From positions 37,615-101,614 of the forward strand of contig JAHDYR010000041.1 in assembly GCA_019828565.1 (NCBI GenBank): a stretch of 64,000 bases of DNA, in the 5' to 3' direction. The translations under genes were made by a program, and so were the position numbers. A model generated the notes under the pieces. That model saw only the letters and a list, made by a program, of their open reading frames with translations. It made no database searches and was not told the DNA's origin. This DNA comes from Carpediemonas membranifera BICM. Lineage: Eukaryota > Protista > Fornicata. How positions within the stretch are numbered: the first letter of the stretch is position 1; each line of letters starts with the position of its first letter. Positions 1-64,000 of this stretch are shown here, in pieces.

Positions 1-416
1 TCTCCTGAACTGAGCGCCAGGGGGCGGAGGTGGCGTTGGCGTGGGGCGTGGAGGCGCTGGGGGCGGGGGTGGCGTTGATATTGGGCAATTACATAAAGTG
101 CACGGTGCTTGGAATTTCATTCCAACCTCAAAATGGCGGGAAAGCATTATTGGAAGGAACTAGTGGCAGCTATGCGGTTCTTTATACTGCAAAAGCAACC
201 AGCTGTCGTCAAAAGCGCGCCATCTACCATCAATAACCAACATCTGCGTTGCACTCAGGCCATAAGCACCAAGAAATGGTTTGTTAACCGATAATGCCCT
301 GCGAGGGCTAGGAGGTATCAGAAAGTGTTTTACACAGGTACAAGACGTTCACATTCAGTTCTCTCCTTCGTCTGACGAAGTAAGTACCACTTGGCAAATT
401 CTTACATAGGTTCAGC

Positions 417-2456
417 ATGAGCAGTTTAGGGTCGAGGACCTCCCAGTTATCCGTCCTCACGCCGAAAGTCCGGAGGGGCAGCAGCTCCCGTCCGACGACT
501 CCTTGTTCTCGACCCGCCGGAGGCGAGCGTATACGACCAGTGGACCGCCCCGTCCACTCCGGACCTCACACGGGTGCGCCGGGAGCTCTTTCTACCGTCT
601 GTAGAAAGCGACGATGATGACACGTTCATCGTGCCAGAGCCTGAGGGCGACGACGTCGATATGGAGTGGAACCCCGGTTACACATCCGACGAGGTTTGGG
701 AGAAATATCAGAGAAAACCAGAGAATCTACGCAAAAACAGTGGAGTACCATCAGAGAACTACTAGACAGCTACCTGATCAAGGAAGGAAACGCCCGGACC
801 TTACTACTGCGCAGAAGTGACGACTTTTCCGAAAAGTCCTTCGGCGCAAGCTCCACAGCCCGCAAGGAAGTACTAACCAACGTCAGAAGGATCCTCACAG
901 CCTCAGGAGTGACCGACAACAGGGACACCATCCTCAGACATCCGAACGGCATCCACGGGCTTCGCGACCTCTTCATCATGGTCACAGAGGCCCTAGACCC
1001 CAGAGAAGCAGAGATTCAGCGCATCGCCAGCTCTAACGAGCCCACATCAGTGAGACCAGGGCACAAGGACATGGCCAGATGGCCCAAGGAGCAGTCCATC
1101 GAACAAGCAGTCCTGCAACCCAGAGGCCAGAACCCCATTCAGTGGGACAACGTCAGAGACAGCGTCGAAAACAGAGAGACTGGCATGTACTCGGTCATCA
1201 CAGGGACAGCAGAGGATGAAGCCCCCGAGTGCCTCAGCGGCGAGCAAGTGTGGGACCCGTCCAACAGAGGACCCATCACCAGAGTAGCCATAGAGCAAGA
1301 GGATGGCACCTTCAGAGTTCTACTGGACCTGGAAGACACGGAGGCATGGCCCATCACCAGGTACATGGAAGAGGCAAGAGACATCCTGAGACTGCAGGCA
1401 CCATAGGCACCAGTGGTGTGGCAAGCGGCATGGAATAGCTCAGGAGTAGACACCAGCGGCCGTAGCGGTATCCGGAAGCGAGGGGAAGAGACGCCGCTCA
1501 GTGGCAAGCCGCAGTTTGCAGTAGTCAGAGCCGAAATCATCGGAGCAGAGATCAGCCGTGACAAGAGAGCCGAACATGCCTCCCAGGAGGACAGGTCTGC
1601 TAGCACGGACATCGACAGCGACGTAGAGATGACGAGGCCGGACAGTATCTGTGGTAGCCAAGCCCCGGCAACCCCAGCGTCTCAGAGGATGAACAGAGTC
1701 AGCGCCAACAAGAGAACCACAAGGACCCCCAAGCGGCTGGTGCTGGGGGCGAGGCATCAGGCAAGCGTACTCAGCTTCCTATAGACAGTGCGAACAGAGA
1801 CAAGGAGGTGCCGCCGAGGATTAGCCTGGAAGACATCGTCCAAGAGCATATCAGAGATCAGCAGGAGGCCAGAAGGATGGCGGGCGAAGGGAGGAGCCAG
1901 CCCGAGGTCAGCAGCCTGCCTGTCACAGAGACCCAGCCGAGTCAGACTAGTCCTAGCAGCGATCGACTTCGAGTGTGGCTACACAGGCAGCTCAAGACAA
2001 GGCACACCAGCGATCCCAGTCGAAGGAGGCATTGTCCTGATAGATGTGGACAGCAGTGAAGTGGTCAGCCACGGTATGTTCTACCAGGACATGCCGCTCA
2101 ACAGAGTCGAGCAGTCAAGGCACACATCATGGGCCGTCACAGGCCTACCACCAGCGACCTTCGTAGATATAGCGACAGGCAGACCCCCCAGAGACCTGGA
2201 GCAGCACGTCCACACCTTCCAGGCGTGGGGCGACCGTCTAGCGACGGAGCTCAAAGCGTATGAGAGAAGAGAAGGCTGCAGAGTCCACCTGTTCGCCAAG
2301 GGAAAGCACATGGAGATGTTCCACCTCACGGATGCAGTGAACGGCTTAGCCGCAGAGAGCAGAGAGTACTTCGCGCAGAGACTAGTGGACGAGAACGAGC
2401 TGCCAACGCTGCTGGTCAGGGCTAGACCCGACCTCGACCAGAGATTCAGAGTCAAT
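417..2456 (+). pseudogene. Disrupted ORF1 of a non-LTR retrotransposon (diverged relative of 55892-57951), including the N-terminal part of a Maelstrom-like DEDDh domain
   Basis: 666-1406 aligns by eye with 55892+ (QKQWSTIRELLDSYL/QKEWDTIRELLTDYL; EEARDILRLQAP/EEGRDILRLQAP). TAG at 1404 where the other copy has GAG. 1788-2456 has IDFECG..PVEGG..WAVTGLPP..AKGKHME. Similarity stops near 2456. Confidence 0.85.
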
Positions 2457-2557
2457 TTCAGCCCAAGGCAAGGTTACTCGCAAAGCCTGCCGGCATGCGT
2501 CCTTACGCCCCATTTTCTCAACGTATTAAATACCGAAAGAGGATAGAAATGACTCGG

Positions 2558-2623
2558 GTGATGACGGGAACCCCGAGCTCTGCCGTGATGACGGGAACCC
2601 CGAGCTCCGCCGTGATGACGGGA
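2558..2623. repeat. 27-bp tandem repeat (about 2.4 copies)
   Basis: gtgatgacgggaaccccgagctc(t/c)gcc twice, then gtgatgacggga. Confidence 0.9.
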
Positions 2624-2625
2624 TG

Positions 2626-2646
2626 GTAAGGTAAGGTAAGGTAAGG
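2626..2646. repeat. (GTAAG)4 tract flanked by a 12-bp direct repeat
   Basis: gatgacgggatg at 2614-2625 and 2647-2658. Confidence 0.9.
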
Positions 2647-3446
2647 GATGACGGGATGTTTTGCTTCACTTCGATGCTTTCTGCTATCCTCGCTTCTTCT
2701 CCTTCTTTCCGTCCTTCCGTCTGCTCATACGCAGTTCCTTATGTGTATGAGCATGATGCTGCACAGGACGAGGTTCTTGAAAACCCGTCCGGCGAGGCGA
2801 TGCCAATAACCTCTGTGGCACTCCTTGTGCATGTCTGCCGCACAACGGAGGACGAGACCCTCCTCGTGGAGCCGAGTGTTTACTTCGTGTACAGAGGCAC
2901 TTCAGGCGGCCGGACCCTCATGGAGCATGACGTTCACCGCGCGGAGCGGATGTTGTTGGTCCGTGACGACCTCAACCTCGACTCGGTCTGCCCCCACTGG
3001 CTGACACCGTTGAGCGGCGTGCGCCCCCCGAGCTCACAAACAACCTCGCGCTCACCATCGACCCAGCGCTGAAGTTCTTCTGCCCGGCGCACTCGTCAGA
3101 CAACCTGTGCCTCATCGAGGCTCTCATCTTCGTCTCGGCGATGATTGACGAGGCTGTCCGCTTCACGCACGACGGGGCACACCAGGCGGTTGGTCCATGT
3201 TAGGGAGTCGCTGTTGGCCGAAGATTACGGCATCGGCGAGGAGTTCCGCGAGCGTCTGAGGACGGAGAGCTTCCTCCCCAACTCGGACCTGGCCGAGTTG
3301 TTCCGCCTTGACTGGAGCGATATTGTTGGACACAAGGGGATGGGTGATGTTCACGTCTGCTCCTGGACCGTGAATAATCGTGATATATGAGATAGGCTCT
3401 CCAGAGCCTCAGATGCCATCGCCGCGCTCCGGGACCGCGCACAGCA

Positions 3447-4340
3447 ATGGACCGACGTCAGAGCGTCGCCTTCAACGCCGCGGTCCTTGACTGCCTAACG
3501 CCGGGGAACTCCGCCCAGGCCACCGCTCTCCTTCGCGATATCCATCCATGCGCCCCGGTGGCGCACAAGCTTGACGGCTTGATCTCGATGTTCGTCATTA
3601 GAGCAGAGATCGTGGATGACATCCTTCCTGATACGGTCAAGCGCGAGTTACTATGGGAACTCCTCCCGGTAGCCTTTATCTCGCGCATCCAACACCTCCG
3701 CCATGAAGAGGACTTTGATGCCTTTATCGATGGTCTATACGAGGCCGTCGAAGACCTCGAAGAGCTCGAAGTGGAGAAGAAGGCCTTTGAGGCCGCCGAC
3801 ATTTCCGCTCGCAGCCGTATGCGCCTTAACCTGCGCACCACCAAGAACCCTACCCAGGACCACCAGCCAGCCGGCCACATGCCCCAGGCCAACCCGATCA
3901 ACCAGAACAAGCCCCAACACCAGCACCCCGACCTCGACCGCGCCGCCATCAAGCAGTATAGGAGAGACCACAACCTGTGCCTGTACTGCGGCGGCGAGGG
4001 TCATCGGATTGCCGATTGCCCAAACAAGGGCCCGAACAAGATCAAGCGTGAGGCCGTACGGGCCCTGGATGAAGATACCACGCCCTTCGATCCCGCGGAC
4101 GCTGTAGAGCCCCTCATGGCGCTCGATACGGCACTGACCCCTGATTCCGAGGACAGCACCGTCCACTGGTGTGACGTCAGCCGGGTGTGCCTCAAGCCGT
4201 ACACCACCCGAGCCAGGGACCTGCTCGACACAGGCGCCGCCAACGCCTACGTGTCTGAAGAGTTCGCAAAGGCGGCCGTGGAAGCCACGGGCATCGCCGC
4301 ATCCCGCATAAACCGGACCGTGGACACCGCTGCCTCAACT
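3447..4340 (+). pseudogene. Ty3/gypsy-like gag (CCHC knuckle) and aspartic protease remnant
   Basis: CLYCGGEGHRIADC zinc knuckle followed by LLDTGA; no RT downstream. Confidence 0.8.
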
Positions 4341-4829
4341 GTGGCGAAGACGAGCTCGGCATCAGAGTTACACGTCCCAGCGCCGCCTCCGTCCGTCACC
4401 TCGTCGTACTCTGACGACGACTGGAAAAGCGTCGTTCGGTCGGCGTTCCGGTCGGTCTTCGCCCGGCAGTCGCGCCTCGTCGATCATCTGGCCCGCGTCC
4501 AGGTGCGCGAGGTGTCAGCTGCCATCACTGCCCGGCCGGTGGAGCCCGGAAGGCACCACTATCCGCGAATAGCATGGCCACCAGACGACCATTTCTCGAA
4601 AATGGCGGGCTCTGATGTTCTTGCAGTGCTGCTTTGGTTACTCGTTGAAGCGGCTTGGTCGGATCTCGCGGCCTTGCGAGCTCTTTCTTACGTCATAAAC
4701 ATCATCCACTGCTCTTGTTCTCGTCGTTGTTGTATCTCCGGGCGTTTTATTCCGGGCCGGCTGTGTCCTTCTGGGTCTGGACGGGCTGGTTGACAGGGCC
4801 TTACGAGGAAGTGGCGGCAGACCCAAAGA

Positions 4830-5340
4830 ATGACACGACCAAGAGTAAGAAAGAGTAAGGAAGAATATGATGTCGGCAGACGTCGTCGGTCTCGCCAGGC
4901 CCGGGTCGGCCTCCGCGTCACGGAACTCGGATTGGAGATGGCACGACGTCATTTATCACCCGGGAGGGCAGCTCAAAGGCTGATTCACTCGGTGAAATCC
5001 ATGCTGTGCATCACAAGGCAGAGTTGCTTGAGCGGAAAATGTCTGGCAGGCTTATACAGCATTGTGTTCGCGATGCACGATCAGCTCATTGTAGCAGTAT
5101 GCGTGTGCAATCGCCTCGCATATTCCAGCGACCTTACTTGCGCTTTTTGGCGGTCGCTGGTGGCTACCGTAGCCGTGGCATCGGCCGCGCCCTGGTTGAG
5201 TCTGTGTGTAACTGGGGATGGTCAGTAAGACTGTTTGCCATTCAGTCGGCAGTTTCATTTTATCTCAGCGTTGGGTTCAACGTGGATGGCTCTGAGACCT
5301 TTGATGGGACAGTGTCAATGTTCTATCGCAGCAGAACGCG
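4830..5340 (+). pseudogene. GNAT acetyltransferase-like sequence, frameshifted
   Basis: YLRFLAVAGGYRSRGIGRALV (acetyl-CoA motif A) and AVSFYLSVGF (motif B); 5' boundary uncertain. Confidence 0.7.
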
Positions 5341-5759
5341 TCACGCGGTGTCGGAAGTCGCGTGTTGTGTCAGCACGGCTGACGTAACAGACAATCCCAA
5401 GACTCTCCTGCCGTTCATCAGTGTTGATGAGACTGGGATGTGCATCGAGTACGGCGTTGGCGAGCAGTGTGTCGTGGGGTCGGATCAGGTTTGCCGCGGT
5501 CTGCACACCCGCGAGTTTGTACCGCCTCATGTGTGGGTAGGGTTCACTGGTCACGTGTGCCACCCTGACCGTGACGTTTCAACAGATGCTCTGTATATCG
5601 TTGGGCTGTCTTCCCACCAACGCCGATTGGTCCACTGACTCGTCGCGCTGGACGGGCCTTCTTGAGCTGGTCAAGGCCGAGCCCGACCTTAACACGCTTC
5701 CTCGCGGCCTGGAGGTCTTCTCCCCTTTCTGCCTCCACGCGCCCAACCCAGTTGTCGCC

Positions 5760-6551
5760 CGTCCCCCCGAGACCCAGCCCGCTCGAGCCGGAGTTGACTC
5801 AGCGCGTCAACATGGACGTCATCCGTGCGCTTCACCGCGACTTCCCCGATCTGCTGGATCGGGATGTCACCTCCCCCGATGCCTTCCGCCGCGCGTTCGG
5901 CATCCCCGCTTCGCTATGCATCGTCTGCGGTAAGCGGGTGCTGAAGGGGTTCAGCAGCACGCCTCTGCCCACTATCGCCGGATCAAGAAAGTCAGGATCC
6001 CGACGGGCACGCGATATGTCATCAGGTGCAGGAACGTCCACGCGCAAGTTGACCAAGTCAACCCACGGTCCGCCGCGCGAGGTCGTGCTTACCAAGCACG
6101 CCGACCTCAGCTGGGTGTTGGACGCGCCATGTATGACGTCCTCTGGATGGTCCAGAACACGTTGCGTCTGGAGGACTACCTCTCTCCCCGTTCTGTGCGT
6201 GAGCAGGGTACGCTGCGCCACCTCGGCTTCACCGCCGACACTCTGCTGGCAGTCATCCTGCACCTGGGCTCTCGCTGGAGCCACCACCTGTTCTCGGTTG
6301 AGGAGTCCGAGCGCATGGCCGAGGAGATGGAGGCTGACCTCCAGGCCGACCCGAACTGGAGCGGTGAGGGCACCCCGCTCTGCTTCTACTTTGAGCACGA
6401 CTGGGCTCAACATGACCGCCTGCCCAAGGGTTGGGCACTCCCCCGCGAGGTCATGATCCTCCGGGTCAACCGGGACATGACCTTCACCTGCCAGACGAGG
6501 TTTCACAGTCTGTGCCCGATATTGCCGTATACATACCTCTCCCTCCAGTGA
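5760..6551 (+). pseudogene. Unknown CxxC protein family, copy 1 (frameshifted)
   Basis: PLEPELTQRVN..PDAFRRAFGIPASLCIVCG resembles PLHLELTRALN..PAALRRAMDLPPATCLVCG near 7960-8100. Confidence 0.5.
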
Positions 6552-6579
6552 TGGTGACGGATATTGGTGTGTCACATGT

Positions 6580-7516
6580 GGGCAATTCTGGCAAATGGAA
6601 ATTATGGACGAAAATGACCCCCCATGGTGTGACTCACAGATGGGGCTCCACGCCGCGGGCTTGCCCTCCCGCATACACTCGCCAACCGCCAGCAGCTGCT
6701 GGGTCGTCCAAGTGTATCATCTAGGCTCAATGTCCTAGGTCCATCTGATGTCCGCGCGGCAGTCTCACACCGCCCGCGCGCTCCTAGCTAGAAGCCGGGT
6801 TCCGCGCCGTGTAAGGTGGCGCGGATGTCCCGGTGTGCAGCAAGGGCCAGAGGCCAATGCAATACCACGGGTCCGAAGACGCCGTGGCGCACAGCTAGGA
6901 TTTTGACATCATTAGATGGTGGCGGACTTACCTTGTTGCCGCTCCAGGGTCCCGTCGGAGCACCTGATTGATGTTGTTTAGTTCGGCACGAAGAAGTGAC
7001 CGAAACTGAGAGAGAGTGAGGAATCGTGATCTATATGTGGTAAATGAGCATCCTAAACAGATATAGCAGCAGAGGTGCTTGGAGAGCGATTATATTCGTG
7101 CGCGCGAAGGAATGTGTGAAAAAAGTGGCGTCGAAAAAAGAGATACAGAAAAAAAAGGATGACATATTCTGCATATTCTGCGCGGCCATCTCGAGGACGG
7201 CAGACGTTGCGTTCAAGGCTGTTAGTGGGGCAACCGCACTATATCCAGGCCTAGTTGATGGGTTATGCCATTGGGAGCGGGCTAAGTCATCGTCCATTTC
7301 GTCAAATGAAGGTTGGGAGGAGTGATTTCGCTGTCTTCTGCCTCATCGTATGGTTGCTCGTTGATGTCCATGCTTCAACCAGAGTCAACTGCAGGTAAAC
7401 AAGCTGGTGCACTTTTAGACTGTGGGCTCGGCAGACCCAGCTGCTGGTACACAGCCTCCTACACACGCTGCCCCATCGTTTGCAGCATGTAACCTCATCG
7501 CGGAAGCTCACCCCGG
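6580..7516 (+). repeat. Interspersed repeat, copy 1
   Basis: About 6643-7375 is near-identical to about 20469-21202; flanks are similar but diverged. Confidence 0.92.
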
Positions 7517-7596
7517 AAGTACAGGTAAGGTTACCTCCCGGTTATCACGCCGCACGCGTTCCGATACTGGGCCATTAATGGCGCACAGCCCTCGCT

Positions 7597-8530
7597 GTGC
7601 CGGGCCTATACCTGTTCGAAGCCTCTGAGTACGAGAGAGAGGCTGGTGACCGTCATGTCGCTGACGGCTGCGTGGAGACGCAGGCACTTTTTGTGCTCAC
7701 CTTCGGAGAGAAGCAGGACTGTGAGTTCTCCACTGCCACAGTGCTCTTCCGCACCAACGGGACCCTCTTCACCCACAAGGTCTGTTGCGCTGCCTCTCGT
7801 TCGGAGTGCGCGTTGCAGTTCTACGACTTCGACGCCGCTGTCGATGAGGCCGAGGTGAGAGCCATCCAGGCCGCCTCTGAGCTCGAGGGCCTCAAGCTCT
7901 ACCTCGCTCCCGCCCCCGCCCCCGAGACGCCTCAGTCGATCGCCATCCCCGATGACGACAGTCCTCTACATCTAGAGTTGACCCGGGCTTTAAACCCCGA
8001 GAGCGTCAAGGCCTGGATGGGTCGACCCGACCTGGTCAGCGACCCCGCCGCCCTCCGCCGTGCCATGGACTTGCCCCCTGCCACCTGCCTTGTCTGCGGT
8101 GGCAGTCTGTCTTCTGACCGTAACTTTGTGTGCACCAACACGGTCACCGAGCCCGACCCCCGCAACCCGGGCAAGACGAAGAAGGTCGTCTGCGGCATGG
8201 AGGGCAAGAAGCTCAACAGCAAGGCCGTCAACAAGCGTGTGCTCCGGCTTTCCAAGAATGCAAACTTCAGCATTCTCTGGGCGAAGGTCCCCGAAGTCCC
8301 CCCGAAGTTGACAACCGCGACTATGCCATGGCCCCCTTCGACTGCAAGAAGGGTGTGGCCTGTTTTGAGCCGACCTTCCACAACGCTGAGCCTCACGCCC
8401 GCGCGGCCAAGTGCGTCCTCAACCTGGCCTCGCGCCAGACGCTCTGCCTGCTCGTTAACACCGAGATGGAGTGCATCATGGGCTTGACCCTTTCCATCCC
8501 TTACCTTACCAATGAGATTGGCTCTGTCAC
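7597..8530 (+). pseudogene. Unknown CxxC protein family, copy 2 (frameshift near 8280)
   Basis: Similarity to 5760-5940; coding-like sequence continues in a second frame (EVDNRDYAMAPFDCKKG). Confidence 0.5.
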
Positions 8531-8627
8531 GCCAGTCAGGATCATCCAACCAACAGTCAACATCCCGATGACCGTAAGAACAAGCATCGATTTATCTCTC
8601 ATGAGCGCCATAAACAGGGCACGACCC

Positions 8628-10184
8628 TCACATGAACCGTGCCACAATCCGACTCGACCTTGCCTTGTGCCGCTTGAGCAGTCCCCTGTACGACGCCATG
8701 GCGTAGTGCATCCGGTTCCTCAGCCGGCTTCCCCCCACCGCACGGGCTGCCCGAGCCCTGGCGGCCACGGACATGCCCGCATTTCCCACAGCATATGGGC
8801 GACCGCGGGTGAGTTCGACGAGCTCCTTGGTGCACTGTGTCGCCGTGCTGACGAGGGCGAGGTGGGTCTGGGCGGCGGGGCCGAATGATGCAGGGATGGC
8901 GGCCGTCGCGAGCACGGTCTCGTCGATCTGCGCACAGAGGTGAACCAGTTGACCCGCAGAGACGACGCCGTGGGTCAGGGCGGCGGCCCTCAGCAGGCCG
9001 GGCAGACCAGTCAGAGTGTGCAGGCTAGGGTACGTCCGGGCAATGGCGTCCAGCCGCTTGGCCCAGGCCGAGACGGGCTCGGGCCTGAGCTCGTGTCTGA
9101 GCCGGTCAACGGCGACACCGGTGTCAACGCAGTAGGACACCTCCGCGAGGGTCTTGATGAGGCGGGTGGCGATCTTGTCGTGTACGGCGGGGTTGCTGGC
9201 CCGAACCTGGTCGAGCATCTCCTCAAGGTGCACCGCGAGTACGACTGAGCACAGGGCGTGGACAGCTGCCCACAGCGCTACGGGGCTATCAGTCGTGGGT
9301 GCAGGGACCATTGCTGTTACAGGTCCCGCCATGGCGGCCGGGTGTGGCTCGGAGGACACCAGCTGGGACTCAGTGAGGTCCAGCCCGCCTGTGGCGACCA
9401 AGGCCTCGATGTCCGCGAGAGCGAGGTAGTGGGACAGCAGCAGGGGTCTGCGGGCCTGGACGAGGGCGAGCGCGTCCATGAATAACTGTGGTGTGGGCAT
9501 GGCGGATCTGCAGGGGCAGGTGAACACCGCGTGCATGCAGTGGATCGCAGACACGTGGAGCAGGCCCGCCAGGACGGCGCACGGGAGCACAGAGAAGAGG
9601 GGGAAGGTGAAGACGAGGCGCAGAGCAATGAGGGGCACGAGAGGGGCGACTGTGGTGTACATTGCAGAGGCAGGGAGGGGTGCCCGGATGGCATCGAAGA
9701 TGCGGGTGGGAATGGGGGCAGGCCGCAGCGTCATGGCGTCGACTCGGGCCGACATGGCCAGAAGTGTGATGGAGGTAACCACTGCTGGCGGGATGACGCT
9801 TATACGGTGGGATGCGACGGTGAGGAAGAGGATTGCGGCCCAAATCATGTGGCATGACATGGCAACAAGGGTCACACGGTCGAAAACGGAGAGGATCCAG
9901 AGAAAAGTCCACCGAATGCGGTAGCTGGGGACCTTAAAGAGCTTCACAAACGTGAAGGTAAGCGGTATTGCCGCGAAACTGGCAATGAATGCTGGAATCA
10001 AGGAAACGAAGTGGAATGACCGCAATAGCGAGTAGAAGCTGATTAGCACGACATGGAACAAGCTAAACCACACAGTAGCACTATAAATACGCCACGTGCG
10101 TTCGAGTTCGGCCATCTGTCTGAGCAATCGACTTTGGCAGAGTTTTCTCGCCGCAACAAGGACACTAGCCGGCATACAACCCAT
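8628..10184 (-). CDS. Hypothetical multi-pass membrane protein
   Basis: 518-aa ORF with several hydrophobic segments in the N-terminal half; start uncertain. Confidence 0.6.
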   Translation of the reverse strand: MGCMPASVLVAARKLCQSRLLRQMAELERTWRIYSATVWFSLFHVVLISFYSLLRSFHFVSLIPAFIASFAAIPLTFTFVKLFKVPSYRIRWTFLWILSVFDRVTLVAMSCHMIWAAILFLTVASHRISVIPPAVVTSITLLAMSARVDAMTLRPAPIPTRIFDAIRAPLPASAMYTTVAPLVPLIALRLVFTFPLFSVLPCAVLAGLLHVSAIHCMHAVFTCPCRSAMPTPQLFMDALALVQARRPLLLSHYLALADIEALVATGGLDLTESQLVSSEPHPAAMAGPVTAMVPAPTTDSPVALWAAVHALCSVVLAVHLEEMLDQVRASNPAVHDKIATRLIKTLAEVSYCVDTGVAVDRLRHELRPEPVSAWAKRLDAIARTYPSLHTLTGLPGLLRAAALTHGVVSAGQLVHLCAQIDETVLATAAIPASFGPAAQTHLALVSTATQCTKELVELTRGRPYAVGNAGMSVAARARAARAVGGSRLRNRMHYAMASYRGLLKRHKARSSRIVARFM

Positions 10185-10300
10185 CCAGCCCCCGTATCAC
10201 TCACCAGACATGCCCGTAAACACATCAATTGTCAGTTTACTGGAGTGCTGATCGTTGTGGACAGATCCTACGCTACGTAAGCTGTCCCGGGCCATATGGC

Positions 10301-10782
10301 TCATCTGCGCTTGCGGGGCTTCTTTGGCTTGTTCGATGCCACCTTCTTGCCCTGCCCCTTGCCCTTGGCCTGGGGTTGTCCCTTCCTGGCAGCCGCCGCA
10401 GCCGCTGCAGCGGCCTCGGCACGCTGGGTCTGGATTGCCTTCATGGCGTCAGCAACGGCGAAGTAGAACTGCAGCTCTGTGTGAGAGGGGGGGGGGTGAA
10501 CAAACTCGAGGAGAAACTTTCGTTGCCTTCAAGAGAGAAGCGGATGCGGCCGCTGGTGAAGAAATCAGCGGGATGCCTCTTATTTGACTGTATAAGATGA
10601 TTCTAAGGGCACCGTACCTCTTCATGGAACTTAACGCCAGTCTTCTTCACGCCATCAAGCAGGAGGTTGTAGTCTGGGTTCTGGACGGCCTTTCCCTTGG
10701 AAACGATCCTATAGCGGCTTGTACGCGTAACATCAAAGTTGATAGGCCACAGTACACGCCAGCGTGCGTATTCCTCGGCCAT
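10301..10782 (-). CDS. SRP19: Signal recognition particle 19 kDa protein (2 introns: 10588-10617, 10477-10505)
   Basis: RWRVLWPINFD..RIVSKGKAVQNP / SNKRHPADFFTSGRIRFSL / SKLQFYFAVADAM, then a Lys-rich tail; removing the GT-AG introns restores the frame. Confidence 0.85.
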
Positions 10783-11011
10783 TTCTCTCAAATTCGGTGT
10801 CGTAGTCAGTCATATACATCCGTCACCGTAAACACGGGTAAATACGTAAATCACCACCATGGCTGTGATGCGGCTCCAATTCTCTCATTTACATAGCCAG
10901 TGGCGACATCGTGGTCATTAAGTTTGCCGTTTGGGTCGAGATGGTTCGAATACTGCAAGTATAACAACTTCAGCCGGGGAAGAAAGGGGCTACAACCGTG
11001 ACCTACTCCAT

Positions 11012-12019
11012 TCACTCAGGGTTGAGTCGGCCCGTGAACCCCGTCTGCATAGCCTTCTGCCTGATCCTGACGTTCCAATTGAGACAAGACCGGAGTGACG
11101 TGAACCAGTCGTTGCTGCCTCCACGACGGGACACAGTGTATAGCGGATACGGCGATCTGATTACATCAATTGAATCTCCAACCTGGAGCTCGATACGGTA
11201 CCGCCCGTCGATGTTTGCCCAGGCAGTTGATGACGACCCCTTGGGGACAGAGACGCTGAGCAGCGCGTCAACCGGCAGTGTGATAGGTCTGAACGAGAGG
11301 GAGTGGGGGCAGATGGGTGTGAACACCATGACGGGGATCGCAGGGTGGACTACTGACCCGCCCGCAGAGAGGTTGTACGCCGTTGACCCGGTGGCGGTAG
11401 CGATGATGATCCCGTCGCCGTCTACAGTTGTCAGTGAGTCGCCATCGCATGTGCACTCGAGCTGGGTGAGGAAGGCGGAGTAGCCTCGGTCAACGGCGAC
11501 TTCGTTCATGACCTGGAAAGAAGAAGTGGGCTTCCCGTCGTGGTAGACTGTTGCGGTGAAACGAACCCGCTCCAATACATCCATTTCACCCTTAGTGACG
11601 GATTGGATGACCTCGTCAACCTCGTCGGCCGTAAAGGGCGTGAGGAAGCCCAGGGAGCCGACGTTGAACGATAAAACCGGCGGTATAGTCTCGTGGAACA
11701 TACTGCATACGTACAAGAGCGTTCCATCGCCTCCTAGTGTGATCACAAGGTCGAGATCGACCTCGCTGAGATCCTCGGCACTGCAAACCTCCACTTCAGA
11801 GGGACACCGGTCCGCCACTGATGAATCTACCACCGTGGTGATGCCACTGTTCTCGAATGCCTCGTGAATCTGCTCGAAAAGACGGTCTGCGGTGGCGTCA
11901 CCGGGCTTTCGAACGACAAGGACACGCTGGGGCGGCGGCATTGGTTCTCGCGTCAGGAGGCGGCTCTTAGTATGGTTATTGCTTTCTTTTTTGTTACTTT
12001 CATCGTCGGATGACGGCAT
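11012..12019 (-). CDS. NADK: NAD kinase
   Basis: GGDGT, NE and TATGSTAYNLSAGG motifs; alternative start at 12100. Confidence 0.96.
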   Translation of the reverse strand: MPSSDDESNKKESNNHTKSRLLTREPMPPPQRVLVVRKPGDATADRLFEQIHEAFENSGITTVVDSSVADRCPSEVEVCSAEDLSEVDLDLVITLGGDGTLLYVCSMFHETIPPVLSFNVGSLGFLTPFTADEVDEVIQSVTKGEMDVLERVRFTATVYHDGKPTSSFQVMNEVAVDRGYSAFLTQLECTCDGDSLTTVDGDGIIIATATGSTAYNLSAGGSVVHPAIPVMVFTPICPHSLSFRPITLPVDALLSVSVPKGSSSTAWANIDGRYRIELQVGDSIDVIRSPYPLYTVSRRGGSNDWFTSLRSCLNWNVRIRQKAMQTGFTGRLNPE

Positions 12020-12233
12020 AATTGCCGCTAACCTCGTTTTTGTGATTCTGGCCAATAAGAAGATGACAGGTCTGAGAACTGCAACAGACAATATGGCCAT
12101 ACAGTGGCAAGTATTGCCCCAGTAGACCTGTAAGTGCCTGGAATGGTGTGTGTGCAGCCTTTATTAGTCGGGGCAGCATTCTTATTATTCTTGACTCAAG
12201 CCGTCTCGAAAAACGGAGAACAGGGCTGGCAGC

Positions 12234-12573
12234 TCAGTGGCTCCTCAGAAGATAGCTGATGAGCATGTATGCAATGAGGAATACAACCAGGACGAGCAGG
12301 ACGATGTAGATGAGGCTGACCTTCTTGTGGTGGATCATGTAGGAGACCTTCTCCGCCGTCTTGTGGATCGCTGCGGAAGTAGTCGACATGCTATCACCTA
12401 CTGAGCCGAGGAGGTCATCCTGGTCCTGAACTGTCGTCCCCAAGTCGCTGGAGAGGTCCTTGAGTATGGCAATCTTGTTTGAAAGCTCGTTAAGCTAGTG
12501 TAACACTCAGATGGATAAAGTAACGAACTTCTTCTTCATGATCCCGGTAATATAGCTGGCTGCGGGACTCCAT
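12234..12573 (-). CDS. Small Qc-SNARE (Bet1-like), one ~34-nt intron
   Basis: MESRSQLYYRDHEEE/LNELSNKIAILKDLSSDLGTTVQDQDDLL SNARE heptads with central Q and a C-terminal TM helix. Confidence 0.78.
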
Positions 12574-12786
12574 TCGTGAGACGACCGATCTGACCTTAAA
12601 ATGCACAATCATCAATTCCTCGGACCGAGTCCCGAGTTGGTCTTCCGGCGTCAGGCAAAAGAAACCGCCCTCTTACCGTCCTTGATGCCTCCATTCTTGA
12701 GCGCATAATCACCTTCATTGCGATCTTAACCTTCAGCGCGGTCAAACCCTGACAATGCGGGTCCTCTATTTAACATCACGCGGCTC

Positions 12787-13407
12787 TCATACGGCCTGAG
12801 ACTGACTGGCAGCCTGAAGGAAGGACACGTGCAGCTGTATCTCCTCGTCAGTCTTCCCTACGCCCTGGGCTCTAAGCTCATCAAAGTTCAACGGCCCGCC
12901 CCTCGCCATGGCTGCCTCTAGCTTCTGGTCATCCGCTGCTGTCCAGCTAGCGGCATGCCTCTGGAAGTTTGGTGGAACCGACACGTTTTCTCGCTTCGGC
13001 TCGGGGGTATCCTCGACCTTCGCCCGCTTCACACCCTCCGCGCCAGGGACATGTGGCTCAACGTCCACGGCTTTGCGGGTGAGGTTGATCTTGACCTGGC
13101 CGCCTGGACGGGGGAGCTCCTTGTCATCCTCGCTGACGTAGCCCACATCGGCGTCATCCATCTCGGCGTCGGGGATCTCATCCATTGGATCGTATTGCAT
13201 GTCTTCGAACCAGCGGACGAGACGGCTGCGGTATTTCCTGATCACAAGCTCCTGCTTCCTGATCTTCTGCTCCTTTTCCTTCAGAAGAAGCAGGAGCCGC
13301 ATGTTGTGTTCGAGCAGCTTATCCTGCTTTGACCTCATCTCAAGGTTGTTCTGGACCAAGGCTTCCATCCACTTCGGCCGCTCGTGTCTCTCCTCTTTTC
13401 GTTGCAT
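12787..13407 (-). CDS. Coiled-coil protein with C-terminal Myb/SANT-like repeat
   Basis: SWTAADDQKLEAAM..GVGKTDEEIQLH. Confidence 0.65.
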   Translation of the reverse strand: MQRKEERHERPKWMEALVQNNLEMRSKQDKLLEHNMRLLLLLKEKEQKIRKQELVIRKYRSRLVRWFEDMQYDPMDEIPDAEMDDADVGYVSEDDKELPRPGGQVKINLTRKAVDVEPHVPGAEGVKRAKVEDTPEPKRENVSVPPNFQRHAASWTAADDQKLEAAMARGGPLNFDELRAQGVGKTDEEIQLHVSFLQAASQSQAV

Positions 13408-13640
13408 AAAAAAATTAGCGGCATTTACCGCCGTCGATGGAGGCCAGACACGTTAGCCGAGCCCTGTACAGCGTTTCAAGGATAGCTCCACTTATTAACC
13501 AGAGAAGAGGTCAAACTCCAGTTGAATAGCTCGACGGGCACCCGAACACGCGGTCTGTAACGCACCAAGGGATGCCATAGATGCCTGACTGAACCCCCAT
13601 ACTTATGCGAGCTATACTACTATAATCCGAATTTACCGGC

Positions 13641-14490
13641 TCACACCCGGCGGTAAACCTTGATGTAGTGGGTCCCGTCTTTCCGTAGCGCCCTCTCCGC
13701 ATCCGCCGTCGCCGTCCCAATAGCGGCCACCACTGGGTCGCCCTTCAGCTCTGAGTCGGTGACCTCCTGGAACATGGGCGAGAGGGCGAACTGCGAGTCC
13801 ATCCACTGCCGCAGCTCGAAGACGTCTGTGGCCGTGTATACGATCGCCCCCTTCTTCAGCGCATAGGCGTATTCTGCGAGGAGGTTAACACTGATGATGC
13901 GTCTGCGGTGGTTGCTCTTCTTAAAATGCGGGTCCGGGAAGAGGAAGAGCATCGTGTCCAGCTGGCCCTTCCGGAAGTAGCAGGGGAAGTGTTTCATCGC
14001 GTTCGAGCGGATGACGGCGGCGTTGTCTCCACTGCGACCCTCTGCGCGCTGCTTCAGGATCTGCTCCTGGGCGTATTCCACAACAACTTCTCGGATCTCG
14101 AGGCCAATGATAAGTTTGTTAGGAAAGAGCTCTGAGAGGCGCATAGTCATCCCGCCATAGCCACAGCCGACGTCAGCAACGCTAATGTGCCCGCAACGTT
14201 CGATTGCGTCGCGAGTGTAGAGGCGGGTGATGTCGAAATCAGCAGGAGACGTCGGATACGTAACCAGCATGTCTGCGAGGGGGTTAGCATGTGCTCTGGG
14301 TAAGATAAGGGGTGGATAGCTCATACCTGGTGCCGTGGAACTTGCCCTTGACCCGCTTGCTCCCATCCTCAAGCTTCGCGAAGCCGAGCATGTTTGTGCC
14401 TATTTCCTGAAAGTGAGAAGGATCTTCTACGTTGATGTTGGCATATTTCCGCTTCTCAGCGCCATTCTCTATCGTGGATGAGCCTGCCAT
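13641..14490 (-). CDS. TRM8: tRNA (guanine-N7)-methyltransferase, one ~31-nt intron
   Basis: R/AHANP, ADVGCGYGG, GLEIR, FPDPHFKKSNHRRRI, TATDV. Confidence 0.95.
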
Positions 14491-14908
14491 TGTGCTTCAG
14501 ACAGCGACTCACAGTACATGAAAATATGTCGCATTTACATAAGGCCTGCCAGTGGCTCTTGCTGCTGCCTTCGGTGAGCAAGGCGGCTGCGAGGTTAGTT
14601 AGGCAGTTGCTGCAGCGAGGGGGGAAATATGCATACCATAAATGGATGACCAAGAAGCATTGGAATCAGAATTTTGGCATACTGCGATGTCATTCGGACG
14701 AAGCAGGCACAGCGTCACCCTACTATAGCCAGCAGACACGAGACTGCCGCGGTACAATGCGACACTTATTCTCTCAGGGAGACCCAGAGGGGTCCGCTCA
14801 GCCGGGGATCGGACTTCAACGGATACGCAATGTTGGTGACTAAACTGCTGCACGTCCTGAAGCTCTCTTAAGCCCATCCCGTGGGCATTAGTTTACAAAA
14901 CCACCACC

Positions 14909-15300
14909 CTACGACAGGGCCTGCGGTGTCGCCTTGATGAGCTCGGTCAGCGACGATTCAGTCGCGCTGATCTGCTTCTCCACGTATGCCTTAGAGTTGC
15001 CAACGACGGTGAGCTCGTTTGTGAGCTTCTCCACAGTCGATTTCAACCTATCCACGACGGCGGTGTTGGGCTTCATGTAATATGCTTTTCCGACGGCGAC
15101 GTAGCAAGACTCGGGCTTAGTTTCCTCAATATCGTGGATTGTAAGCTCAGCGCTCTTCATCTCGTGAGTTTTAAGCATCTCCTGGTTCTTGAGCTGTATA
15201 ACTGGGCGGGGAGGACACAAACTGATGCTTGCTGACGTCTGTGATCAGACATCTTGATCTGGAGCTTCTGAAGCTCGTTATAAAACTCCTGCTGGGCCAT
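14909..15300 (-). CDS. PFDN1: Prefoldin beta-type subunit (subunit 1-like), one short intron
   Basis: Helix-CYVAVGKAY-helix architecture; first exon MAQQEFYNELQKLQ. Confidence 0.8.
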
Positions 15301-15438
15301 TTGTCGACAACTGGAAATTTGTCATAACCTGCGAAAAATTTCAACGCACAACGCAACAAAGACAGTCGGCGACGATATCGGACACGCTGTGGGTGCGTGT
15401 TATGACGTCGCTGGCGTTGCTTGAGCAACTCTGACAAA

Positions 15439-15681
15439 ATGATGACTGTACGATTTTCAGATTTAGAAGGAAATGTTGGAGACCTCGCAGACGCGGGCGA
15501 CGAGATCGATGACCTTGTTGCTGTAACCAGCTTCGTCAACCCCGAGACGAATCTACCGTATGTCATCACCCCGGCGTACTTCCACGTGTTCATCACCAAA
15601 GAAGAGCAACGCATGGTCAAGTCTGTGCTCTACGACCAGACCATCAAGCGTAACGCTCCCAAGCAACGCTTCGACGCCTAG
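15439..15681 (+). CDS. Small protein, weakly TFIIH Tfb5/TTDA-like
   Basis: 80 aa; YVI..FHVFITKEEQRMVK..NA loosely resembles the Tfb5 C-terminal half; divergent from prefoldin. Confidence 0.35.
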   Translation: MMTVRFSDLEGNVGDLADAGDEIDDLVAVTSFVNPETNLPYVITPAYFHVFITKEEQRMVKSVLYDQTIKRNAPKQRFDA

Positions 15682-16220
15682 TTCGATCTCCTGCGGTCTG
15701 TGCTTGCTGAAAAGTTCGGTGCAGATTATGTCTTCGTGCCGGTACATATATTCAACATGGATGAGACCTCCATGAGGGCCACAGCGGAATCTCGCTGCGA
15801 GACAGTGTTCCGATAGACCCCATGTTCCTTTCGAAGCCCATGGGTGCAGGACTGACGAGGTCAAGGCCACAACTTTTCATCGTCACCATTCCACCGGGCC
15901 GACCCGTAACCATCGCCTTGGGGACTCCGAAGATGGTTATCCCCCAGGAGGTTCAGGATTACCTGCAGGCTAGGGACATCCCCCTCCGGAGATGGCACGA
16001 CGTCATTTATCAGGCTTGAGGACATGAGGTGGCGTCGGTTCCTGCCTCACACGGCAGCTGTGAGGTGCCGTCTGCCGGCCAATTGTACCTCAAGCCCGGC
16101 CATTTTCGCCATTGATGGGCACAAGATGTGATGGTTTAATCATTTGATCTGATTAAACACAACACATTCCCCGAAAGCAAGTGTGCCTGGGAAAAGTTAA
16201 ATGACAGTCCATTTACTAGC

Positions 16221-17186
16221 TTACTTGCCCATGGCGGGGTTGAGCTTCTTGCCGAAGGCGCGGTTCTTGAGGCCGTTGCGCTTGATCTGGAAGTACTTCT
16301 TGGTGCGAATGGGGGCGCGGAGGGCAGCCTTGACGGCGTCGTTCTCGAGAACGTTCTTGAGCTCAGTCTCGGTGGAGATGCCGCGGTGCATCTTGGCGGC
16401 GTAGATCTCGTCGAGCTTGGCGATGGCACCCTCAGTCCAGATGACGAAGCGGCCCATGTGGCCACCGGGGGCGAGGTCGAGGAGGTTGAGGGCATCAACC
16501 TTGGCGACAGTCACGCCAGAGATGTTGCGGAAGGAGCGGGCGATGCCGTTGTCCTCAGCGTAGACAACCATGGGGCCCTTGCGCTGCTTGTAGCGGCGGT
16601 TGCGCCACTTACCGTGGCCAGCGCGGGTCTTCTTGGTGTCCTTGACCTTCTCGCAGTCAGCGTAGGCGCCGACCATCTCGAGGGCCTTGATGGCATCCTT
16701 GGTACGGGTGATGGACTCAACGGAGTTGTCGAGGATCAGAGGAACCTGGGGGACGTTCTCAACAAGGTGGCCGCGGCCAAGAAGGAAAGAGGGGTTGGCG
16801 GTGGCAGCGATAGCGGAGGTGACGGCGTAGCGCTTGACGGGAAGGTTCACCTTGCGGTAAAGGCGGCGGGTGACGCGAACGGGGGAGAACATACGGCCAC
16901 CACGGCACATGTTGCCGCCGTGAGCCTGGCCGGAGCGAGCGGTACCAGAGCCAGAGACACGGGGAACACGGGCAAGAGCGCGGCCAACACCCCAGGAGTG
17001 GGAGGTGGTGTCGAGAGAAGCGTACTTGAAGCGGCCGTAAGCCTGACGGTGGTTCTTGTTCAGCTGAGTGTGAGTGAACTGGATGATGTCAGCTCTGACG
17101 GGGGCGCTGAAAACAGCAGGGGTGTTAACCTCCTTGGTAGCCTTCTTCTCGGCATCGATGGCGTAAACAGAAAGAGTAGGGATCAT
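16221..17186 (-). CDS. RPL4: 60S ribosomal protein L4 (uL4)
   Basis: SWGVGRALARVPRV, GNMCRGGRMF, LAPGGHMGRFVIWTE. Confidence 0.98.
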   Translation of the reverse strand: MIPTLSVYAIDAEKKATKEVNTPAVFSAPVRADIIQFTHTQLNKNHRQAYGRFKYASLDTTSHSWGVGRALARVPRVSGSGTARSGQAHGGNMCRGGRMFSPVRVTRRLYRKVNLPVKRYAVTSAIAATANPSFLLGRGHLVENVPQVPLILDNSVESITRTKDAIKALEMVGAYADCEKVKDTKKTRAGHGKWRNRRYKQRKGPMVVYAEDNGIARSFRNISGVTVAKVDALNLLDLAPGGHMGRFVIWTEGAIAKLDEIYAAKMHRGISTETELKNVLENDAVKAALRAPIRTKKYFQIKRNGLKNRAFGKKLNPAMGK

Positions 17187-17275
17187 ATCCGGGCTTTCTC
17201 GCGCTTGCAAGCACTTTTTTTCAGCAAAAGTTTTCAGAAAAAAGTGAATGACAGCATCCAGTTCCTATGTATTGT

Positions 17276-17926
17276 TTAAAAGTCGTCATCGTCGTCGGCG
17301 GGGACGGGGAGGGCGACGGCCTGCTCGAGCTGGCGCTCCTGCTCGGCGATGTACTCGCGATCGAGGGTGACGTCGGCATCCGGGGGCTTGACGGCGGGCT
17401 CCTCAGTGAACTCGAGGTTGGGGTCGTTCGAGAGGCGACGAGCGAGGTACTTGAAGGGCTTCTCGAAGTTGTAGTTGGTCTTGGCGGAGATCTCGTAGTA
17501 CTGGATGTTCTTGCGGCGGTGGAACGTGATGCTCTTAGCCTTGACCTGGCGATCCTTGCAGTCGACCTTGTTGCCGACGAGAACCATGGGGATGTTCTCG
17601 CAGACACGAACAAGATCGCGGTGCCAGTTAGGGACGTTCTTGTATGTGATACGGGAGGTCACATCGAAGAAGATGATGGCAGCGTTGGCGCCAATGTAGT
17701 AGCCGTCACGAAGGCCACCAAATTTCTCCTGGCCGGCGGTATCCCAAACGTTGAAGTTAACCTGGCCGCGAGTGGTGTAGAAGGGAAGAGTACGGACCTC
17801 AACACCAAGAGTGGCGTGGTATCTGCGCTCGAACTCGCCGGTTCTGTGTCTCTTCACAAAAGTGGTCTTGCCAGTGCAGCCATCACCAACCAAAACAAGC
17901 TTGAAAGTGGGAACCTCCGCGCTCAT
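17276..17926 (-). CDS. RAN: Ran GTPase
   Basis: [35 protein letters not shown], acidic DDDDDF tail. Confidence 0.98.
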
Positions 17927-18299
17927 TGTCGTCATCAATCCCAAAAATGCCCGCCCGACTCTGCGTGATTTAGGTCCGCAGGGGTGTATGTGTGGCTGCA
18001 GCTGGCTGCTAGTGCATAGGGTATGGCTATGGAGCAGAGTTATGATAGTGTCATAAAGTGGGCCCGCACTCTGAGGCGGTCCCCACTCATTAAATCGGGG
18101 CGGGTGTTCTTCTTTACGAGCGCATTCATGGCGTCCAACACACGCCCTCAGGCGACGTGCTCCTCCTTGAAGCTGAAGCGGAGTTGAGTGGTGGGTCTCG
18201 CCCGAAGCTGCGGAGCATATGCCTGCTCTTGATGGCGACCCACTAACGCCTACCAACACACATTTACACCCCAACTTCCACTTCTATCTACTTCTCAGC

Positions 18300-19004
18300 T
18301 CATAATTTCGAGAGGTCGCGCTTGACGTCGCTGACCCAATGGCGGCAAGTCGAGAAGAACGGGAAGCCGCAGACAAGCCAGATAGAGATGAGCGCGACAG
18401 TGATGACGATGCAGATGATGAGGAGGAGGAGCTTCATGTTCTTCATCCACATCGCCCGCTTCAGCGCCTGGGACTGCGACTGGAAACTGCGGGCCTCGCT
18501 CTTGAGGTTCTCGGCGTCGGCCAGAAGGGTGTCTATCTTGTCTCCGCGGTCGATGACCTTGCTGATGTTGTCGACCATGATGTTCTTGACGTCGTCGATC
18601 TGCGCTTGCACGCGGTTGATGCGATCAGCCTCGACGTTGTTCGAGAAGTAGGTCATCTGGGACGAGAGCACCCGGGAGAACTCAGAGTTGAGCTGGTATG
18701 AGCGAGCAGAGTACATCTTGTCGCCATACGTCGTGGTGAAGCGCTTCTTGATGTCGGCAAGGAAAGAGAAAGCAATACGCTGAGCAAGCTCGTTATCAGC
18801 AAGGCACATGTAGCATAGACCATCCTCAACTATATAATGGATGATGCAATCGTCGTAGGTGTAGGAGTGGCGGCTGTCGGGGCCATTGGCCACGTTCTCG
18901 ATGAGGGAACGAGTAATGGAGCTAAAGTTGCCTGAACGGATGGAAAACTCCGCAAGAACCGTTGTGCCGCGGGAAACTACAGAATAGATGAGAGATCCCG
19001 GCAT
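18300..19004 (-). CDS. VAMP7: Longin R-SNARE VAMP7
   Basis: Longin N-terminus, IDDVKNIMVDNISKVIDRGDKID R-SNARE motif, TM helix. Confidence 0.93.
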   Translation of the reverse strand: MPGSLIYSVVSRGTTVLAEFSIRSGNFSSITRSLIENVANGPDSRHSYTYDDCIIHYIVEDGLCYMCLADNELAQRIAFSFLADIKKRFTTTYGDKMYSARSYQLNSEFSRVLSSQMTYFSNNVEADRINRVQAQIDDVKNIMVDNISKVIDRGDKIDTLLADAENLKSEARSFQSQSQALKRAMWMKNMKLLLLIICIVITVALISIWLVCGFPFFSTCRHWVSDVKRDLSKL

Positions 19005-19323
19005 TCAGCGGCGGGTTGTCTTTTGTGCGAACAAGAATTTTTTCGTGCAACCCACCGTCATTGACCCAACCCAGCAGCAGTAGCCCGCGGATGAACTCCA
19101 AAGGTCGCAGATGACTCAAGCTGGTTATCAAACTGACGAATTATGGGAGAAAATCTTGTCGGCTATTCTCGGGCGGCGATCAATCTCAACAAAACGATGA
19201 CATGGAAACGAAGCACACGTGGTCATCAAAGGTCCGATTTAACTTGTGCTAGTCGTGAGAAATCCGCAAGTGACCAGCATTAATGATCAATTGATGATGA
19301 AACCGTAAAAAAAATCGTGCGGC

Positions 19324-19941
19324 TCACATGACGCTCATGGACGCCGTATGCGGGTCTAGCATTAGCCCGCCCCTGGTCCTGACGTTGAAGAACGACTTGA
19401 GGTCCTTCTTCGGCGTCTTTCTCAGCCCCGCCCCCAGGTCTAGGGGCAGGCTGTCCGGGGTCATCATCCGGTGCTGCTTCTGGGCCCCGAACAGCGACCA
19501 GACCCTGATAGTCCCGTCACTGCTGCCCGAGGCGACCCTCTTGCCGTCAGACCCGAGGAACATGACCCGACCCCCGTGGGTGGCGACCACCCCCTGGCCG
19601 ATGGGCCCTGGAATATGTCGAACTCCCAGGAGTGTGTGGGTCGACACGCTGAGCAGGCATAGGGTCGGCAGGGACGTCGCCACGGCAATGTACTGGCCGT
19701 CCTTGCTCGCTGCGACTGCCGTGACTGCCTCGAGTCGCCTGTGGTGGGGCGGGGGGACGCTGGGGAGGAGGCGGATGGTGACCTTGCTCAGCCCGTCCTC
19801 AGACAGCACGGTGACGCACTGGTCGTGGCCGATGACGAAGTTGCCCGCCGCCCAGTCGACGTTCAAGTAGTAGTCATCAACAATCGTCAGGTTCCTGAAC
19901 GTGCTCGTCGCCGTCACGTTTTCTGCGCCCTGAGCGGCCAT
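19324..19941 (-). CDS. Short WD40-repeat protein (possibly partial)
   Basis: VTAVAASKDGQYIA; DGKRVASGSSDGTIRVW. Confidence 0.7.
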   Translation of the reverse strand: MAAQGAENVTATSTFRNLTIVDDYYLNVDWAAGNFVIGHDQCVTVLSEDGLSKVTIRLLPSVPPPHHRRLEAVTAVAASKDGQYIAVATSLPTLCLLSVSTHTLLGVRHIPGPIGQGVVATHGGRVMFLGSDGKRVASGSSDGTIRVWSLFGAQKQHRMMTPDSLPLDLGAGLRKTPKKDLKSFFNVRTRGGLMLDPHTASMSVM

Positions 19942-20403
19942 GCCCACCGTGGTGAGGGGGTGGCGAGGGTTCTGGGGAAACTGGAACACCCGTGCATGCT
20001 TTGTGGAGTTGAGAGAAGTAGGACTGTTGGCGTCCTCGAGGCCGGCGATTGATTGGATGAGAGATGCCTCGTACGATGCTGTATTCTCCTCAGTCTCCTC
20101 TAACCTCTGTCGCTGGTGAGGATGGAGCGGGCGCGCGGCTGGTTCGAGGATCTCTGAGAGCGTGATTCAAGTGATTCAAGGCCACGCCGAGCTGAACGAC
20201 CGCTGGGTCGGCTCGCCTGTGATTCTTCTGTCGTCTTGTGAGGGCTGGCTCTTGTGGGCTTTTATGTCGAGATCTGAGCGTTCGGTTCGGGCTTCGCATG
20301 GTCGTGATGCGAGTGATAAAAGCGGTAATAAACGGTAATGCGAGCAATTATGTGGGTGTATCTCGGGTTGGTGTAGCAGGGTTTGGGCCGTTGCTGGGCA
20401 AAC

Positions 20404-21423
20404 GGGGGCAAATCTGACAAATCAATATGATCAGGCGAATATGACCCCCCAGGCGTGTGAATCCAATAGGGCTCCACGCCGCGGGCTTGCCCTCCCGCAT
20501 ACACTCGCCAACCGCCAGCAGCTGCTGGGTCGTCCAAGTGTATCATCTAGGCTCAATGTCCTAGGTCCATCTGATGTCCGCGCGGCAGTCTCACACCGCC
20601 CGCGCGCTCCTAGCTAGAAGCCGGGTTCCGCGCCGTGCAAGGTGGCGCGGATGTCCCGGTGTGCAGCAAGGGCCAGAGGCCAATGCAATACCACGGGTCC
20701 GAAGACGCCGTGGCGCACAGCTAGGATTTTGACATCATTAGATGGTGGCGGACTTACCTTGTTGCCGCTCCAGGGTCCCGTCGGAGCACCTGATTGATGT
20801 TGTTTAGTTCGGCACGAAGAAGTGACCGAAACTGAGAGAGAGTGAGGAATCGTGATCTATATGTGGTAAATGAGCATCCTAAACAGATATAGCAGCAGAG
20901 GTGCTTGGAGAGCGATTATATTCGTGCGCGCGAAGGAATGTGTGAAAAAAGTGGCGTCGAAAAAAGAGATACAGAAAAAAAAAAGATGACACATTCTGCA
21001 TATTCTGCGCGGCCATCTCGAGGACGGCAGACGTTGCGTTCAAGGCTGTTAGTGGGGCAACCGCACTATATCCAGGCCTAGTTGATGGGTTATGCCATTG
21101 GGAGCGGGCTAAGTCATCGTCCATTTCGTCAAATGAAGGTTGGGAGGAGTGATTTCGCTGTCTTCTGCCTCATCGTATGGTTGCTCGTTGATGTCCATGC
21201 TTTCATTAAACCAGACTCAACAGCAAAACATTGTGCTGCACTTTTAGACTGGCAGAGGGTGGGCTCGGCAGACCCCAGCTGCTGGTACACAGCCTCCTGC
21301 ACACGCTGCCCCATCGTTTGCAGCAGTGTTGCTCGCCCTATCCCTGCCCCCGAAGCCATCCATCGGGTGGGCCACCTACGGACTGCTGAGGATCTGTAAC
21401 CTCATCGCGGAAGCTCACCCCGG
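20404..21423 (+). repeat. Interspersed repeat, copy 2
   Basis: Matches 6580-7516; has about 70 extra bp near 21325-21394. Confidence 0.92.
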
Positions 21424-21633
21424 CATCCTCGTGCTAATGAGCGAGTTCTGGTGCTGATCCTGAGACCCTGCCTCAATGATGGCATTGCCGACTTCGTGTG
21501 GAAGGCCTACGACGCGGGCAAGTTCGTAGTTGCAGATTTCTCAAATGCCTTCAACTCAGCGGACTGCCGCTTTACCCGTGTGTGGCCAGTGCCCCCCTGC
21601 TGGTGCTACCGATGAGAGCATCGCTAATCATAT

Positions 21634-23010
21634 TTACATCTCGACGTCGTCGACGGTGTTACCCGTGATGAGCTCCTTCTCCCACTGGTCACAGAACTCC
21701 TCGGACCGCCGCACGTCGAGGAACAGGTCCCTGCACTTGACGAAATGCTCCTCCTGGATCTCCTCCATGTTGTCCCGCCGGGCTACGAGATGGGCGGTGG
21801 TGAGCAGTTGCATGGCATACCGGATGGACGTCTCAGTGCCGATGGTTACCAGATAGTCCATGGCGTCCTCGTCGATCGAGTCGATGCCCTCAGCGTCCGC
21901 CCGGAGCTGCAGGATCTTCTGGATGTCTGCAGCGTCGTACGGCTTCGTGATGATGATGTTCATGCGGTCCAGCATGTCCGCGGGGATGCCGTGGGGCGAG
22001 ACAGTGTCGGTGCCCCTGATCTTGGTGTTCTCGCCCCTGTTGGTGGCCATGATGATGATGGGGGCCGTGCTCTGCTCCATCGCGCGGTTCATGAACGAGA
22101 AGCACTCGATGTCAAGCATGTGGGCCTCATCGATGAACAGCACACCGGGCACAATGGTCGCGCGGCCCTCCTCCCGCCACTCGGCTACCTTCTTATCGAC
22201 GGACTGGCGCACCTCCGGGTTGATCTCACCAGTGGCACCGCTGAACAAGGCCATGAAGCCCTGTGCCCTCGAGTTGATCACGTCGATCTCATGCAGGTTA
22301 ACGGTGTGTGAAACGTGCTTGCGCTTCTGCAGCTCACCAGCGGGGGTCTCGACGAGGCGGGTGCCTGGGCCCTGGGCGTCGTAGTCGCGGGTTTTGGACC
22401 AGGACCGGCCGAGCTTGGTCACCTTTCCGCTCGCCTTGTCGATAGAGATGACGTCGCCGGGAGTGACCTTGTCGGCTTCCATGGCGTCAATCATCTTGGC
22501 GCCGAGGTCGTACTCAGCCTCCATATCGGTCGTCTTCAGGGTGATGCGGCCAACCTTGTCGCCAGTGCCGTCAGTGGGGCGCTCGACGACCCACTCAACG
22601 ACCTCGCCCTCGACGAGCTCGGTCTCCTCCTGGATGCGGAGGCCAATGGACTTACGCATCGATTGAGTCAGGGACTCGGTCTTGTTGAACTCGTGGGAGA
22701 AGAACTCGGAACCAGAGACGGATGTAAACGGGATGTCGGCGCCGAGCTCGCGGGAAATTGCCATGGCGATGGCAGTCTTGCCGCTAGCAGGAGGACCAGC
22801 AATCAGGATACCACGACCAGCAATAGCACCAGCTTGGATCATCTTGACAATGATACCAGCCGACTTACGGGCCGTCTTCTGGCCAACGAGGCCTTGGCTC
22901 TCCTCGCGAGCGTTCAGCTTATCATCCAGCCCAAGGCCGCGAATATGTGAATGAGCACTAACACGCTCGACAGTAGGAACAGCCGTTTCGGTGGCACCAG
23001 GAATCTCCAT
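21634..23010 (-). CDS. RUVBL2: RuvB-like AAA+ ATPase 2 (reptin)
   Basis: HSHIRGLGLD, GPPASGKT, TLKTTDME, HEIDVINSR, FIDEAHMLD. Confidence 0.96.
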   Translation of the reverse strand: MEIPGATETAVPTVERVSAHSHIRGLGLDDKLNAREESQGLVGQKTARKSAGIIVKMIQAGAIAGRGILIAGPPASGKTAIAMAISRELGADIPFTSVSGSEFFSHEFNKTESLTQSMRKSIGLRIQEETELVEGEVVEWVVERPTDGTGDKVGRITLKTTDMEAEYDLGAKMIDAMEADKVTPGDVISIDKASGKVTKLGRSWSKTRDYDAQGPGTRLVETPAGELQKRKHVSHTVNLHEIDVINSRAQGFMALFSGATGEINPEVRQSVDKKVAEWREEGRATIVPGVLFIDEAHMLDIECFSFMNRAMEQSTAPIIIMATNRGENTKIRGTDTVSPHGIPADMLDRMNIIITKPYDAADIQKILQLRADAEGIDSIDEDAMDYLVTIGTETSIRYAMQLLTTAHLVARRDNMEEIQEEHFVKCRDLFLDVRRSEEFCDQWEKELITGNTVDDVEM

Positions 23011-23260
23011 GGACTTTGAGGATCAACGCTTCGTTGCATGAAAAAATTGTTAAACTGCGGACGATCAATCTGACGCCTCAGTGGGCAAAGCCAGACGCCT
23101 ACACCTGGTACAGTCGCCCGTCAGAGTCGGGCATTTTTTTTCTAGTTGAGTTTTTGACCCTCCATTAATGTCGGTACAAAACAGCGTCCGTCCGCCAGTT
23201 GAGTGTCCTCACAGAAGGATGGATGCCTGGAACTGCTACGACACATCATATGATTCGCGT

Positions 23261-23992
23261 TTACGAGTATAAAATAGGATAATCAATGGGCAGGTTGACG
23301 ATGCCGGTGTCGAACTTGAGGTTGGTGCGGACAACAACGGCCTTTGCAACCTCGTTCTTCTCGAACACCTCGGCCAGCTTCTCCCTCAGAGCCTCCTCGG
23401 TGTCGGGGTAGACTGCAGCCAGGAGCATGGGGCTGCCCTTGGCGATGGCGGCGACAGACCCCATGGCGGCGAGGGCAGACACAGAGACGATGTACAGGGT
23501 CTCGCCAACAAAGACGGGAGAGTCAGGGTCAGCGTGCATCAGGTCCGCGGGCCAGCAGGCGAGGTGGGAGGACGACTGAATGTCGGCGTCGTTGCCAGTC
23601 TCGAGGTCGGCGGGGAAGCGGCGCTTCTCGAGAGGAGGGTAGACTTGGTTGCACGTCGGGCAGACGTTGGCCTTGTTGTTGGCCTTGCGGCTGCCAGCCA
23701 TGAACGCCTTGCCGTTGCCGACGTTGGAAGCGCAGCTGGCACAGTCACCGTTGCACTTCCCGGCTGCCCGCTTCTGGCCGCAGCTCATCGCGGACTCAGG
23801 GATCTCGGCAGCAGTGCCACAGTGAATGCCGTCGCAGTTGGAGCAGTTGCCGGTGCAGTGGTGCTCTGGAGCGGCAGGCTTGCTGCCACAGCCGCCGGAG
23901 CATCCGCCAGCAAGCACGGCTTGCGGCTTGCTACTGCAAGCGTTAGAAGAGCAACTGGCACAATCACCAGAACATTGGAACTGGTTCTGCAT
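23261..23992 (-). CDS. Cys-rich protein with a C-terminal domain resembling anaerobic-bacterial Fe-S cluster-binding proteins
   Basis: Three CxGxCxxC repeats; SHLACWPADLMHADPDSPVF..LREKLAEVFEKNEVAKAVVVR. Confidence 0.6.
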   Translation of the reverse strand: MQNQFQCSGDCASCSSNACSSKPQAVLAGGCSGGCGSKPAAPEHHCTGNCSNCDGIHCGTAAEIPESAMSCGQKRAAGKCNGDCASCASNVGNGKAFMAGSRKANNKANVCPTCNQVYPPLEKRRFPADLETGNDADIQSSSHLACWPADLMHADPDSPVFVGETLYIVSVSALAAMGSVAAIAKGSPMLLAAVYPDTEEALREKLAEVFEKNEVAKAVVVRTNLKFDTGIVNLPIDYPILYS

Positions 23993-24125
23993 GTCTGCAA
24001 TGATTTCTCACGGCACTGATTCGCGGCACACAGTGGAAACAAGTTATGGCCATGGGCCCTCGGATCACGTAAATGATGGACTGGCGCTGCGATTTAGTAC
24101 ACGATAGCCGATCATCGTCGGCCAT

Positions 24126-24836
24126 TCACCTCAGACACGAAGTCTCGGCCAGCGCGAGGACGAACTCATCAGCAGTCGGCAGTCGATTCGGCCTGGCATT
24201 CAGACATGACTCCACTGCCTCCCGGATCGGCTGATACGCTGGGGCGGTGGTGGATGGCATGGCCGCGAGCTCAATGAGGGTGTCGACGAGCCGGTCGGCT
24301 GGGACGGCAGAGTCGAGCTTGGCCTGGACGCCCTCGAGGAACGCACCGTAGAAGAAGAGCAGCTCGAACAGACGCACATAGTGTGTAGTGGCAAGCTTGT
24401 TGCCGTCAGCCCATCCCGCGAGCCGGGAAATGGCAAAGATCCTCGCCGTCATCTCCGGGGGGAAGTCGGGGCACAGCAGCCGCACCCACTGGTGCCAGTC
24501 CTGCTCAGGGAGTGCGCTGTCGATGACACTGGTGGTCTTCTTGAGCTGTACACACAGGGACCATCTGTTGAGCGTCGTCCGGCTGGAGTAGTCGTACTCC
24601 CGGAACAGGACGTTACGTCCGGACATGACACTGGCAAAACTGGGTAATTCTATGGCGTAGTAAATCGGTACGTACTAGTTGGCAAGATCTCGCGCTGTTT
24701 GGCCTTCAGACACATTTTGTGTGACGTTCAAGGCATCCTGGACGTAAACATCCAGGCTAAACCGGTCAATATACTCTTTGGGACTCCATTTGAATCGTTC
24801 CTCTTCTAATTTGGCCTGTCGAGAGGGATTTTGCAT
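24126..24836 (-). CDS. CSTPP1: C11orf49/CSTPP1-like (tubulin polyglutamylase complex regulator), one intron 24640-24675
   Basis: EYIDRFSLDVYVQDAL..N/YFASVMSGRNVLFREY..NR..LLCPDFP. Confidence 0.75.
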
Positions 24837-24874
24837 TGGCCAGGGCAAAACTGCACACTTGTGTGCTGGCGCCG

Positions 24875-25192
24875 TCACCCCTCCAGGCCGGCCTTCTCGG
24901 CAGCCCGGTCCTCCCGCATCATCTTCACGGCTCTGGCGACTATTCTCTGTCGCCACTCGGCCTCCTCCTCGGCCCCGCCGCGGTCCATCATCGGCGGCAC
25001 CTGGACGATGGTGGCACGCTCGTTATCCATAGCAATGACTGCGCTCTTCATCTGATCGCTGATGATGGTCTTATCGACTGAAACCTGCGCAGCACTCGTT
25101 TTCTCCTCCTTGTTCCCGTACTGCTCGTAATCAGACACAAATCCGAAGCTATCAGACTCATAACTGTCATATGCATCAGACTCGTCGCTCAT
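24875..25192 (-). CDS. Hypothetical acidic protein
   Basis: About 105-aa ORF; 5' part duplicated at 27224-27602. Confidence 0.5.
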   Translation of the reverse strand: MSDESDAYDSYESDSFGFVSDYEQYGNKEEKTSAAQVSVDKTIISDQMKSAVIAMDNERATIVQVPPMMDRGGAEEEAEWRQRIVARAVKMMREDRAAEKAGLEG

Positions 25193-25603
25193 TTCCCTTC
25201 CAAAGCTCCAAACCGACAGACCTCTGTCCGTCGCACCAATCAAGCTATACATACCTCATGTAACAAAGTAAATTAAGCCTGCTAGCCTTTGTAACACCCT
25301 CTCAGTCGATCCCACACTCAAGCTGCTGGGGCCGGGGCCGGGATGATGGCGTCGTGAAGGCCAGCTCGATCAGAGGGACGGCCTTCAAGGCATGATTCTG
25401 GCTCAACGGGGCGTCATCTCTCGCCCTCCTTTACCCGCAAGACGTTGTAGCAACGACAGAAGAACTGCTGGACCAAGCCGTCCAGCTGCTCCTGGGCTCA
25501 AGGAGGCCGCATTCAAGGCTCTTCCACGAGGACCACGAGGATATTGCGAAGTGTTTACGTTAATAGGATATGTAATACTGACCAACACTTCTCGACCGAC
25601 TCT

Positions 25604-26383
25604 CTAGAAGACATACTGGTTGAGCCCCTCCATGGAGTCCATGCCTAGCTCGAGACCCATGCCGTGGTCAGCTAGGCCAAACAGTCCCATCTCGCGGGGG
25701 GTCGGCTGGGGGGTGTCGCCGAACCAGGACTGGTTGTTGACGGGCATGCGGTTGGAGAGCATGGGGTGGGGGTCGACGTCCTCGGACAGGGTCCGCATCG
25801 AAAGGTGGGGCATAGAGATCGCGTGGGCGCTGTGGTATTGGGCGAGGTTCTGGTCAGACTGGCGGAGCTGCGCGGCGAGAGTGGCGTTCTGGGTGCGGAG
25901 AATGGTGTTCTGTCGCATGAGCTCCTCGTGGGCCTTGTGGGCCGTCTGCAGCTGCTCGATGAGGTACATCTTGTCCATGGACTCGTCCGACATATCGAGG
26001 TTGCGGTGAGGCGGGGGAGGAGGCGGGAGAGTGACGCCCTCGAGCAGGCGGGGATCCCACCAATGGCGGTAAGGGCAGCCGGCTCTGGCGCAGCGGCCGG
26101 ACTTCAGGAAGTCAACGCAGATGGGAACACTGTCAGTGCGGTCGCCAGGGACTCGGCGCATGTAGTGGGCGGCGGACTGGGGGAAGCGCTTCTTGAGCTC
26201 TTCTTCTGTGGGATGCCAATACTTGCAACTCTTGCGAGTGCAAACGCCTCTAAGAAAGTCTCTGCAGATCTCACGAGTTTCAATAGGGCCTCGCTGGTTC
26301 TGGTTCTTCTCGATTCTGCGAGGAGATCTAAGGGTTTGAATGGATTGCTGTTGAATGGAATCGTCCGTTCTCGACACGTCCAT
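25604..26383 (-). CDS. Tandem CCCH zinc-finger protein with coiled coil
   Basis: CRDFLRGVCTRKSCKYWH and CVDFLKSGRCARAGCPYRH. Confidence 0.9.
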   Translation of the reverse strand: MDVSRTDDSIQQQSIQTLRSPRRIEKNQNQRGPIETREICRDFLRGVCTRKSCKYWHPTEEELKKRFPQSAAHYMRRVPGDRTDSVPICVDFLKSGRCARAGCPYRHWWDPRLLEGVTLPPPPPPHRNLDMSDESMDKMYLIEQLQTAHKAHEELMRQNTILRTQNATLAAQLRQSDQNLAQYHSAHAISMPHLSMRTLSEDVDPHPMLSNRMPVNNQSWFGDTPQPTPREMGLFGLADHGMGLELGMDSMEGLNQYVF

Positions 26384-27223
26384 TAGAAAACAACAAGTCT
26401 ATGAGCTAAGAGCACTTTAAGGTCTGCAGTCGTTCGAGTCGAGCCTTTGCTGATTCCTGCCAACTGCATTTTCAACAAAATGGCTCGGCTAGACCCGGTA
26501 TCGGCCTGTTCCATGCTGGACTCTAGTTCTCTCGAAGTCATCATAAATGAGATCAAAGCGGATCGCACCTATTCGGGCCGCGGCCGATGAGAACAAGGCA
26601 CAGATTCGGGTTGGAGATATAGAGCTGCACCCCAAAATCACCACGAGAAGGCCCAGCGAGACCCCGGATAATGCTTTTCAGTGTCGTATCAGATGGATCT
26701 GGTGCCGGGCCCGAGTTCGTCTGAGTGATCAGCGCGAAACCGCACAATAACGACGCTATGACCATCTATCAGTAAATGTTGGAGTGTTCTTGGTCCTTAG
26801 GCGTTCCAAAGTGCTGAGCTTGTCACAGACTGCTTCCTTCATTCCAGCAATTTCTTGTCAGCGCTGAAACAGCGTAAAGAACATTGATGTGTGTTTACTG
26901 ACGTCTATTGCTCCCTATTCAGCTCGTAAAATTGTTATATTTCATCGTTATTTTCAACCCTCAGAGCCTCAGATGCAGCAGGCGACTGCGGATAAAACTG
27001 TGCCACAGGCGCCCCGGGTTCAGTGTCCTGAGGCCCTGCATTCACTGCTGGATGATCCTTTTCATCCATCTTATGCATGTGGGGCGCGGGAGTCCGCCCC
27101 AGCCCAGGACCAGCGTTGACCGGGGACGGCGTGGACGGGACAACCATTGACTCGACGTGTAGGGGGCCGGCCCAGGACAGCTACTGTCCGTTGAGAGGTC
27201 AATCATCTTGGCGGCCAGGTCGA

Positions 27224-27602
27224 ACTCGGCCTCCTCCTCGGCCCCGTCGCGGTCCATCATCGGCGGCACCTGGACGATGGTGGCACGCTCGTTATCCATA
27301 GCAATGACTGCGCTCTTCATCTGATCGCTGATGATGGTCTTATCGACTGAAACCTGCGCAGCACTCGTTTTCTCCTCCTTGTTCCCGTACTGCTCGTAAT
27401 CAGACACAAATCCGAAGCTATCAGACTCATAACTGTCATATGCATCAGACTCGTCGCTCATTTCCCTTCCAAAGCTCCAAACCGACAGACCTCTGTCCGT
27501 CGCACCAATCAAGCTATACATACCTCATGTAACAAAGTAAATTAAGCCTGCTAGCCTTTGCAACACCCTCTCAGTCGATCCCACACTCAAGCTGCTGGGG
27601 CC
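27224..27602. repeat. Local ~380-bp duplication of 24955-25333
   Basis: Near-identical sequence with very few substitutions. Confidence 0.95.
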
Positions 27603-27657
27603 AGGCCGCCGTTGGGATCCGGCTAGATCATCCAAGCTGGCAGGAACCGCTAATTTA

Positions 27658-30600
27658 TCATGTATCAAGGGCCATCTCCTCGATCATCTGGGCCCTCAAC
27701 CGCTTGATGAGTTGTGGCACTAATGGTGTCGATAGGTGGAACACGCTTGCCAGGCTGTGGACGATAGCGGGTGTGGGGGTCTCGATGCTAAGCGCAAGGT
27801 CAAGGACGGTCTGCTCGATGCTCCCAATCAATTCATCCGCTCTGATCGGCAGCTGCTCCAGTCTGCGGTGAATTGTGGCCAATAGCTCAATGCGGGCAAC
27901 ACCGCCGCTGCCCCCGTACAGCCCGAAGTTCACAAGCTGACCTGCCAATGTGAAGACGCTCAGCATGCTGGTGTCAGTCGGGTCTGAGCCCAGCACAGTG
28001 TCCAGCACGGCATCAAGGTGCTTTGGCGTCGGGTCAGGCGGCAGGGACTCGATCGTCAGGACTGAAGGGCACTTTAAGACCGCCAGACGTTCGAGGACCC
28101 TGGGGTGGGTGTCGAGACCGGCATTCGCGAATAGCTGGAATGGCACCTCGTTCCTAATAAGCGTAAGTCCAATCTCTGCTGACTCATCAGTTCGAGGGAA
28201 TCCGAATCCAGATTCTGTGAGGACGAGATCGTTGAGACCATCAGTCAGCAGTGCAATGGCGACAGCGTCATAGGAAGGGGCACCGCGCAGCCCGCAGGTC
28301 TTGTGGACGATCTCGATAGTCTCCGCGCTCGGCTTCTTCAGACACTGGAGGAGGATGTCCCACAGCACCACGGAGCGGTGCTTGGAGAGCCGCTCGACTA
28401 CAGCCTTGACAACGGCGTTCACAGTCTCAGGTGTGGGTTTTCCCTTGACCAACGCCTTCAGGGTGAGGGTCAGTGCTGCAGGGGTGACCACTGGGCAGGC
28501 CGAGTCGATGCCGAGTGCGATGATGCCGGGCAGCATCGGGTAGAGTCTGGGCAGCGCGGCCTCGACGACCTTGGTCTCGCCCAGTGCACTGATGCCAGTG
28601 AGGATGCTCCCATGCAGGGCGTTGCGGGGGCATGCCACCCTCAGCGACCGGGCCATCTGCTGCAGTATGACGGCCCATTGGGAAGTTGTCAGCAGGGCTG
28701 GGAGGGCCTTGGCGGTCAGGGATCTGATATGAATGCGGGGGTGGGCCAGGAGGTCAATGACCATGTCCGTCGGCACGTACGAGTCCGTCGGCGCTGAGGT
28801 GTGCCGGCTGAGCGTCCCCAGCAGAAGCAGCGCAGCGACGGGCGTGAACCCAGCCGGGCACGTCCTCAGCGCGGTCAGGGCCTCCTTGGTAAACCGCGGC
28901 CAGCGCTTCTCCATGGCGGGGAATGTGATGCCGGGATACAGGATCTGGGGCGATATCCACTTCAACGCCGAGCATGCAGCGTTTCTGAGGATGAAGGACG
29001 GATGTCCAGACGTCTGCAGGGCCAGCAGCAGAAGCCGCTCGTGGAAGGGAGTGAGCATCGCCCTCAGATCAGCGTTCTGCAGCGCTGTCTCCGCCATATT
29101 CAGCAGAGTGACTGTCGCGGCGTTGCAGTCGATGCCCTGAGGCGGGGACATGTCCGTGTCCCACTTCACCTGCTGGGGTAGCGGGGTCGAGCGGACATCA
29201 GCGGGCATGAAGTGCTCCAGCCAACGCCACAGTGAGAATGTGATCGGATACGTGTCCGCGCAGTACTGCGACTGGTCCCTGAGAGACAGCTGCCCCCATG
29301 ACACCGGCACCGCCTTGCCAAACCCGGCACTCACCGCCCTGAATTCGGCCGATATGATCTGGGCCATTGCTATGGGGATTCCCCCGCCCCTCTTGCCGCT
29401 GTACGTGGCCCCGCCGATGACAGCGAGCAGGGCTGTGTGGACGAGGTCCCTCACAGCCTTACGGGACGCCAGGATGGGCTTGACGGCCTCTATCATCGAC
29501 GCCGTGCTGCTGGCCCGGCTCAAAGTCCTTGTCTCAGAGTGTAGCCGGGGTGCGGTCCCCGCATCCGACCCCGTCTGGCCATGGAGGCGGACGTCACGGC
29601 TGCTGGGGGTCCTGAAGGCATTGAGGTGGGCGTCAGTGAGGGTCTTATTCACTCTCTTCCGTTTCATCTGCCGCTCCTCGTGGATGGCCGTCTCCTCGAT
29701 ACCTGCATGTGCCAGAACGACAAACACGAAGTCACCCGCCGCCCTAGCGAGCGTGTCGACGAGGGCGGGGTGGAATGAGTCCCGGCAGGCCTCTAGTAAG
29801 GGTGGGATACACTCCATGAGGTCTGCTGGTGACATCCCGGCGTATTGTGACCACTGCGCCGAGACCACGGCCATGTATGCGGCCCGTACCGATGCCCAAA
29901 GCCCGAGGAACTGGCTATGGTCCAAGTCATCGCCGTCTCTGTCGCCATGGGTGGCTAGACCCGTCTCCAGCAGCTCCGACTGGGACTCAATGGACGTAGG
30001 GGCATACACATAGGTCGACGGCATCGACCGGGCCGTGTCGAACAGCTGGCGGCACCTGGCTGCGAAGAGCTCGGACAGCAGGGGCCGGGACGGTCCTGTC
30101 ATGCCGTAGACGTCGATGAGGTGGAGCAGCGTCAGCACGCGGCCATAGATGGGGCCTGCGGTGGGATCGCCGACGAGAACCCCAACGCCCTTGACCACGG
30201 ATGTCACCACTGCGCTGTGAAGGGCGTTGATGAGCGGTTGTGGGGTGGTCGGGTCCGTATCGTCGAGATCTACTGTGAGATTGAGTGAATCTGCGAGCGA
30301 TCCGAGGACCGCAATAGGGTCTGACACGTACCCGGCGCTGATTGTCAGCAGGAGAGCGGTCAGCTGTGCTGCAGCGGTCCCAGCAATCCTAGGTAAGGAG
30401 CTATCAATTCCAGTGATATCGGCTACGACCGTCTTGAGTGTGTCAGATGGGATGACGCCTGGCGTGCACTTGGGGGGCAGTGACAGGGTTGCTGCCATGA
30501 TCGCTGCCGCCAGTCTCTTGTCAGGGAGTCGCTGAGCGTGCAGCAGCGATGTCAGCACCGGTACAAAGTGGAGCGCCCTGATCTGCACTGGGAACCGGGC

Positions 30601-31392
30601 AGTGCCCTGGTAAATGTCGTCGGATGCCCTCATCGGATGGTCCGGCGGTGCTGCCAGCATCACAGGGTTGTCGGCGAGCTGTCTGACGCTCGGGCAGGTC
30701 GACCTGACGTGGAATCCGAGTGCAGACACCAGCCGCTCCGTCTTCTCGCGGCCACGGGAATGGACACCGACAGGGTCAGCTGAGAGGCTTGGGATGCCGG
30801 CCAATGCCGTTCGGACGGTGGTCTTGGCGTTCTGGCGGAGGAACAGATACGTCGGGAAGTGGGACATGGCGTGCACTGCCTCAGAGAAGTGCTGGATCAG
30901 CTGGCACGACCCTACGGCGGCTTGGTAGATGCTGGAGGCCGGATTAGGGTCTATTCCCTGAGCAATATTGCTCTCAATAGCCGTTATGGCGTCTGAGAGG
31001 AGCTGGCCCAGCGTGTCGATGAGACGCTGCATGAAGAGAGATAGGCGGGTCAGATACTCCTCAGTCTCTGCCCGGACGGCCCTGGGGAGCTGGGGGGAGG
31101 AGAGCTTGCGGGTAAAGTGGGTGTGGCCCTGGCAGACCGAGCGGTAGAACCTCGTAGAGGCGAATAGAACACCTTCGTGGAGGAACTGCTTCGTCATCAT
31201 CTCGATAGTGAGGGGAAGAGCGCGCATGTACAGTGCCATTGTGTCCTGAGGGATGAAGTCCTGAGGACGGTGCTTGCAGAAGGTCTCACGCCATGCAGTG
31301 ATGCGGACCTTACAATCTGACGACAATAAACGGACGAGAGCAGGTTCAAGCTCCACAAACGCGTGTTTGCGGCTTGTTGAACCGTAGTCCAT
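27658..31392 (-). CDS. THADA/Trm732-like ARM-repeat protein
   Basis: KRGGGIP, HPSFILRNAA, HPRIHIRSLTAKAL and NALHGSIL follow the order of THADA/DUF2428-region motifs. Confidence 0.7.
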   Translation of the reverse strand: MDYGSTSRKHAFVELEPALVRLLSSDCKVRITAWRETFCKHRPQDFIPQDTMALYMRALPLTIEMMTKQFLHEGVLFASTRFYRSVCQGHTHFTRKLSSPQLPRAVRAETEEYLTRLSLFMQRLIDTLGQLLSDAITAIESNIAQGIDPNPASSIYQAAVGSCQLIQHFSEAVHAMSHFPTYLFLRQNAKTTVRTALAGIPSLSADPVGVHSRGREKTERLVSALGFHVRSTCPSVRQLADNPVMLAAPPDHPMRASDDIYQGTARFPVQIRALHFVPVLTSLLHAQRLPDKRLAAAIMAATLSLPPKCTPGVIPSDTLKTVVADITGIDSSLPRIAGTAAAQLTALLLTISAGYVSDPIAVLGSLADSLNLTVDLDDTDPTTPQPLINALHSAVVTSVVKGVGVLVGDPTAGPIYGRVLTLLHLIDVYGMTGPSRPLLSELFAARCRQLFDTARSMPSTYVYAPTSIESQSELLETGLATHGDRDGDDLDHSQFLGLWASVRAAYMAVVSAQWSQYAGMSPADLMECIPPLLEACRDSFHPALVDTLARAAGDFVFVVLAHAGIEETAIHEERQMKRKRVNKTLTDAHLNAFRTPSSRDVRLHGQTGSDAGTAPRLHSETRTLSRASSTASMIEAVKPILASRKAVRDLVHTALLAVIGGATYSGKRGGGIPIAMAQIISAEFRAVSAGFGKAVPVSWGQLSLRDQSQYCADTYPITFSLWRWLEHFMPADVRSTPLPQQVKWDTDMSPPQGIDCNAATVTLLNMAETALQNADLRAMLTPFHERLLLLALQTSGHPSFILRNAACSALKWISPQILYPGITFPAMEKRWPRFTKEALTALRTCPAGFTPVAALLLLGTLSRHTSAPTDSYVPTDMVIDLLAHPRIHIRSLTAKALPALLTTSQWAVILQQMARSLRVACPRNALHGSILTGISALGETKVVEAALPRLYPMLPGIIALGIDSACPVVTPAALTLTLKALVKGKPTPETVNAVVKAVVERLSKHRSVVLWDILLQCLKKPSAETIEIVHKTCGLRGAPSYDAVAIALLTDGLNDLVLTESGFGFPRTDESAEIGLTLIRNEVPFQLFANAGLDTHPRVLERLAVLKCPSVLTIESLPPDPTPKHLDAVLDTVLGSDPTDTSMLSVFTLAGQLVNFGLYGGSGGVARIELLATIHRRLEQLPIRADELIGSIEQTVLDLALSIETPTPAIVHSLASVFHLSTPLVPQLIKRLRAQMIEEMALDT

Positions 31393-31613
31393 TGTGCCGC
31401 ATCATTTGATTGCCAACGAAGCTTGGCCACAATCGCCAGTACTCGAGTATGATGACTCTCATCGAGGTCAGCAACGGGGATTGAAGCAGCCTAGATTGAC
31501 GAGGTGGTCTCCAGCTTTATTCAGCATGCTCAGCCTGTGGATGGCCCAAGACTTGGACGAACAAGGTCGTTCGGGTCCATCGCCTTCTTTCACATTAAAA
31601 TACGTCTGCCCCC

Positions 31614-32207
31614 TCACCGCTTGGACCCGAGCAGTTTTGTGTGCATGATAATAAGGAGGGTGGCGTCCATCAGCAGACCAAGGATCAACCCGCCCGTCGC
31701 CATGATCAGACGCGTGTTGAGCTCAGCCCCCATAAGCACGCCGAGGAAATAACCCACGACTGCGAGGCAAACGATGGTGGCGAAGAGGGCCAGGACAGAC
31801 CGGACCTCGTACTCGTCGGACATCCGGAGACAGTGGTTCATCGCCTCGTCCTCTACTTCTAGGTTCATCAGACGGCTGCGGACTGACTTCTCTGTGACTG
31901 GGTTAGCGCGGGGGCGGGAGGACGAACGCTGCGAGATGGCGGCGGCTACTTCCTTCTCAGTGACGGTGGTCTGGGGTTTCTTGGTGACAGTACGCATCTT
32001 GCACTTCTTGACTATCTCAATCGGTGTCATATAGTCGCTAGGGACCTGTCGAAGGATCGATTCAGCAATGAGCTTGCGTTTTGGATCGGCGAAGACAGCA
32101 AGGTTGATAAACTTCGGACCAAGTGCAAGTTTGAACACATTCGTCTGAATGAGCTCCATGAATTCATTAGTAGTCTCGTAGAACGTCTGATTCGTCAGTG
32201 GCATCAT
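31614..32207 (-). CDS. Vma12/TMEM199-like V-ATPase assembly factor
   Basis: About 200 aa; short coiled segment, then two C-terminal TM helices ending GLLMDATLLII. Confidence 0.5.
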   Translation of the reverse strand: MMPLTNQTFYETTNEFMELIQTNVFKLALGPKFINLAVFADPKRKLIAESILRQVPSDYMTPIEIVKKCKMRTVTKKPQTTVTEKEVAAAISQRSSSRPRANPVTEKSVRSRLMNLEVEDEAMNHCLRMSDEYEVRSVLALFATIVCLAVVGYFLGVLMGAELNTRLIMATGGLILGLLMDATLLIIMHTKLLGSKR

Positions 32208-32729
32208 TGTGCAGATTATGCCAGCAGCTCGTTCGCTCCGCGGTCTGTTCACACGTGTGAATGTGTGCCGTTCGTGTGGTTCTGTCCTGGTCGCGTCGGT
32301 AATCCCGAGCGTGCTTTGCCTTGTTGGGGTTCATCGCAATCAGCCCATCCACAACTCTATCGATCTCTCAGTCACCTCGGCAATAAACTCCTCGTCATCC
32401 TCGTCGTATCATGGTGTCACATTGGGGATGGTGAACGGAGTGAGCAAATCTGGCAAATCAGTTTACCCGGTACCGAGCTGGCTGAGCGGCCAGAAGAACA
32501 AACTGCCTAATGCCGGCTTGTGCTTCTCATCACTCTTTGCTTTTGTCCTCACGCTCCTCAATCCGACGGAGACGACCTTGACGCTCGATCCAAGATAAAT
32601 AGAACGACACTCGCAGCGGCGCGTCAGACTGACCGTGGTAACTCCTTGCCCTTGTGGCCAGGTCAACACTTGGATAGCTGCGCGATGAATAATGTGAGCT
32701 GTGCGCGGCAAGAGCGGGCTATATCCCAA

Positions 32730-32749
32730 CCTTACCTTACCTTACCTTA
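32730..32749. repeat. (CCTTA)4 tract near the gene-block/retroelement boundary
   Basis: ccttaccttaccttacctta; reverse complement of the 2626 tract. Confidence 0.9.
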
Positions 32750-32769
32750 TCATTTATCAATCTAACACA

Positions 32770-35235
32770 GGCAGCCCTGGCAACGTAATTCAGTTCATCG
32801 TGAGCTGGATGCTGCTCGAAGCCATGCCCAAGGTCCTGGCCATGAGCCGCGATGTTCAAGAGAGCAGGGAGATCACCGAAGCCTTTGGCGATCAACCTGT
32901 CTCTAACAAACATCAACGCTTTAACCAGCACAAGCCGAAACGTGACAGTCAACCGTTGAACCACGGTACCCATGAGAGCCACCAACATTCCGAAGCGAAG
33001 AAGGACATGAAGCGACTCGACACACGCAACCACACGGATCGCAAGAAGAAGTTCGACACCTACACGTGTTTCAACTGTGGCAAGTCGGGCCACCCATGGC
33101 ACAAATGCCCAGTCCCGAAGCATAAGTGTTCAGCCTGCGGTCGGGAAGGTCACCTGGAGAAGTTCTGCCGGGGTAAACAGACCCTCTACGTTCTTTCACT
33201 ACAGAAGATGCATTCCTCAGCTAACCTTCCCCTAGTCAAGGCCAAGTTCCAGCAGACCGTCATCTCCATCCTGTTAGACTCAGGCGCGAACGTGTCCGTC
33301 ATTCACTCAAAGTTAGCGAAAGGCATGAAGCGCGACAGCCCCAACCACAACCCAGACGTGCAGACGGCCAACGGCCGAAAGCGTTCCCAAGGCGTGGTGA
33401 CGACTGACATCAAGCTGCTACCCTCGGAGTTTACACCCAGACAGTGTTCATGCCAGATCACGTGCCTGGTACTAGACACGGACTTCGATATGATCCTCGG
33501 GTACCCAGATATGGTGGATTTAGGTATCATGCCCCGCGTGGGCCAAGACACCCAACTCGAGGGACCAGACGCATCGATCCCGCAAGCCACCAAACAACAG
33601 GCAGCCGTGTATCAACTCAGCGCAGATACAGCCGACGAACAGGTGCGTATCATCAAGGAGTTCAACTCACTGTTCCTGGACCGAGACGAGCCGAGTGTCC
33701 TCGAGCCGTACGATCTGATCCTCTCAGGCAACAGAGTGGTCAACGCCAGACCCTACTACATCTCGCAGCAGAAGGTTCATGTCATCAAGGAGCACCTCGA
33801 CGTTCTGCTCGCGAAGAGGTATATCGAAGCGTGCCAGAGTGAGTACGCCAGCCCTGCCATGACGGTGCCGAAGAAGGGAGGCAAGACTAGGTTCGTAGTC
33901 GACTTCAGGGAGGTCAACGCGATGACAGCGCCGTTTGACTACCCGATACCGCGAATAGACGAAGTTTTAGCCCAGCTCTCCGGCATGAAGGTGTTCGCCA
34001 CACTCGATTTATCCACATGATATCATCAGGTCGCCCTGTCGGAGCGGTGCAGAAAGTACACCGCGTTCACTACGCAACTAGGCCAATTCCAGTACAGACG
34101 CATGCCGTTCGGACTCCGCAATGCTGGAGCTCATTTCCAGAGAGCTATGGAGAAGGCGTTCCGAGGTCTGGTCGGGTCAGCATGCTACATATATCGACGA
34201 CGTCATCGTCTTCGGCGCGACCGAGGCGGAGTATCTTTCAAACCTCCGCAAGGTGCTGCTCAGGGCTAAGGAGACCAAGTTGCAGCTCAACCGGGAGAAG
34301 TGTCAATTCGGGCGTGAGGAGGTCGAGTTCCTCGGCTGGGTGATCAGAGACGGCACCTACGACATTTCACCGGAGCGTGCCCAGGACGTTAGCGACCTGG
34401 TCCTTCCCAAATCCGTCAGGGGGATGCAGGGACTAGTCGGATTCCTCAATTATTTCAGGGACTTCGTGGACGACTTTGCCGTGATCGCCAAGCCGCTGAC
34501 TGACGCAATGGCAGGCAAGATCCCGATCGGCGGCGCACAACAGCAAGACGCGCTCGATCGCCTCAAGAAGGCACTCACCTCCAAGCAGACCCTACAGCTG
34601 TTCGACGCAACCAAGGAGCATACTGTCATGACAGACGCATCCGGACTCGGATACGGCGCAGTGCTTTTGCAAGAAGGCAAGCCCGTGTGCTACATGAGTA
34701 AGGCGTTCAATGACGTGCAGTCGCGCTGGGCCACGAACGAGAAGGAGGCTTATGCCATCGTCGCAGCCCTGCAGAAGTGCGGAAGTTCCTGTCGTGGGGA
34801 AAGTTCACCCTGCTGACAGATCACCGCAATCTACTATTCATGTATCGCAGCGTCAACTCGAAGGTGAAGCGCTGGGCCGACGCGATAGCGGACCTGGATT
34901 TCGACATTCAACACATCTCGGGTCTAGATAACGGCGCAGCCGATGGCCTATCGAGAGTGTTCACAGTGAGACAAACAGTGTCGACGGCCGATATTAAGAC
35001 GGCGCATGAGACCGCTGGGGCACATCTATCGAGGAGGATGACCATAGAGCGACTGAGAGCCGACAATATGTCTGTATCACGTGCCGCAGTCGACGAGTAC
35101 GTGTCCGCCTGTCCAGTGTGCCAAGTGCTCGAGCGTCCACCTGTCGACCAGCCCGAGGCCCTATACACTGGTGTCGATCAACCATTCAAGCGTGTAGCCA
35201 TAGACACGATGGGTCCCTTCCCCGAGGCAGACGGT
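32770..35235 (+). mobile_element. Ty3/gypsy element C, 5' part (gag with 2 CCHC, protease, RT, RNase H, start of integrase), frameshifted
   Basis: CFNCGKSGH..CSACGREGH, LLDSGA, YIDD, TDAS, IDTMGPFP; paralogous to element A. Confidence 0.95.
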
Positions 35236-35343
35236 TGTCGCAATACCGTATTAATATTTATATATTGTATGGGTGTCGTCTTGGTCCTACTTGGTCCGAG
35301 ACGACACCAGTGTGTCGAAATAAATTAGCGCATCGTTACAACA
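35236..35343 (+). repeat. Element B 5' LTR
   Basis: tgtcgcaatacc..ttacaaca; identical to 60756-60863. Confidence 0.95.
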
Positions 35344-35363
35344 GTGAATTCACTAGTGGCTAC

Positions 35364-38300
35364 ATGTTCGGTAATATTTCTCTGCCGACTCTGAGCGTTG
35401 AGACATTGACTAGCGAAACCTGGCGCTCATCTAAGAGGGATGCCGCCCGAATCAAGGCGTTGTATCCCGCCGCCAAGCTGGCTGTCCTCCTCCCCAATGA
35501 CCTGCAGGACATCATCGAGGACACTCTCAACGTAGACCTGGCGAAGGCAAATGACGACAAGATTGACGAATACGTCAGCAAGTTCCTTGCTCCGGTGGAC
35601 AAATTGTCCCTTGTCAAAGAGCTCGAGGCCTTCACCTGCCAGGTATCTGAAAAAAGAATCACCTCCATTCGCGCGTACGTCAGCGCGTTCTCAGCAGTTT
35701 TCTCTAAGGCCGAAGACATCGAAGAGTCCGACTCGGACGAGGACGAAGAGGAACAAGAAGAGGACGAAGAAGACATTTCCCCCTTTGAGAAGAACGCGCG
35801 TAAGATCTTCCTTCAGGGGATCCGCCCATCCACTTTCCGCAAGGTCCTGGACTTTGAACTCAAGGAGCATCCTAAGAGGAAGTCACTTGCCGATGCATAC
35901 GAGCTGAGCATTGCCCTCGCTCAAGAAGATGACGACGCTCGGGCTAAGGCCATTCGCTTTGGTCACTACCAGGCCGGAAAGTCCTCCACCCGAAAGAAAG
36001 GAACGGCCGCAGGAGGCCAACCGCCTCGCCTCCCGGTCCCGGGCGCAGTTGCCTCAGGGGCCCCGGAGAATTCTTCCACTCTCGAAAAGAAAGAAAGAAA
36101 GAAATTTATGGTGCTTGGATTCTGACCCCGGACTGAGCTTGTTTCCCGTTGTCTTGGAGCTGAGTGCCCCGGGGTACTGCCTATTTCCCGTGGCAAACTG
36201 GTCAGCAGCGTTTGCCTTGGGCTTTCGGTGCTACTGTCTCCGCGGAAAGCCGATTCCAATCGCCCCAGAGGCCCTGCGGCCATCTCCGTGCAAATATGCT
36301 TTCCTGTCTCCCTGAAAGTCCGGCAACTATCCGGGGAGCCTGGGGGTCTGTCCTCGGTGCTTCCACAGGCAGGATCGTCCTGCAGAACCTTGGGTGGCGT
36401 GGGTCAGGGCATGGGTGGTGTACCCCCAGGCACTAGGCCTGGTTGTCCTGTTACCCCTTACAACATTTCGCTTGCACTACATGTCCTTGGTTTCCCATGT
36501 CGTTAACAAGGGCGGCAGGGGCACCAAGTCTTCCACTCTCAAGCCGAACGACGTCAACCCAGCTTTGAAGCCTCCACATCGTGCCTGTGGCAAGTGCGGC
36601 GGATGGCATTGGGATAATCAGTGCCCCAATGGGGCCCCAATGCGCTCTCGCCAAGAAGGAGGCGGCCTCCGGTCCAACCCGAAGAAGAAGGAGCCAATCG
36701 AGGCTAATCTCCTGGACACGGACCCGATGAGCCACTCAAAGTGTCTGGTCGTATAAACGACCAAGAGTATTCCTTTATTATTGACACTGGAGCACCAAAA
36801 TCTATCATCTCCGCTGCGTCAGCAGAGGCCCTTGGCCTACAGACAGTGACCGGCCCGACCCTCCGCTTCAGAATGGCGAACGGTTCCATTTCGACAACTA
36901 ACCACTATACTGAGGCCTGGTTACACCTCACGCTGGCGGGAGCCCCAACGCGGTTTAAGGCGAAGTTCGCAATCTTCAGTGGGGACCGCGAGAAAATCCT
37001 TATTGGCACCGACATTCTTCGTGTACTCGGGCTTCTCACGAAGGATTCCTTATTCCTCCAGCTCGTAGCCGAAAATCTGAGCAAGGAGGACGGGGACGAC
37101 ATTCCGCTGAGTTTGAACCAGTTAGACGTCTCGGAGGACGTTGGTGCTGTTGAAATTCCCGAATCCGCGAGCGCCACGCTCCGAAGCGAGGTACGAGCGC
37201 TACTTGCTGAGTATTCCACGTTGTTCGGCCCCATTCCGGCTCAAGGAGCCAAGGTTGAACCTATGCGGATCCGATTGAATGACCCGGACGCCCTGGTCCA
37301 GGAACGAGCCCGGAGACTATCAGGGGAACGACGCCTTCAGGTGCGGGAAGAAGTAACCCGCCTACGCCACCTTGGCATCACCAGGAACAGCGTCGGACCG
37401 TTCTCCTCCCCGATCGTGGTAGTGGATAAGAAGAACGGCGCCATACGCCTCTGTGTGGACTACAAAGCTCAACACCCTCACCATTCGTGACCATTTTCCC
37501 CTTCCCGACTTGAAAACCTTCGTGCAGGAGGCGGCGGGGGCTCAATTCTTCGCCAGCTTGGACTTGACGTCCGGGTACCATCAGATGCCCCTCCTCGAGG
37601 AAGACAGAACTATGACGGCGTTTGTAACACCTGACGACTACGAGGAGTTCAACCGAGTCCCATTCGGGCTGACTAACGCTCCGAGTTATTTCCAGCGTAC
37701 CATGCAATCCATCCTCGCCCCGGTACTCCACCGGGGGGTGCTGGTCTATATTGACGACATCTTAGTCTACGCCCAATCTGAGGAGGAACTTATAGCACGC
37801 TTAGAGCAAACCTTCCAGTTGCTGACAAAGTATGACCTTCGGCTTAGCCCGGCAAAATGTGTGATCGGCGCGGAGGAGTTAGACATCGTGGGCTTCCACC
37901 TTTCCCGCGAGGGGAAGAGCATCGACAAGCGACGGATTGAAGCACTCACGTCGATAGAGGCTCCGAGCAATGTTTCAGGGGTCAGAACACTCTTAGGGAT
38001 GTTTAATTACGTGATCGACTTCATCCCAGCCGCGGCGGACCTTGTGGACCCCCTCTATGAGCTGATCAGGAACGCCGGTGAGCCATTCGTATGGGGACCA
38101 CGCCAAGAGGAAGCCCTCGTGGCCCTGAGAGAGGCGGTAGCCCAAGAGACCGTCCTGGATCAGCCTGATCCCAGCCTGCCATGGGACGTTTACACTGACG
38201 CAAGCGACCGGGGGCTTGGGGCCGTAATCACCAGGGAGAGGGCGCGAATCGCCGCCTGGTCGCCTTCGTTTCGAAATTATTTAACGCGACGCAGAGGCGC

Positions 38301-39922
38301 TGGGCCACCTACGACAAGGAGCTGTACGCAATCCTTCATACCCTCACCCGGCCTGACTTGAGTCCTCTACTCAAGATGGTTAACTCGCTCACTATCCACA
38401 CAGACCACCGGAATATTGTGTACCTCATGCGCCGCTCCCTCGTATCCCCCAAGGTGATGCGCTGGCGGATTGCTTTGCAAGAATTCAATTTCAACATTGC
38501 CCACATATCAGGCGAGCATAATGTGGTCGCCGACGCTCTTCACGGCCAGAATCGTCGACTAAGACTGTGAACAGTGCCGAGATCGTACCATCGGAGGAGG
38601 AGAAGCTGCGCATACTTCAAGATCTGCATGAGGGCGCCAATGGCCACCCCAAGGCAGTACGCCTTACGACTCTTGCGATGGAGGCGGGTCATGTTTGGCC
38701 CGACGTCTCGGCACTCGCCAAGCGGGTAGTCAAGCAGTGCTTGACATGCCAGAAGTTGCGCGCACACAAGCGAACGCCCCCGGCGAAGAACAGCACACAC
38801 CGGTACACGCCCTTTGAATGCGTCCAAGTCGACACTCTCTCCCTGGGGGCTAGCGGTGAGTACAAGGGCGTCTTGGTCTTCACAGATGTCTTCACGAAAT
38901 GCGTGGTACTGAAGCCGGTGAGATCAACCACGGCCGCCGAGACAGCCCAAGCAATGCTGGAAGTCTGGGCCCTATTTGGGAAACCAGCGCTACTTCAAAC
39001 TGATGGCGGACCGGAATTTAGGAACCAAGTGGACGCTGAAGTCAACCGGATCCTCTCCCTCAAGCATCGTTACTCGACCCCACATCACCCAGCCTCCAAC
39101 GGAATTGTTGAACGCACGAATGGAAAAGTCCTTCGTCTGTTGCGGGGTTTACTATTTGACAGCCAGGACTATGACTGGGTTCCTTTCCTCCCTTTAGTGC
39201 AGTACATCATTAATACACGGCCAACACGGGCCACGGGGCAAGCCCCCTTACGCCTAGTGACAGGCAATTCGGGATCCGACTCCGAGCAGTTTTCAGTCGC
39301 GCAATACGAGCGGGCGTGGGCCCTATTTAAGGAAATGTCGGCGGGCCAAGCCGATTGCCTGAAGGCGTTCCGCGACGCCCTTAATACCCGCCGTCTGCAA
39401 GCCAAGGCTCATCTCCAACGGTATAGCGAACGAAACAAGAGCGGCGAGGACAGCGACACACCTCCGAGCTTCCCGGATGGCTCCTTCGCACTCCTCCGCT
39501 ACGTTGGCAGAGCTCCCAAGCTGCTCACCAGCCTCCGGGGCCCGATGAAGGTTGTACGAGCCGGCGAATCGCCCGCTACGCACGTGGTTCGCGACATAGT
39601 GTCGCTGGCAGAGGTCCTGGTCAGCGATGAGCGACTCATTCCTGTCGAGACGCCAGAGGACGAGCAAGCCCTGATCGCTAGACTTGCCGCCGAGTGCGGT
39701 GAGTACGTGGTCGACAATGTCTACAAGCACAGGGTCTCAAACAAGGGGTCCAAGGTCGAATTCAAAGTCCACTGGCTGGGCTACGAGCCGAGCGAAGACT
39801 CTTGGATTAGTTTTACCAGAGACACCGACCAGCTGGAGGCCCTAGACCAATATTTGCGCGAGAACCCTGCACTAGAGCCGACTCTGGCTCGTATTCGTCG
39901 CAGGTGGCGGGCCCGGTCCTAG
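35364..39922 (+). pseudogene. Element B gag-pol with integrase chromodomain (interrupted and frameshifted)
   Basis: CGKCGGWHWDNQC, IIDTGA, YIDD, YTDAS, QTDGG..ERTN, EYVVDNVYKHR..FKVHWLGYEPSEDSW. Confidence 0.95.
36084..36528 (-). mobile_element. 5'-truncated non-LTR insertion with (TTTC)n tail
   Basis: 12-bp TSD tcttccactctc (36072-36083, 36529-36540); homologous to about 59845-60429; removing it restores the gag frame. Confidence 0.92.
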
Positions 39923-40017
39923 CCGCAGTATTAGGCAACTCAATCGGCGAGCAGCCAATTATGCTCAATTACCCTCCAGGAAGTAATTCTTCCGCCCAAT
40001 ATCGCTCTACACATGCT

Positions 40018-40243
40018 TGTTACACCTCTTTTGCGGGGAATTTCGGTCCAAACCTCCCCAGTTAATCGATAGTCGATTGATTCCAAATTTTTGCGCATTG
40101 CGGGGGAACCAATGCCCGTGAGAACCTAGTGCTACAGCAGTACAATCACCTTTATATATCTCCCCATTTCCCTCGGGTTCAGCTCTCGTTGCGATCATCT
40201 CCAGTCCACCAATGTTTTCAGCTAAGTGTTCTCACTTACAACA
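40018..40243 (+). repeat. Possible LTR of another family
   Basis: tgtta..ttacaaca ends and a TATA-like tttatata; shares tctcgttgcgatcatct with about 60428; no TSD. Confidence 0.4.
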
Positions 40244-40908
40244 GGGGTGGATGAAGACCAACAGGCCTGTACTAGAATAGATAGAACAGTGCCCCATCGA
40301 GCTCAAAAGGAGCGACTATGGCCCCTGTCCAACGAACCAGAAGGTTACATTCAGGGTGCACCGCCGGTTATGAGTGGGAGCTCCATAGCCACAGGGACTA
40401 GAGAACGAACAATATGGAGCTTAGATTTACAGGGAAAGAGACGGAGAGCGCAGGGAAGGATGTCGGAGCATCGATGGAATGGAATTTTCGCCAGCTCAGA
40501 GGGAAGGAAGGATCACCGGCGAACAACAGCAGGGGGCCCAGATAGAGGCCGCGAACACACTACGAATGGCGTAACAACGGCCAAAAATCCAGGGACGGTG
40601 TGGCATGAAAATGGCGATGCATTTTTAGAACCGCGCCATTCCGCCGCGAGCCCCAAAACAAACGATCAGGGAAAAATGAGAAAACAGGGAGGTCCGTGCG
40701 GGGACAGTACCTGCGCAGGGCCATGCTGACCGATTTTCGCGTCGATGCATTTGCCAAGCTTTTTTCATGCAGGGAAAAGAGAACAACCAGATGAGAGTGG
40801 AGATACCAGATAAGATCAGGGAATCCGCTCAAAAAGAGTGGGACACGATTAGAGAGCTACTAACGGACTACTTGATGGAAGAGAAGGGCACCAGAACGCT
40901 ACTACTGC
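40244..40908 (+). mobile_element. 5' region of the non-LTR element, cut by an element A LTR
   Basis: About 40327-40908 is near-identical to about 55454-56033. Confidence 0.92.
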
Positions 40909-41029
40909 TGTCGTGGGTCTTACCCAATATTTACATAGTTGTATTATTTACATCGTCTTCAGGTTTCTGTCGACACATTTGGTGTCGTCTCTTTTCCCTG
41001 TAAAGCTTTCTTGTCCCTAACGGACTACA
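40909..41029 (+). repeat. Element A LTR 1
   Basis: tgtcgtggg..ggactaca. Confidence 0.95.
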
Positions 41030-41047
41030 TTTCTAGAAATTCAAGCC

Positions 41048-44000
41048 ATGAACGATAAGAAACGCCTTATACCTCCTCTACTAACGGTTCCGTCAGTTGA
41101 GGCTCTCATCACTTTCGCCGAGGCCTTCCGCGACTATCGCGCTTACGGAGGCCATCGGGATATCTCAGACTTGATTGATAGCTCGGTACAAGACCTCATT
41201 GCCACGATCCTATCCACTACGCAGGACGAAGACGACGATCACACTCCCCTAGTAGCCTCAAGGAAGAACATCCGCGATCTGAAGGATCAGAGAACTCTCA
41301 AGCGGCTCGGACAAGCCCTGCAACCCAGAACCAAGACCTCACGCCTCCAGCTGTTCCGTCTAAGAGCCAACAGCTTCGACACGGTACAGGTCGCACGCGT
41401 CAATCGGAAGTTCACTCTCCTCTTGTCCCTGTTCGATGGGAAGTCCCTCAACGAGGACAACCTCAAGGAGGCGTATACGCGTGCCTTTAAGAGCAACCCC
41501 AAGGCCATGTACCGCATCCAAGAGCTCATCGAGGACCAGCCTCTGGAAAAGGCTATGCCCGCCGTCCTAGCCCTAGCACGTGAAGTCCAAGAGTCACGGG
41601 ATCTACTAAGCGCTTTCGAAGACGCTCCCTCTCGTCAACCCTACACGTCCCGCCATGACCGCAGACACGACTCGTCTGTGATCCCGAAGAAGCCCTCGTC
41701 CGATAACCGGTCGGCTGAAACCAACAAGGGCCACAAGGCAATCAAGAAGGAGAAGCCGGCAAAGGACTACTCTAACTACACCTGCTATAACTGCGGTGGC
41801 AAGGGTCACTCGGTGTTCAAGTGTAAGAAGCCCAAGCACACATGTAAGAAGTGTGGTCGTGTCGGCCACCTGGAGGATTACTGTAAATCCTCCAAGTGCG
41901 TGTGTGTTTTAAGTTCCAAGGAGTCACCGGCCGAGGGCGAACCGTCAAAGACTAAGGGCGAGACCGAGACTAAGCCATCTGTTCCCTTGATCAAAGTCCA
42001 GATTAATGGTCACAACCTCACTGCTCTACTTGATTCAGGTGCCGGAGTCACGATCATCAAGAGCACGTGGGCGTCCAAGCTTGACAAAAGTTAGCTCCGA
42101 GGTTATTCCGATCCGTACCGCCAACAAGGGTATTCTTCACGCGCAAGGCGCTGTTGAAGGCGACGTAAGACTGCTAGCGTCAGCGTTTACACCCAAGGCG
42201 TGCTCCTACAAGCCACGTATGCTGCTACTTGACACTGAGTTCGACATGATTATCGGATATCCAGACATGGTAGCACTGGGAATCCTTCCCCAAGCCTACA
42301 CAGACGAGCAAGATGATGACGAGATCGAGATTCCGGACGTGTACAAGTATCAGGCACCATTGTTTTCTTTGTCGCAGACCAGCATCGACCGGCAGGCCGA
42401 GCTAATCAGACGTTATAGCGACGTGTTCGAGGACCGTAGCGAACCCAGCCGCCTCGAGCCGTATGACCTCATCCTACGCGAGGACCGAGTGGTCAACGCC
42501 AGACCATACTTCGTCCCACCAGCCAAGGTCGACATAATACGGGAGCACATCGACGAGCTGTCCTTGAAGGGGTTTATCGAGAGAAGCAACTCACCGTACG
42601 CATCCCCGGCCATGACGGTGCCGAAGAAGGGCGGGAAGTCGCGCTTCGTCGTGGATTTCCGGCAGATCAACGAGATCACCCCCACTTTCGACTACCCGAT
42701 CCCAATGATCGACGAGGTGATCGCCCAACTACCCAACAAGAAGATCTTCGCCACACTAGACCTGTCGTCGGGTTATCACCAGGTCGAACTGACCAAACGC
42801 TGCCGCAAGTACACTGCGTTCACCACCATTCTAGGTCAATATCAATACACTAGGATGCCCTTCGGGCTAAGGAACGCAGGAGCTCACTTTCAGCGTGCCA
42901 TGGAGTCGGCTTTCGCCGAACTGGTTGGTCACGCCTGTTATATCTATATCGACGATATCATTGTCTTCGGGGAAAACGAGGAGGATTACCTCAAGAACCT
43001 GGAGAGCGTGCTGCAGCGTACTAGACAGATCAAGTTACAACTCAACCGTGACAAGTGCCAGTTTTCGAGGGCCGAGGTCGAGTTCCTGGGCAGGGTCATA
43101 TCCCATGGCTGTCAACGCATCGCAGCGGACCGCATTCAAGACATCCTGGATCTCGAAATGCCTAAGTCGGTCAAGGGAATGCAAGCGCTCGTCGGATTTC
43201 TTAACTATTTCCGGGATCATGTCCCTGGTTTCGCAGAAGTAGTACACCCCTTAACTCAAGCGATGGCCTCCAAGATCCCGCTGGGTGGCGACGAGCAAGA
43301 GCAAGCCCTACGCAAAGTCAAGACACTCCTCGCCCAAGCAGAAGCACTCGCCATCTTCGATGCGTCCAAGGAACACACCATCATGACCGACGCGTCAGGG
43401 AGTTGGCTACGGCGCTGTGCTATTGCAGGAAGGCCAACCCGTGTGCTTTATGAGCAAGGCCTTTGACCAAGTGCAATCGCGATGGTCGGTCGGAGAGAAG
43501 GAGGCATTCGCCATCGTCGCCGCCATTAAGCGATGGAACAAGTACCTCTCCTGGGGAAAGTTCACCCTTCTCACGGACCATCGCAACCTGATTTACATGT
43601 ACAAGTCGACTAACGCCAAGGTCCGCAGATGGGCTGAGGCTATGTCCGACATGGACTTCGACGTCAAGCACGTCGCTGGCCTTGATAACGGTGGGGCAGA
43701 CGGCTTATCGCGAGTGTACGTTATGCAGTCCGCATCAGAAGATGACGTTGAAGCAGAACACCTCACCGCCGGGGCCCACCTCTCCCGACGTGTAGTTACT
43801 GAACGACTCAAGGACCAAGGCAAGTCAGTATCACGTGAGACTGTCAGCAAGGTCATCGAAAACTGCCCGGTGTGCCAGGTGATTAGACGCCCTCCGGTTG
43901 ACAGCCCGTCAGGATTGCACACAGCCGTAGATCGCCCGTTCCGTAGGGTGGCAGTTGACACGATGGGGCCTTTCCCCTCCGTCGACGGCAAGGCTTACAT

Positions 44001-45000
44001 CACAGTCATGATCGACATGTGCAGTCGGTGGACTGAGCTAGTCGCATCTTCGAGTACCACCGGCGCGGCAGCAGCGGACGCCCTGGTCAACAACTGGATA
44101 TTGCGTTTCGGGTGCCCTGAGGTTCTCCAATCCGACGGAGGACCAGAGTTCAAGAACCAACTCTTCAAGCGCATCGCAGATGAGATGGGGTTCAAGATCC
44201 ATATTACCACGGCTCACCACCCGCAATCCAATGGGATGGTAGAGCGCGCCAACCAGCAAGTATTACGCATCCTCAAGGCGCGTAAGTTTCAGCTCAGAGG
44301 GTCAACCTGGATCGAGAATCTACCTGTCGCCCAGTTCATCGTTAATTCATCCCCGCGCACGTCTACACGCCTGTCACCAGCCGAGATAGTTCTCGGGTAC
44401 GACCTGAGAATACCACAGAACGTGTATGTGACTGATTCTAGTACAGCGAGCGCGAGTGAGTCTCACAGGGAAGCGGCCGCAGCGGCTGTCCAACTCGCCA
44501 GCAGCCGAGTCCAGGCGATGAGAGAGGACGCCCTCGCAAAGGCTACTGCCTCGAGGAATGAGATTATTAGCAGGTTCGTCCTAGTCAAGTACCCCTCTAG
44601 ACCACCGAACAAGTTGTCACCTGGATGGAGAGGGCCAATGCGAAGGCTCGCCGGAGTGAAACAACACGGTGTCGTTGTCGCGTATAAGGTTTTAGACCTA
44701 GCTGAGAAGGACAACTCGAAAGCGATCACGGTAGACGCATCGAGAGTTCGGAAGTTCAATCCCGGCAGGCTGACAGAAGATCAGATCAAAGCACTCGCAG
44801 CCACGGCTGACGACGAGTGGGAAGTTGAGCGAATCAGTCGATCTCGAGGTCGAGGCCCGATGTCCAAGCGGGAATACCTCGTCCATTGGGCTGGGTGCGA
44901 AGACGAAGAGGCTACGTGGCAAGACTATTCGTCAGTCAAGGACCTAGAGGCGCTAGACATATTCCTGAAGTCAGACGAGGCCAAGCGAGCCGGTCTGTAA
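41048..45000 (+). pseudogene. Element A gag-pol copy 1 (two +1 indels relative to copy 2)
   Basis: Extra T near 42082 and extra G near 43400. Confidence 0.93.
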
Positions 45001-45033
45001 ACCTTCAGCAGCTACTCAATCCAAACCTTTATC

Positions 45034-46281
45034 TCACTCCAAAACACCCCCGCTGAGAGCACCGTTCGCGTCCTCAGACCGGGTACAATAGCGAACTAGC
45101 TCGGGATGAGCAGCAAAGAACTTGACCCCAGCCTGACTATCACGGATTGCCTCGGTTGCCAGGATAATCGAGCTGTACTCGCGTCGAGCATAGTGCACGA
45201 GCAGACGCAGGGAATTCTCATGCAGATGGTGGCCAACGATTGTCTCAAGCACATACACACGACGTGGCTCGTTATGATCGAGCGCGACGGGCAGGACGTC
45301 ATTGCTGGGGACATCGAACAGGAAGTTGTCCATCAAAGAGTGGCGCACATGACCGAAACCAGTGGGGGTCCGGATTGCTTCAATGTATTGGCGGCTGAAC
45401 TCTCGCACGTCAGCAGCGTCTAGGATGCCCTGCGCATGGCCCACGACCATCATGTCATACAGGTCTGGGTCATTACCTAACATTATGGCGCGGCGCAGAT
45501 GAGGGGTCATGACGGTGTAACCACGCCCCGAGAGAAGCTGAATACGCTCGCGCAAACCCTGATGACAGAGCGTACGCGAGGTCGCGTCGAGGCGGCAGAG
45601 GTGCAAAGCCACCAGATCCTGATCGGTGGGATCGCCAGGCCGACCACACATAGCCCGAGTGTGGTACTCGCGCGATAGCGCCAGCAACACGAGACCATCG
45701 CGACAGATGTCACGCGCAACGGAAGAAGAGTTCTCCGTTGCGGCGAGATGCCCATATGAGTTGAGCATCCCGGCACGGAGCGCCCGCAAGGTACCAGACA
45801 TGTCTAGAGTGATGTAACTCACGCCCTCTGCGGCAACAGCGGTGATCATCTCCTCCAGAGAGAAGAGCGGCGAGACCTCGGTTTCCTCACTCCCCGACCC
45901 CGAGTCGCCGTGACCCGTCGGCCGGGATTCATCATCGCTACGAGCGGTCTCGGCCTCGCACGAGTCACCACGGTTCTCACGTGGAGAGCCAGCATCACAA
46001 CTCACCGTCTCAGCCTCCTCCGGGCTTTCGTCACCGCCCGGCGTCGGCGAACGCACACAAGAAGTGACCGGAGCACTCGTAACGCTCTCAGTAGAGGTGT
46101 CCCGGATAGATGTCACGTTTGTAGGAGCAGGTGCGCTGAACAAAGCGTGGTAGTCGCTGGCTGAGTTGAAAAAACGGGCACGATCGAGATAGCGGTTCAA
46201 GAAGCGTTTGAAGGCCTTTCGGGCTTTCTCCTCATCAAATAGCGCCAGCATCTGCGTAATCTGCTCACGTACGTCGGACAT
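45034..46281 (-). CDS. Element A antisense ORF with C-terminal chromodomain-like module, copy 1
   Basis: About 415-aa open frame between pol and the PPT; VYVLETIVGHHLHENSLRLLVHY. Confidence 0.75.
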   Translation of the reverse strand: MSDVREQITQMLALFDEEKARKAFKRFLNRYLDRARFFNSASDYHALFSAPAPTNVTSIRDTSTESVTSAPVTSCVRSPTPGGDESPEEAETVSCDAGSPRENRGDSCEAETARSDDESRPTGHGDSGSGSEETEVSPLFSLEEMITAVAAEGVSYITLDMSGTLRALRAGMLNSYGHLAATENSSSVARDICRDGLVLLALSREYHTRAMCGRPGDPTDQDLVALHLCRLDATSRTLCHQGLRERIQLLSGRGYTVMTPHLRRAIMLGNDPDLYDMMVVGHAQGILDAADVREFSRQYIEAIRTPTGFGHVRHSLMDNFLFDVPSNDVLPVALDHNEPRRVYVLETIVGHHLHENSLRLLVHYARREYSSIILATEAIRDSQAGVKFFAAHPELVRYCTRSEDANGALSGGVLE

Positions 46282-46931
46282 TGCTCGTTCGTCACTTCCC
46301 GTTTTCACTGAGAAAACAACAACTCGAAAGAAGTAGCAACCAACCTCAATGGAACCTGAAAGACACTGTTTTACGGCTAATTCAAGCCCGATTGATGTTA
46401 TTAAGGATGAACGCGGCCTTTTGCAGCCGCGAGAGAGAACGTCGCACCGTCGAGAGCAAAAAACGCGAGAACTCGCGAACGAAGCCGAATTGAGGCTTCT
46501 AATGACGTTTTTCGATCTCTATGTAATAAGGACGGCGACGTGAAGTACATACCAAGAGAAACACAAAGATCATCACAGTGAGCAGTTTTAGGCGCTCATT
46601 TGATCTAATCAATATTCAAACGGCCGTTTTACGACCGTGGAGGGGCGGAATGCCTCACGTAAGATCATTCTAATTACACAGCGCGCTAACAAGTGGTACC
46701 ACGATAGGATTTTGAGATCCGCAGATATTTTCCGAATCTTTCAGATTCACCCCGCTAATTCTGGCTCCCGACTTGAACAAGGCATTCACCCTGTACCCTG
46801 CCATGGTACAGAGTCTCGTAGACCAATGAGTGGCATCGGAGGTCTCGGGACTGGTCAAGTCCCTCATCGCACATTCGTTCGAGTGGCATACGCCTGAGGC
46901 CATGGCCCCTTTGGGGTCCATGGAGGGGCGG

Positions 46932-47052
46932 TGTCGTGGGTCTTACCCAATATTTACATAGTTGTATTATTTACATCGTCTTCAGGTTTCTGTCGACACA
47001 TTTGGTGTCGTCTCTTTTCCCTGTAAAGCTTTCTTGTCCCTAACGGACTACA
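46932..47052 (+). repeat. Element A shared middle LTR
   Basis: Identical to 40909-41029; preceded by the PPT. Confidence 0.95.
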
Positions 47053-47070
47053 TTTCTAGAAATTCAAGCC

Positions 47071-50000
47071 ATGAACGATAAGAAACGCCTTATACCTCCT
47101 CTACTAACGGTTCCGTCAGTTGAGGCTCTCATCACTTTCGCCGAGGCCTTCCGCGACTATCGCGCTTACGGAGGCCATCGGGATATCTCAGACTTGATTG
47201 ATAGCTCGGTACAAGACCTCATTGCCACGATCCTATCCACTACGCAGGACGAAGACGACGATCACACTCCCCTAGTAGCCTCAAGGAAGAACATCCGCGA
47301 TCTGAAGGATCAGAGAACTCTCAAGCGGCTCGGACAAGCCCTGCAACCCAGAACCAAGACCTCACGCCTCCAGCTGTTCCGTCTAAGAGCCAACAGCTTC
47401 GACACGGTACAGGTCGCACGCGTCAATCGGAAGTTCACTCTCCTCTTGTCCCTGTTCGATGGGAAGTCCCTCAACGAGGACAACCTCAAGGAGGCGTATA
47501 CGCGTGCCTTTAAGAGCAACCCCAAGGCCATGTACCGCATCCAAGAGCTCATCGAGGACCAGCCTCTGGAAAAGGCTATGCCCGCCGTCCTAGCCCTAGC
47601 ACGTGAAGTCCAAGAGTCACGGGATCTACTAAGCGCTTTCGAAGACGCTCCCTCTCGTCAACCCTACACGTCCCGCCATGACCGCAGACACGACTCGTCT
47701 GTGATCCCGAAGAAGCCCTCGTCCGATAACCGGTCGGCTGAAACCAACAAGGGCCACAAGGCAATCAAGAAGGAGAAGCCGGCAAAGGACTACTCTAACT
47801 ACACCTGCTATAACTGCGGTGGCAAGGGTCACTCGGTGTTCAAGTGTAAGAAGCCCAAGCACACATGTAAGAAGTGTGGTCGTGTCGGCCACCTGGAGGA
47901 TTACTGTAAATCCTCCAAGTGCGTGTGTGTTTTAAGTTCCAAGGAGTCACCGGCCGAGGGCGAACCGTCAAAGACTAAGGGCGAGACCGAGACTAAGCCA
48001 TCTGTTCCCTTGATCAAAGTCCAGATTAATGGTCACAACCTCACTGCTCTACTTGATTCAGGTGCCGGAGTCACGATCATCAAGAGCACGTGGGCGTCCA
48101 AGCTGACAAAAGTTAGCTCCGAGGTTATTCCGATCCGTACCGCCAACAAGGGTATTCTTCACGCGCAAGGCGCTGTTGAAGGCGACGTAAGACTGCTAGC
48201 GTCAGCGTTTACACCCAAGGCGTGCTCCTACAAGCCACGTATGCTGCTACTTGACACTGAGTTCGACATGATTATCGGATATCCAGACATGGTAGCACTG
48301 GGAATCCTTCCCCAAGCCTACACAGACGAGCAAGATGATGACGAGATCGAGATTCCGGACGTGTACAAGTATCAGGCACCATTGTTTTCTTTGTCGCAGA
48401 CCAGCATCGACCGGCAGGCCGAGCTAATCAGACGTTATAGCGACGTGTTCGAGGACCGTAGCGAACCCAGCCGCCTCGAGCCGTATGACCTCATCCTACG
48501 CGAGGACCGAGTGGTCAACGCCAGACCATACTTCGTCCCACCAGCCAAGGTCGACATAATACGGGAGCACATCGACGAGCTGTCCTTGAAGGGGTTTATC
48601 GAGAGAAGCAACTCACCGTACGCATCCCCGGCCATGACGGTGCCGAAGAAGGGCGGGAAGTCGCGCTTCGTCGTGGATTTCCGGCAGATCAACGAGATCA
48701 CCCCCACTTTCGACTACCCGATCCCAATGATCGACGAGGTGATCGCCCAACTACCCAACAAGAAGATCTTCGCCACACTAGACCTGTCGTCGGGTTATCA
48801 CCAGGTCGAACTGACCAAACGCTGCCGCAAGTACACTGCGTTCACCACCATTCTAGGTCAATATCAATACACTAGGATGCCCTTCGGGCTAAGGAACGCA
48901 GGAGCTCACTTTCAGCGTGCCATGGAGTCGGCTTTCGCCGAACTGGTTGGTCACGCCTGTTATATCTATATCGACGATATCATTGTCTTCGGGGAAAACG
49001 AGGAGGATTACCTCAAGAACCTGGAGAGCGTGCTGCAGCGTACTAGACAGATCAAGTTACAACTCAACCGTGACAAGTGCCAGTTTTCGAGGGCCGAGGT
49101 CGAGTTCCTGGGCAGGGTCATATCCCATGGCTGTCAACGCATCGCAGCGGACCGCATTCAAGACATCCTGGATCTCGAAATGCCTAAGTCGGTCAAGGGA
49201 ATGCAAGCGCTCGTCGGATTTCTTAACTATTTCCGGGATCATGTCCCTGGTTTCGCAGAAGTAGTACACCCCTTAACTCAAGCGATGGCCTCCAAGATCC
49301 CGCTGGGTGGCGACGAGCAAGAGCAAGCCCTACGCAAAGTCAAGACACTCCTCGCCCAAGCAGAAGCACTCGCCATCTTCGATGCGTCCAAGGAACACAC
49401 CATCATGACCGACGCGTCAGGAGTTGGCTACGGCGCTGTGCTATTGCAGGAAGGCCAACCCGTGTGCTTTATGAGCAAGGCCTTTGACCAAGTGCAATCG
49501 CGATGGTCGGTCGGAGAGAAGGAGGCATTCGCCATCGTCGCCGCCATTAAGCGATGGAACAAGTACCTCTCCTGGGGAAAGTTCACCCTTCTCACGGACC
49601 ATCGCAACCTGATTTACATGTACAAGTCGACTAACGCCAAGGTCCGCAGATGGGCTGAGGCTATGTCCGACATGGACTTCGACGTCAAGCACGTCGCTGG
49701 CCTTGATAACGGTGGGGCAGACGGCTTATCGCGAGTGTACGTTATGCAGTCCGCATCAGAAGATGACGTTGAAGCAGAACACCTCACCGCCGGGGCCCAC
49801 CTCTCCCGACGTGTAGTTACTGAACGACTCAAGGACCAAGGCAAGTCAGTATCACGTGAGACTGTCAGCAAGGTCATCGAAAACTGCCCGGTGTGCCAGG
49901 TGATTAGACGCCCTCCGGTTGACAGCCCGTCAGGATTGCACACAGCCGTAGATCGCCCGTTCCGTAGGGTGGCAGTTGACACGATGGGGCCTTTCCCCTC

Positions 50001-51021
50001 CGTCGACGGCAAGGCTTACATCACAGTCATGATCGACATGTGCAGTCGGTGGACTGAGCTAGTCGCATCTTCGAGTACCACCGGCGCGGCAGCAGCGGAC
50101 GCCCTGGTCAACAACTGGATATTGCGTTTCGGGTGCCCTGAGGTTCTCCAATCCGACGGAGGACCAGAGTTCAAGAACCAACTCTTCAAGCGCATCGCAG
50201 ATGAGATGGGGTTCAAGATCCATATTACCACGGCTCACCACCCGCAATCCAATGGGATGGTAGAGCGCGCCAACCAGCAAGTATTACGCATCCTCAAGGC
50301 GCGTAAGTTTCAGCTCAGAGGGTCAACCTGGATCGAGAATCTACCTGTCGCCCAGTTCATCGTTAATTCATCCCCGCGCACGTCTACACGCCTGTCACCA
50401 GCCGAGATAGTTCTCGGGTACGACCTGAGAATACCACAGAACGTGTATGTGACTGATTCTAGTACAGCGAGCGCGAGTGAGTCTCACAGGGAAGCGGCCG
50501 CAGCGGCTGTCCAACTCGCCAGCAGCCGAGTCCAGGCGATGAGAGAGGACGCCCTCGCAAAGGCTACTGCCTCGAGGAATGAGATTATTAGCAGGTTCGT
50601 CCTAGTCAAGTACCCCTCTAGACCACCGAACAAGTTGTCACCTGGATGGAGAGGGCCAATGCGAAGGCTCGCCGGAGTGAAACAACACGGTGTCGTTGTC
50701 GCGTATAAGGTTTTAGACCTAGCTGAGAAGGACAACTCGAAAGCGATCACGGTAGACGCATCGAGAGTTCGGAAGTTCAATCCCGGCAGGCTGACAGAAG
50801 ATCAGATCAAAGCACTCGCAGCCACGGCTGACGACGAGTGGGAAGTTGAGCGAATCAGTCGATCTCGAGGTCGAGGCCCGATGTCCAAGCGGGAATACCT
50901 CGTCCATTGGGCTGGGTGCGAAGACGAAGAGGCTACGTGGCAAGACTATTCGTCAGTCAAGGACCTAGAGGCGCTAGACATATTCCTGAAGTCAGACGAG
51001 GCCAAGCGAGCCGGTCTGTAA
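47071..51021 (+). CDS. Element A intact single-ORF Gag-Pol (2 CCHC, protease, RT, RNase H, integrase, chromodomain)
   Basis: 1316 aa; LLDSGA, YIDD, TDAS, HHCC, DDE, EWEVERI..EYLVHWAG..ATW. Confidence 0.98.
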   Translation: MNDKKRLIPPLLTVPSVEALITFAEAFRDYRAYGGHRDISDLIDSSVQDLIATILSTTQDEDDDHTPLVASRKNIRDLKDQRTLKRLGQALQPRTKTSRLQLFRLRANSFDTVQVARVNRKFTLLLSLFDGKSLNEDNLKEAYTRAFKSNPKAMYRIQELIEDQPLEKAMPAVLALAREVQESRDLLSAFEDAPSRQPYTSRHDRRHDSSVIPKKPSSDNRSAETNKGHKAIKKEKPAKDYSNYTCYNCGGKGHSVFKCKKPKHTCKKCGRVGHLEDYCKSSKCVCVLSSKESPAEGEPSKTKGETETKPSVPLIKVQINGHNLTALLDSGAGVTIIKSTWASKLTKVSSEVIPIRTANKGILHAQGAVEGDVRLLASAFTPKACSYKPRMLLLDTEFDMIIGYPDMVALGILPQAYTDEQDDDEIEIPDVYKYQAPLFSLSQTSIDRQAELIRRYSDVFEDRSEPSRLEPYDLILREDRVVNARPYFVPPAKVDIIREHIDELSLKGFIERSNSPYASPAMTVPKKGGKSRFVVDFRQINEITPTFDYPIPMIDEVIAQLPNKKIFATLDLSSGYHQVELTKRCRKYTAFTTILGQYQYTRMPFGLRNAGAHFQRAMESAFAELVGHACYIYIDDIIVFGENEEDYLKNLESVLQRTRQIKLQLNRDKCQFSRAEVEFLGRVISHGCQRIAADRIQDILDLEMPKSVKGMQALVGFLNYFRDHVPGFAEVVHPLTQAMASKIPLGGDEQEQALRKVKTLLAQAEALAIFDASKEHTIMTDASGVGYGAVLLQEGQPVCFMSKAFDQVQSRWSVGEKEAFAIVAAIKRWNKYLSWGKFTLLTDHRNLIYMYKSTNAKVRRWAEAMSDMDFDVKHVAGLDNGGADGLSRVYVMQSASEDDVEAEHLTAGAHLSRRVVTERLKDQGKSVSRETVSKVIENCPVCQVIRRPPVDSPSGLHTAVDRPFRRVAVDTMGPFPSVDGKAYITVMIDMCSRWTELVASSSTTGAAAADALVNNWILRFGCPEVLQSDGGPEFKNQLFKRIADEMGFKIHITTAHHPQSNGMVERANQQVLRILKARKFQLRGSTWIENLPVAQFIVNSSPRTSTRLSPAEIVLGYDLRIPQNVYVTDSSTASASESHREAAAAAVQLASSRVQAMREDALAKATASRNEIISRFVLVKYPSRPPNKLSPGWRGPMRRLAGVKQHGVVVAYKVLDLAEKDNSKAITVDASRVRKFNPGRLTEDQIKALAATADDEWEVERISRSRGRGPMSKREYLVHWAGCEDEEATWQDYSSVKDLEALDIFLKSDEAKRAGL

Positions 51022-51054
51022 ACCTTCAGCAGCTACTCAATCCAAACCTTTATC

Positions 51055-52302
51055 TCACTCCAAAACACCCCCGCTGAGAGCACCGTTCGCGTCCTCAGAC
51101 CGGGTACAATAGCGAACTAGCTCGGGATGAGCAGCAAAGAACTTGACCCCAGCCTGACTATCACGGATTGCCTCGGTTGCCAGGATAATCGAGCTGTACT
51201 CGCGTCGAGCATAGTGCACGAGCAGACGCAGGGAATTCTCATGCAGATGGTGGCCAACGATTGCCTCAAGCACATACACACGACGTGGCTCGTTATGATC
51301 GAGCGCGACGGGCAGGACGTCATTGCTGGGGACATCGAACAGGAAGTTGTCCATCAAAGAGTGGCGCACATGACCGAAACCAGTGGGGGTCCGGATTGCT
51401 TCAATGTATTGGCGGCTGAACTCTCGCACGTCAGCAGCGTCTAGGATGCCCTGCGCATGGCCCACGACCATCATGTCATACAGGTCTGGGTCATTACCTA
51501 ACATTATGGCGCGGCGCAGATGAGGGGTCATGACGGTGTAACCACGCCCCGAGAGAAGCTGAATACGCTCGCGCAAACCCTGATGACAGAGCGTACGCGA
51601 GGTCGCGTCGAGGCGGCAGAGGTGCAAAGCCACCAGATCCTGATCGGTGGGATCGCCAGGCCGACCACACATAGCCCGAGTGTGGTACTCGCGCGATAGC
51701 GCCAGCAACACGAGACCATCGCGACAGATGTCACGCGCAACGGAAGAAGAGTTCTCCGTTGCGGCGAGATGCCCATATGAGTTGAGCATCCCGGCGCGGA
51801 GCGCCCGCAAGGTACCAGACATGTCTAGAGTGATGTAACTCACGCCCTCTGCGGCAACAGCGGTGATCATCTCCTCCAGAGAGAAGAGCGGCGAGACCTC
51901 GGTTTCCTCACTCCCCGACCCCGAGTCGCCGTGACCCGTCGGCCGGGATTCATCATCGCTACGAGCGGTCTCGGCCTCGCACGAGTCACCACGGTTCTCA
52001 CGTGGAGAGCCAGCATCACAACTCACCGTCTCAGCCTCCTCCGGGCTTTCGTCACCGCCCGGCGTCGGCGAACGCACACAAGAAGTGACCGGAGCACTCG
52101 TAACGCTCTCAGTAGAGGTGTCCCGGATAGATGTCACGTTTGTAGGAGCAGGTGCGCTGAACAAAGCGTGGTAGTCGCTGGCTGAGTTGAAAAAACGGGC
52201 ACGATCGAGATAGCGGTTCAAGAAGCGTTTGAAGGCCTTTCGGGCTTTCTCCTCATCAAATAGCGCCAGCATCTGCGTAATCTGCTCACGTACGTCGGAC
52301 AT
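51055..52302 (-). CDS. Element A antisense ORF, copy 2
   Basis: Same protein as copy 1 with one T/A difference. Confidence 0.75.
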   Translation of the reverse strand: MSDVREQITQMLALFDEEKARKAFKRFLNRYLDRARFFNSASDYHALFSAPAPTNVTSIRDTSTESVTSAPVTSCVRSPTPGGDESPEEAETVSCDAGSPRENRGDSCEAETARSDDESRPTGHGDSGSGSEETEVSPLFSLEEMITAVAAEGVSYITLDMSGTLRALRAGMLNSYGHLAATENSSSVARDICRDGLVLLALSREYHTRAMCGRPGDPTDQDLVALHLCRLDATSRTLCHQGLRERIQLLSGRGYTVMTPHLRRAIMLGNDPDLYDMMVVGHAQGILDAADVREFSRQYIEAIRTPTGFGHVRHSLMDNFLFDVPSNDVLPVALDHNEPRRVYVLEAIVGHHLHENSLRLLVHYARREYSSIILATEAIRDSQAGVKFFAAHPELVRYCTRSEDANGALSGGVLE

Positions 52303-52953
52303 TGCTCGTTCGTCACTTCCCGTTTTCACTGAGAAAACAACAACTCGAAAGAAGTAGCAACCAACCTCAATGGAACCTGAAAGACACTGTTTTACGGCTA
52401 ATTCAAGCCCGATTGATGTTATTAGGGATGAACGCGGCCTTTTGCAGCCGCGAGAGAGAACGTCGCACCGTCGAGAGCAAAAAACGCGAGAACTCGCGAA
52501 CGAAGCCGAATTGAGGCTTCTAATGACGTTTTTCGATCTCTATGTAATAAGGACGGCGACGTGAAGTACATACCAAGAGAAACACAAAGATCATCACAGT
52601 GAGCAGTTTTAGGCGCTCATTTGATCTAATCAATATTCAAACGGCCGTTTTACGACCGTGGAGGGGCGGAATGCCTCACGTAAGATCATTCTAATTACAC
52701 AGCGCGCTAACAAGTGGTACCACGATAGGATTTTTGAGATCCGCAGATATTTTCCGAATCTTTCAGATTCACCCCGCTAATTCTGGCTCCCGACTTGAAC
52801 AAGGCATTCACCCTGTACCCTGCCATGGTACAGAGTCTCGTAGACCAATGAGTGGCATCGGAGGTCTCGGGACTGGTCAAGTCCCTCATCGCACATTCGT
52901 TCGAGTGGCATACGCCTGAGGCCATGGCCCCTTTGGGGTCCATGGAGGGGCGG

Positions 52954-53074
52954 TGTCGTGGGTCTTACCCAATATTTACATAGTTGTATTATTTACATCG
53001 TCTTCAGGTTTCTGTCGACACATTTGGTGTCGTCTCTTTTCCCTGTAAAGCTTTCTTGTCCCTAACGGACTACA
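52954..53074 (+). repeat. Element A LTR 3
   Basis: Identical to LTRs 1 and 2. Confidence 0.95.
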
Positions 53075-55453
53075 CCTAAGCGGGAGTTGGTGCGGCAGGA
53101 AGTCCGCCGGTTGAAGCGGGAAGGTATTATCCGAGACTGCCGTGGGCCGTGGGCAAGCCCAATAGTGGTCGCCACGAAGAAGGATGGGGCTATTCGACTC
53201 TGTGTGGACCTCACTGCGGTCAACAACGTAACCAAGCCGGACCGGTTCCCGCTGCCGGACCTACGGTCCTTCGTCCACGAGGCCGCAGGTGCTGAGTGGT
53301 TCAGCAGTATGGACCTCACTTCAGGGTACCATCAGATGAAGGTCCGGCCCGAAGACGTTTTCAAGACGGGGTTCGTCACCCCCGACGACTATTGCGAGTT
53401 TGTTCGCACGCCGTTCGGCTTGAGGAATGCTCCTGCGGTGTTCCAGCGGGAGATGCAGCGCAGCCTGGCACCAGTCTTGCACAAGGGCGCTTGCGTGTAC
53501 ATCGACGATATTCTGAACTATGCCCGGACGGCAGAGGAATACCTTGCTACACTCCGGACGGTCTTCGAGTGTTTGAGAGCGGCCAGACTAAGGCTGGCAC
53601 CCAAGAAGTGCACGTTCGGAGCCAAGAGCGTGGAAGTGGTCGGGTTCGTCATTGACGGAACCGGCAGTCGCGTGTCGGAGTCGAGGATTGCCTCGCTCAG
53701 GGCCCTAGCTAGGCCCGACAACATGACAGATCTCCGCGGCATCATTGGAAAATTCAACTATCTGGCAAGGTTCATACCGGACTGCCAGAGGGTCCTCGCC
53801 CCGCTCTACGAGATCAAGGATATGGGGCAGTGGACCGACGAGCACGACGGCATAGTACGCGAGCTCGCAGAGACGGTAGCGAACGCAGCGGCGCTTGTGT
53901 TCCCCGACCTGACAAAGCCGTGGCAGCTATACACTGATGCTTCTGACGAGGGCATCGGCGGGGTCCTGCTTCAGGGTGACCCAGGGGAAGAACAGGTAGT
54001 TGCCTTTTTCAGCAAGAAGTTCTCGGCAGTTCAAGGGCGGTGGTCGACGTATGACAAGGAACTATACGCCATTGTACACTGCGTGACACAGCCCGACCTC
54101 GCCCCGCTGTTCAAGCTACACCCAGACCTCACTGTGTGTTCCGACCACAAGAACCTACTATTCCTTCACAAGCGGAAGGACCTCAGCGCCAAGCTCGAGA
54201 GGTGGAGGATTATCCTGGGCGAGTATCCGTTCAGGCTGCGGCATGTAGCCGGGAAGGACAACGTAGTAGCGGATGCCCTATCCCGACTGCCGATGGAGAC
54301 AAACTTACTCGACCGGCAACAGATTCCTGACGACGCTCGTGCATTACTAGAGTCTCTACATGGGGGCAGTGCGGGCCACGTTCCATTGGCAGCAATGCAG
54401 GACCGGGCGGGTGATCGATGGGAGGAGATTAGACCCTTCACTCGCCAGTGGGTCGAAGAGTGCCCCATATGCCAGAAGGCACGGGAACCGGGGCGTACGA
54501 GAGTCCCCTGGCACTCCACGCAGCACAGGCAGCCATTCGAGGTGGTGCAGCTTGATACTATCGGGCCCCTCCCCCAATCACCGCACGGCAACCAGTACGT
54601 TGTCGTAGTCATTGATGCGTTCTCGAAGTACGTGGACGTCTACCCGGTGAAGAGCACCGACGCCCAGGGGGCGGCCGAGGTGGTTGCCCGCGTGTGTGGT
54701 CGATGGGGAGTACCACAGACGATCCAGACTGACCAAGGCTCGCAGTTCCGAAATGAACTCGTCAACCAAGTCACGACTCGACTGACCCTCAACCATCGAT
54801 TCTCCACCGCATATCATCCTGCTAGTAATGGCATAGTGGAGAGAGCCAATGGCACGTTGGTCCGAGCTCTACGCAAGCTGTTGTTGGAGGCGGAAGACGA
54901 CCAGTGGGAGCACTGGCTCCCCGGTCGCGCAGCTGGTGATTAACAGCGCGCCACACAGCACGCTAGGGGGCATGAGCCCACTCCAATGCCTCTTCGGCAT
55001 CTCACCCGCCGTTCTTAAGTCGGCCGAGCAGTTGGCACCGATGGCGGAGGCTGTCGGGGCCCCGGCGGATCTGGCAGAGTGGGCACGGGCTCGGCAGGGC
55101 TTCAGAGCGGCAGCGGAACAAGCGGTGGGTGAGTATGAACGCCGCCAGGCTGCGAAACAGCCGGCTGAGTCTCAGTCTAAGGTACGGACTGGCGACCTCT
55201 ATTTTGTGAGGTGGGCAACGAGACAGACGAAGTTGACTGCTAAGGCCCGTGGACCGATGCAGGCCGTCGGGCAAGGGGAAAGCCCGAACACCTGGCGCAT
55301 GAAGGACTTAATCTCGCACAAGGTGGTACTGATCCATGAGGAACGGATAAGCGTGGCTAAGGTCTCGATGGAGCAAGCGGTGCGCTTAGCGGCACGGGAT
55401 CATCAGGAATTCGTTGTCGAAAGGATCGTAGGCCACAAGCTCGGTAGTAGGAG
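53075..55453 (+). mobile_element. Ty3/gypsy element F pol fragment (RT, RNase H, integrase, start of chromodomain), related to B
   Basis: YIDD, YTDAS, QTDQG..ERAN, EFVVERIVGHK; truncated at both ends. Confidence 0.94.
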
Positions 55454-55891
55454 GTCCAACGAACCAGAAGGTTACATTCAGGGTGCACCGCCGGTTATGA
55501 GTGGGAGCTCCATAGCCACAGGGACTAGAGAACGAACAATATGGAGCTTAGATTTACAGGGAAAGAGACGGAGAGCGCAGGGAAGGATGTCGGAGCATCG
55601 ATGGAATGGAATTTTCGCCAGCTCAGAGGGAAGGAAGGATCACCGGCGAACAACAGCAGGGGCCCAGATAGAGGCCGCGAACACACTACGAATGGCGTAA
55701 CAACGGCCAAAATCCAGGGACGGTGTGGCATGAAAATGGCGATGCATTTTTAGAACCGCGCCATTCCGCCGCGAGCCCCAAAACAAACGATCAGGGAAAA
55801 ATGAGAAAACAGGGAGGTCCGTGCGGGGACAGTACCTGCGCAGGGCCATGCTGACCGATTTTCGCGTCGATGCATTTGCCAAGCTTTTTTC

Positions 55892-57951
55892 ATGCAGGGA
55901 AAAGAGAACAACCAGATGAGAGTGGAGATACCAGATAAGATCAGGGAATCCGCTCAAAAAGAGTGGGACACGATTAGAGAGCTACTAACGGACTACTTGA
56001 TGGAAGAGAAGGGCACCAGAACGCTACTACTGCGTCGCGCAGAAGATTTTTCAGGGAGATCGTTCGGAGCTAGCTCCAGAGCACGAAAAGAGGTGATACT
56101 GAATGCGAGGAGAGTGCTACGTGCCGCAGGGATCACCAACAACAGAGACGAGATCCTCCGTAACCCCAACGGAATCCTAGGGCTTCGAGACATCTTCTAC
56201 GCAATGACAGAGGCCTTAGACCCGAGAGAGGACGAAGAACGGCGCCTAGCAGAGGCCAAGGAGAACGTCACCATCCAACCAGGGCACAGGGACATGAGCA
56301 AGTGGCCTTCCGACCACAAGATCGAAGAGGCCATCCTCCAACCGAGAGAACAGAGCAACATCGAGTGGGACAGTGAGAGAGACAGCATTGAGGGCAGAGA
56401 GACGGGCACATTCACGCTCACATCAGGGTATGGAGATGAGAAAGCCGTCGAGGCAATCGCAGGAGAGGAGGTGTGGGACCCCACTAACCAGGGCCTGGTC
56501 ACCAGGATCGCTATGGAGCAGGACGATGGCACCTACAAGGTCCTCATCGACATCAGAGATTGCAGAGCATGGCAGATCACCAGATTCATGGAGGAAGGCA
56601 GGGACATCCTCAGGTTGCAGGCCCCGGAGGCGCCGGCGGTCTGGCAGGCAGCTTGGTGCAAGACAGGAGTCAACACGGAGGGCAGAGGCGCAATAAGGGC
56701 ACAAGGACAGGAGACGCCGCTCAGCAACAAGCTCGTCTTCTCTGACGTCAGGGCCAGGGTGATCAATGCCACCAGCCGCCGCCAAAAGAGGGACAGGGAA
56801 GAAGAGTCAGACAACGAGAGCGGCGCACAGACCAGCCAAGAGGAAGACCCCAAACCCAAGGTCGTGTTGACACAAGCGGAAGGAGTGAGCGCCAGAAGGG
56901 GCCTTGGAGCCGAGCTTGATCAGCAGGAAGAAGAGAGCATACCCCGAGCATCAGAGGGAAGTGCATCAGCAGGGAGCCTACCGGAGGCATTGCAGAGTCA
57001 GGGTCAGAAGAAGCTCATCCTCGGTTCTATCGACTTCGAGTGTGGAGATCCTGGGAGTGAGAGGGCAGGGATCAGTGCGGTGCCGACAGAGGGGGGCTCG
57101 TGCTAGTGGACGTCGAGACGGGGGAGGTCGTTGGCCATGGCCACGGCCTCTTCTATGAGCCCAACCTGCCGGCCAACAAGGTGGACCAGAGCAGATACGC
57201 GACGTGGGCAGTGACGGGGATTCCCCCAGCGACGTTCGTGGAAGTGGACACAGGGGAGGTGCCGATGGACTATCAGCAGCACTTCAGCAGATTTAGAGAG
57301 TGGGCCACGCGGCTCGCAGCCAAGCTGAGAGACAGAGAGACCAGGGAGAACTGGAAGCTAGTCCTTCATGCCAAGGGCGTCCACATGGAGAAGTTCCTCC
57401 TGACGAACGAGGTCAACGGGCTCAACAGGGACACCAGGGACTTCTTTAGAATGAGGCTGGTGGACGATAGCGAGCTGGCCGACGCCATCGAGGAGCTCGC
57501 CCCGGATAAGGCAAGAGAGTACAGGGCAAACTACGAGATCAAGAACTACAGGGAGATGGCAGATATATGGGCCAGCCAATGGCAGCGCAGGGAGCTCACG
57601 AAGGGGGCCTGTCCGTACCACAGGCACACTGCAGGGTGCTACCATTGTGCGCTGGCAGATGCAACGTTGTTCGCGGCGAAGGTGTGGGGCATGATGCTGA
57701 AGAAGATGAGCACGCCGGATCTGGAGAGTGCGATGGGTAACGCTTTCAACAGCATGTATGACACGGTCAGGGACGCAGGGGTATTCTTTGAGAGTGATAG
57801 TGACAGTTGTGAGTTCTTTTCTTTTAATCCAACCCTGGCTCCCACCCAGGGTCCGGCATTAGCTGAAATGCACTGCCGGTGGGCTGTGGCGGCAGCCAAA
57901 GGGGGGGTCACGCCAATGCGCCCCCTCCTAAGTATCCCTGCCCGAAGGTAA
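55892..57951 (+). CDS. Non-LTR ORF1: unknown N-terminal domain plus Maelstrom-like DEDDh nuclease (one indel in the G run near 57095)
   Basis: IDFEC..PTEGG..VTGIPP..HAKGVHME..CPYH..HCALAD; the copy near 2020 reads through this junction in frame. Confidence 0.82.
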
Positions 57952-58085
57952 GGATGGTCACCAGGGTAACCCATAGTTGGCCCGCCATGGGTAACCGGAG
58001 CCGGCACGAAGGCCCCGTGACGGGACAAGGGCAGATTGCAGGGAATTTCCGAAAATTCGCAGGATAGGAAAGACGGAGTACAAGA

Positions 58086-59681
58086 ATGGAAACGATCAAG
58101 ATAGCGAGCCTGAACACTGAGGGACACATCGGGAAGGGAAAGGACTTCACGGCCTCAATGGCAACGGCTATAAGGATGAAACTGAGCGACACAGATGCAG
58201 TATGCATCCAAGAAACGTGGAGGACGGCGAATACGAGGGTACACAACTTCATAGACTTCGACTACGCAATGGCAGGGAAGGAAACAGAGGAGGAGCTAGC
58301 TATGGACAACGAGAGGAGGAAGAAAGAAGCCCAAAGCCAGCGCCGAATAGATGCCCAGCTGGGCATAGCAGGGAGCAGTAGCCGGACGCCCAGGACGAGG
58401 GGTACTAGAGAAGGAGTGGGCACAATCATCAACCCAAGAGCAAGAGGGAGCTGGGACGTAGGCATCACAGATAGCTTATCAGGGAGGATACAGGTGAGCA
58501 TACTCAGAACCCATAGGGACATCCTGGTGATCAACGTGTATGGCCCACCGGTCGGCCACGGAAGGGAGGAGAAGGACGAGTTCAGGGACGGAATAAGGAG
58601 CATTCTGGAGATGAAAGGAGAGATGGAAACAATCATCATAGGGGACTGGAACCTCGACCCCAAAAGGATAGCCACAATGGCAAGATGGAAGGACCTGATC
58701 AGGGACTATAAGCTGGGAGCAGTGATCCCCATGGAAGGTACCCTCACCAAGGGAACTACCACTCCGGACTTCGCGCTGGTATCATCAGGGATCAGAGGAG
58801 CAAGGATAGAAGTACTGGATGCTAGTCGACTCGGAGTCTGGGGGTCAGCCCACAACATGATAAGACTGGAATGGAGGGAACAACGGATCCAACGGACTAC
58901 AAAGAGAGAGGAAGTCCTAGACATACCGGGCGTCAGAGTGTGGAACATGAGGAAGAAGGCTGAACGCACATCAGTCAGAAGACTGCACCGTTTTAAGAGC
59001 CTGGATGAGTGGGAGGAGGATATCAGGAAGGATATGGGCGAGCCGTCAGGTCACCCAGGCAGTGGAGACAGGGAAGAGGTCATCAAAGAAAAGGTGTGGT
59101 CGGAACTCCGGCACACACCATGGACAGAAGAGGGAAACAAGACCAGAAGTGAGATCATGAAGCGTGAGCTACAGGCCTTCTGGGGAAAACGCAGGGAAGA
59201 GTGGATCCAGGACCTCAGCCGGAGCGCGAAGGAAGGATACAAAGCATCCAGGTCCATGGTGGAAGCAGCGGTAAGAAGATGGTGGTGTGAAAACCAGTTC
59301 AAGGGCATGCCAGAGAGCATACTGAAGGACGGGAAGATTACCACCAACAAGGAAGAAATAGGTAAGATCCTCCTACAACAGTATGCAGGAGTGAGCAGGG
59401 GCAGGGAACCGGAGTGGAAGGATAGAGGCAATGGAAAGAGGGAGGACGAATTTAAGGAGAGAGAAATACGAGAAGCGATCAGAAGGACAAAGAGGGACAC
59501 TGCACCGGGACCGGACCACACTACAGGGGACATGCTCAGGGACACAGATGACCAGGGGATCGCTCAGATAACTAGGCTCATGAACAGGGTATACAGGGAG
59601 GGCAAGATCCCGACAACATGGAAGTATGTAATCCAGGGAAGAGTGGGATCAAGGAGAGATACAGGGAACTGGGAGAGATGA
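58086..59681 (+). pseudogene. Non-LTR ORF2: APE endonuclease and pre-RT region, truncated
   Basis: SLN, IQET, NVYGP, GDWN, PDF, SAH (usually SDH); APGPD..IPTTWK, then no RT motifs. Confidence 0.92.
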
Positions 59682-60640
59682 TGACCGGGGATGGAAAGGA
59701 CGAGGGCGAGAGCAGGGCAAGGGCTAGAACACGGGAGAGGGCAGGGCCAGGGACAGAGGAAACCCATCAATTGGATGGTTGCACCACTCACGGTGAACCT
59801 AAGGAAACTGCAGGGACTGAGCATGGGATGCGGGGGGACATGACGTCCCCGCCGCCCTTGTGAACGATAGAGGGACGCTGGGAAGTGTAGCACAAGAGAA
59901 CTATCATAAGGGGTACTAGGCCTTGCGGATCTAGAGTCCGTGTTAGCCCTAGCCCACGCCGCCTAACAGGGGTAGATGAGAGGGACTTAGTTGCTTTCCC
60001 CGCCCACGGGTAGGCCACTTAACAGGGTCGTGGGGGCACTGAACAGGGAATCTGGAAAGAGGAGAGGGTGCCATGCTTGAACGACCCCGTAGGGACTGCA
60101 GGGAATCAGGGAGTGCTATAGAGAAGGTCTTGCAGGACAAACCTGCCTGTGGAAGCACCGAGGACAGACCCCCAGGCTCCCTGGAAGCTGCCGGGTTTAC
60201 AGGGAGACAGGAAAGCGCTCAGCGCACGGAGATGGCGAAGGCCTATGGGGGGAAGTGAAATCGGGAGTGAGCGGAAGCAGTAGCACCGAATCGCTCGTTG
60301 GACGCAGCTGACAAGTTCAATCGCAGGGAGGAGGCAGCGCCCCGGGGAACTCGGCTCCAGTAATAAGGGAGATCAGCCTAAGTAACCGGGGCCCGATACC
60401 AGGCACCATAAATTTTCTTTCTTTCTTTCTCGTTGCGATCATCTTCCCCGTTCACTCTTTCGCCATCGACTCGTGTTTCGGCCACCACACGAAGTACTCA
60501 GACCTCAGACAGGAGGTGGAGGTAGGCCGCTGCAAGGGCATATCGAGTACACCCTTCCCATTTTTTTTCGTCCTTCGCCTCCTCCTTCTTTTCGACTCAT
60601 CGCTGGGTCGTGCAGGTTAAGACCCATTCAGTGAAAAATA

Positions 60641-60670
60641 TGGTGACTCCGGGGGTCGAACCCGGTTCCC
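60641..60670 (-). other. tRNA 3'-half-like fragment (T arm and acceptor strand)
   Basis: ccggg-ttcgacc-cccgg-agtcacc-a followed by tattttt; no matching 5' half. Confidence 0.5.
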
Positions 60671-60755
60671 TGAAGGAAGATCCTCGACCATCGGATGGGT
60701 TTCTGACACAATTTGCAAAGTGGCTTTAATACTCTCGGTGGGGGGGGAGGGGTAG

Positions 60756-60863
60756 TGTCGCAATACCGTATTAATATTTATATATTGTATGGGTGTCGTC
60801 TTGGTCCTACTTGGTCCGAGACGACACCAGTGTGTCGAAATAAATTAGCGCATCGTTACAACA
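60756..60863 (+). repeat. Element B 3' LTR
   Basis: Identical to 35236-35343; preceded by ggggggggaggggtag. Confidence 0.95.
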
Positions 60864-61428
60864 CGGTTATACTCATTTGACCGTGATCATAGACATGTGC
60901 AGTCGCTGGATCGAGCTGGTACCCGTCAACGGCACCACGGGCGAGGCTGCGGCCAACGCCTTCGTCAACAACTGGGTGCTACGCTTTGGTTGCCCGGAGG
61001 TCCTCCAGTCAGACGGTGGTCCGGAGTTCAACAATCAGCTATTCCACAGACTCGCGACGGAGATGGGCTTCGAGACGCACATTACAACACCACACCACCC
61101 CAGTCGAACGGCATGGTGGAGCGTGTCAACAAAGAAGTCCTGCGGATCCTGAAGGCGAGGAGATTTCACTTACACGATTCCAACTGGATACGTCACCTAC
61201 CAGCAGCCTGCTTTATCCTCAACTCTACCCCTAGAATCCCGACGCGGTTAACCCCCGCTGAGTTAATATTTGGTTTCAATCTCAGGATTCCAGACAAGAT
61301 ATTCTTGACCGACGTAACTATAGCGAGCGCGAAACAGTACCATCGCGCGTCAGCTGAGGCAGCCATACAGCTCGCCAAGGCGAGTGCTCAAGCTATGAAG
61401 GAAGACGCGTGGTCGAAAGCGGCCTCAT
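60864..61428 (+). mobile_element. Element C integrase, 3' continuation
   Basis: Joining at cggt gives FPEADG-YTHLTVIIDMCSRW in frame. Confidence 0.93.
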
Positions 61429-61505
61429 GAAAGAAAGAAATTTACGTTTGCCTGGTATCAGGCCCCGGACTGAGCTTGCTTTCCCATTATCCTGGAGCTG
61501 AGTCC
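61429..61505 (-). mobile_element. Extreme 3' fragment of the (TTTC)n-tailed non-LTR family
   Basis: gaaagaaagaaattta..ccccggactgagcttg..ctggagctgagt matches about 36094-36165. Confidence 0.85.
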
Positions 61506-63945
61506 ACTTACCTCCCCGACGAGAAGACACTACGCCGCACTTTCATCCGCGGACTGTCCCCAGATTCACTGCGCCGCCGGGTCAAGGCCTCCGAACCTGA
61601 GACGCTCGCCGACGCCAAGCGTGCCGCCTTCCAAGAGGTCGAGACCTTGGCTGAGGCCAAGCGCACCATCGCCGAGTTCGGTCAGCCCGAGGTCCCGCGC
61701 CCTCAGGCCACACGTCCGCCTCCGAGCTTCCACCCCACTCGTCCTCACGCTACCGCAGCGCCTGCTCCCCACTTCCCATCCAACAAACCAGACAACCATA
61801 AGCCTGCCGGTACCCCCTGCCAAGCCGCAGCCTGTCTGCCATGGATGCGGCCTCTCCGGCCACCTTAGGCCTGACTGCCCCAACAAGTCCAAGCCCGGCT
61901 TCTTCGCTACGGGCCGCCGGACGACGCCCATCTCTCTGAAGATGGCAACAAGCGGACCAGTCATGCGCCTCAGCACCAACGTACGAGCCTTCGCGCCCGT
62001 CGGCTCCCCTGCTCCCCAGAGCACCGACCGCGTCGACGCCCTGGTCGACACAGGCGCCTCCTCATCCTTCATCAGCCCAGTGCTGGCCAAGTCTCTGGGC
62101 CTGGTCATGATCCCCTGATGAGCTCAAGATAAGCACGGCCAATGGCATCGCCACGTCTGCCCATCGCACGCTCCCTTGACATCAAGGTCAACAGGTCTCC
62201 CCACTCAGTCGGAGGTACTATCAGCGCCCACGTCCTCAACACCGGTGAGCCCCTCATCCTTGGGTTCGACGTGATCCAAACGTTCAACCTACTGGCTCCT
62301 CCCGCGACTGAGCCTCAGGACCTCGGCGAGGTTACACCCCTTGACGAAGATGGCCAGATCGAGCTCGATGAAAACGTCGCAGCCCTCGCTCGCGAGTTCG
62401 AAGACATCTTCGGTCCCATCCCTCGTGAGCCTGCCAAGGTTCAGCCTATGGAGATCGCCGTCACGGACGAAACTCCGACCCACGTTCCCCCTCGCCGGCT
62501 CTCCCCGGCCATGACTGAGGTCATCGATCGAGAGGTCGAGGCCCTCCTTGAGGCTGGCATCATCCGCCTATCGGAGTCGGCTTACTCCGCCCCTTGCTTC
62601 GTCGTGCCAAAGACGAACGGTGAACATAGGATGGTCGTAGACTACCGCCTCCTCAACTCAGTCAGCCGCGACTTCCGATTCCCCCTGCAGAACATTAAGT
62701 CCATCTTGTCTCGCCTGAATGGCAGCAAGTACTTCACCACGCTTGACCTGCGCAGTGGCTACCACCAGTTCCCCCTCGACGCAACAGCTGTTCCTCGGAC
62801 TGCATTTGCCACGCACAACGGCCTGTACGAGTTCGTTAGAGTCCCCTTCGGTCTCAAGAACGCGCCTTCCTACTTCCAGCGAGGCATGATGCGGATCTTT
62901 TCTCCACTCTTGGGCCGCGGGGTCGAGTGCTACCTTGATGATGTCATCGTACACGCGTCTACGATCGAGGGCCACAACTCCCTTCTGCATCAGGTCTTCG
63001 AACTCGTCCGCGCCCACAACTTACGCCTGAAGCTGAGCAAGTGCGTCTTCCTCCGCACCGAGCTCGAGTTCGTCGGCCACACGGTCTGCTCACAGGGCAT
63101 CAGCATCTCCAGCTGGCGCAAGGAAGCCCTCGGCTCAATGACCGTTCCGTCAAACCCCTCCGAGCTGCGAAGCTTCTGCGGTCTCGCGAACTATTACCGT
63201 GACCATGTCGCAGATTTCGCCCGTATCATGGCTCCCCTGTACGACCTCTGCGGCTCCAAGACCGTTTTCGAGTGGGGTGAGTCCGAACAGACTGCTTGGG
63301 ACACCGTCAAGCGCGCTATCGTCCAGGCACCCCTCCTATCTTTCCCAGACTACTCGAAGCCCCTGGTGATCAAGACCGACGCTTCTTCGCTCGGCTGTGG
63401 CGCTCTCCTCGCGCAGCAAGATCCCGTCTCCGGCAAGGAGGCACCTGTCGCCTTCGTCTCGCGCCGCTTCACGATGACTGAGTCAGCTTGGGCCACGATC
63501 GAGCAAGAAGCATATGGAATCTTCTTCGCCATCACCAAGTTCGATCCGTTCATCCGAGGCCAGTTCTTCGAGGTCCAGACCGATCATAAGAACTTGATCT
63601 ACATGTCGCGCAGTGAGACCCCGAAGGTCGTGCGCTGGAGCCTCCGTCTCCAAGAGTATGTCTTCGTGATTCATCACATCCCCGGCCTCGACAACGCGGC
63701 CGCAGATGTCCTCTCGCTGTCTCAAGGCTGTCACTTCCCTGTCTGACCATCATGTGGACATTGAGTCCGTGCATGGTCCCGTCGCCGGCCATATGGGCGC
63801 CGTGACCACCATGGAGCGCCTCAAGCTCCGCGGCATCGAATGGACCAACATGCTGGATGACATCAAGGGCTTTATTGCCTCATGCCCCATCTGTCAGAAG
63901 GTCCGCGAGACAGCCAAGAAGACGACTTCTACCCTGGGTGTCCAC
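61506..63945 (+). mobile_element. Ty3/gypsy element E (gag CCHC, protease, RT, RNase H, integrase HHCC), frameshifted and truncated
   Basis: CHGCGLSGHLRPDC, LVDTGA, YLDD, KTDAS, GHMG..CPICQK. Confidence 0.93.
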
Positions 63946-64000
63946 AAGCAAAAGCGTTTGTCCAGGGCTTCCAGTAACCTTAACCTTAGCAATAATACGT

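Follow-up and report, generated by a model that had tools for sequence, protein, structure and literature searches.

The window, by which we mean the whole 64-kb stretch of DNA that was analysed from Carpediemonas membranifera, a free-living metamonad, contains three copies of one retroelement, here called A, B and B'. Their parts are listed in Table 1 together with the sequences that adjoin copy A. The window also carries genes for ribosomal protein L4, Ran and a RuvB-like protein, among which all three standard stop codons are used.

Table 1. Parts of the three element copies, and the neighbours of copy A, in the 64-kb window
Feature	Position	Strand	Remarks
Copy A, ORF1 N-terminal domain	702..1556	+	59% identity to copy B over 284 codons; TAG at 1404
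Copy A, acidic, low-complexity linker	1557..1946	+	156 nt longer than copy B linker; TAG at 1782 in main frame
Copy A, partial nuclease (first two thirds)	1947..2456	+	ExoI D-x-E, zinc Glu and ExoII-position Glu present
Short tandem repeats	2558..2660	.	directly past the truncation point of copy A
Ty3 gag/protease remnant	3396-4334		3' of copy A; with unrelated sequence, stands where ORF2 would be
Copy B', 5' fragment	40327..40908	+	99.5% identical to copy B; cut by Ty3 LTR at 40909
Copy B, 5' region (probable element start)	55454..55891	+	start common to copy B'; abuts truncated end of Ty3 pol
Copy B, ORF1 N-terminal domain and linker	55892..57019	+	
Copy B, entire nuclease domain	57020..57780	+	C-x2-H-x7-H-C-x3-D zinc/catalytic motif at 57610-57660
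Copy B, spacer 5' of ORF2	57781..58076	+	pyrimidine tract, then hairpins
Copy B, truncated ORF2	58077..59630	+	APE endonuclease and start of RT region

Copies of the element in the window

The stretch at 666-2456 had been taken, from its letters alone, for an open reading frame of a second, diverged subfamily sharing the ORF1 architecture of copy B. It is a decayed, 3'-truncated copy of what is very probably the ORF1 of an APE-type LINE, and the open reading frame does not hold up. Homology to copy B begins near 702; position 666 itself is a GTG, and there is no ATG start. As assembled, TAG codons stand in frame in both the N-terminal domain and the linker, and at the first of these the proteins P0001, P0004 and P0013 carry Glu. 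P0014, 89% identical to copy A, aligns to it across two frames as assembled, so that a frameshift lies directly 5' of the nuclease, near the 3' end of the linker; a second probably lies further 5' in the linker. A deletion of two codons relative to P0014 sits in a conserved strand. Copy A breaks off near 2456, 5' of the C-x2-H-x7-H-C-x3-D motif, and this truncation has removed the catalytic His and Asp together with the C-H-C ligands of the zinc site. No APE or RT sequence was found 3' of copy A within the window.

That copy A belongs to a diverged subfamily is borne out by its alignment to copy B, 702-1509 against 55925-56732, at only 66.8% DNA identity over 813 columns. The N-terminal domain of about 300 residues is kept in both copies, as had been stated, and so are all four motifs singled out earlier, IDFEC, PxEGG, WAVTGxPP and AKGxHME; the two nucleases show 49-62% amino-acid identity over two blocks. 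The linker had been described as diverged beyond recognition. Between A and B this is so, with no significant similarity in any of three frames, but the start of the copy A linker aligns with the linker of P0004, a third subfamily, better than in any of 500 shuffles. Part of the apparent divergence between the A and B linkers is therefore frameshift.

Copies B and B' begin at the identical base and have different flanks. As assembled, the frame of the copy B nuclease shifts by one base within a run of G near 57097, a site that P0001 and P0005 read through. The ORF1 of copy B is cut at 57780; P0015 and P0025, 98-99% identical to it up to that point, extend 421-435 residues further, so copy B lacks roughly the final 40% of ORF1. 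One contig of run X1 terminates exactly at 57780, which may be the signature of a branch point or of low depth, and no contig of that run bridges ORF1 and ORF2 of copy B. Insertion of a LINE into an unrelated gene at 57780 was considered and set aside, since, given the layout of three further loci, L002-L004 (see below), ORF1 is more likely to have lost an internal segment.

The ORF2 of copy B matches Pfam Exo_endo_phos at E 0.003, under the cut-off, and is 55-78% identical to six gene models, one of which passes PF14529 and one RVT_1. P0008, a paralogue 59% identical to the window ORF2, passes PF14529. P0011, which overlaps the end of the window ORF2 at 67% identity, matches RVT_1 at 1.7e-28 and has human L1 ORF2p as its best PDB match (4.5e-18). 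The RT region of copy B starts at 59.2-59.6 kb, and the RT core itself lies outside the window. The overlap of these paralogous gene models supports a non-LTR RT as the probable continuation of the APE.

The intact gene and its relatives

A nuclease profile built from copies A and B was searched against 1.84 billion representatives and returned 13 matches. Ten were looked up: three C. membranifera models, six NCBI proteins and one protein from Rhizamoeba. Four of the NCBI relatives have lengths of 1,129-1,250 residues. The full gene encodes, in order, the N-terminal domain, the low-complexity linker, the nuclease and a third domain, also conserved; after these come a second region of low complexity, a segment that resembles a coiled coil and has weak Pfam coiled-coil matches, and a tail rich in Gln, Gly and Pro. 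To judge from these proteins, an intact gene would encode 1,100-1,250 residues. The architecture of N-terminal domain, linker and nuclease proposed in the sequence-only reading is indeed common to copies A and B, but it would be the first half of the gene only.

The C. membranifera genome holds at least four subfamilies, A, B, P0004 and P0013, the first three of which are 54-60% identical to one another. Six B-type models on six contigs that differ in length (P0001, P0002, P0003, P0005, P0006 and P0025) are 97-100% identical; these are the near-identical interspersed copies expected of a LINE. The gene models for this species were published from a repeat-masked assembly (PMC8516963), and the masking may explain the absence of an intact model. 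Searches of GTDB genomes and viral contigs gave no relatives, with one alignment tried. A word-indexed homologue search with the nuclease returned no match at 133-426 residues, and a phage tblastn returned a single match, at E 6.

The N-terminal domain could not be assigned to any family when it was first noted, and it still matches none in sequence or profile searches of Pfam, PHROGs, NCBIfam and PDB. It has no usable match in the ESM Atlas. The structure prediction that had been proposed as a check gave an AlphaFold model with pLDDT 44, which had no significant match by Foldseek (PDB, viral) or by a second fold search. A profile of four N-terminal domains matches P0016 and the protein at L003 over its first 100 positions only, at 9-17 bits against 3.2 for the best of 60 shuffles; nothing above the shuffles was found in P0017, P0021 or P0022. 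An RRM had been suggested in this domain by eye. No Pfam or PDB profile supports it, although the model is poor and a divergent RRM is possible. Over the whole of ORF1, Pfam and PDB profiles likewise match no RRM, CCHC knuckle, PHD or esterase.

A predicted nuclease domain of Maelstrom type

Direct comparison of the nuclease with Pfam, PHROGs, NCBIfam and PDB gave no assignment, and its AlphaFold model (pLDDT 44) found no significant match by Foldseek (PDB, viral) or by a second fold search. In the ESM Atlas, residues 418-592 of P0005 have feature scores of 0.90-0.92 to DnaQ-like exonucleases, and the ten best family-bearing matches all belong to one clan (RNase_T, RNase_H_2, Rv2179c). Comparison of predicted structures in the same resource gives TM 0.55-0.60, with the top match passing the bar for naming PF00929; feature and structure results count as one source. 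The predicted fold is DEDDh (DnaQ, RNase H-like).

A relationship between the MAEL and DnaQ families has been described earlier (PMC2628886). Searched directly, none of 11 family members matches Pfam Maelstrom (PF13017), HMMER filters dropping weak matches. The connection is made by P0024 of Rhizamoeba saxonica, the weakest profile match (E 9e-4), which passes Pfam Maelstrom at 5.7e-19 and whose top three matches in PDB, weak as they are (E 0.02-0.14), all fall on Maelstrom. The family profile aligns with P0024 over 179 columns at probability 97 and E 1e-10. The motifs matched are D-x-E, the P-x-E glutamate, A-K-G-x2-M-E and C-x2-H-x7-H-C-A-L-A-D.

The nuclease contains the E-C-H-C set of zinc ligands: strand 2 supplies the Glu, C-x2-H the first Cys and the His, and a Cys further on completes the set. 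In Bombyx Maelstrom the corresponding ligands are E137, C290, H293 and C302, and R306 stands in place of the last catalytic Asp (PMC4408791). The C-terminal spacing in copy B (C-x2-H, His to Cys +9, Cys to Asp +4) is the same in P0024 and equals that of H293/C302/R306 in Bombyx. The zinc Glu lies 19 residues past the first Asp in copy B and 15 in Bombyx. A scan of viral contigs with a degenerate form of the zinc motif gave one match, a probable shadow frame, which was dismissed as chance.

Catalytic positions are well preserved in the sequences that cover them. The ExoI D-x-E is found in nine of ten, P0013 being without the first Asp; the catalytic His of the ExoIII motif, H-x4-D, in eight of nine, P0020 being without it; and the C..H..C..D series in all nine. 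At the ExoII position, located by alignment, all 12 sequences have Glu rather than Asp, as does P0024. Metazoan Maelstrom proteins have an N-terminal HMG box and have lost the catalytic residues; in ORF1 no HMG box is matched and the catalytic residues are kept. The domain appears best described as Maelstrom-type and not as a Maelstrom orthologue, with one bridging protein, P0024, carrying the link to MAEL. Its residues suggest that the nuclease is probably active in intact copies.

Association with an APE-type ORF2

The sequence-only reading would have been refuted if no RT ORF ever followed this family elsewhere in the genome, and this outcome did not arise. An APE ORF2 lies on the same strand 3' of the family ORF at four of the five loci that have downstream DNA (copy B, L002, L003 and L004); L002-L004 were found through nuclease-bearing proteins and come from one other assembly, so that the four loci amount to two lineages in total. 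The fifth locus, copy A, has none, and at no locus does an RT core follow directly, the sequences of L002-L004 ending within or soon after the APE, so that ORF1 and a full RT do not occur together in any one of them. Nor was a 3' tail seen at any locus.

Copy B is cut just before its spacer, and taken alone it could be a chance junction. Loci L002, L003 and L004 settle most of this doubt. In each the family ORF, which in L003 has a frameshift within the nuclease, stops at its own stop codon, and an APE ORF starts about 350-370 nt further on, on the same strand. These APEs are related to that of the window (tblastn E 5e-7, 1e-6 and 2e-28 in a 15-kb database). Identities between copy B and L002-L004 are 0.40-0.44 for the nuclease and 0.36-0.39 for the APE; among L002-L004 they are 0.52-0.72 and 0.65-0.79. 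Over these six pairs the divergence of the two proteins is concordant. The codon usage of copy B ORF1 correlates at 0.77 with that of its APE ORF, against 0.37-0.56 with four Ty3 pols. The accession of P0003, a B-type ORF1 fragment, is three away from that of an APE model sharing no more than 55% identity with the copy B APE, which is unexpected under strict one-to-one pairing of ORF1 and APE.

The spacers of L002-L004 have a pyrimidine tract and three hairpins in common. That of copy B looks alike by eye, and the spacer model of L002-L004 scores it at E 2.9, behind two other sites in the window. Covariation among these three spacers does not reach significance (49 of 500 shuffles). A ribozyme 5' of ORF2 was considered and rejected: there was no Rfam match, a folding z of -1.5, and no match to our own, unvalidated HDV-like descriptor.

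The gene might be a separate mobile gene, or a passenger of Ty3, that lies beside LINE pieces in clusters of transposons. All three window copies adjoin Ty3 sequence, Ty3 pieces form part of the gene models P0005 and P0019, the cut in the copy B ORF at 57780 just 5' of the spacer resembles an insertion, and the copy B spacer has no significant match to the others. We consider this very unlikely, given that the ORFs of L002-L004 have their own stops, an APE at a fixed distance, a common spacer and no match to the window Ty3 proteins, that two B copies with different flanks share one 5' start, and that nuclease and APE have diverged in step. Thus the gene is very probably the ORF1 of a LINE that carries a Maelstrom-type domain.

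Purifying selection

The earlier suggestion of long-term selection on the nuclease inside the element, rather than chance capture, came with a codon alignment of the two copies as its check, and a dN/dS near 1 was not seen. By counting, dN is 0.32 and dS 1.58 between the N-terminal domains of A and B, synonymous sites in the nuclease are near saturation, and divergence at codon position 3 is far above that at positions 1 and 2. A purpose-written maximum-likelihood codon model, from which gaps, stop codons and the linker were excluded, gives dN/dS of 0.083 for the N-terminal domain (upper 95% bound 0.14, 284 codons) and 0.046 for the nuclease (upper 95% bound 0.11, 167 codons); a value of 1 is rejected at p<1e-26 for each. 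In the second lineage, L002 against L003 gives 0.049 for the nuclease and 0.048 for the third domain, while the estimate for the N-terminal domain is saturated and indicates only a value far below 1. Selection far from neutrality in two lineages bears the suggestion out.

This purifying selection dates from the period when the subfamilies were active and is not a property of copy A today. Low dN/dS between A and B might be taken to mean that the host has domesticated this piece of the element and that copy A still works as a gene. The selection it records acted during divergence of the subfamilies, and the coding sequence of copy A is interrupted by stops and a frameshift, has lost two codons from a conserved strand and lacks the catalytic C-terminus; we regard domestication as extremely improbable.

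Proposed function of the nuclease

Our best explanation of the family, to which we assign a probability of about 0.5, is that ORF1 supplies a Maelstrom-type DEDDh 3'-5' exoribonuclease that degrades duplex RNA of the element and so blunts silencing by the host. LINE ORF2 proteins copy their element by target-primed reverse transcription, and the ORF2p of this element would do likewise. ORF1p, to go by other ORF1 proteins, would oligomerise through its coiled coil and coat the element RNA. The nuclease, which on its conserved catalytic residues would be an active exoribonuclease in intact copies, would then remove double-stranded or small duplex RNA that might otherwise trigger or guide silencing. 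Substrate and purpose are the least certain part of this explanation, and by our analysis the chance that counter-silencing is the main job of the nuclease may be about even. Copy A, without the zinc and ExoIII residues, would be capable neither of counter-silencing nor of trimming 3' ends.

Counter-silencing is favoured because TbRIF4 prefers double-stranded RNA (PMC3359990), because the arenavirus ExoN, a structural neighbour of Maelstrom, suppresses innate immune signalling (PMC7968707), and because suppression of silencing has been reported for a LINE-borne enzyme, the viral-type helicase of TRAS ORF2 (PMC5563155). Entamoeba MAEL, which keeps both the catalytic and the zinc residues, is an active ribonuclease on single-stranded RNA (PMC4408791), and a duplex preference is thus no rule of the MAEL family. 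A literature search found no report of RNA silencing in C. membranifera.

The strongest competitor of counter-silencing is a role in trimming the element's own RNA at its 3' end. In this alternative an active nuclease would serve the copying cycle, shortening read-through transcripts as far as a structured and protected 3' end that ORF2p needs for priming, or clearing template RNA after reverse transcription. ORF1 proteins work in cis on their own RNA, so the benefit of such a role would remain with the encoding copy; on the other side, to our knowledge most APE-type LINEs function without a nuclease domain of this kind. The conserved catalytic residues would suit a copying-cycle role too, as would the action of Entamoeba MAEL on single-stranded RNA and the 3'-end processing proposed for bdelloid DEDDy ORFs (PMC5408684, PMC6431247). 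We rate it as unlikely, but as the first alternative to consider.

Less likely again is that the Maelstrom-type domain is mainly an RNA-binding module of ORF1p, taking the place of an RRM or zinc knuckle, with catalysis dispensable. The ORF1 proteins of LINEs are known for packaging RNA, and the domains they carry are RRM, zinc knuckle, PHD or esterase. The absence of RRM, CCHC, PHD and esterase matches from ORF1 would fit such a replacement, and P0013 and P0020 are each without one catalytic residue, although these two may be decayed copies. Bombyx MAEL binds single-stranded RNA and does not cut it (PMC4408791). RNA-binding MAELs of metazoans have, by contrast, lost catalytic residues, which in this family are kept across lineages only 17-27% identical over whole proteins.

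Relation to known systems

Counter-silencing by an ORF1-borne nuclease forms part of a wider proposal that we advance tentatively, at somewhat less than even odds: a LINE lineage of metamonad-type protists took an active exoribonuclease of Maelstrom type, the class of enzyme that the host itself turns on transposons, into ORF1p and uses it as a counter-silencing weapon. This would be a new type of ORF1 that has persisted over deep divergence, and it would hint at repeated moves of the clade of MAEL and arenavirus nucleases between hosts and parasites. If true, this would add an ORF1 type and describe a transposon armed with a class of enzyme that hosts use against transposons. It would also offer a compact, testable case for the role of catalytically intact protist MAEL domains and for LINE-encoded suppressors of RNA silencing. 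The flagged stretch is only a dead copy, and it is the family that gives the finding its value.

A literature search, mostly of open-access papers and without Repbase, found no LINE ORF1 described as having a DEDD or MAEL domain, though an earlier description is possible. The C. membranifera retroelement literature, including the accessible text of bioRxiv 10.64898/2026.05.21.726589, likewise yielded no such ORF1 domain. LINE ORF1 proteins have been classified into types I-V, namely RRM with CCHC; coiled coil with RRM and CTD; PHD; esterase; and unclassified (PMC4120745), in a paper whose main text does not use the word exonuclease. The present gene resembles these types in being a multi-domain ORF 5' of an APE-RT with a coiled coil, and type IV in particular shows that an ORF1 can bear a captured enzyme. 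It differs in having a nuclease as its enzyme and a C-terminal coiled coil, and none of the listed domains is detected.

Entamoeba EhMael (EHI_192630, PMC4408791), TbRIF4 (PMC3359990) and P0024 share with the family the DEDDh-type and E-C-H-C residues at matching spacing, and for P0024 the profile alignment spans the whole domain. All three are host genes, RIF4 acting in silencing, whereas here the domain lies within a retrotransposon ORF1 of 1,100-1,250 residues, between two domains of no matched family.

Adintovirus and Polinton maps (PMC8502044, Supplementary Fig. S2) label a gene MAEL in four occurrences, and the comparison is by label alone. There it is a stand-alone gene of a DNA virus-like element, and the main text of that paper does not discuss it. 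Bdelloid Juno/Vesta LTR elements and Athena/Terminon elements (PMC5408684, PMC6431247) are reported to carry an exonuclease of DnaQ fold with intact residues in a DEED variant, and a C-H-C motif was noted in Vesta2 and Vesta5. These belong to other classes of retroelement, and the exonuclease is encoded by a separate extra ORF rather than ORF1 and is DEDDy, not DEDDh. The viral SF1 helicase domains in ORF1 or ORF2 of insect LINEs (PMC5563155) are likewise RNA-processing enzymes within a LINE ORF, of viral origin and unrelated fold.

Spacer between ORF1 and ORF2 in the relative loci

Three distant relatives from one other assembly (L002, L003 and L004), in which an APE ORF2 follows ORF1 on the same strand, share a conserved segment between the two frames (see table), with a mean column identity of 80%. 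A motif starting with GT is present in all three spacers, as are a pyrimidine tract and a set of three hairpins, among which one has a UNCG-type loop. Rfam returned no match to the spacers. These elements could represent a splice, re-initiation or IRES-like signal serving ORF2.

Features of the window and of the three relative loci
Feature	Location	Remarks
ORF1-ORF2 spacer, conserved segment	L002:5292-5398; L003:4694-4795; L004:2280-2378	
GNAT acetyltransferase-like frame	window 4871-5638	Pfam Acetyltransf_7, E 5e-6
Two frameshifted frames	window 5575-6456; 7579-8888	alike by eye around C-x2-C-G motif
Repeat pair	window 6580-7487 and 20406-21325	95% identical
Repeat pair	window 24955-25336 and 27224-27605	99% identical
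Ty3 LTR elements, two in tandem	window 40909-53074	
Antisense frames, 494 codons, one per tandem Ty3 element	window 45034-46518; 51055-52539	

Junctions of the Ty3 array

Copy B', a 5' fragment of the LINE, is cut off by an array of two Ty3 elements, 99.9% identical to each other, with three copies of a 122-bp LTR; the junctions lie at window 40908/40909 and 53074/53075. Because further Ty3 pol, not the remainder of copy B', stands beyond the last LTR, the arrangement suggests LTR-LTR recombination or a mis-join. Pfam gave no match for the antisense frames; P0019, a gene model fused to Ty3 pieces, resembles them in its C-terminal part at 34% identity.

Additional observations

P0024, a MAEL protein of Rhizamoeba saxonica and so from outside the window, retains its catalytic and zinc residues, with a weak RRM/XS-like N-terminus in place of an HMG box.

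The GNAT-like frame directly follows a Ty3 gag remnant, and the two frameshifted frames had no Pfam match. Most of the 95% identical repeat lacks a long ORF. Window 59847-60430, 3' of copy B's truncated ORF2, is an inverted relative (72-76%) of 36088-36520, a non-coding stretch that is flanked by a gag-like ORF and a protease ORF.

Upstream of copy A, the broken ORF1, are a 30-nt GT..AG intron-like stretch (window 380-409) and an acidic stop-free frame with Thr-Pro sites (508-765), which reaches the start of homology and is possibly an N-terminal extension split off by frameshift. Short GGTAA-type runs occur at 2625, adjoining copy A's break, 8499 and 32730, and a similar run occurs at the window's end (63978).

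Follow-up and report, generated by a model that had tools for sequence, protein, structure and literature searches.

Two families of Ty3/gypsy retrotransposons in the window (the whole 64,000-nt stretch of DNA analysed) carry a perfect 12-nt palindrome at the edge of the 5′ LTR, in the primer-site position. Palindromes of other sequence occupy the same place in related contigs; judged by sequence comparison, the feature is real and spread across a lineage, and what selection appears to hold constant is symmetry and position, not the letters. The palindrome is best filed as a putative tRNA-independent primer site lying outside both the Tf1-type and the GalEa-type definitions. The chances seem about even that a deep protist lineage of Ty3/gypsy elements would use a third priming route, neither tRNA nor Tf1 fold-back, in which dimerisation and priming would be one event.

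The LTR ends of both families, A and B, were set by a second LTR copy with a different flank. Family B reads AGTGAATTCACT at 35343–35354 and family A reads ATTTCTAGAAAT at 41029–41040 and 47052–47063. The initial annotation had described these as 12-nt palindromes alike in length, position and symmetry and different in letters, and this was confirmed: all three are perfect reverse complements, none extends further, and in both families the 12 nt are counted from the terminal A of the LTR. RT–RNase H identity between A and B is 35% and integrase identity 30%; palindrome length and register are nonetheless equal. The two copies of family A are 99.9% identical, so the window provides two independent palindrome cases, not three.

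A site for a tRNA 3′ end would show TGG only a few bases away from the LTR. In neither family does such a triplet occur in the 8 nt next to the LTR end, in agreement with the earlier claim; the first TGG of family B lies at +14, and family A has none in the 40 nt past the LTR end. A site of the Tf1, sushi or Tcn1 kind would have a complement of about 10–11 nt within the LTR. Here, too, the annotation was right in seeing none: the longest Watson–Crick match of the LTR to the 21 nt that follow it is 4 nt in B and 5 nt in A, which is the level of shuffled sequences (equalled in 496/500 and 398/500 shuffles, respectively). When G–U pairs are allowed, the matches reach 6 nt (B) and 8 nt (A) and are equalled in 494/500 and 130/500 shuffles; the G–U-rich 8-nt pairing of the family A site with its own LTR was rejected as chance level. 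No complement of at least 8 nt to the 21 nt past the LTR was found elsewhere in A or B.

The domain order of both families, protease–RT–RNase H–integrase followed by a chromodomain (Pfam), is of the Ty3/gypsy type. Family B possesses TG...CA LTRs, a polypurine tract and a target-site duplication; family A possesses LTRs and a purine tract.

Table 1. Coordinates of the palindromes and of the elements that carry them.
Feature	Position	Strand	Remarks
Family B palindrome, primer-site position	35343..35354	+	duplex −15.4, hairpin −1.8 kcal/mol
Family A palindrome, copy 1	41029..41040	+	
Family A palindrome, copy 2	47052..47063	+	duplex −11.0, hairpin 0.0 kcal/mol
Family B 5′ LTR, 108 nt, TG...CA	35236..35343	+	identical to 60756–60863; CGGT repeated at each outer flank
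Family B gag, ATG 21 nt past LTR end, interrupted by insertion	35364..36083	+	
457-nt insertion in family B gag, like 3′ end of non-LTR element	36084..36540	−	12-nt duplication 36072–36083, 36529–36540
Family B pol: protease, RT, RNase H, integrase, chromodomain; broken into several frames as assembled	36708..39922	+	Pfam
Nested insertions in family B 3′ region: non-LTR element, family A array, pol fragment of third family (E)	40201..60444	+	
Degenerate tRNA-like stretch, family B 3′ untranslated region	60641..60725	−	ARAGORN, relaxed threshold only
Family B polypurine tract	60740..60755	+	
Family B 3′ LTR	60756..60863	+	108 nt, identical to 5′ LTR
Family A LTR 1, 121 nt	40909..41029	+	
Family A LTR 2, common to both tandem copies, purine-rich tract before it	46932..47052	+	
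Family A intact gag-pol frame: protease, RT, RNase H, integrase, chromodomain; ATG 19 nt past LTR	47071..51021	+	
Family A antisense open frame, 494 codons, between pol and 3′ LTR	51055..52539	−	second copy 45034–46518
Family A LTR 3 (3′ LTR); unrelated sequence after it, no palindrome	52954..53074	+	

Scans with integrase profiles gave 28 loci, six in contigs of viral collections and 22 in contigs from bacterial genome bins, where they are probably eukaryotic contaminants. Twenty-seven of these loci were examined, L101 being left out. Eighteen had no LTR–leader junction or were not LTR elements, and in the other nine an LTR gives way to a leader that runs towards gag, the gag start of L083 being only probable. 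An RT-profile scan produced 73 loci, mostly plant pararetroviruses as judged by size and likeness, of which 10 were examined together with L001; single-sequence scans for comparison material returned nothing useful. As a separate observation, loci L080–L099 are eukaryotic-type LTR retrotransposon contigs within bacterial genome bins.

The initial annotation had proposed a survey of all families of its genome for palindromes after the LTR. Among the related contigs, seven of the nine carry one of 10–14 nt, L006 does not and L084 is ambiguous. In L006 the palindrome is not at a CA end, and the best-scoring LTR end is without one. At offset 0 lie the palindromes of L075 and L083 (12 nt each), L092 (10 nt) and L082 (14 nt, within a 20-nt palindrome extending into the LTR end); those of L076, L077 and L078, each 12 nt long, lie at offset +2. 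TGG is not near the LTR end in any of the seven, and perfect LTR complements reach at most 4–7 nt in all nine palindromic elements (A, B and the seven relatives). The nine palindromes all differ in sequence and have no core word common to all. The covariation that the annotation had suggested looking for was found between L077 and L078 (78% identity in RT–RNase H), whose palindromes differ at two of 12 positions, central and partners of each other.

Ranked by terminal inverted repeat, the LTR end came first alone among 30–40 candidates in L076–L078 and shared first place among 22 in L092; that of L082 was taken from a partial second copy and inverted ends. In L075 and L083 the end ranked only second or third by terminal inverted repeat and the palindrome helped the choice, so neither assignment was made independently of it. 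The LTR starts of L092 and L086 were placed by hand, and the automatic purine-tract placement is probably off in L084 and L098. The LTR of L082 (4950–5020) is 71 nt long and has a TAATG start and a CATTA end instead of TG...CA.

An outgroup check covered six loci, three of which have a clear site: L007, L072 and L073 possess an ordinary TGG site three bases past CA, with no palindrome there. A FastTree tree built from RT–RNase H and integrase, with L098 left out as too short, separates A, B, the Carpediemonas and Aduncisulcus proteins and the contigs from elements of plants, fish and insects (support 1.0); the inner branches are partly weak, the root is arbitrary and named Tf1 or Tcn1 sequences are not among its members.

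Palindromes of 12 nt are not in themselves rare: the window has 24 of at least 12 nt, compared with about 17 expected. When the non-coding regions of L075–L078 and L083 are shuffled 200 times, CA joined to a palindrome of at least 10 nt turns up somewhere in 12–24 of the shuffles. At a fixed site, however, the probability of a 12-nt palindrome is about 2.5e-4 per family (1.5e-3 with six offsets allowed), and two independent families plus seven of nine relatives have one; coincidence as an explanation is hardly credible.

The predicted energies of the nine palindromes are −6.8 to −15.4 kcal/mol for duplexes and 0 to −1.8 kcal/mol for hairpins, with 0.0 kcal/mol for the hairpin in seven of the nine palindromes folded alone; the weakest duplexes (−6.8 kcal/mol) belong to L075 and L083. 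The central four bases, which would be the free loop in a hairpin, are self-complementary in both A and B. Since symmetry through the centre is required by a two-molecule duplex and not by a hairpin, intermolecular pairing is preferred; taken together, centre symmetry and modelled folding energies favour two-molecule pairing over a hairpin. In predicted leader dimers, pairing would be mediated by the palindrome in 11 of the 12 fragments tried, with 12–17 kcal/mol gained over two monomers. Priming from a fold-back hairpin inside one RNA is very improbable. A 4-bp stem can be sketched from any palindrome, and that of family B is marginally stable and caps a larger predicted stem, but the zero energies of most hairpins speak against such folding. 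Symmetry in the loop would not be kept, yet L077 and L078 covary there, and after the cut a primer would face only four template bases.

Pairing between two element RNAs by way of the palindrome, with RNase H cutting one of them, which would then prime its partner in a Tf1-like reaction between molecules, is a reading to which we give an even chance. First, two element RNAs would anneal as RNA in the particle through the LTR-edge palindrome; then the RNase H of the element would cut one strand at the duplex edge; and finally, the freed 3′ end would start minus-strand synthesis with the partner RNA as template, the last two steps being modelled on Tf1. A 12-nt palindrome counted from the last A of the LTR comprises an 11-nt site at +1 to +11, with its complement at 0 to +10 of another RNA. 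In Tf1, an 11-base primer is freed by RNase H from an RNA duplex of 11 bp, according to PMC7175516 and PMC4600332. Tf1-like intermolecular priming is favoured because the site would have the length of that of Tf1 and the Tf1 primer is released by RNase H. The 5′ side of the primer would either be trimmed by a second cut or be given by a shorter transcript starting at the last A of the LTR. Related flagellates have short 5′ leaders, and the short distance from LTR end to gag ATG, 19 nt in A and 21 nt in B, fits the short-transcript option. In its sharpest form, the third route is proposed as a short transcript from the last A of the LTR that would give an 11-nt primer to the full-length RNA.

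The initial annotation had read the palindrome as a means of tRNA-independent priming through an intermolecular duplex or as a dimerisation signal. This reading stands in part: it agrees with the primer-site position, the non-TGG and non-Tf1 character of the site and the symmetry kept across relatives. The DNA end is defined by the 3′ end of a primer, which must therefore sit in a fixed register; no such demand falls on a dimer signal. The constancy seen here (offset 0 or +2) would thus favour priming over a pure dimerisation signal. LTR elements end either flush or with two extra bases that are trimmed by integrase, two geometries that offsets 0 and +2 match. Several points count against intermolecular priming. 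If both RNAs were cut, there would be no overlap for the second strand transfer; if one RNA were cut once, a long 5′ primer tail would be left and copied by plus-strand synthesis. Either outcome means that an extra step would be needed. The weak duplexes of L075 and L083, the length range of 10–14 nt and the exceptions L006 and L084 also tell against it.

A dimerisation or packaging signal only, with the primer binding elsewhere or through a split site, is an unlikely alternative. Self-complementary sequences mediate retroviral RNA dimerisation and have candidates in Ty1, as stated in PMC3592414; the palindrome resembles the retroviral dimer initiation site and Ty1 PAL as self-complementary 5′-leader RNA able to join genomes. 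The energy gained by predicted dimers and the place of the family B palindrome atop a larger predicted stem would suit such a signal as well. Known dimer signals, however, accompany a primer site (PMC5445492), and those of retroviruses and Ty1 reside in a hairpin loop and exist besides the tRNA site (PMC3592414), whereas the palindrome here replaces the tRNA site. No separate primer site is visible in A or B, the search for complements of at least 8 nt included. A fixed distance to the LTR end, unlike the placement of the retroviral dimer initiation site and Ty1 PAL, would also be unneeded in a pure signal.

The palindrome might instead work as DNA or as a protein site: a dimeric protein of the element or of the host might bind it (protein priming included), or it might help the second strand transfer. 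Dimeric proteins typically bind perfect palindromes. Elements without an identifiable primer do exist, namely Skipper and DGLT-A (PMC5006619) and SM-Tcn1 (PMC2864245). This explanation is nevertheless unlikely: A and B reside in one genome and their palindromes differ, the nine sites have no common core word, and priming would be left unexplained.

A further alternative takes the primer to be a fragment of a host tRNA (the anticodon-loop half known from copia, Ty5, Osser and Bianca) or a host small RNA and the symmetry to be incidental. Half-tRNA priming is known (PMC10886601 and PMC6317226), and an anticodon loop with the anticodon AGA offers a placement for the complement of the family A site. 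That placement is mismatched at the loop-closing pair, however, and family B offers no anticodon-loop placement inside the palindrome's own complement, an outcome that is unfavourable without being decisive. In the plant survey, half-tRNA priming was limited to Ty1/copia (PMC6317226). Nine different sites would demand nine primers and leave the symmetry without a reason, which makes a tRNA fragment unlikely.

Among known systems, the closest likeness is found in GalEa, a fungal Ty1/copia element in which a 9-nt sequence is palindromic together with the final A of the LTR (Donnart et al. 2017, PMC5445492). A palindrome at the last A of the LTR is hence already published and not unprecedented. 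The role of primer site has been proposed for this Conserved Hairpin Site; Donnart et al. state that no model fits. Like the elements described here, GalEa lacks a tRNA site, has a palindrome taking in the terminal A of its 5′ LTR, keeps symmetry across families and shows no LTR complement (PMC5445492). The GalEa palindrome is 10 nt long and nearly fixed in sequence, whereas those of A, B and their relatives measure 10–14 nt and are free in sequence. A complementary 9-nt hairpin partner lies 12–41 nt downstream in GalEa (PMC5445492); none, with up to one mismatch, is present within 60 nt in any of the nine palindromic elements. GalEa is also a Copia element, in contrast to A and B, which belong to Ty3/gypsy and have the integrase after RT–RNase H.

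Tf1/Tf2/Tj1, sushi and Tcn1 share with A and B the Ty3/gypsy superfamily, the lack of a tRNA primer and a short site adjacent to the LTR, according to PMC7175516, PMC4600332 and PMC6317226. The Tf1 primer, however, consists of the 11 nt that open the same RNA, an LTR complement that is absent in A, B and their relatives, and the Tf1 site is not palindromic (PMC5445492), unlike the sites of A and B. Skipper of dictyostelids is likewise a protist chromodomain Ty3/gypsy element with neither a TGG site nor an LTR complement, but has a polypyrimidine tract, not a palindrome, at that position (PMC5006619). Bivalve TRIMs are a further case without a recognisable primer (PMC6934838).

A literature search, with most subscription papers and Repbase outside its scope, found no palindromic primer site in Ty3/gypsy. 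Repbase entries reportedly record short palindromes at this position in ‘self-primed’ Gypsy families, which may reduce the novelty of the feature. Palindromes are not mentioned in PMC10886601. The priming of LTR elements with neither a tRNA site nor a Tf1-type complement is a question open in print (GalEa, Skipper, SM-Tcn1). With letters free, and symmetry and distance to the LTR end kept, this question becomes directly testable by symmetric and asymmetric swaps, for which family A is suitable, having an intact reading frame and short LTRs. If the proposed route holds, genomes would be paired and primed in a single step that needs no host tRNA and is unaffected by silencing through tRNA fragments.

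The window is eukaryotic, and its right half consists of nested retrotransposons. Element B spans 35236 to 60863 and sits within the integrase gene of another element, D. Its target-site duplication is 4 nt long (CGGT); the right end is ambiguous by one base, and the duplication can be read as 5 nt using the last A of the LTR, the 4-nt reading being preferred because of the TG...CA rule and the identical repeat. The 457-nt insertion in gag is skipped in contigs from another sequencing run; contigs of two runs cover parts of gag and pol, with the LTR junction outside. The non-LTR element in the 3′ region of B is bordered by a 16-nt duplication at 40185 and 60429 and has the A array inside it. 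Its segment at 55805–60430 shows by eye an endonuclease-like frame and a tail of TTTC repeats; no Pfam match was obtained in its three frames. Reversed pieces of the 3′ end of this element occur at 36088–36391 and 61429–61503.

The tRNA-like stretch at 60641–60725 is not found by ARAGORN at default and has no Rfam match. It contains, in antisense, a T-arm-like hairpin followed by five T's, directly before the polypurine tract, and resembles a misplaced TGG primer site on the plus strand. It is possibly a relic of a Pol III promoter or a captured piece of tRNA; as a primer donor for B it was rejected, the contiguous match never exceeding 7 nt.

The family A array consists of two tandem copies with three 121-nt LTRs between them, and the second copy has an intact gag-pol frame. 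Among named proteins, the nearest relative of its polyprotein belongs to Carpediemonas membranifera (53% over 74% of the query), and Aduncisulcus paluster ranks lower; the host is hence probably a protist similar to Carpediemonas. The array (40909–53074) is flanked by a non-LTR element on the left and by pol of another family on the right; it has no target-site duplication because its outer flanks belong to different elements. Flanks and missing duplication together suggest recombination between two separate A insertions. The antisense 494-codon frame has no Pfam match and is, by eye, weakly chromodomain-like near its end.

For the other families of the window (D, E, F and a gag-protease remnant at 3396–4793) a 5′ LTR is not visible. 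Neither a Pfam match nor an LTR was found for the remnant, in which a zinc knuckle and a protease-like motif can be seen by eye. A 382-nt repeat at 24955/27224 was considered as an LTR pair and rejected. The LTRs of A and B both start with TGTCG, the remainder being different, and both include a hairpin of GACAC, 4–5 nt and GTGTC (46995–47009 in A, 35303–35316 in B); the family B LTR also has a perfect 10-bp inverted repeat.

Follow-up and report, generated by a model that had tools for sequence, protein, structure and literature searches.

An antisense gene with a probable degenerate chromodomain in a Ty3/gypsy element of Carpediemonas membranifera

The retroelement nest and element A

Carpediemonas membranifera is a free-living, anaerobic metamonad that is not known to have canonical replication-origin machinery. 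The stretch of DNA analysed here, called the window, covers 64,000 nucleotides of one contig of Carpediemonas membranifera. It holds the gene of a RuvB-like protein (21634–23010), which was found in the protein collection searched, and from about 32.7 kb onward it is occupied by a nest of retroelements. Element C has identical 108-bp LTRs (35236–35343 and 60756–60863) and a 4-bp target duplication. Its LTRs interrupt element B within the integrase, and between them lies a 25-kb nest that contains C, a LINE-like element, the units A1 and A2 of element A, and a piece of element D. Measured in pieces, element B has 48–73% amino acid identity to element A, and its 3' end, a possible slot for a relative of the antisense gene described below, is interrupted by another element and by the window end.

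Element A is a tandem LTR-A1-LTR-A2-LTR array, the units of which are 99.9% identical over 6.1 kb. The 5' LTR of A1 (40909–41029, plus strand) is likely 121 bp long and bounded by TG...CA; it occurs in three 100% identical copies, the third stopping exactly on CA. The middle LTR, common to A1 and A2 (46932–47052, plus strand), and the 3' LTR of A2 (52954–53074, plus strand) were recognised by sequence identity. An alternative LTR of 68–69 bp, combined with a TGG primer site, was dropped for this element, as the 121-bp LTR is the better fit. On its left (40909) the array is bordered by a LINE-like 5' piece and on its right (53074) by a piece from the middle of another element's pol, and no target duplication flanking the array was found. 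These unlike flanks, together with the missing duplication, suggest that the array may be the product of recombination between two A insertions.

Given the 121-bp LTR, a 10-bp palindrome (41030–41039, plus strand) lies where the tRNA primer-binding site would be. Such perfect palindromes directly follow the 5' LTRs of A1, of A2 (47053–47062) and of element C (35344–35353), replacing a TGG tRNA primer site, and are common to two different Ty3/gypsy families, A with a 121-bp and C with a 108-bp LTR; 10-bp palindromes of this kind are found at 80 of 63,991 window positions. A palindromic site at the same place is described for the fungal GalEa copia elements (PMC5445492). The post-LTR palindrome may mark a tRNA-independent mode of priming. 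Additionally, the A LTR at 40909–41029 and the C LTR at 35236–35343 have in common an AT-rich motif, located at offset 17–36 in both, as well as a 28-nt motif in opposite orientations, which in C makes up one of the arms of a 13-bp hairpin.

The gag-pol gene of A2 (47071–51021, plus strand) is intact and encodes 1316 aa with zinc knuckle, protease, RT, RNase H, integrase, and chromodomain. That of A1 (41048–45000, plus strand) is broken by two 1-bp insertions relative to A2, at about 42081 and 43398, which may be genuine or assembly errors. The order protease-RT-RNase H-integrase within one polyprotein between LTRs agrees with a chromovirus architecture, and the integrase C-terminus carries a chromodomain (44818–44970, plus strand, in A1), which on the A2 copy (aa 1257–1307) matches PF00385 above the cut-off, with an E-value of 1.6e-6. 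By this domain content, element A is a chromodomain-bearing Ty3/gypsy element. A polypurine tract (about 46922–46931) stands beside the 3' LTR of A1, and a second copy of its motif lies at 46639–46649, about 280 bp upstream of the LTR-adjacent one.

The exact gag-pol and antisense proteins of element A are absent from the protein collection searched, which may be explained by the masking of repeats ahead of gene prediction in the published C. membranifera annotation (PMC8516963). No relative of gag-pol turned up in the metagenome, viral, and prokaryote DNA collections that were scanned.

The antisense gene

The initial annotation proposed a minus-strand ORF of about 415 aa inside element A, stopping 33 bp from the pol stop, and this description holds. 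The antisense ORF (aORF) runs from 46281 to 45034 on the minus strand, between pol and the 3' LTR, and encodes 415 aa (P0001) followed by TGA, with no internal stop. The TAA of pol ends at 45000, and a spacer of 33 bp (45001–45033) separates the convergent stop codons. In unit A2 an intact second copy (51055–52302, minus strand) differs from the first by one synonymous change and by T347A. The aORF is thus carried by both element A units of the window, and two more near-identical gene models lie elsewhere. The three substitutions between A1 and A2 (45243, 45775, and 46404), all of them transitions, fall within or just upstream of the aORF and none in the 4 kb of gag-pol; they are too few to interpret.

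In 9000 simulated pol-to-LTR intervals of 1931 bp (Markov orders 0–2, 3000 simulations each), no Met-started ORF reached 415 aa and the longest measured 325; the aORF is not due to chance. Its synonymous codon use is gene-like (z 3.6 and 4.4 against shuffles) and weaker than that of host genes, and on gag-pol-trained synonymous usage the plus-strand shadow frame scores equally. The 79 in-frame open codons before the ATG score as non-coding and the related proteins P0006 and P0008 begin at a homologous Met, which makes 46281 the likely start. The 650-bp non-coding stretch upstream (46282–46931), which ends in the polypurine tract, is the presumed location of an antisense promoter. Being long, antisense, and situated in the interval from pol to the 3' LTR, this aORF is, as judged from its sequence, a real antisense gene in the slot termed aORF-3R.

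Relatives of the antisense protein

A phmmer search over 1.84 billion representatives returned five matches (E <= 2.4e-13), all of them hypothetical proteins of C. membranifera. P0004 is 95% identical to the last 99 aa of the aORF protein. P0005 has 43% identity, P0006 32% over near full length, P0007 34%, and P0008 35% to the N-terminal half. P0009, likewise a C. membranifera hypothetical protein, is a cluster member and a near-identical copy. Conservation among relatives, which would have spoken for a gene if present, was indeed found: four diverged Carpediemonas proteins (locus tags J8273_7566, J8273_6971, J8273_0022, and J8273_1499) have 32–43% identity and a common layout. Twenty-four residues, mostly in the helical core, are invariant in all four diverged members (P0001, P0005, P0006, and P0007). 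No relative outside C. membranifera was found by phmmer, by a word-based protein search, or by scanning metagenome, viral, and prokaryote collections at the DNA level; the word-based search gave no relative for P0001 and, with the alignment as query, only two known members.

Indirect signs point to repeat clusters as the probable setting of the diverged relatives. P0004–P0009 are spread over five contigs, with the near-identical copies P0004 and P0009 on two other contigs; several relatives are fragments; the gene model of P0007 is fused to a LINE piece; and J8273_6935 and J8273_6971 lie on one contig with the integrase fragment J8273_6925, within 46 locus tags. Two LINE-associated stretches of the window (1938–2276 and 57067–57438) match the first 157 aa of P0007. 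This match opens with an acidic D-x-E motif, which we take to recall a DEDD exonuclease; P0007 has no match in Pfam and no sequence match in the PDB.

Protein layout and helical core

The layout common to the relatives consists of a short helical N-terminus, an acidic linker, a helical core, and a C-terminal module. The N-terminal segment (aa 1–50; 46132–46281, minus strand) can be aligned to the beginnings of P0006 and P0008, and its helices come from a low-confidence model. The acidic linker named in the initial annotation is borne out as a Ser/Pro/Thr-rich stretch (aa 51–140; 45862–46131, minus strand) with 19 D/E against 6 K/R and 36 S/P/T in 90 residues. Both the short helical N-terminus and the linker are common to P0001, P0006, and P0008. 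The helical core (aa 141–310; 45352–45861, minus strand) contains the invariant H261-x-x-R264-A-x-M-L-G269 and Y275; Y299 and R304 are likewise invariant across members.

The earlier description of the core as helical and of no known family also stands. An alignment-based model depicts aa 186–315 as a helical domain at moderate confidence (pLDDT 58–81, in blocks), and no fold match rises above noise. In a wide structural search, which barely covered the C-terminal module, the best hit was the Cdt1 C-terminal domain with Z 5.0, followed by several helix-turn-helix proteins at Z 3–4.5, all in the noise range of the tool. A viral fold library yielded nothing at E <= 0.001, searches of Pfam, NCBIfam, and PHROG assigned no family to P0001, and PDB sequence searches gave chance matches only.

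Several other identities were considered and rejected. An Env-like ORF does not agree with the antisense orientation and with the lack of any transmembrane segment, the top 19-residue hydropathy being 1.08. The H-x-x-R motif is presumably reminiscent of that of tyrosine recombinases; a tyrosine recombinase was discarded, as the spacing differs and there is no Pfam match. An integrase core was suggested by a single-sequence model of pLDDT 36 (matches at E 0.01–0.06) and was rejected after a profile test, in which the family profile against 32 integrase cores gave P 0.28–0.33 with 7 columns aligned, and neither an rve match nor the D-D-E triad was found.

The C-terminal module

The motifs VYVLETIVGHH, LRLLVHY, and FFAAHPEL, on which the initial annotation had based a chromodomain-like C-terminus, are all present in the protein. 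The module they form (aa 343–395; 45097–45255, minus strand) has a good probability of adopting a chromo fold in degenerate form, as profile alignments, language-model features, and weak Foldseek matches agree, none of them past its standard threshold. The earlier claim of a chromodomain-like end is therefore likely correct on three weak, partly independent lines of evidence, of which none is decisive, and Pfam Chromo gives no match.

The first line consists of profile comparisons with a set of retroelement chromodomains made of 2 from the window and 12 search matches, of which 2 partial rows were left out of the profile-profile tests. Against 12 retroelement chromodomains, the module profile aligned over the whole domain (55 columns) with P 0.0011 and a probability of 20%, and the HH probabilities for the chromodomain match range from 5 to 20%. 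A three-member module profile without P0005 gave P 0.003, with none of 200 column shuffles scoring as high, and with P0005 P 0.007; the family profile of aa 136–415 gave a weaker signal when chromodomains alone were the target (P 0.072, exceeded by 2 of 150 shuffles). On a retroelement chromodomain HMM, the P0001 module scored above every one of 955 overlapping windows taken as controls from real proteins. With the same HMM, P0006 was equalled or beaten by 29 of these windows, P0007 by 141, and P0005 by 642, so that two of the four diverged members (P0005 and P0007) score barely or weakly. Pairwise alignment with P0012, the best chromodomain-bearing pol, was negative for the most part: the shuffles matching the true score numbered 98 of 1000 for P0001, 5 of 1000 for P0004, 832 of 1000 for P0006, and 995 of 1000 for P0007.

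The other two lines come from hypothesis-blind searches, both pointing to chromo. With P0004 as query, the best three ESM Atlas clusters were Chromo at 0.89, a value which, being under 0.9, is a lead only by the calibration of the tool; 170 of 256 features were common, and the ten best family matches all belonged to one clan. A Foldseek search, for which the alignment-based model was the query, gave a list of 47 rows, of which none reached E <= 0.001; among the targets listed, all six shorter than 100 residues were chromo or chromo-shadow domains (E 1.5–4.6). These targets presumably align to the aORF C-terminus, the output giving no alignment ranges. At the module, the model itself depicts a beta hairpin and a helix with pLDDT 26–52.

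The statement that the module lacks the usual Trp cage is correct to the letter, yet aromatic residues remain at two of the three cage positions. By alignment, the first is Y343 (F or Y in relatives) and the second Y364, a Tyr in all four members, whereas the third is lost: the four members have R, C, N, or V there. The module is accordingly not a canonical group I HP1-type chromodomain, which would have a Y24, W45, Y48 cage and pass the Pfam Chromo cut-off. Since the third aromatic position is lost, the module would likely not be a canonical H3K9me reader. The group II chromodomains of plant chromoviruses and the chromo shadow domains, as described in PMC3350952 and PMC6317226, resemble it as chromo-type modules with an incomplete aromatic cage. 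In group II, however, cage position 1 and usually position 3 are lost, W45 is kept, and the domain is fused to integrase (PMC3350952, PMC6317226), whereas the aORF module keeps position 1, has a Tyr at position 2, lacks position 3, and belongs to a separate antisense protein.

Possible origin from a pol end

An S-x-L/M-x-x-F motif at aa 315–320 (45322–45339, minus strand), just ahead of the module, has S315 and F320 invariant in all four members and resembles the strand that closes the C-terminal domain of gypsy integrase. When compared with pol tails extended 60 residues upstream, the family profile gave a collinear match of 78 columns, which spans the S-x-L-x-x-F strand, the linker, and the chromodomain (P 0.0065; none of 300 shuffles). 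The module and the pol chromodomain lie tail-to-tail, and from the first cage residue to the protein end there are 60 residues in pol and 73 in the aORF. The collinear match and the tail-to-tail layout suggest an old inverted copy of the pol end. A recent inverted duplication was rejected, as the DNA shows no inverted similarity to the pol end (405 of 500 shuffles scored at least as well). The aORF module is about 20% identical to the pol chromodomain, with different cage residues. Because similarity at the DNA level is no longer present, the old copy is inferred from the protein. The chances are evenly balanced that aa 315–395 represent such a copy (last integrase strand, linker, and chromodomain), moved to the opposite strand and fused to the helical domain.

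A broader scenario, which is conceivable and on the unlikely side, is that a metamonad chromovirus lineage copied its pol tail antisense, joined the copy to a novel helical fold, and kept the product across several diverged families as a second, independent reader of chromatin whose cage is rewired, and so as a chromatin regulator encoded by the element.

Possible function and alternatives

The reading preferred here, put forward tentatively and a little short of an even chance, is that the aORF encodes an accessory chromatin protein with a probable degenerate chromodomain, which docks on chromatin and regulates its own element. The gene would be transcribed from a promoter inside the 650 bp before the 3' LTR, and the protein would be imported into the nucleus. 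The chromodomain would anchor it on nucleosomes or nucleic acid, and transcription or silencing of the element would be acted on by the helical core and acidic linker. A chromatin-targeting or anti-silencing role, which the initial annotation had considered, would be plausible.

Yeast Ty1 has p22, a truncated element protein that restrains copy number. By a comparable route, the aORF protein could be a self-limiting decoy, in which the module, resembling the pol tail, competes with the integrase chromodomain for its chromatin dock and restrains copy number, and the opposite strand would allow its regulation apart from gag-pol. This is rather unlikely, as the low identity to the pol chromodomain and the different cage residues make a common ligand doubtful and the conserved residues lie mostly in the core instead of the module.

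Chromovirus integration is steered by chromodomains, as described in PMC3350952, and element A sits in a deeply nested cluster; accordingly, the aORF protein might bind integrase or the pre-integration complex and steer insertions into existing transposon clusters. Such a tether is improbable, since the integrase already has its own chromodomain and element C, nested in the same cluster, has no aORF relative within the window.

Just as improbable is a passenger with no role in transposition, either a captured Carpediemonas host gene or a family whose relatives are host genes. In its favour, what is known of the relatives is limited to annotated gene models of C. membranifera, and no relative was found outside the species. 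Against it stand the near-identical copies P0004 and P0009 on two other contigs, the fragmentary state of several relatives, the LINE fusion of the P0007 model, and the three models that share a contig with an integrase fragment and lie no more than 46 locus tags from it.

The invariant H261, R264, Y275, Y299, and R304, together with the integrase-core matches of the single-sequence model, could also speak for a real accessory gene whose C-terminus is not chromo but RNase H-like or unrelated, with an enzyme built around H-x-x-R. That model has very low confidence and the profile test against integrase cores was negative, while the alignment-based model and the Atlas both favour chromo, which leaves this reading with a slim likelihood. 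Least probable is that convergent antisense RNA, acting through double-stranded RNA or transcriptional interference, is the function and the protein secondary: the 33-bp stop spacing would make overlapping 3' ends likely and such a role was suggested for plant aORFs (PMC7264820), but 32–43% protein identity with invariant motifs requires selection on the protein.

Known systems and significance

The preferred reading of an accessory chromatin protein can be set beside known antisense genes of LTR retrotransposons. Elements with an aORF-3R include maize Grande with gene23, rice RIRE2, Silene Retand, and PvRetro13 (PMC7264820, PMC11963269); the gene23 product of Grande is described as nuclear, with its own antisense promoter (PMC7264820). 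The Carpediemonas aORF resembles these in position, orientation, presence in intact copies, lack of similarity to known proteins, and room for an antisense promoter. The plant hosts described are non-chromovirus elements, and their aORF-3R products mostly carry a Transposase_28 domain (PMC7264820, PMC11963269). The Carpediemonas aORF, by contrast, lies in a metamonad element that bears a chromodomain of its own, and its product, for which Pfam gives no match, likely carries a second chromodomain at the end. Transposase_28 (PF04195), the mark of the Retand TRP28 type, has no match in P0001 or in six relatives. Moreover, the plant extra-ORF domain table (PMC6317226, Additional file 4), in the part of the source available, contains no chromodomain; its threshold of E <= 1e-10 in at least 5 elements would miss the present module too.

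Outside plants, brtn of the Botrytis Boty-like Ty3/gypsy element is likewise an antisense extra gene (PMC7264820, PMC8365987). It is fungal, no search gave a sequence link to the aORF protein, and it is set apart here by its description in those sources. The VANDAL anti-silencing proteins and the EpiLTR elements with methyltransferase and chromodomain (bioRxiv 10.64898/2026.05.21.726589), as described there, are similar in that an element bears a chromatin-directed module. In the aORF protein, by contrast, the searches detected neither a methyltransferase nor any other enzyme family. In the literature covered, mostly outside subscription journals and in partial texts, there was no account of Carpediemonas LTR elements or of the aORF protein, and no antisense ORF was described as having a chromodomain. 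The layout of an antisense accessory ORF is already known from Grande, Retand, and Boty, and the make-up of the protein appears to be new.

According to the account in PMC7264820, the origin and function of antisense accessory genes in LTR retrotransposons are not established. The finding extends this layout to metamonads. Furthermore, the aORF module is traceable, probably to the pol end of the element itself, which would provide a concrete route by which an antisense accessory gene may originate.

Follow-up and report, generated by a model that had tools for sequence, protein, structure and literature searches.

A Maelstrom-like DEDDh nuclease domain predicted within ORF1 of a non-LTR retrotransposon family of Carpediemonas membranifera

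Described systems closest to the ORF1 nuclease

The closest described counterparts of the domain reported here are Maelstrom (MAEL) and the nucleoprotein (NP) of arenaviruses. The MAEL of Entamoeba contains both DEDDh and ECHC motifs and is an exoribonuclease; metazoan MAEL has lost the catalytic positions and is an inactive RNA binder (PMC4408791). The EHHCHC set of MAEL includes two further histidines (PMC2628886). The exonuclease of arenavirus NP (Lassa, LCMV) likewise combines DEDDh residues with an ECHC zinc site (PMC7968707).

Nucleases of the DEDD family are also carried by mobile elements. Bdelloid LTR retrotransposons and Athena/Terminon elements encode a DEDDy ORF3, which resembles the domain described below in being retroelement-borne, in its DEED variant and, in Vesta2/Vesta5, in a Cys-His-Cys motif (PMC5408684). 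However, this protein is RNase D-like and occupies a separate downstream ORF3 of LTR or Penelope-like hosts (PMC5408684), whereas the Carpediemonas domain is of a DEDDh/MAEL-like kind and lies inside ORF1 of an APE LINE. A DEDDh accessory nuclease is also mentioned for P and piggyBac elements (PMC3627910), but these are DNA transposons.

ORF1 proteins of types I-V and the helicase-bearing ORF1 of Jockey belong to elements with the same two-ORF APE-RT layout as the family studied here, and the esterase and viral helicase found among them represent other enzymes captured in LINE ORF1 (PMC4120745, PMC5563155). We found no published report of a MAEL-like nuclease in a LINE ORF1. As an earlier sequence-only reading of this DNA suggested, the ORF1 architecture appears to be new among LINEs; DEDD nucleases as such are known in other transposon classes. 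LINEs would gain an ORF1 type whose predicted enzyme falls in the Maelstrom class, members of which had been described from arenaviruses and, among hosts, from the silencing of transposons.

The family and its damaged copy in the window

Carpediemonas membranifera, the host of this LINE family, is an anaerobic protist. The window, i.e. the whole 64,000-nucleotide stretch of its DNA that was analysed, contains a damaged member of a two-ORF APE-RT non-LTR family, to which named C. membranifera proteins are 98-100% identical. The element is on the forward strand and reaches from 55454 to approximately 60430, beyond the range of 55892..59681 initially assigned to it. It opens with a 5' leader (55454..55891), whose boundary is common to another copy of the same subfamily, represented by a 5' end (40327..40913, forward strand) that is interrupted by a Ty3/gypsy LTR; positions 55454-56037 and 40327-40913 are 99.5% identical over 587 nt, and their upstream flanks differ (blastn).

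The N-terminal region of ORF1 (55892..56773, about 290 aa) is 99.8% identical to P0009 but could be placed in no family, and ESM Atlas gave no usable match for residues 1-290. It is followed by a poorly conserved acidic linker (56774..57010; 19% amino acid identity between the window copies), which is predicted to be disordered, the equivalent stretch of the predicted model having a pLDDT under 50. The MAEL-like DEDDh nuclease domain, delimited by its motifs and predicted fold, occupies 57011..57783 in two frames. The indel suspected near 57095 was traced to a one-base slip at a run of six G residues (57091..57096): tblastn alignments of the intact copies P0009, P0010, P0003 and P0005 change frame at 57091/57097, and two of these copies (P0009 and P0010) read PTEGGLVLVD unbroken across the site. 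The slip is either a mutation or an assembly error; contigs of sequencing run X1 span 57629-57780 and parts of ORF2, with both the slip and the junction at 57783 lying outside them.

At 57783 the window ceases to match the near-identical proteins P0008 and P0004. These run about 430 aa further, so the window copy is devoid of the C-terminal part of ORF1, and the nuclease is not the end of this ORF, as had been supposed. The truncated ORF1 is joined to the inter-ORF spacer (57784..58085), in which a pyrimidine tract precedes a AAAGGGGG motif and which is similar to the spacers of loci L001-L003. ORF2 (58086..59630, in a frame that ends at 59681) encodes an APE endonuclease and a linker. Its match to P0015 (67% identity) ends at 59630, just ahead of the reverse transcriptase (RT), so that the window copy contains no RT. 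The 3' region (59631..60430) terminates in a (CTTT)n tail at approximately 60413-60430 and resembles 3'-end insertions located elsewhere in the window. Direct repeats flanking the main copy do not exceed 6 bp, and the flanks are rearranged. The window copy is unable to transpose unaided.

The placement of ORF1 upstream of an APE-type ORF2 on the same strand was confirmed. The N-terminus of the window ORF2 (58086-59681) matches PF03372 with an E value of 0.003, which is below the curated cut-off, and P0012 matches PF14529 above the cut-off. The APE motifs SLN, QET and NVYxP are kept in 6/6 rows, and the best PDB match is the L1 endonuclease (E 0.01). In a second assembly (PPCM01), at all three loci that reach past ORF1 (L001, L002 and L003; L004 ends inside ORF1), ORF1 is followed on its own strand by an APE ORF that starts about 370-405 nt after the stop codon. 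These APE ORFs are 25-32% identical to P0011/P0012, with best E values of 7e-8, 5e-8 and 3e-18 at the respective loci, and their contigs end ahead of the RT. The RT itself was found at named loci: P0007 (J8273_4943) adjoins P0015 (J8273_4944), an ORF2 with RVT_1 (E 1.7e-28) whose best PDB match is L1 ORF2p (4.5e-18). Similarly, P0008 (J8273_5906) adjoins P0016 (J8273_5907), the first 80 aa of which are identical to the window ORF2. Among the six named ORF2 matches listed in a length-limited search, an ORF2 with an adjacent tag thus accompanies at least two of the nine named ORF1 loci, adjacent locus tags carrying neither strand nor distance. The consistent APE-RT linkage sought by the sequence-only reading is therefore seen as an APE ORF in 3/3 informative loci and an RT-bearing ORF2 next to P0007.

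ORF1 of the intact relatives comprises 840-1250 aa. It differs from types I-V and Jockey ORF1 in this length, in a putative C-terminal coiled coil (the C-termini of P0025 and P0026 are coiled-coil-like, by weak matches) and in that no helicase was detected and no Pfam match to RRM, CCHC, PHD or esterase was obtained in the ORF1 sequences, a remote RRM in low-confidence parts being possible. Homologues with only 22-35% domain identity share the same layout in the second assembly; judging from its sequences, the LINE family is old.

Conserved residues and predicted fold of the nuclease domain

All six motifs noted earlier translate from the window at the positions reported, namely IDFE (57029-57040), PTE (57083-57091), VTGIPP (57211-57228), AKGVHME (57370-57390), CPYH (57610-57621) and HCALAD (57643-57660). 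The predicted catalytic residues of the domain (57011..57783) are D and E in IDFE, E in HME, and H and D in HCALAD; the predicted zinc ligands are E in PTE, C and H in CPYH, and C in HC. Across all six frames of the window (127,996 codons), the pattern C-x2-H-x8-C-x3-D occurs only once, in this nuclease.

In the alignment and model, D426, E428, H629 and D634 are kept as the catalytic residues of D-x-E and H-x4-D. The third acidic position is E544, in the first helix turn after strand 533-538, a D-to-E variant in which the second catalytic motif has Glu in place of the Asp of DEDDh enzymes. The candidate zinc ligands E445 (strand 442-452), C618, H621 and C630 are kept in 7/7 complete domains, and all nine positions (catalytic D-E-E-H-D and zinc E-C-H-C) in six of the seven. 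Tyr replaces the first Asp in P0005 and Leu replaces the His in P0022; both may be decayed copies. The nuclease has 26 invariant columns among six sequences of 22-45% identity, and the catalytic and ECHC residues persist even where domain identity has fallen to about 22%. For the ORF1 N-terminal region, compared with the divergent window copy at 702-1544, dN/dS is approximately 0.18, with saturated synonymous sites and a pN of 0.27-0.33. We can describe the family with near certainty by its two-ORF layout, APE linkage in divergent copies, RT in the neighbouring ORF2, nine conserved positions and purifying selection.

Structure comparison, suggested earlier as a check for a DEDDh/MAEL match, gave a predicted DEDDh fold. 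The nuclease has a pLDDT of mostly 80-90 in an AlphaFold2 model built from 17 sequences, for which MAEL domains took VIA ranks 1-3 and, in a further search, ranks 1-5. The leading three were 9nhc (Z 13.1, rmsd 4.0, 209 aligned), 4ybg (Z 12.3, rmsd 3.9, 205 aligned) and 5af0 (Z 12.3, rmsd 3.9, 206 aligned). Over both VIA searches with this model, MAEL matches reached Z 12.3-13.2 with alignments of 203-219 residues, versus 147-183 for the others; DinG (Z 12.2) lies less than one Z unit and ERI1 (Z 12.0) about one unit below MAEL, and TREX1, DnaQ and DinG are near-tied matches. With a 5-sequence model, ERI1 came first (Z 10.9) and MAEL 7th-8th (9.5). Both Foldseek runs placed ERI1/TREX1 above MAEL, 4ybg being at rank 41 in one and not among the rows listed in the other. 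DEDD-family rows lead five structure searches with the two AlphaFold2 models, in agreement with an RNase H-like fold of DnaQ topology, for which ESM Atlas features score 0.90-0.92. The ends of the alignment ranges put D426/D634 on DnaQ D12/D167, and D426 on Lassa D389, if there is no intervening gap. In full-length searches the matches were filled by the nuclease, with the arenavirus NP entry 3r3l aligned only to 419-684 (17-sequence model). The models leave little doubt about the predicted DEDDh fold, and the domain very probably belongs to the MAEL/arenavirus ECHC type. Pfam scans of the ORF1 sequences and PDB phmmer/hmmsearch returned no DEDD-family profile match, and no sequence-level match to arenavirus Pfam families was obtained from ORF1. 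Since PF13017 (Maelstrom) gave no match at E up to 10 in any ORF1 sequence scanned, the domain is filed as MAEL-like and not as Maelstrom.

With Maelstrom (protist Entamoeba EHI_192630 and metazoan MAEL), the top VIA matches, the domain shares the predicted DnaQ-like fold, a Glu on strand 2 and C-x2-H-x8-C. As in protist MAEL, the catalytic residues are retained, and the spacing of C618-H621-C630-D634 equals that of C290-H293-C302-R306 in Bombyx MAEL (PMC4408791). Unlike Maelstrom, the LINE domain is flanked by unrelated domains within the ORF1 of a retrotransposon, has Glu in the second catalytic motif, shows no PF13017 match and no detected HMG box, and is about 10% identical to those MAEL domains whose structures are solved. 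Columns 461 and 486, which are candidates for the further EHHCHC histidines, vary.

Arenavirus NP provides the highest identity among the structural rows (19%, 4o6h), has its His five residues ahead of the last Asp (H528/D533), as in the LINE domain, and has its nuclease fused to an RNA-packaging protein, as is presumed for LINE ORF1. However, its alignment to the LINE domain is shorter and its Z lower (10.6-10.8 vs 12.3-13.2 for MAEL). We take the Lassa NP zinc ligands to be C506/H509/C529. The elements of arenavirus dsRNA specificity are not present in the LINE domain: there is no room for the basic arm (Lassa K516-R519), as only 7 residues separate H621 and H629, and the residue after D-x-E, which must be Gly for activity on dsRNA, varies among Cys, Ser and Gly. 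The likeness to both Maelstrom and arenavirus NP proposed from the sequence is supported as a predicted, shared ECHC type, with the Z scores and the Maelstrom-type ligand spacing placing the domain nearer to MAEL than to arenavirus NP.

Possible roles of the domain and further copies in the window

By analogy with Entamoeba MAEL, an exoribonuclease that bears both motifs, the ORF1 domain probably acts catalytically on RNA. There is roughly an even chance that it is an active metal-dependent 3'-to-5' RNase which shields the element by degrading dsRNA, antisense or small silencing RNA. ORF1p would package the element RNA and oligomerise via its C-terminal coiled coil, and the nuclease would act against silencing triggers; this scheme, modelled on arenavirus NP with its RNA packaging and dsRNA exonuclease, is the weakest step and is offered tentatively. 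Silencing suppression by LINE proteins has a precedent in the helicase of viral origin that TRAS carries in ORF2 and Jockey in ORF1 (PMC5563155). The main text of the host genome paper mentions neither Argonaute nor Dicer, which speaks against counter-silencing, and in newly sequenced diplomonads both proteins are reported missing. If active, the domain would offer a small system in which to study counter-silencing encoded by a transposon, and would add a third case to the question of how MAEL and arenavirus nucleases are related.

Alternatively, the nuclease may be an RNA-maturation enzyme that shortens read-through transcripts from the 3' end as far as the (CUUU)n tail, which primes target-primed reverse transcription. 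A simple-repeat tail, and not poly(A), closes the element, and the domain has enzymes that trim RNA 3' ends (ERI1, RNase T and REXO2) among its close structural neighbours. To our knowledge, other LINEs with simple-repeat tails do without such an ORF1 domain, and an enzyme within an abundant structural protein would exceed the needs of end trimming. We consider this role rather unlikely, although it makes host RNAi unnecessary and was also proposed for the DEDDy ORF3 of rotifer retroelements (PMC5408684).

Considerably less probable is an RNA-binding role, in which the MAEL-like module would replace RRM as the ORF1p chaperone and its catalysis would be vestigial. The inactive metazoan MAEL, the lack of a detected RRM or CCHC in ORF1 and the substitutions in P0005 and P0022 agree with such a role. 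However, the five catalytic positions, lost in metazoan MAEL, are kept in 6/7 complete domains over deep divergence, and the two deviating sequences are possibly decayed copies.

A role in integration, where the nuclease would remove the RNA template or trim DNA flaps as a substitute for RNase H, appears more doubtful still. LINE integration enzymes are usually located in ORF2, which counts against it, and those ECHC-type enzymes that have been characterised work on RNA. In its favour, DEDDh enzymes act on both DNA and RNA, with TREX1, DnaQ and DinG among the near-tied matches, and the DNA-processing toolkit of the host lineage is reduced (PMC8516963). Finally, a joining of unrelated elements by nested insertion, conceivable since the window sequence breaks at 57783 in a region that is a nest of Ty3 elements, is largely refuted by the same order, strand and spacer length at 3/3 linked loci of the other assembly with same-family APE ORFs, by the similar spacer motif and by adjacent tags at two named loci, and has hardly any probability left.

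Regarding origin, these LINEs might make up a third branch, a mobile one, within the Maelstrom/arenavirus ECHC clade, with catalysis and zinc site both kept and a silencing-suppressor function, and retroelements might have been the source or carrier of host Maelstrom. We regard this as improbable; if true, a transposon counter-defence enzyme became an anti-transposon factor. The nuclease tree, built from 10 rows without an outgroup, is weak at its deep nodes and uninformative on the origin of Maelstrom. In viral contigs, 63 pattern matches were obtained, none of them related to the ORF1 nuclease.

A hairpin considered in the inter-ORF spacer is unsupported, since its pairing in 78% of cells was equalled by 261/500 shuffles and the single-sequence z-scores were only -0.5 to -1.3; covariation gave no support either. 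A search of 55200-60700 against Rfam yielded three matches, all far under the gathering scores, and no ribozyme, and the 64-kb window contains no tRNA genes. Besides the copies already mentioned, the window holds a second, divergent ORF1 copy of the P0003/P0007 subfamily (702..2459, forward strand; 87% to P0003), which is broken at both ends and whose nuclease is cut off ahead of the zinc motif. Two short insertions on the reverse strand correspond to 3' ends of related elements. Both (61429..61503 and 36084..36528) are similar to the 3' region 59631..60430; the latter has a (CTTT)n tail and lies between the two copies of a 12-bp direct repeat, at 36072-36083 and 36529-36540.

Anatomy of a damaged LINE copy

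We showed directly the layout, linkage and conservation of a LINE family in which ORF1 carries a nuclease domain with a predicted DEDDh fold and zinc site. The main copy in the window extends from a 5' boundary at 55454, common to a second copy at 40327 with different upstream flanks, to a (CTTT)n end near 60430, which replaces the extent of 55892..59681 in the sequence-only reading. The six ORF1 motifs noted in that reading all translate where it had placed them, and the C-x2-H-x8-C-x3-D pattern occurs only once in the six-frame translation of the window (127,996 codons). The indel suspected near 57095 corresponds to a change of frame within a six-G run (57091-57096), either a mutation or an assembly error; among the contigs of sequencing run X1 none spans it, and the related proteins P0009 and P0010 read across this point without interruption.

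Proteins of C. membranifera, a protist with an anaerobic way of life, are 98-100% identical to the window ORF1. The 99% match to the related protein P0008 ends at 57783, and P0008 continues for another 433 aa, so the C-terminal part is missing from the window copy and the nuclease lies centrally in ORF1, not at its end as had been supposed. ORF2 starts at 58086, with the APE endonuclease at its beginning; similarity to P0015, a relative that contains the RT, ceases at 59630. Because of the losses of the ORF1 C-terminus and the RT match, the main copy is dead and the finding applies to the family. No target-site duplication longer than 6 bp was found on its flanks. A related 3' fragment (36084-36528) has the identical type of (CTTT)n tail and a 12-bp flanking duplication, which is a mark of target-primed insertion.

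The 300-nt spacer between the truncated ORF1 and ORF2 contains a pyrimidine tract and the AAAGGGGG motif, both present in the spacers of three foreign metagenome loci, L001-L003. In all four (window 57800-57950; L001 5280-5420; L002 4680-4815; L003 6335-6450) the tract is followed by a G-rich hairpin candidate, for which covariation gave no support; tract and hairpin might have a role in directing ORF2 expression. The hairpin candidate of L001-L003 has a UACG/UCCG loop. The window APE domain carries an insertion of ~30 aa (58290-58400) relative to its L001-L003 homologues, and one contig of sequencing run X1 omits 202 nt (58294-58497) within window ORF2.

Linkage and conservation

The window junction is a break inside a Ty3 nest, so chance adjacency of ORF1 and the APE ORF needed excluding. 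By locus tag, which conveys neither strand nor distance, the ORF1 protein P0007 (J8273_4943) adjoins P0015 (J8273_4944; RVT_1 E 1.7e-28, top solved match L1 ORF2p at 4.5e-18), and P0008 (J8273_5906) adjoins P0016 (J8273_5907), whose residues 1-80 are identical to window ORF2. Among the ORF2 matches listed, such a neighbour was found at two of nine named ORF1 loci; absent neighbours weigh little, since the matches are seven representatives (six named) of 292-930 aa. Scanning of metagenome_contigs revealed four loci, L001-L004, that belong to a second assembly. At all three that reach past ORF1, a same-strand APE ORF of the same family starts ~370-405 nt 3' of ORF1 (best E 7e-8, 5e-8 and 3e-18 for L001, L002 and L003), which bears out the proposed linkage as far as these contigs extend, namely short of the RT; L004 stops within ORF1.

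When 1.84 billion representatives were screened with a profile, 13 proteins matched. Nine new ones whose records were consulted, a set that excludes P0018 and P0019, comprise three from C. membranifera and six NCBI proteins. Seven rows of the 17-row alignment span the whole nuclease domain, and D426, E428, E445, E544, C618, H621, H629, C630 and D634 (P0007 numbering) are all present in six of them; the exception, P0005, has Tyr in place of D426. Of the rows that cover only part of the domain, P0022 carries Leu at position 629, and the chimeric P0024 retains only the first three positions (D426, E428, E445). Five divergent full-length proteins share 42 invariant columns, 29 of them within the nuclease. 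Comparison of the two window copies shows saturation at synonymous sites of the nuclease (pN 0.27-0.33) and a dN/dS of ~0.18 for the ORF1 N-terminal region.

Predicted fold and possible role of the nuclease

Structure comparison of two AlphaFold2 models, named by alignment depth, yielded the DEDDh match anticipated from sequence. The 5-sequence model (pLDDT 72) matched DEDDh enzymes, with ERI1 at the top (Z 10.9, rmsd 3.5, 161 aligned), the Maelstrom domain (MAEL) 7th-8th (Z 9.5; 185 and 176 aligned) and the arenavirus nucleoprotein exonuclease (NP) at 6.9. With the 17-sequence model, in which pLDDT across the nuclease is mostly 80-90, MAEL domains took ranks 1-3 among 48,161 chains (Z 13.1, 12.3, 12.3; rmsd 3.9-4.0, 205-209 aligned), in agreement with a repeat search, above DinG (12.2), ERI1 (12.0), Lassa NP (10.8) and LCMV NP (10.6). 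Foldseek placed ERI1/TREX1 above MAEL for both models. The predicted DEDDh fold can be regarded as secure. Within it, MAEL is the favoured structural relative, though tied on Z alone.

The ECHC motif, a predicted zinc site, adds the rest and strengthens the MAEL assignment beyond the Z scores. Bombyx MAEL binds zinc through E137 (strand 2), C290, H293 and C302 and has R306 in the position of the last catalytic residue (PMC4408791, in excerpt); E445 (strand 442-452), C618, H621, C630 and D634 in P0007 are spaced in the same way, and the site is described as common to MAEL and arenavirus NP (PMC7968707, in excerpt). The suggested likeness to both proteins is favoured for MAEL and weaker for arenavirus NP, which scores lower and whose Lassa dsRNA determinants, as far as the available account goes (G392 and a basic arm), are not retained. 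The ORF1 sequences scanned gave no match to the Pfam Maelstrom and arenavirus profiles; ESM Atlas returned, as a lead only, an arenavirus NP cluster at 0.90 beside other exonuclease clusters. We class the domain as MAEL-like, not Maelstrom.

LINE ORF1p is an RNA-packaging protein, and arenavirus NP joins RNA packaging to a dsRNA nuclease; by this analogy, the ORF1 nuclease would counter RNA silencing for the benefit of the element. This role is tentatively favoured, also because LINE proteins are known that contain a captured viral helicase acting as a weak suppressor (PMC5563155, in excerpt). RNA silencing in C. membranifera was sought and not demonstrated in the literature, as far as available in excerpt, which counts against it. 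Because Entamoeba MAEL, bearing both motifs, is a Mg/Mn-dependent exoribonuclease (PMC4408791), we infer that the LINE nuclease would be catalytically active. Trimming of the element's own 3' end by the nuclease is a less likely alternative; pure RNA binding by the domain and a role in integration are both improbable.

In the excerpts available, DEDDy nucleases are described as ORF3 of LTR elements in rotifers and also in Athena/Terminon elements, and two DEDDy-bearing retroelements have a Cys-His-Cys motif (PMC5408684); P and piggyBac transposons are mentioned as carriers of DEDDh nucleases (PMC3627910). No nuclease is named for the five LINE ORF1 types in the available part of PMC4120745, in line with the sequence-only reading. 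A search of the open literature by title and abstract start, with Repbase and Dfam outside its scope, found no report of a MAEL-like or DEDDh domain in LINE ORF1. The architecture is real, conserved and apparently undescribed, and belongs to an old lineage of protist LINEs.

Neighbouring elements and repeats

Two tandem chromodomain Ty3 copies are flanked by very short, 121-bp LTRs (40909-41029, 46932-47052, 52954-53074), and an intact 1325-aa gag-pol with chromodomain lies at 47044-51018. Between pol and LTR, both copies carry a 494-aa antisense ORF (45037-46518 and 51058-52539, minus strand) with no Pfam match; it shares 33% identity over 225 aa with the C-terminal half of P0024. Beyond the LINE right flank, a TGG-starting stretch (60641-60665) resembles, as read from the sequence, a tRNA primer-binding site, suggesting that the main LINE copy may sit inside an LTR; no tRNA genes were found in the window. 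A 108-bp AT-rich segment, possibly a solo LTR, occurs in two identical copies (35236-35343, 60756-60863), each in or beside an integrase ORF. Dispersed repeats of unassigned type pair 6580-7487 with 20406-21325 (95% over 925 nt) and 24955-25336 with 27224-27605 (99% over 382 nt), and a GNAT acetyltransferase-like ORF (4871-5635, plus strand) lies within a repeat-rich stretch. Upstream of the LINE in L003 there is a DDE_3 transposase fragment (3-383, E 1e-9).
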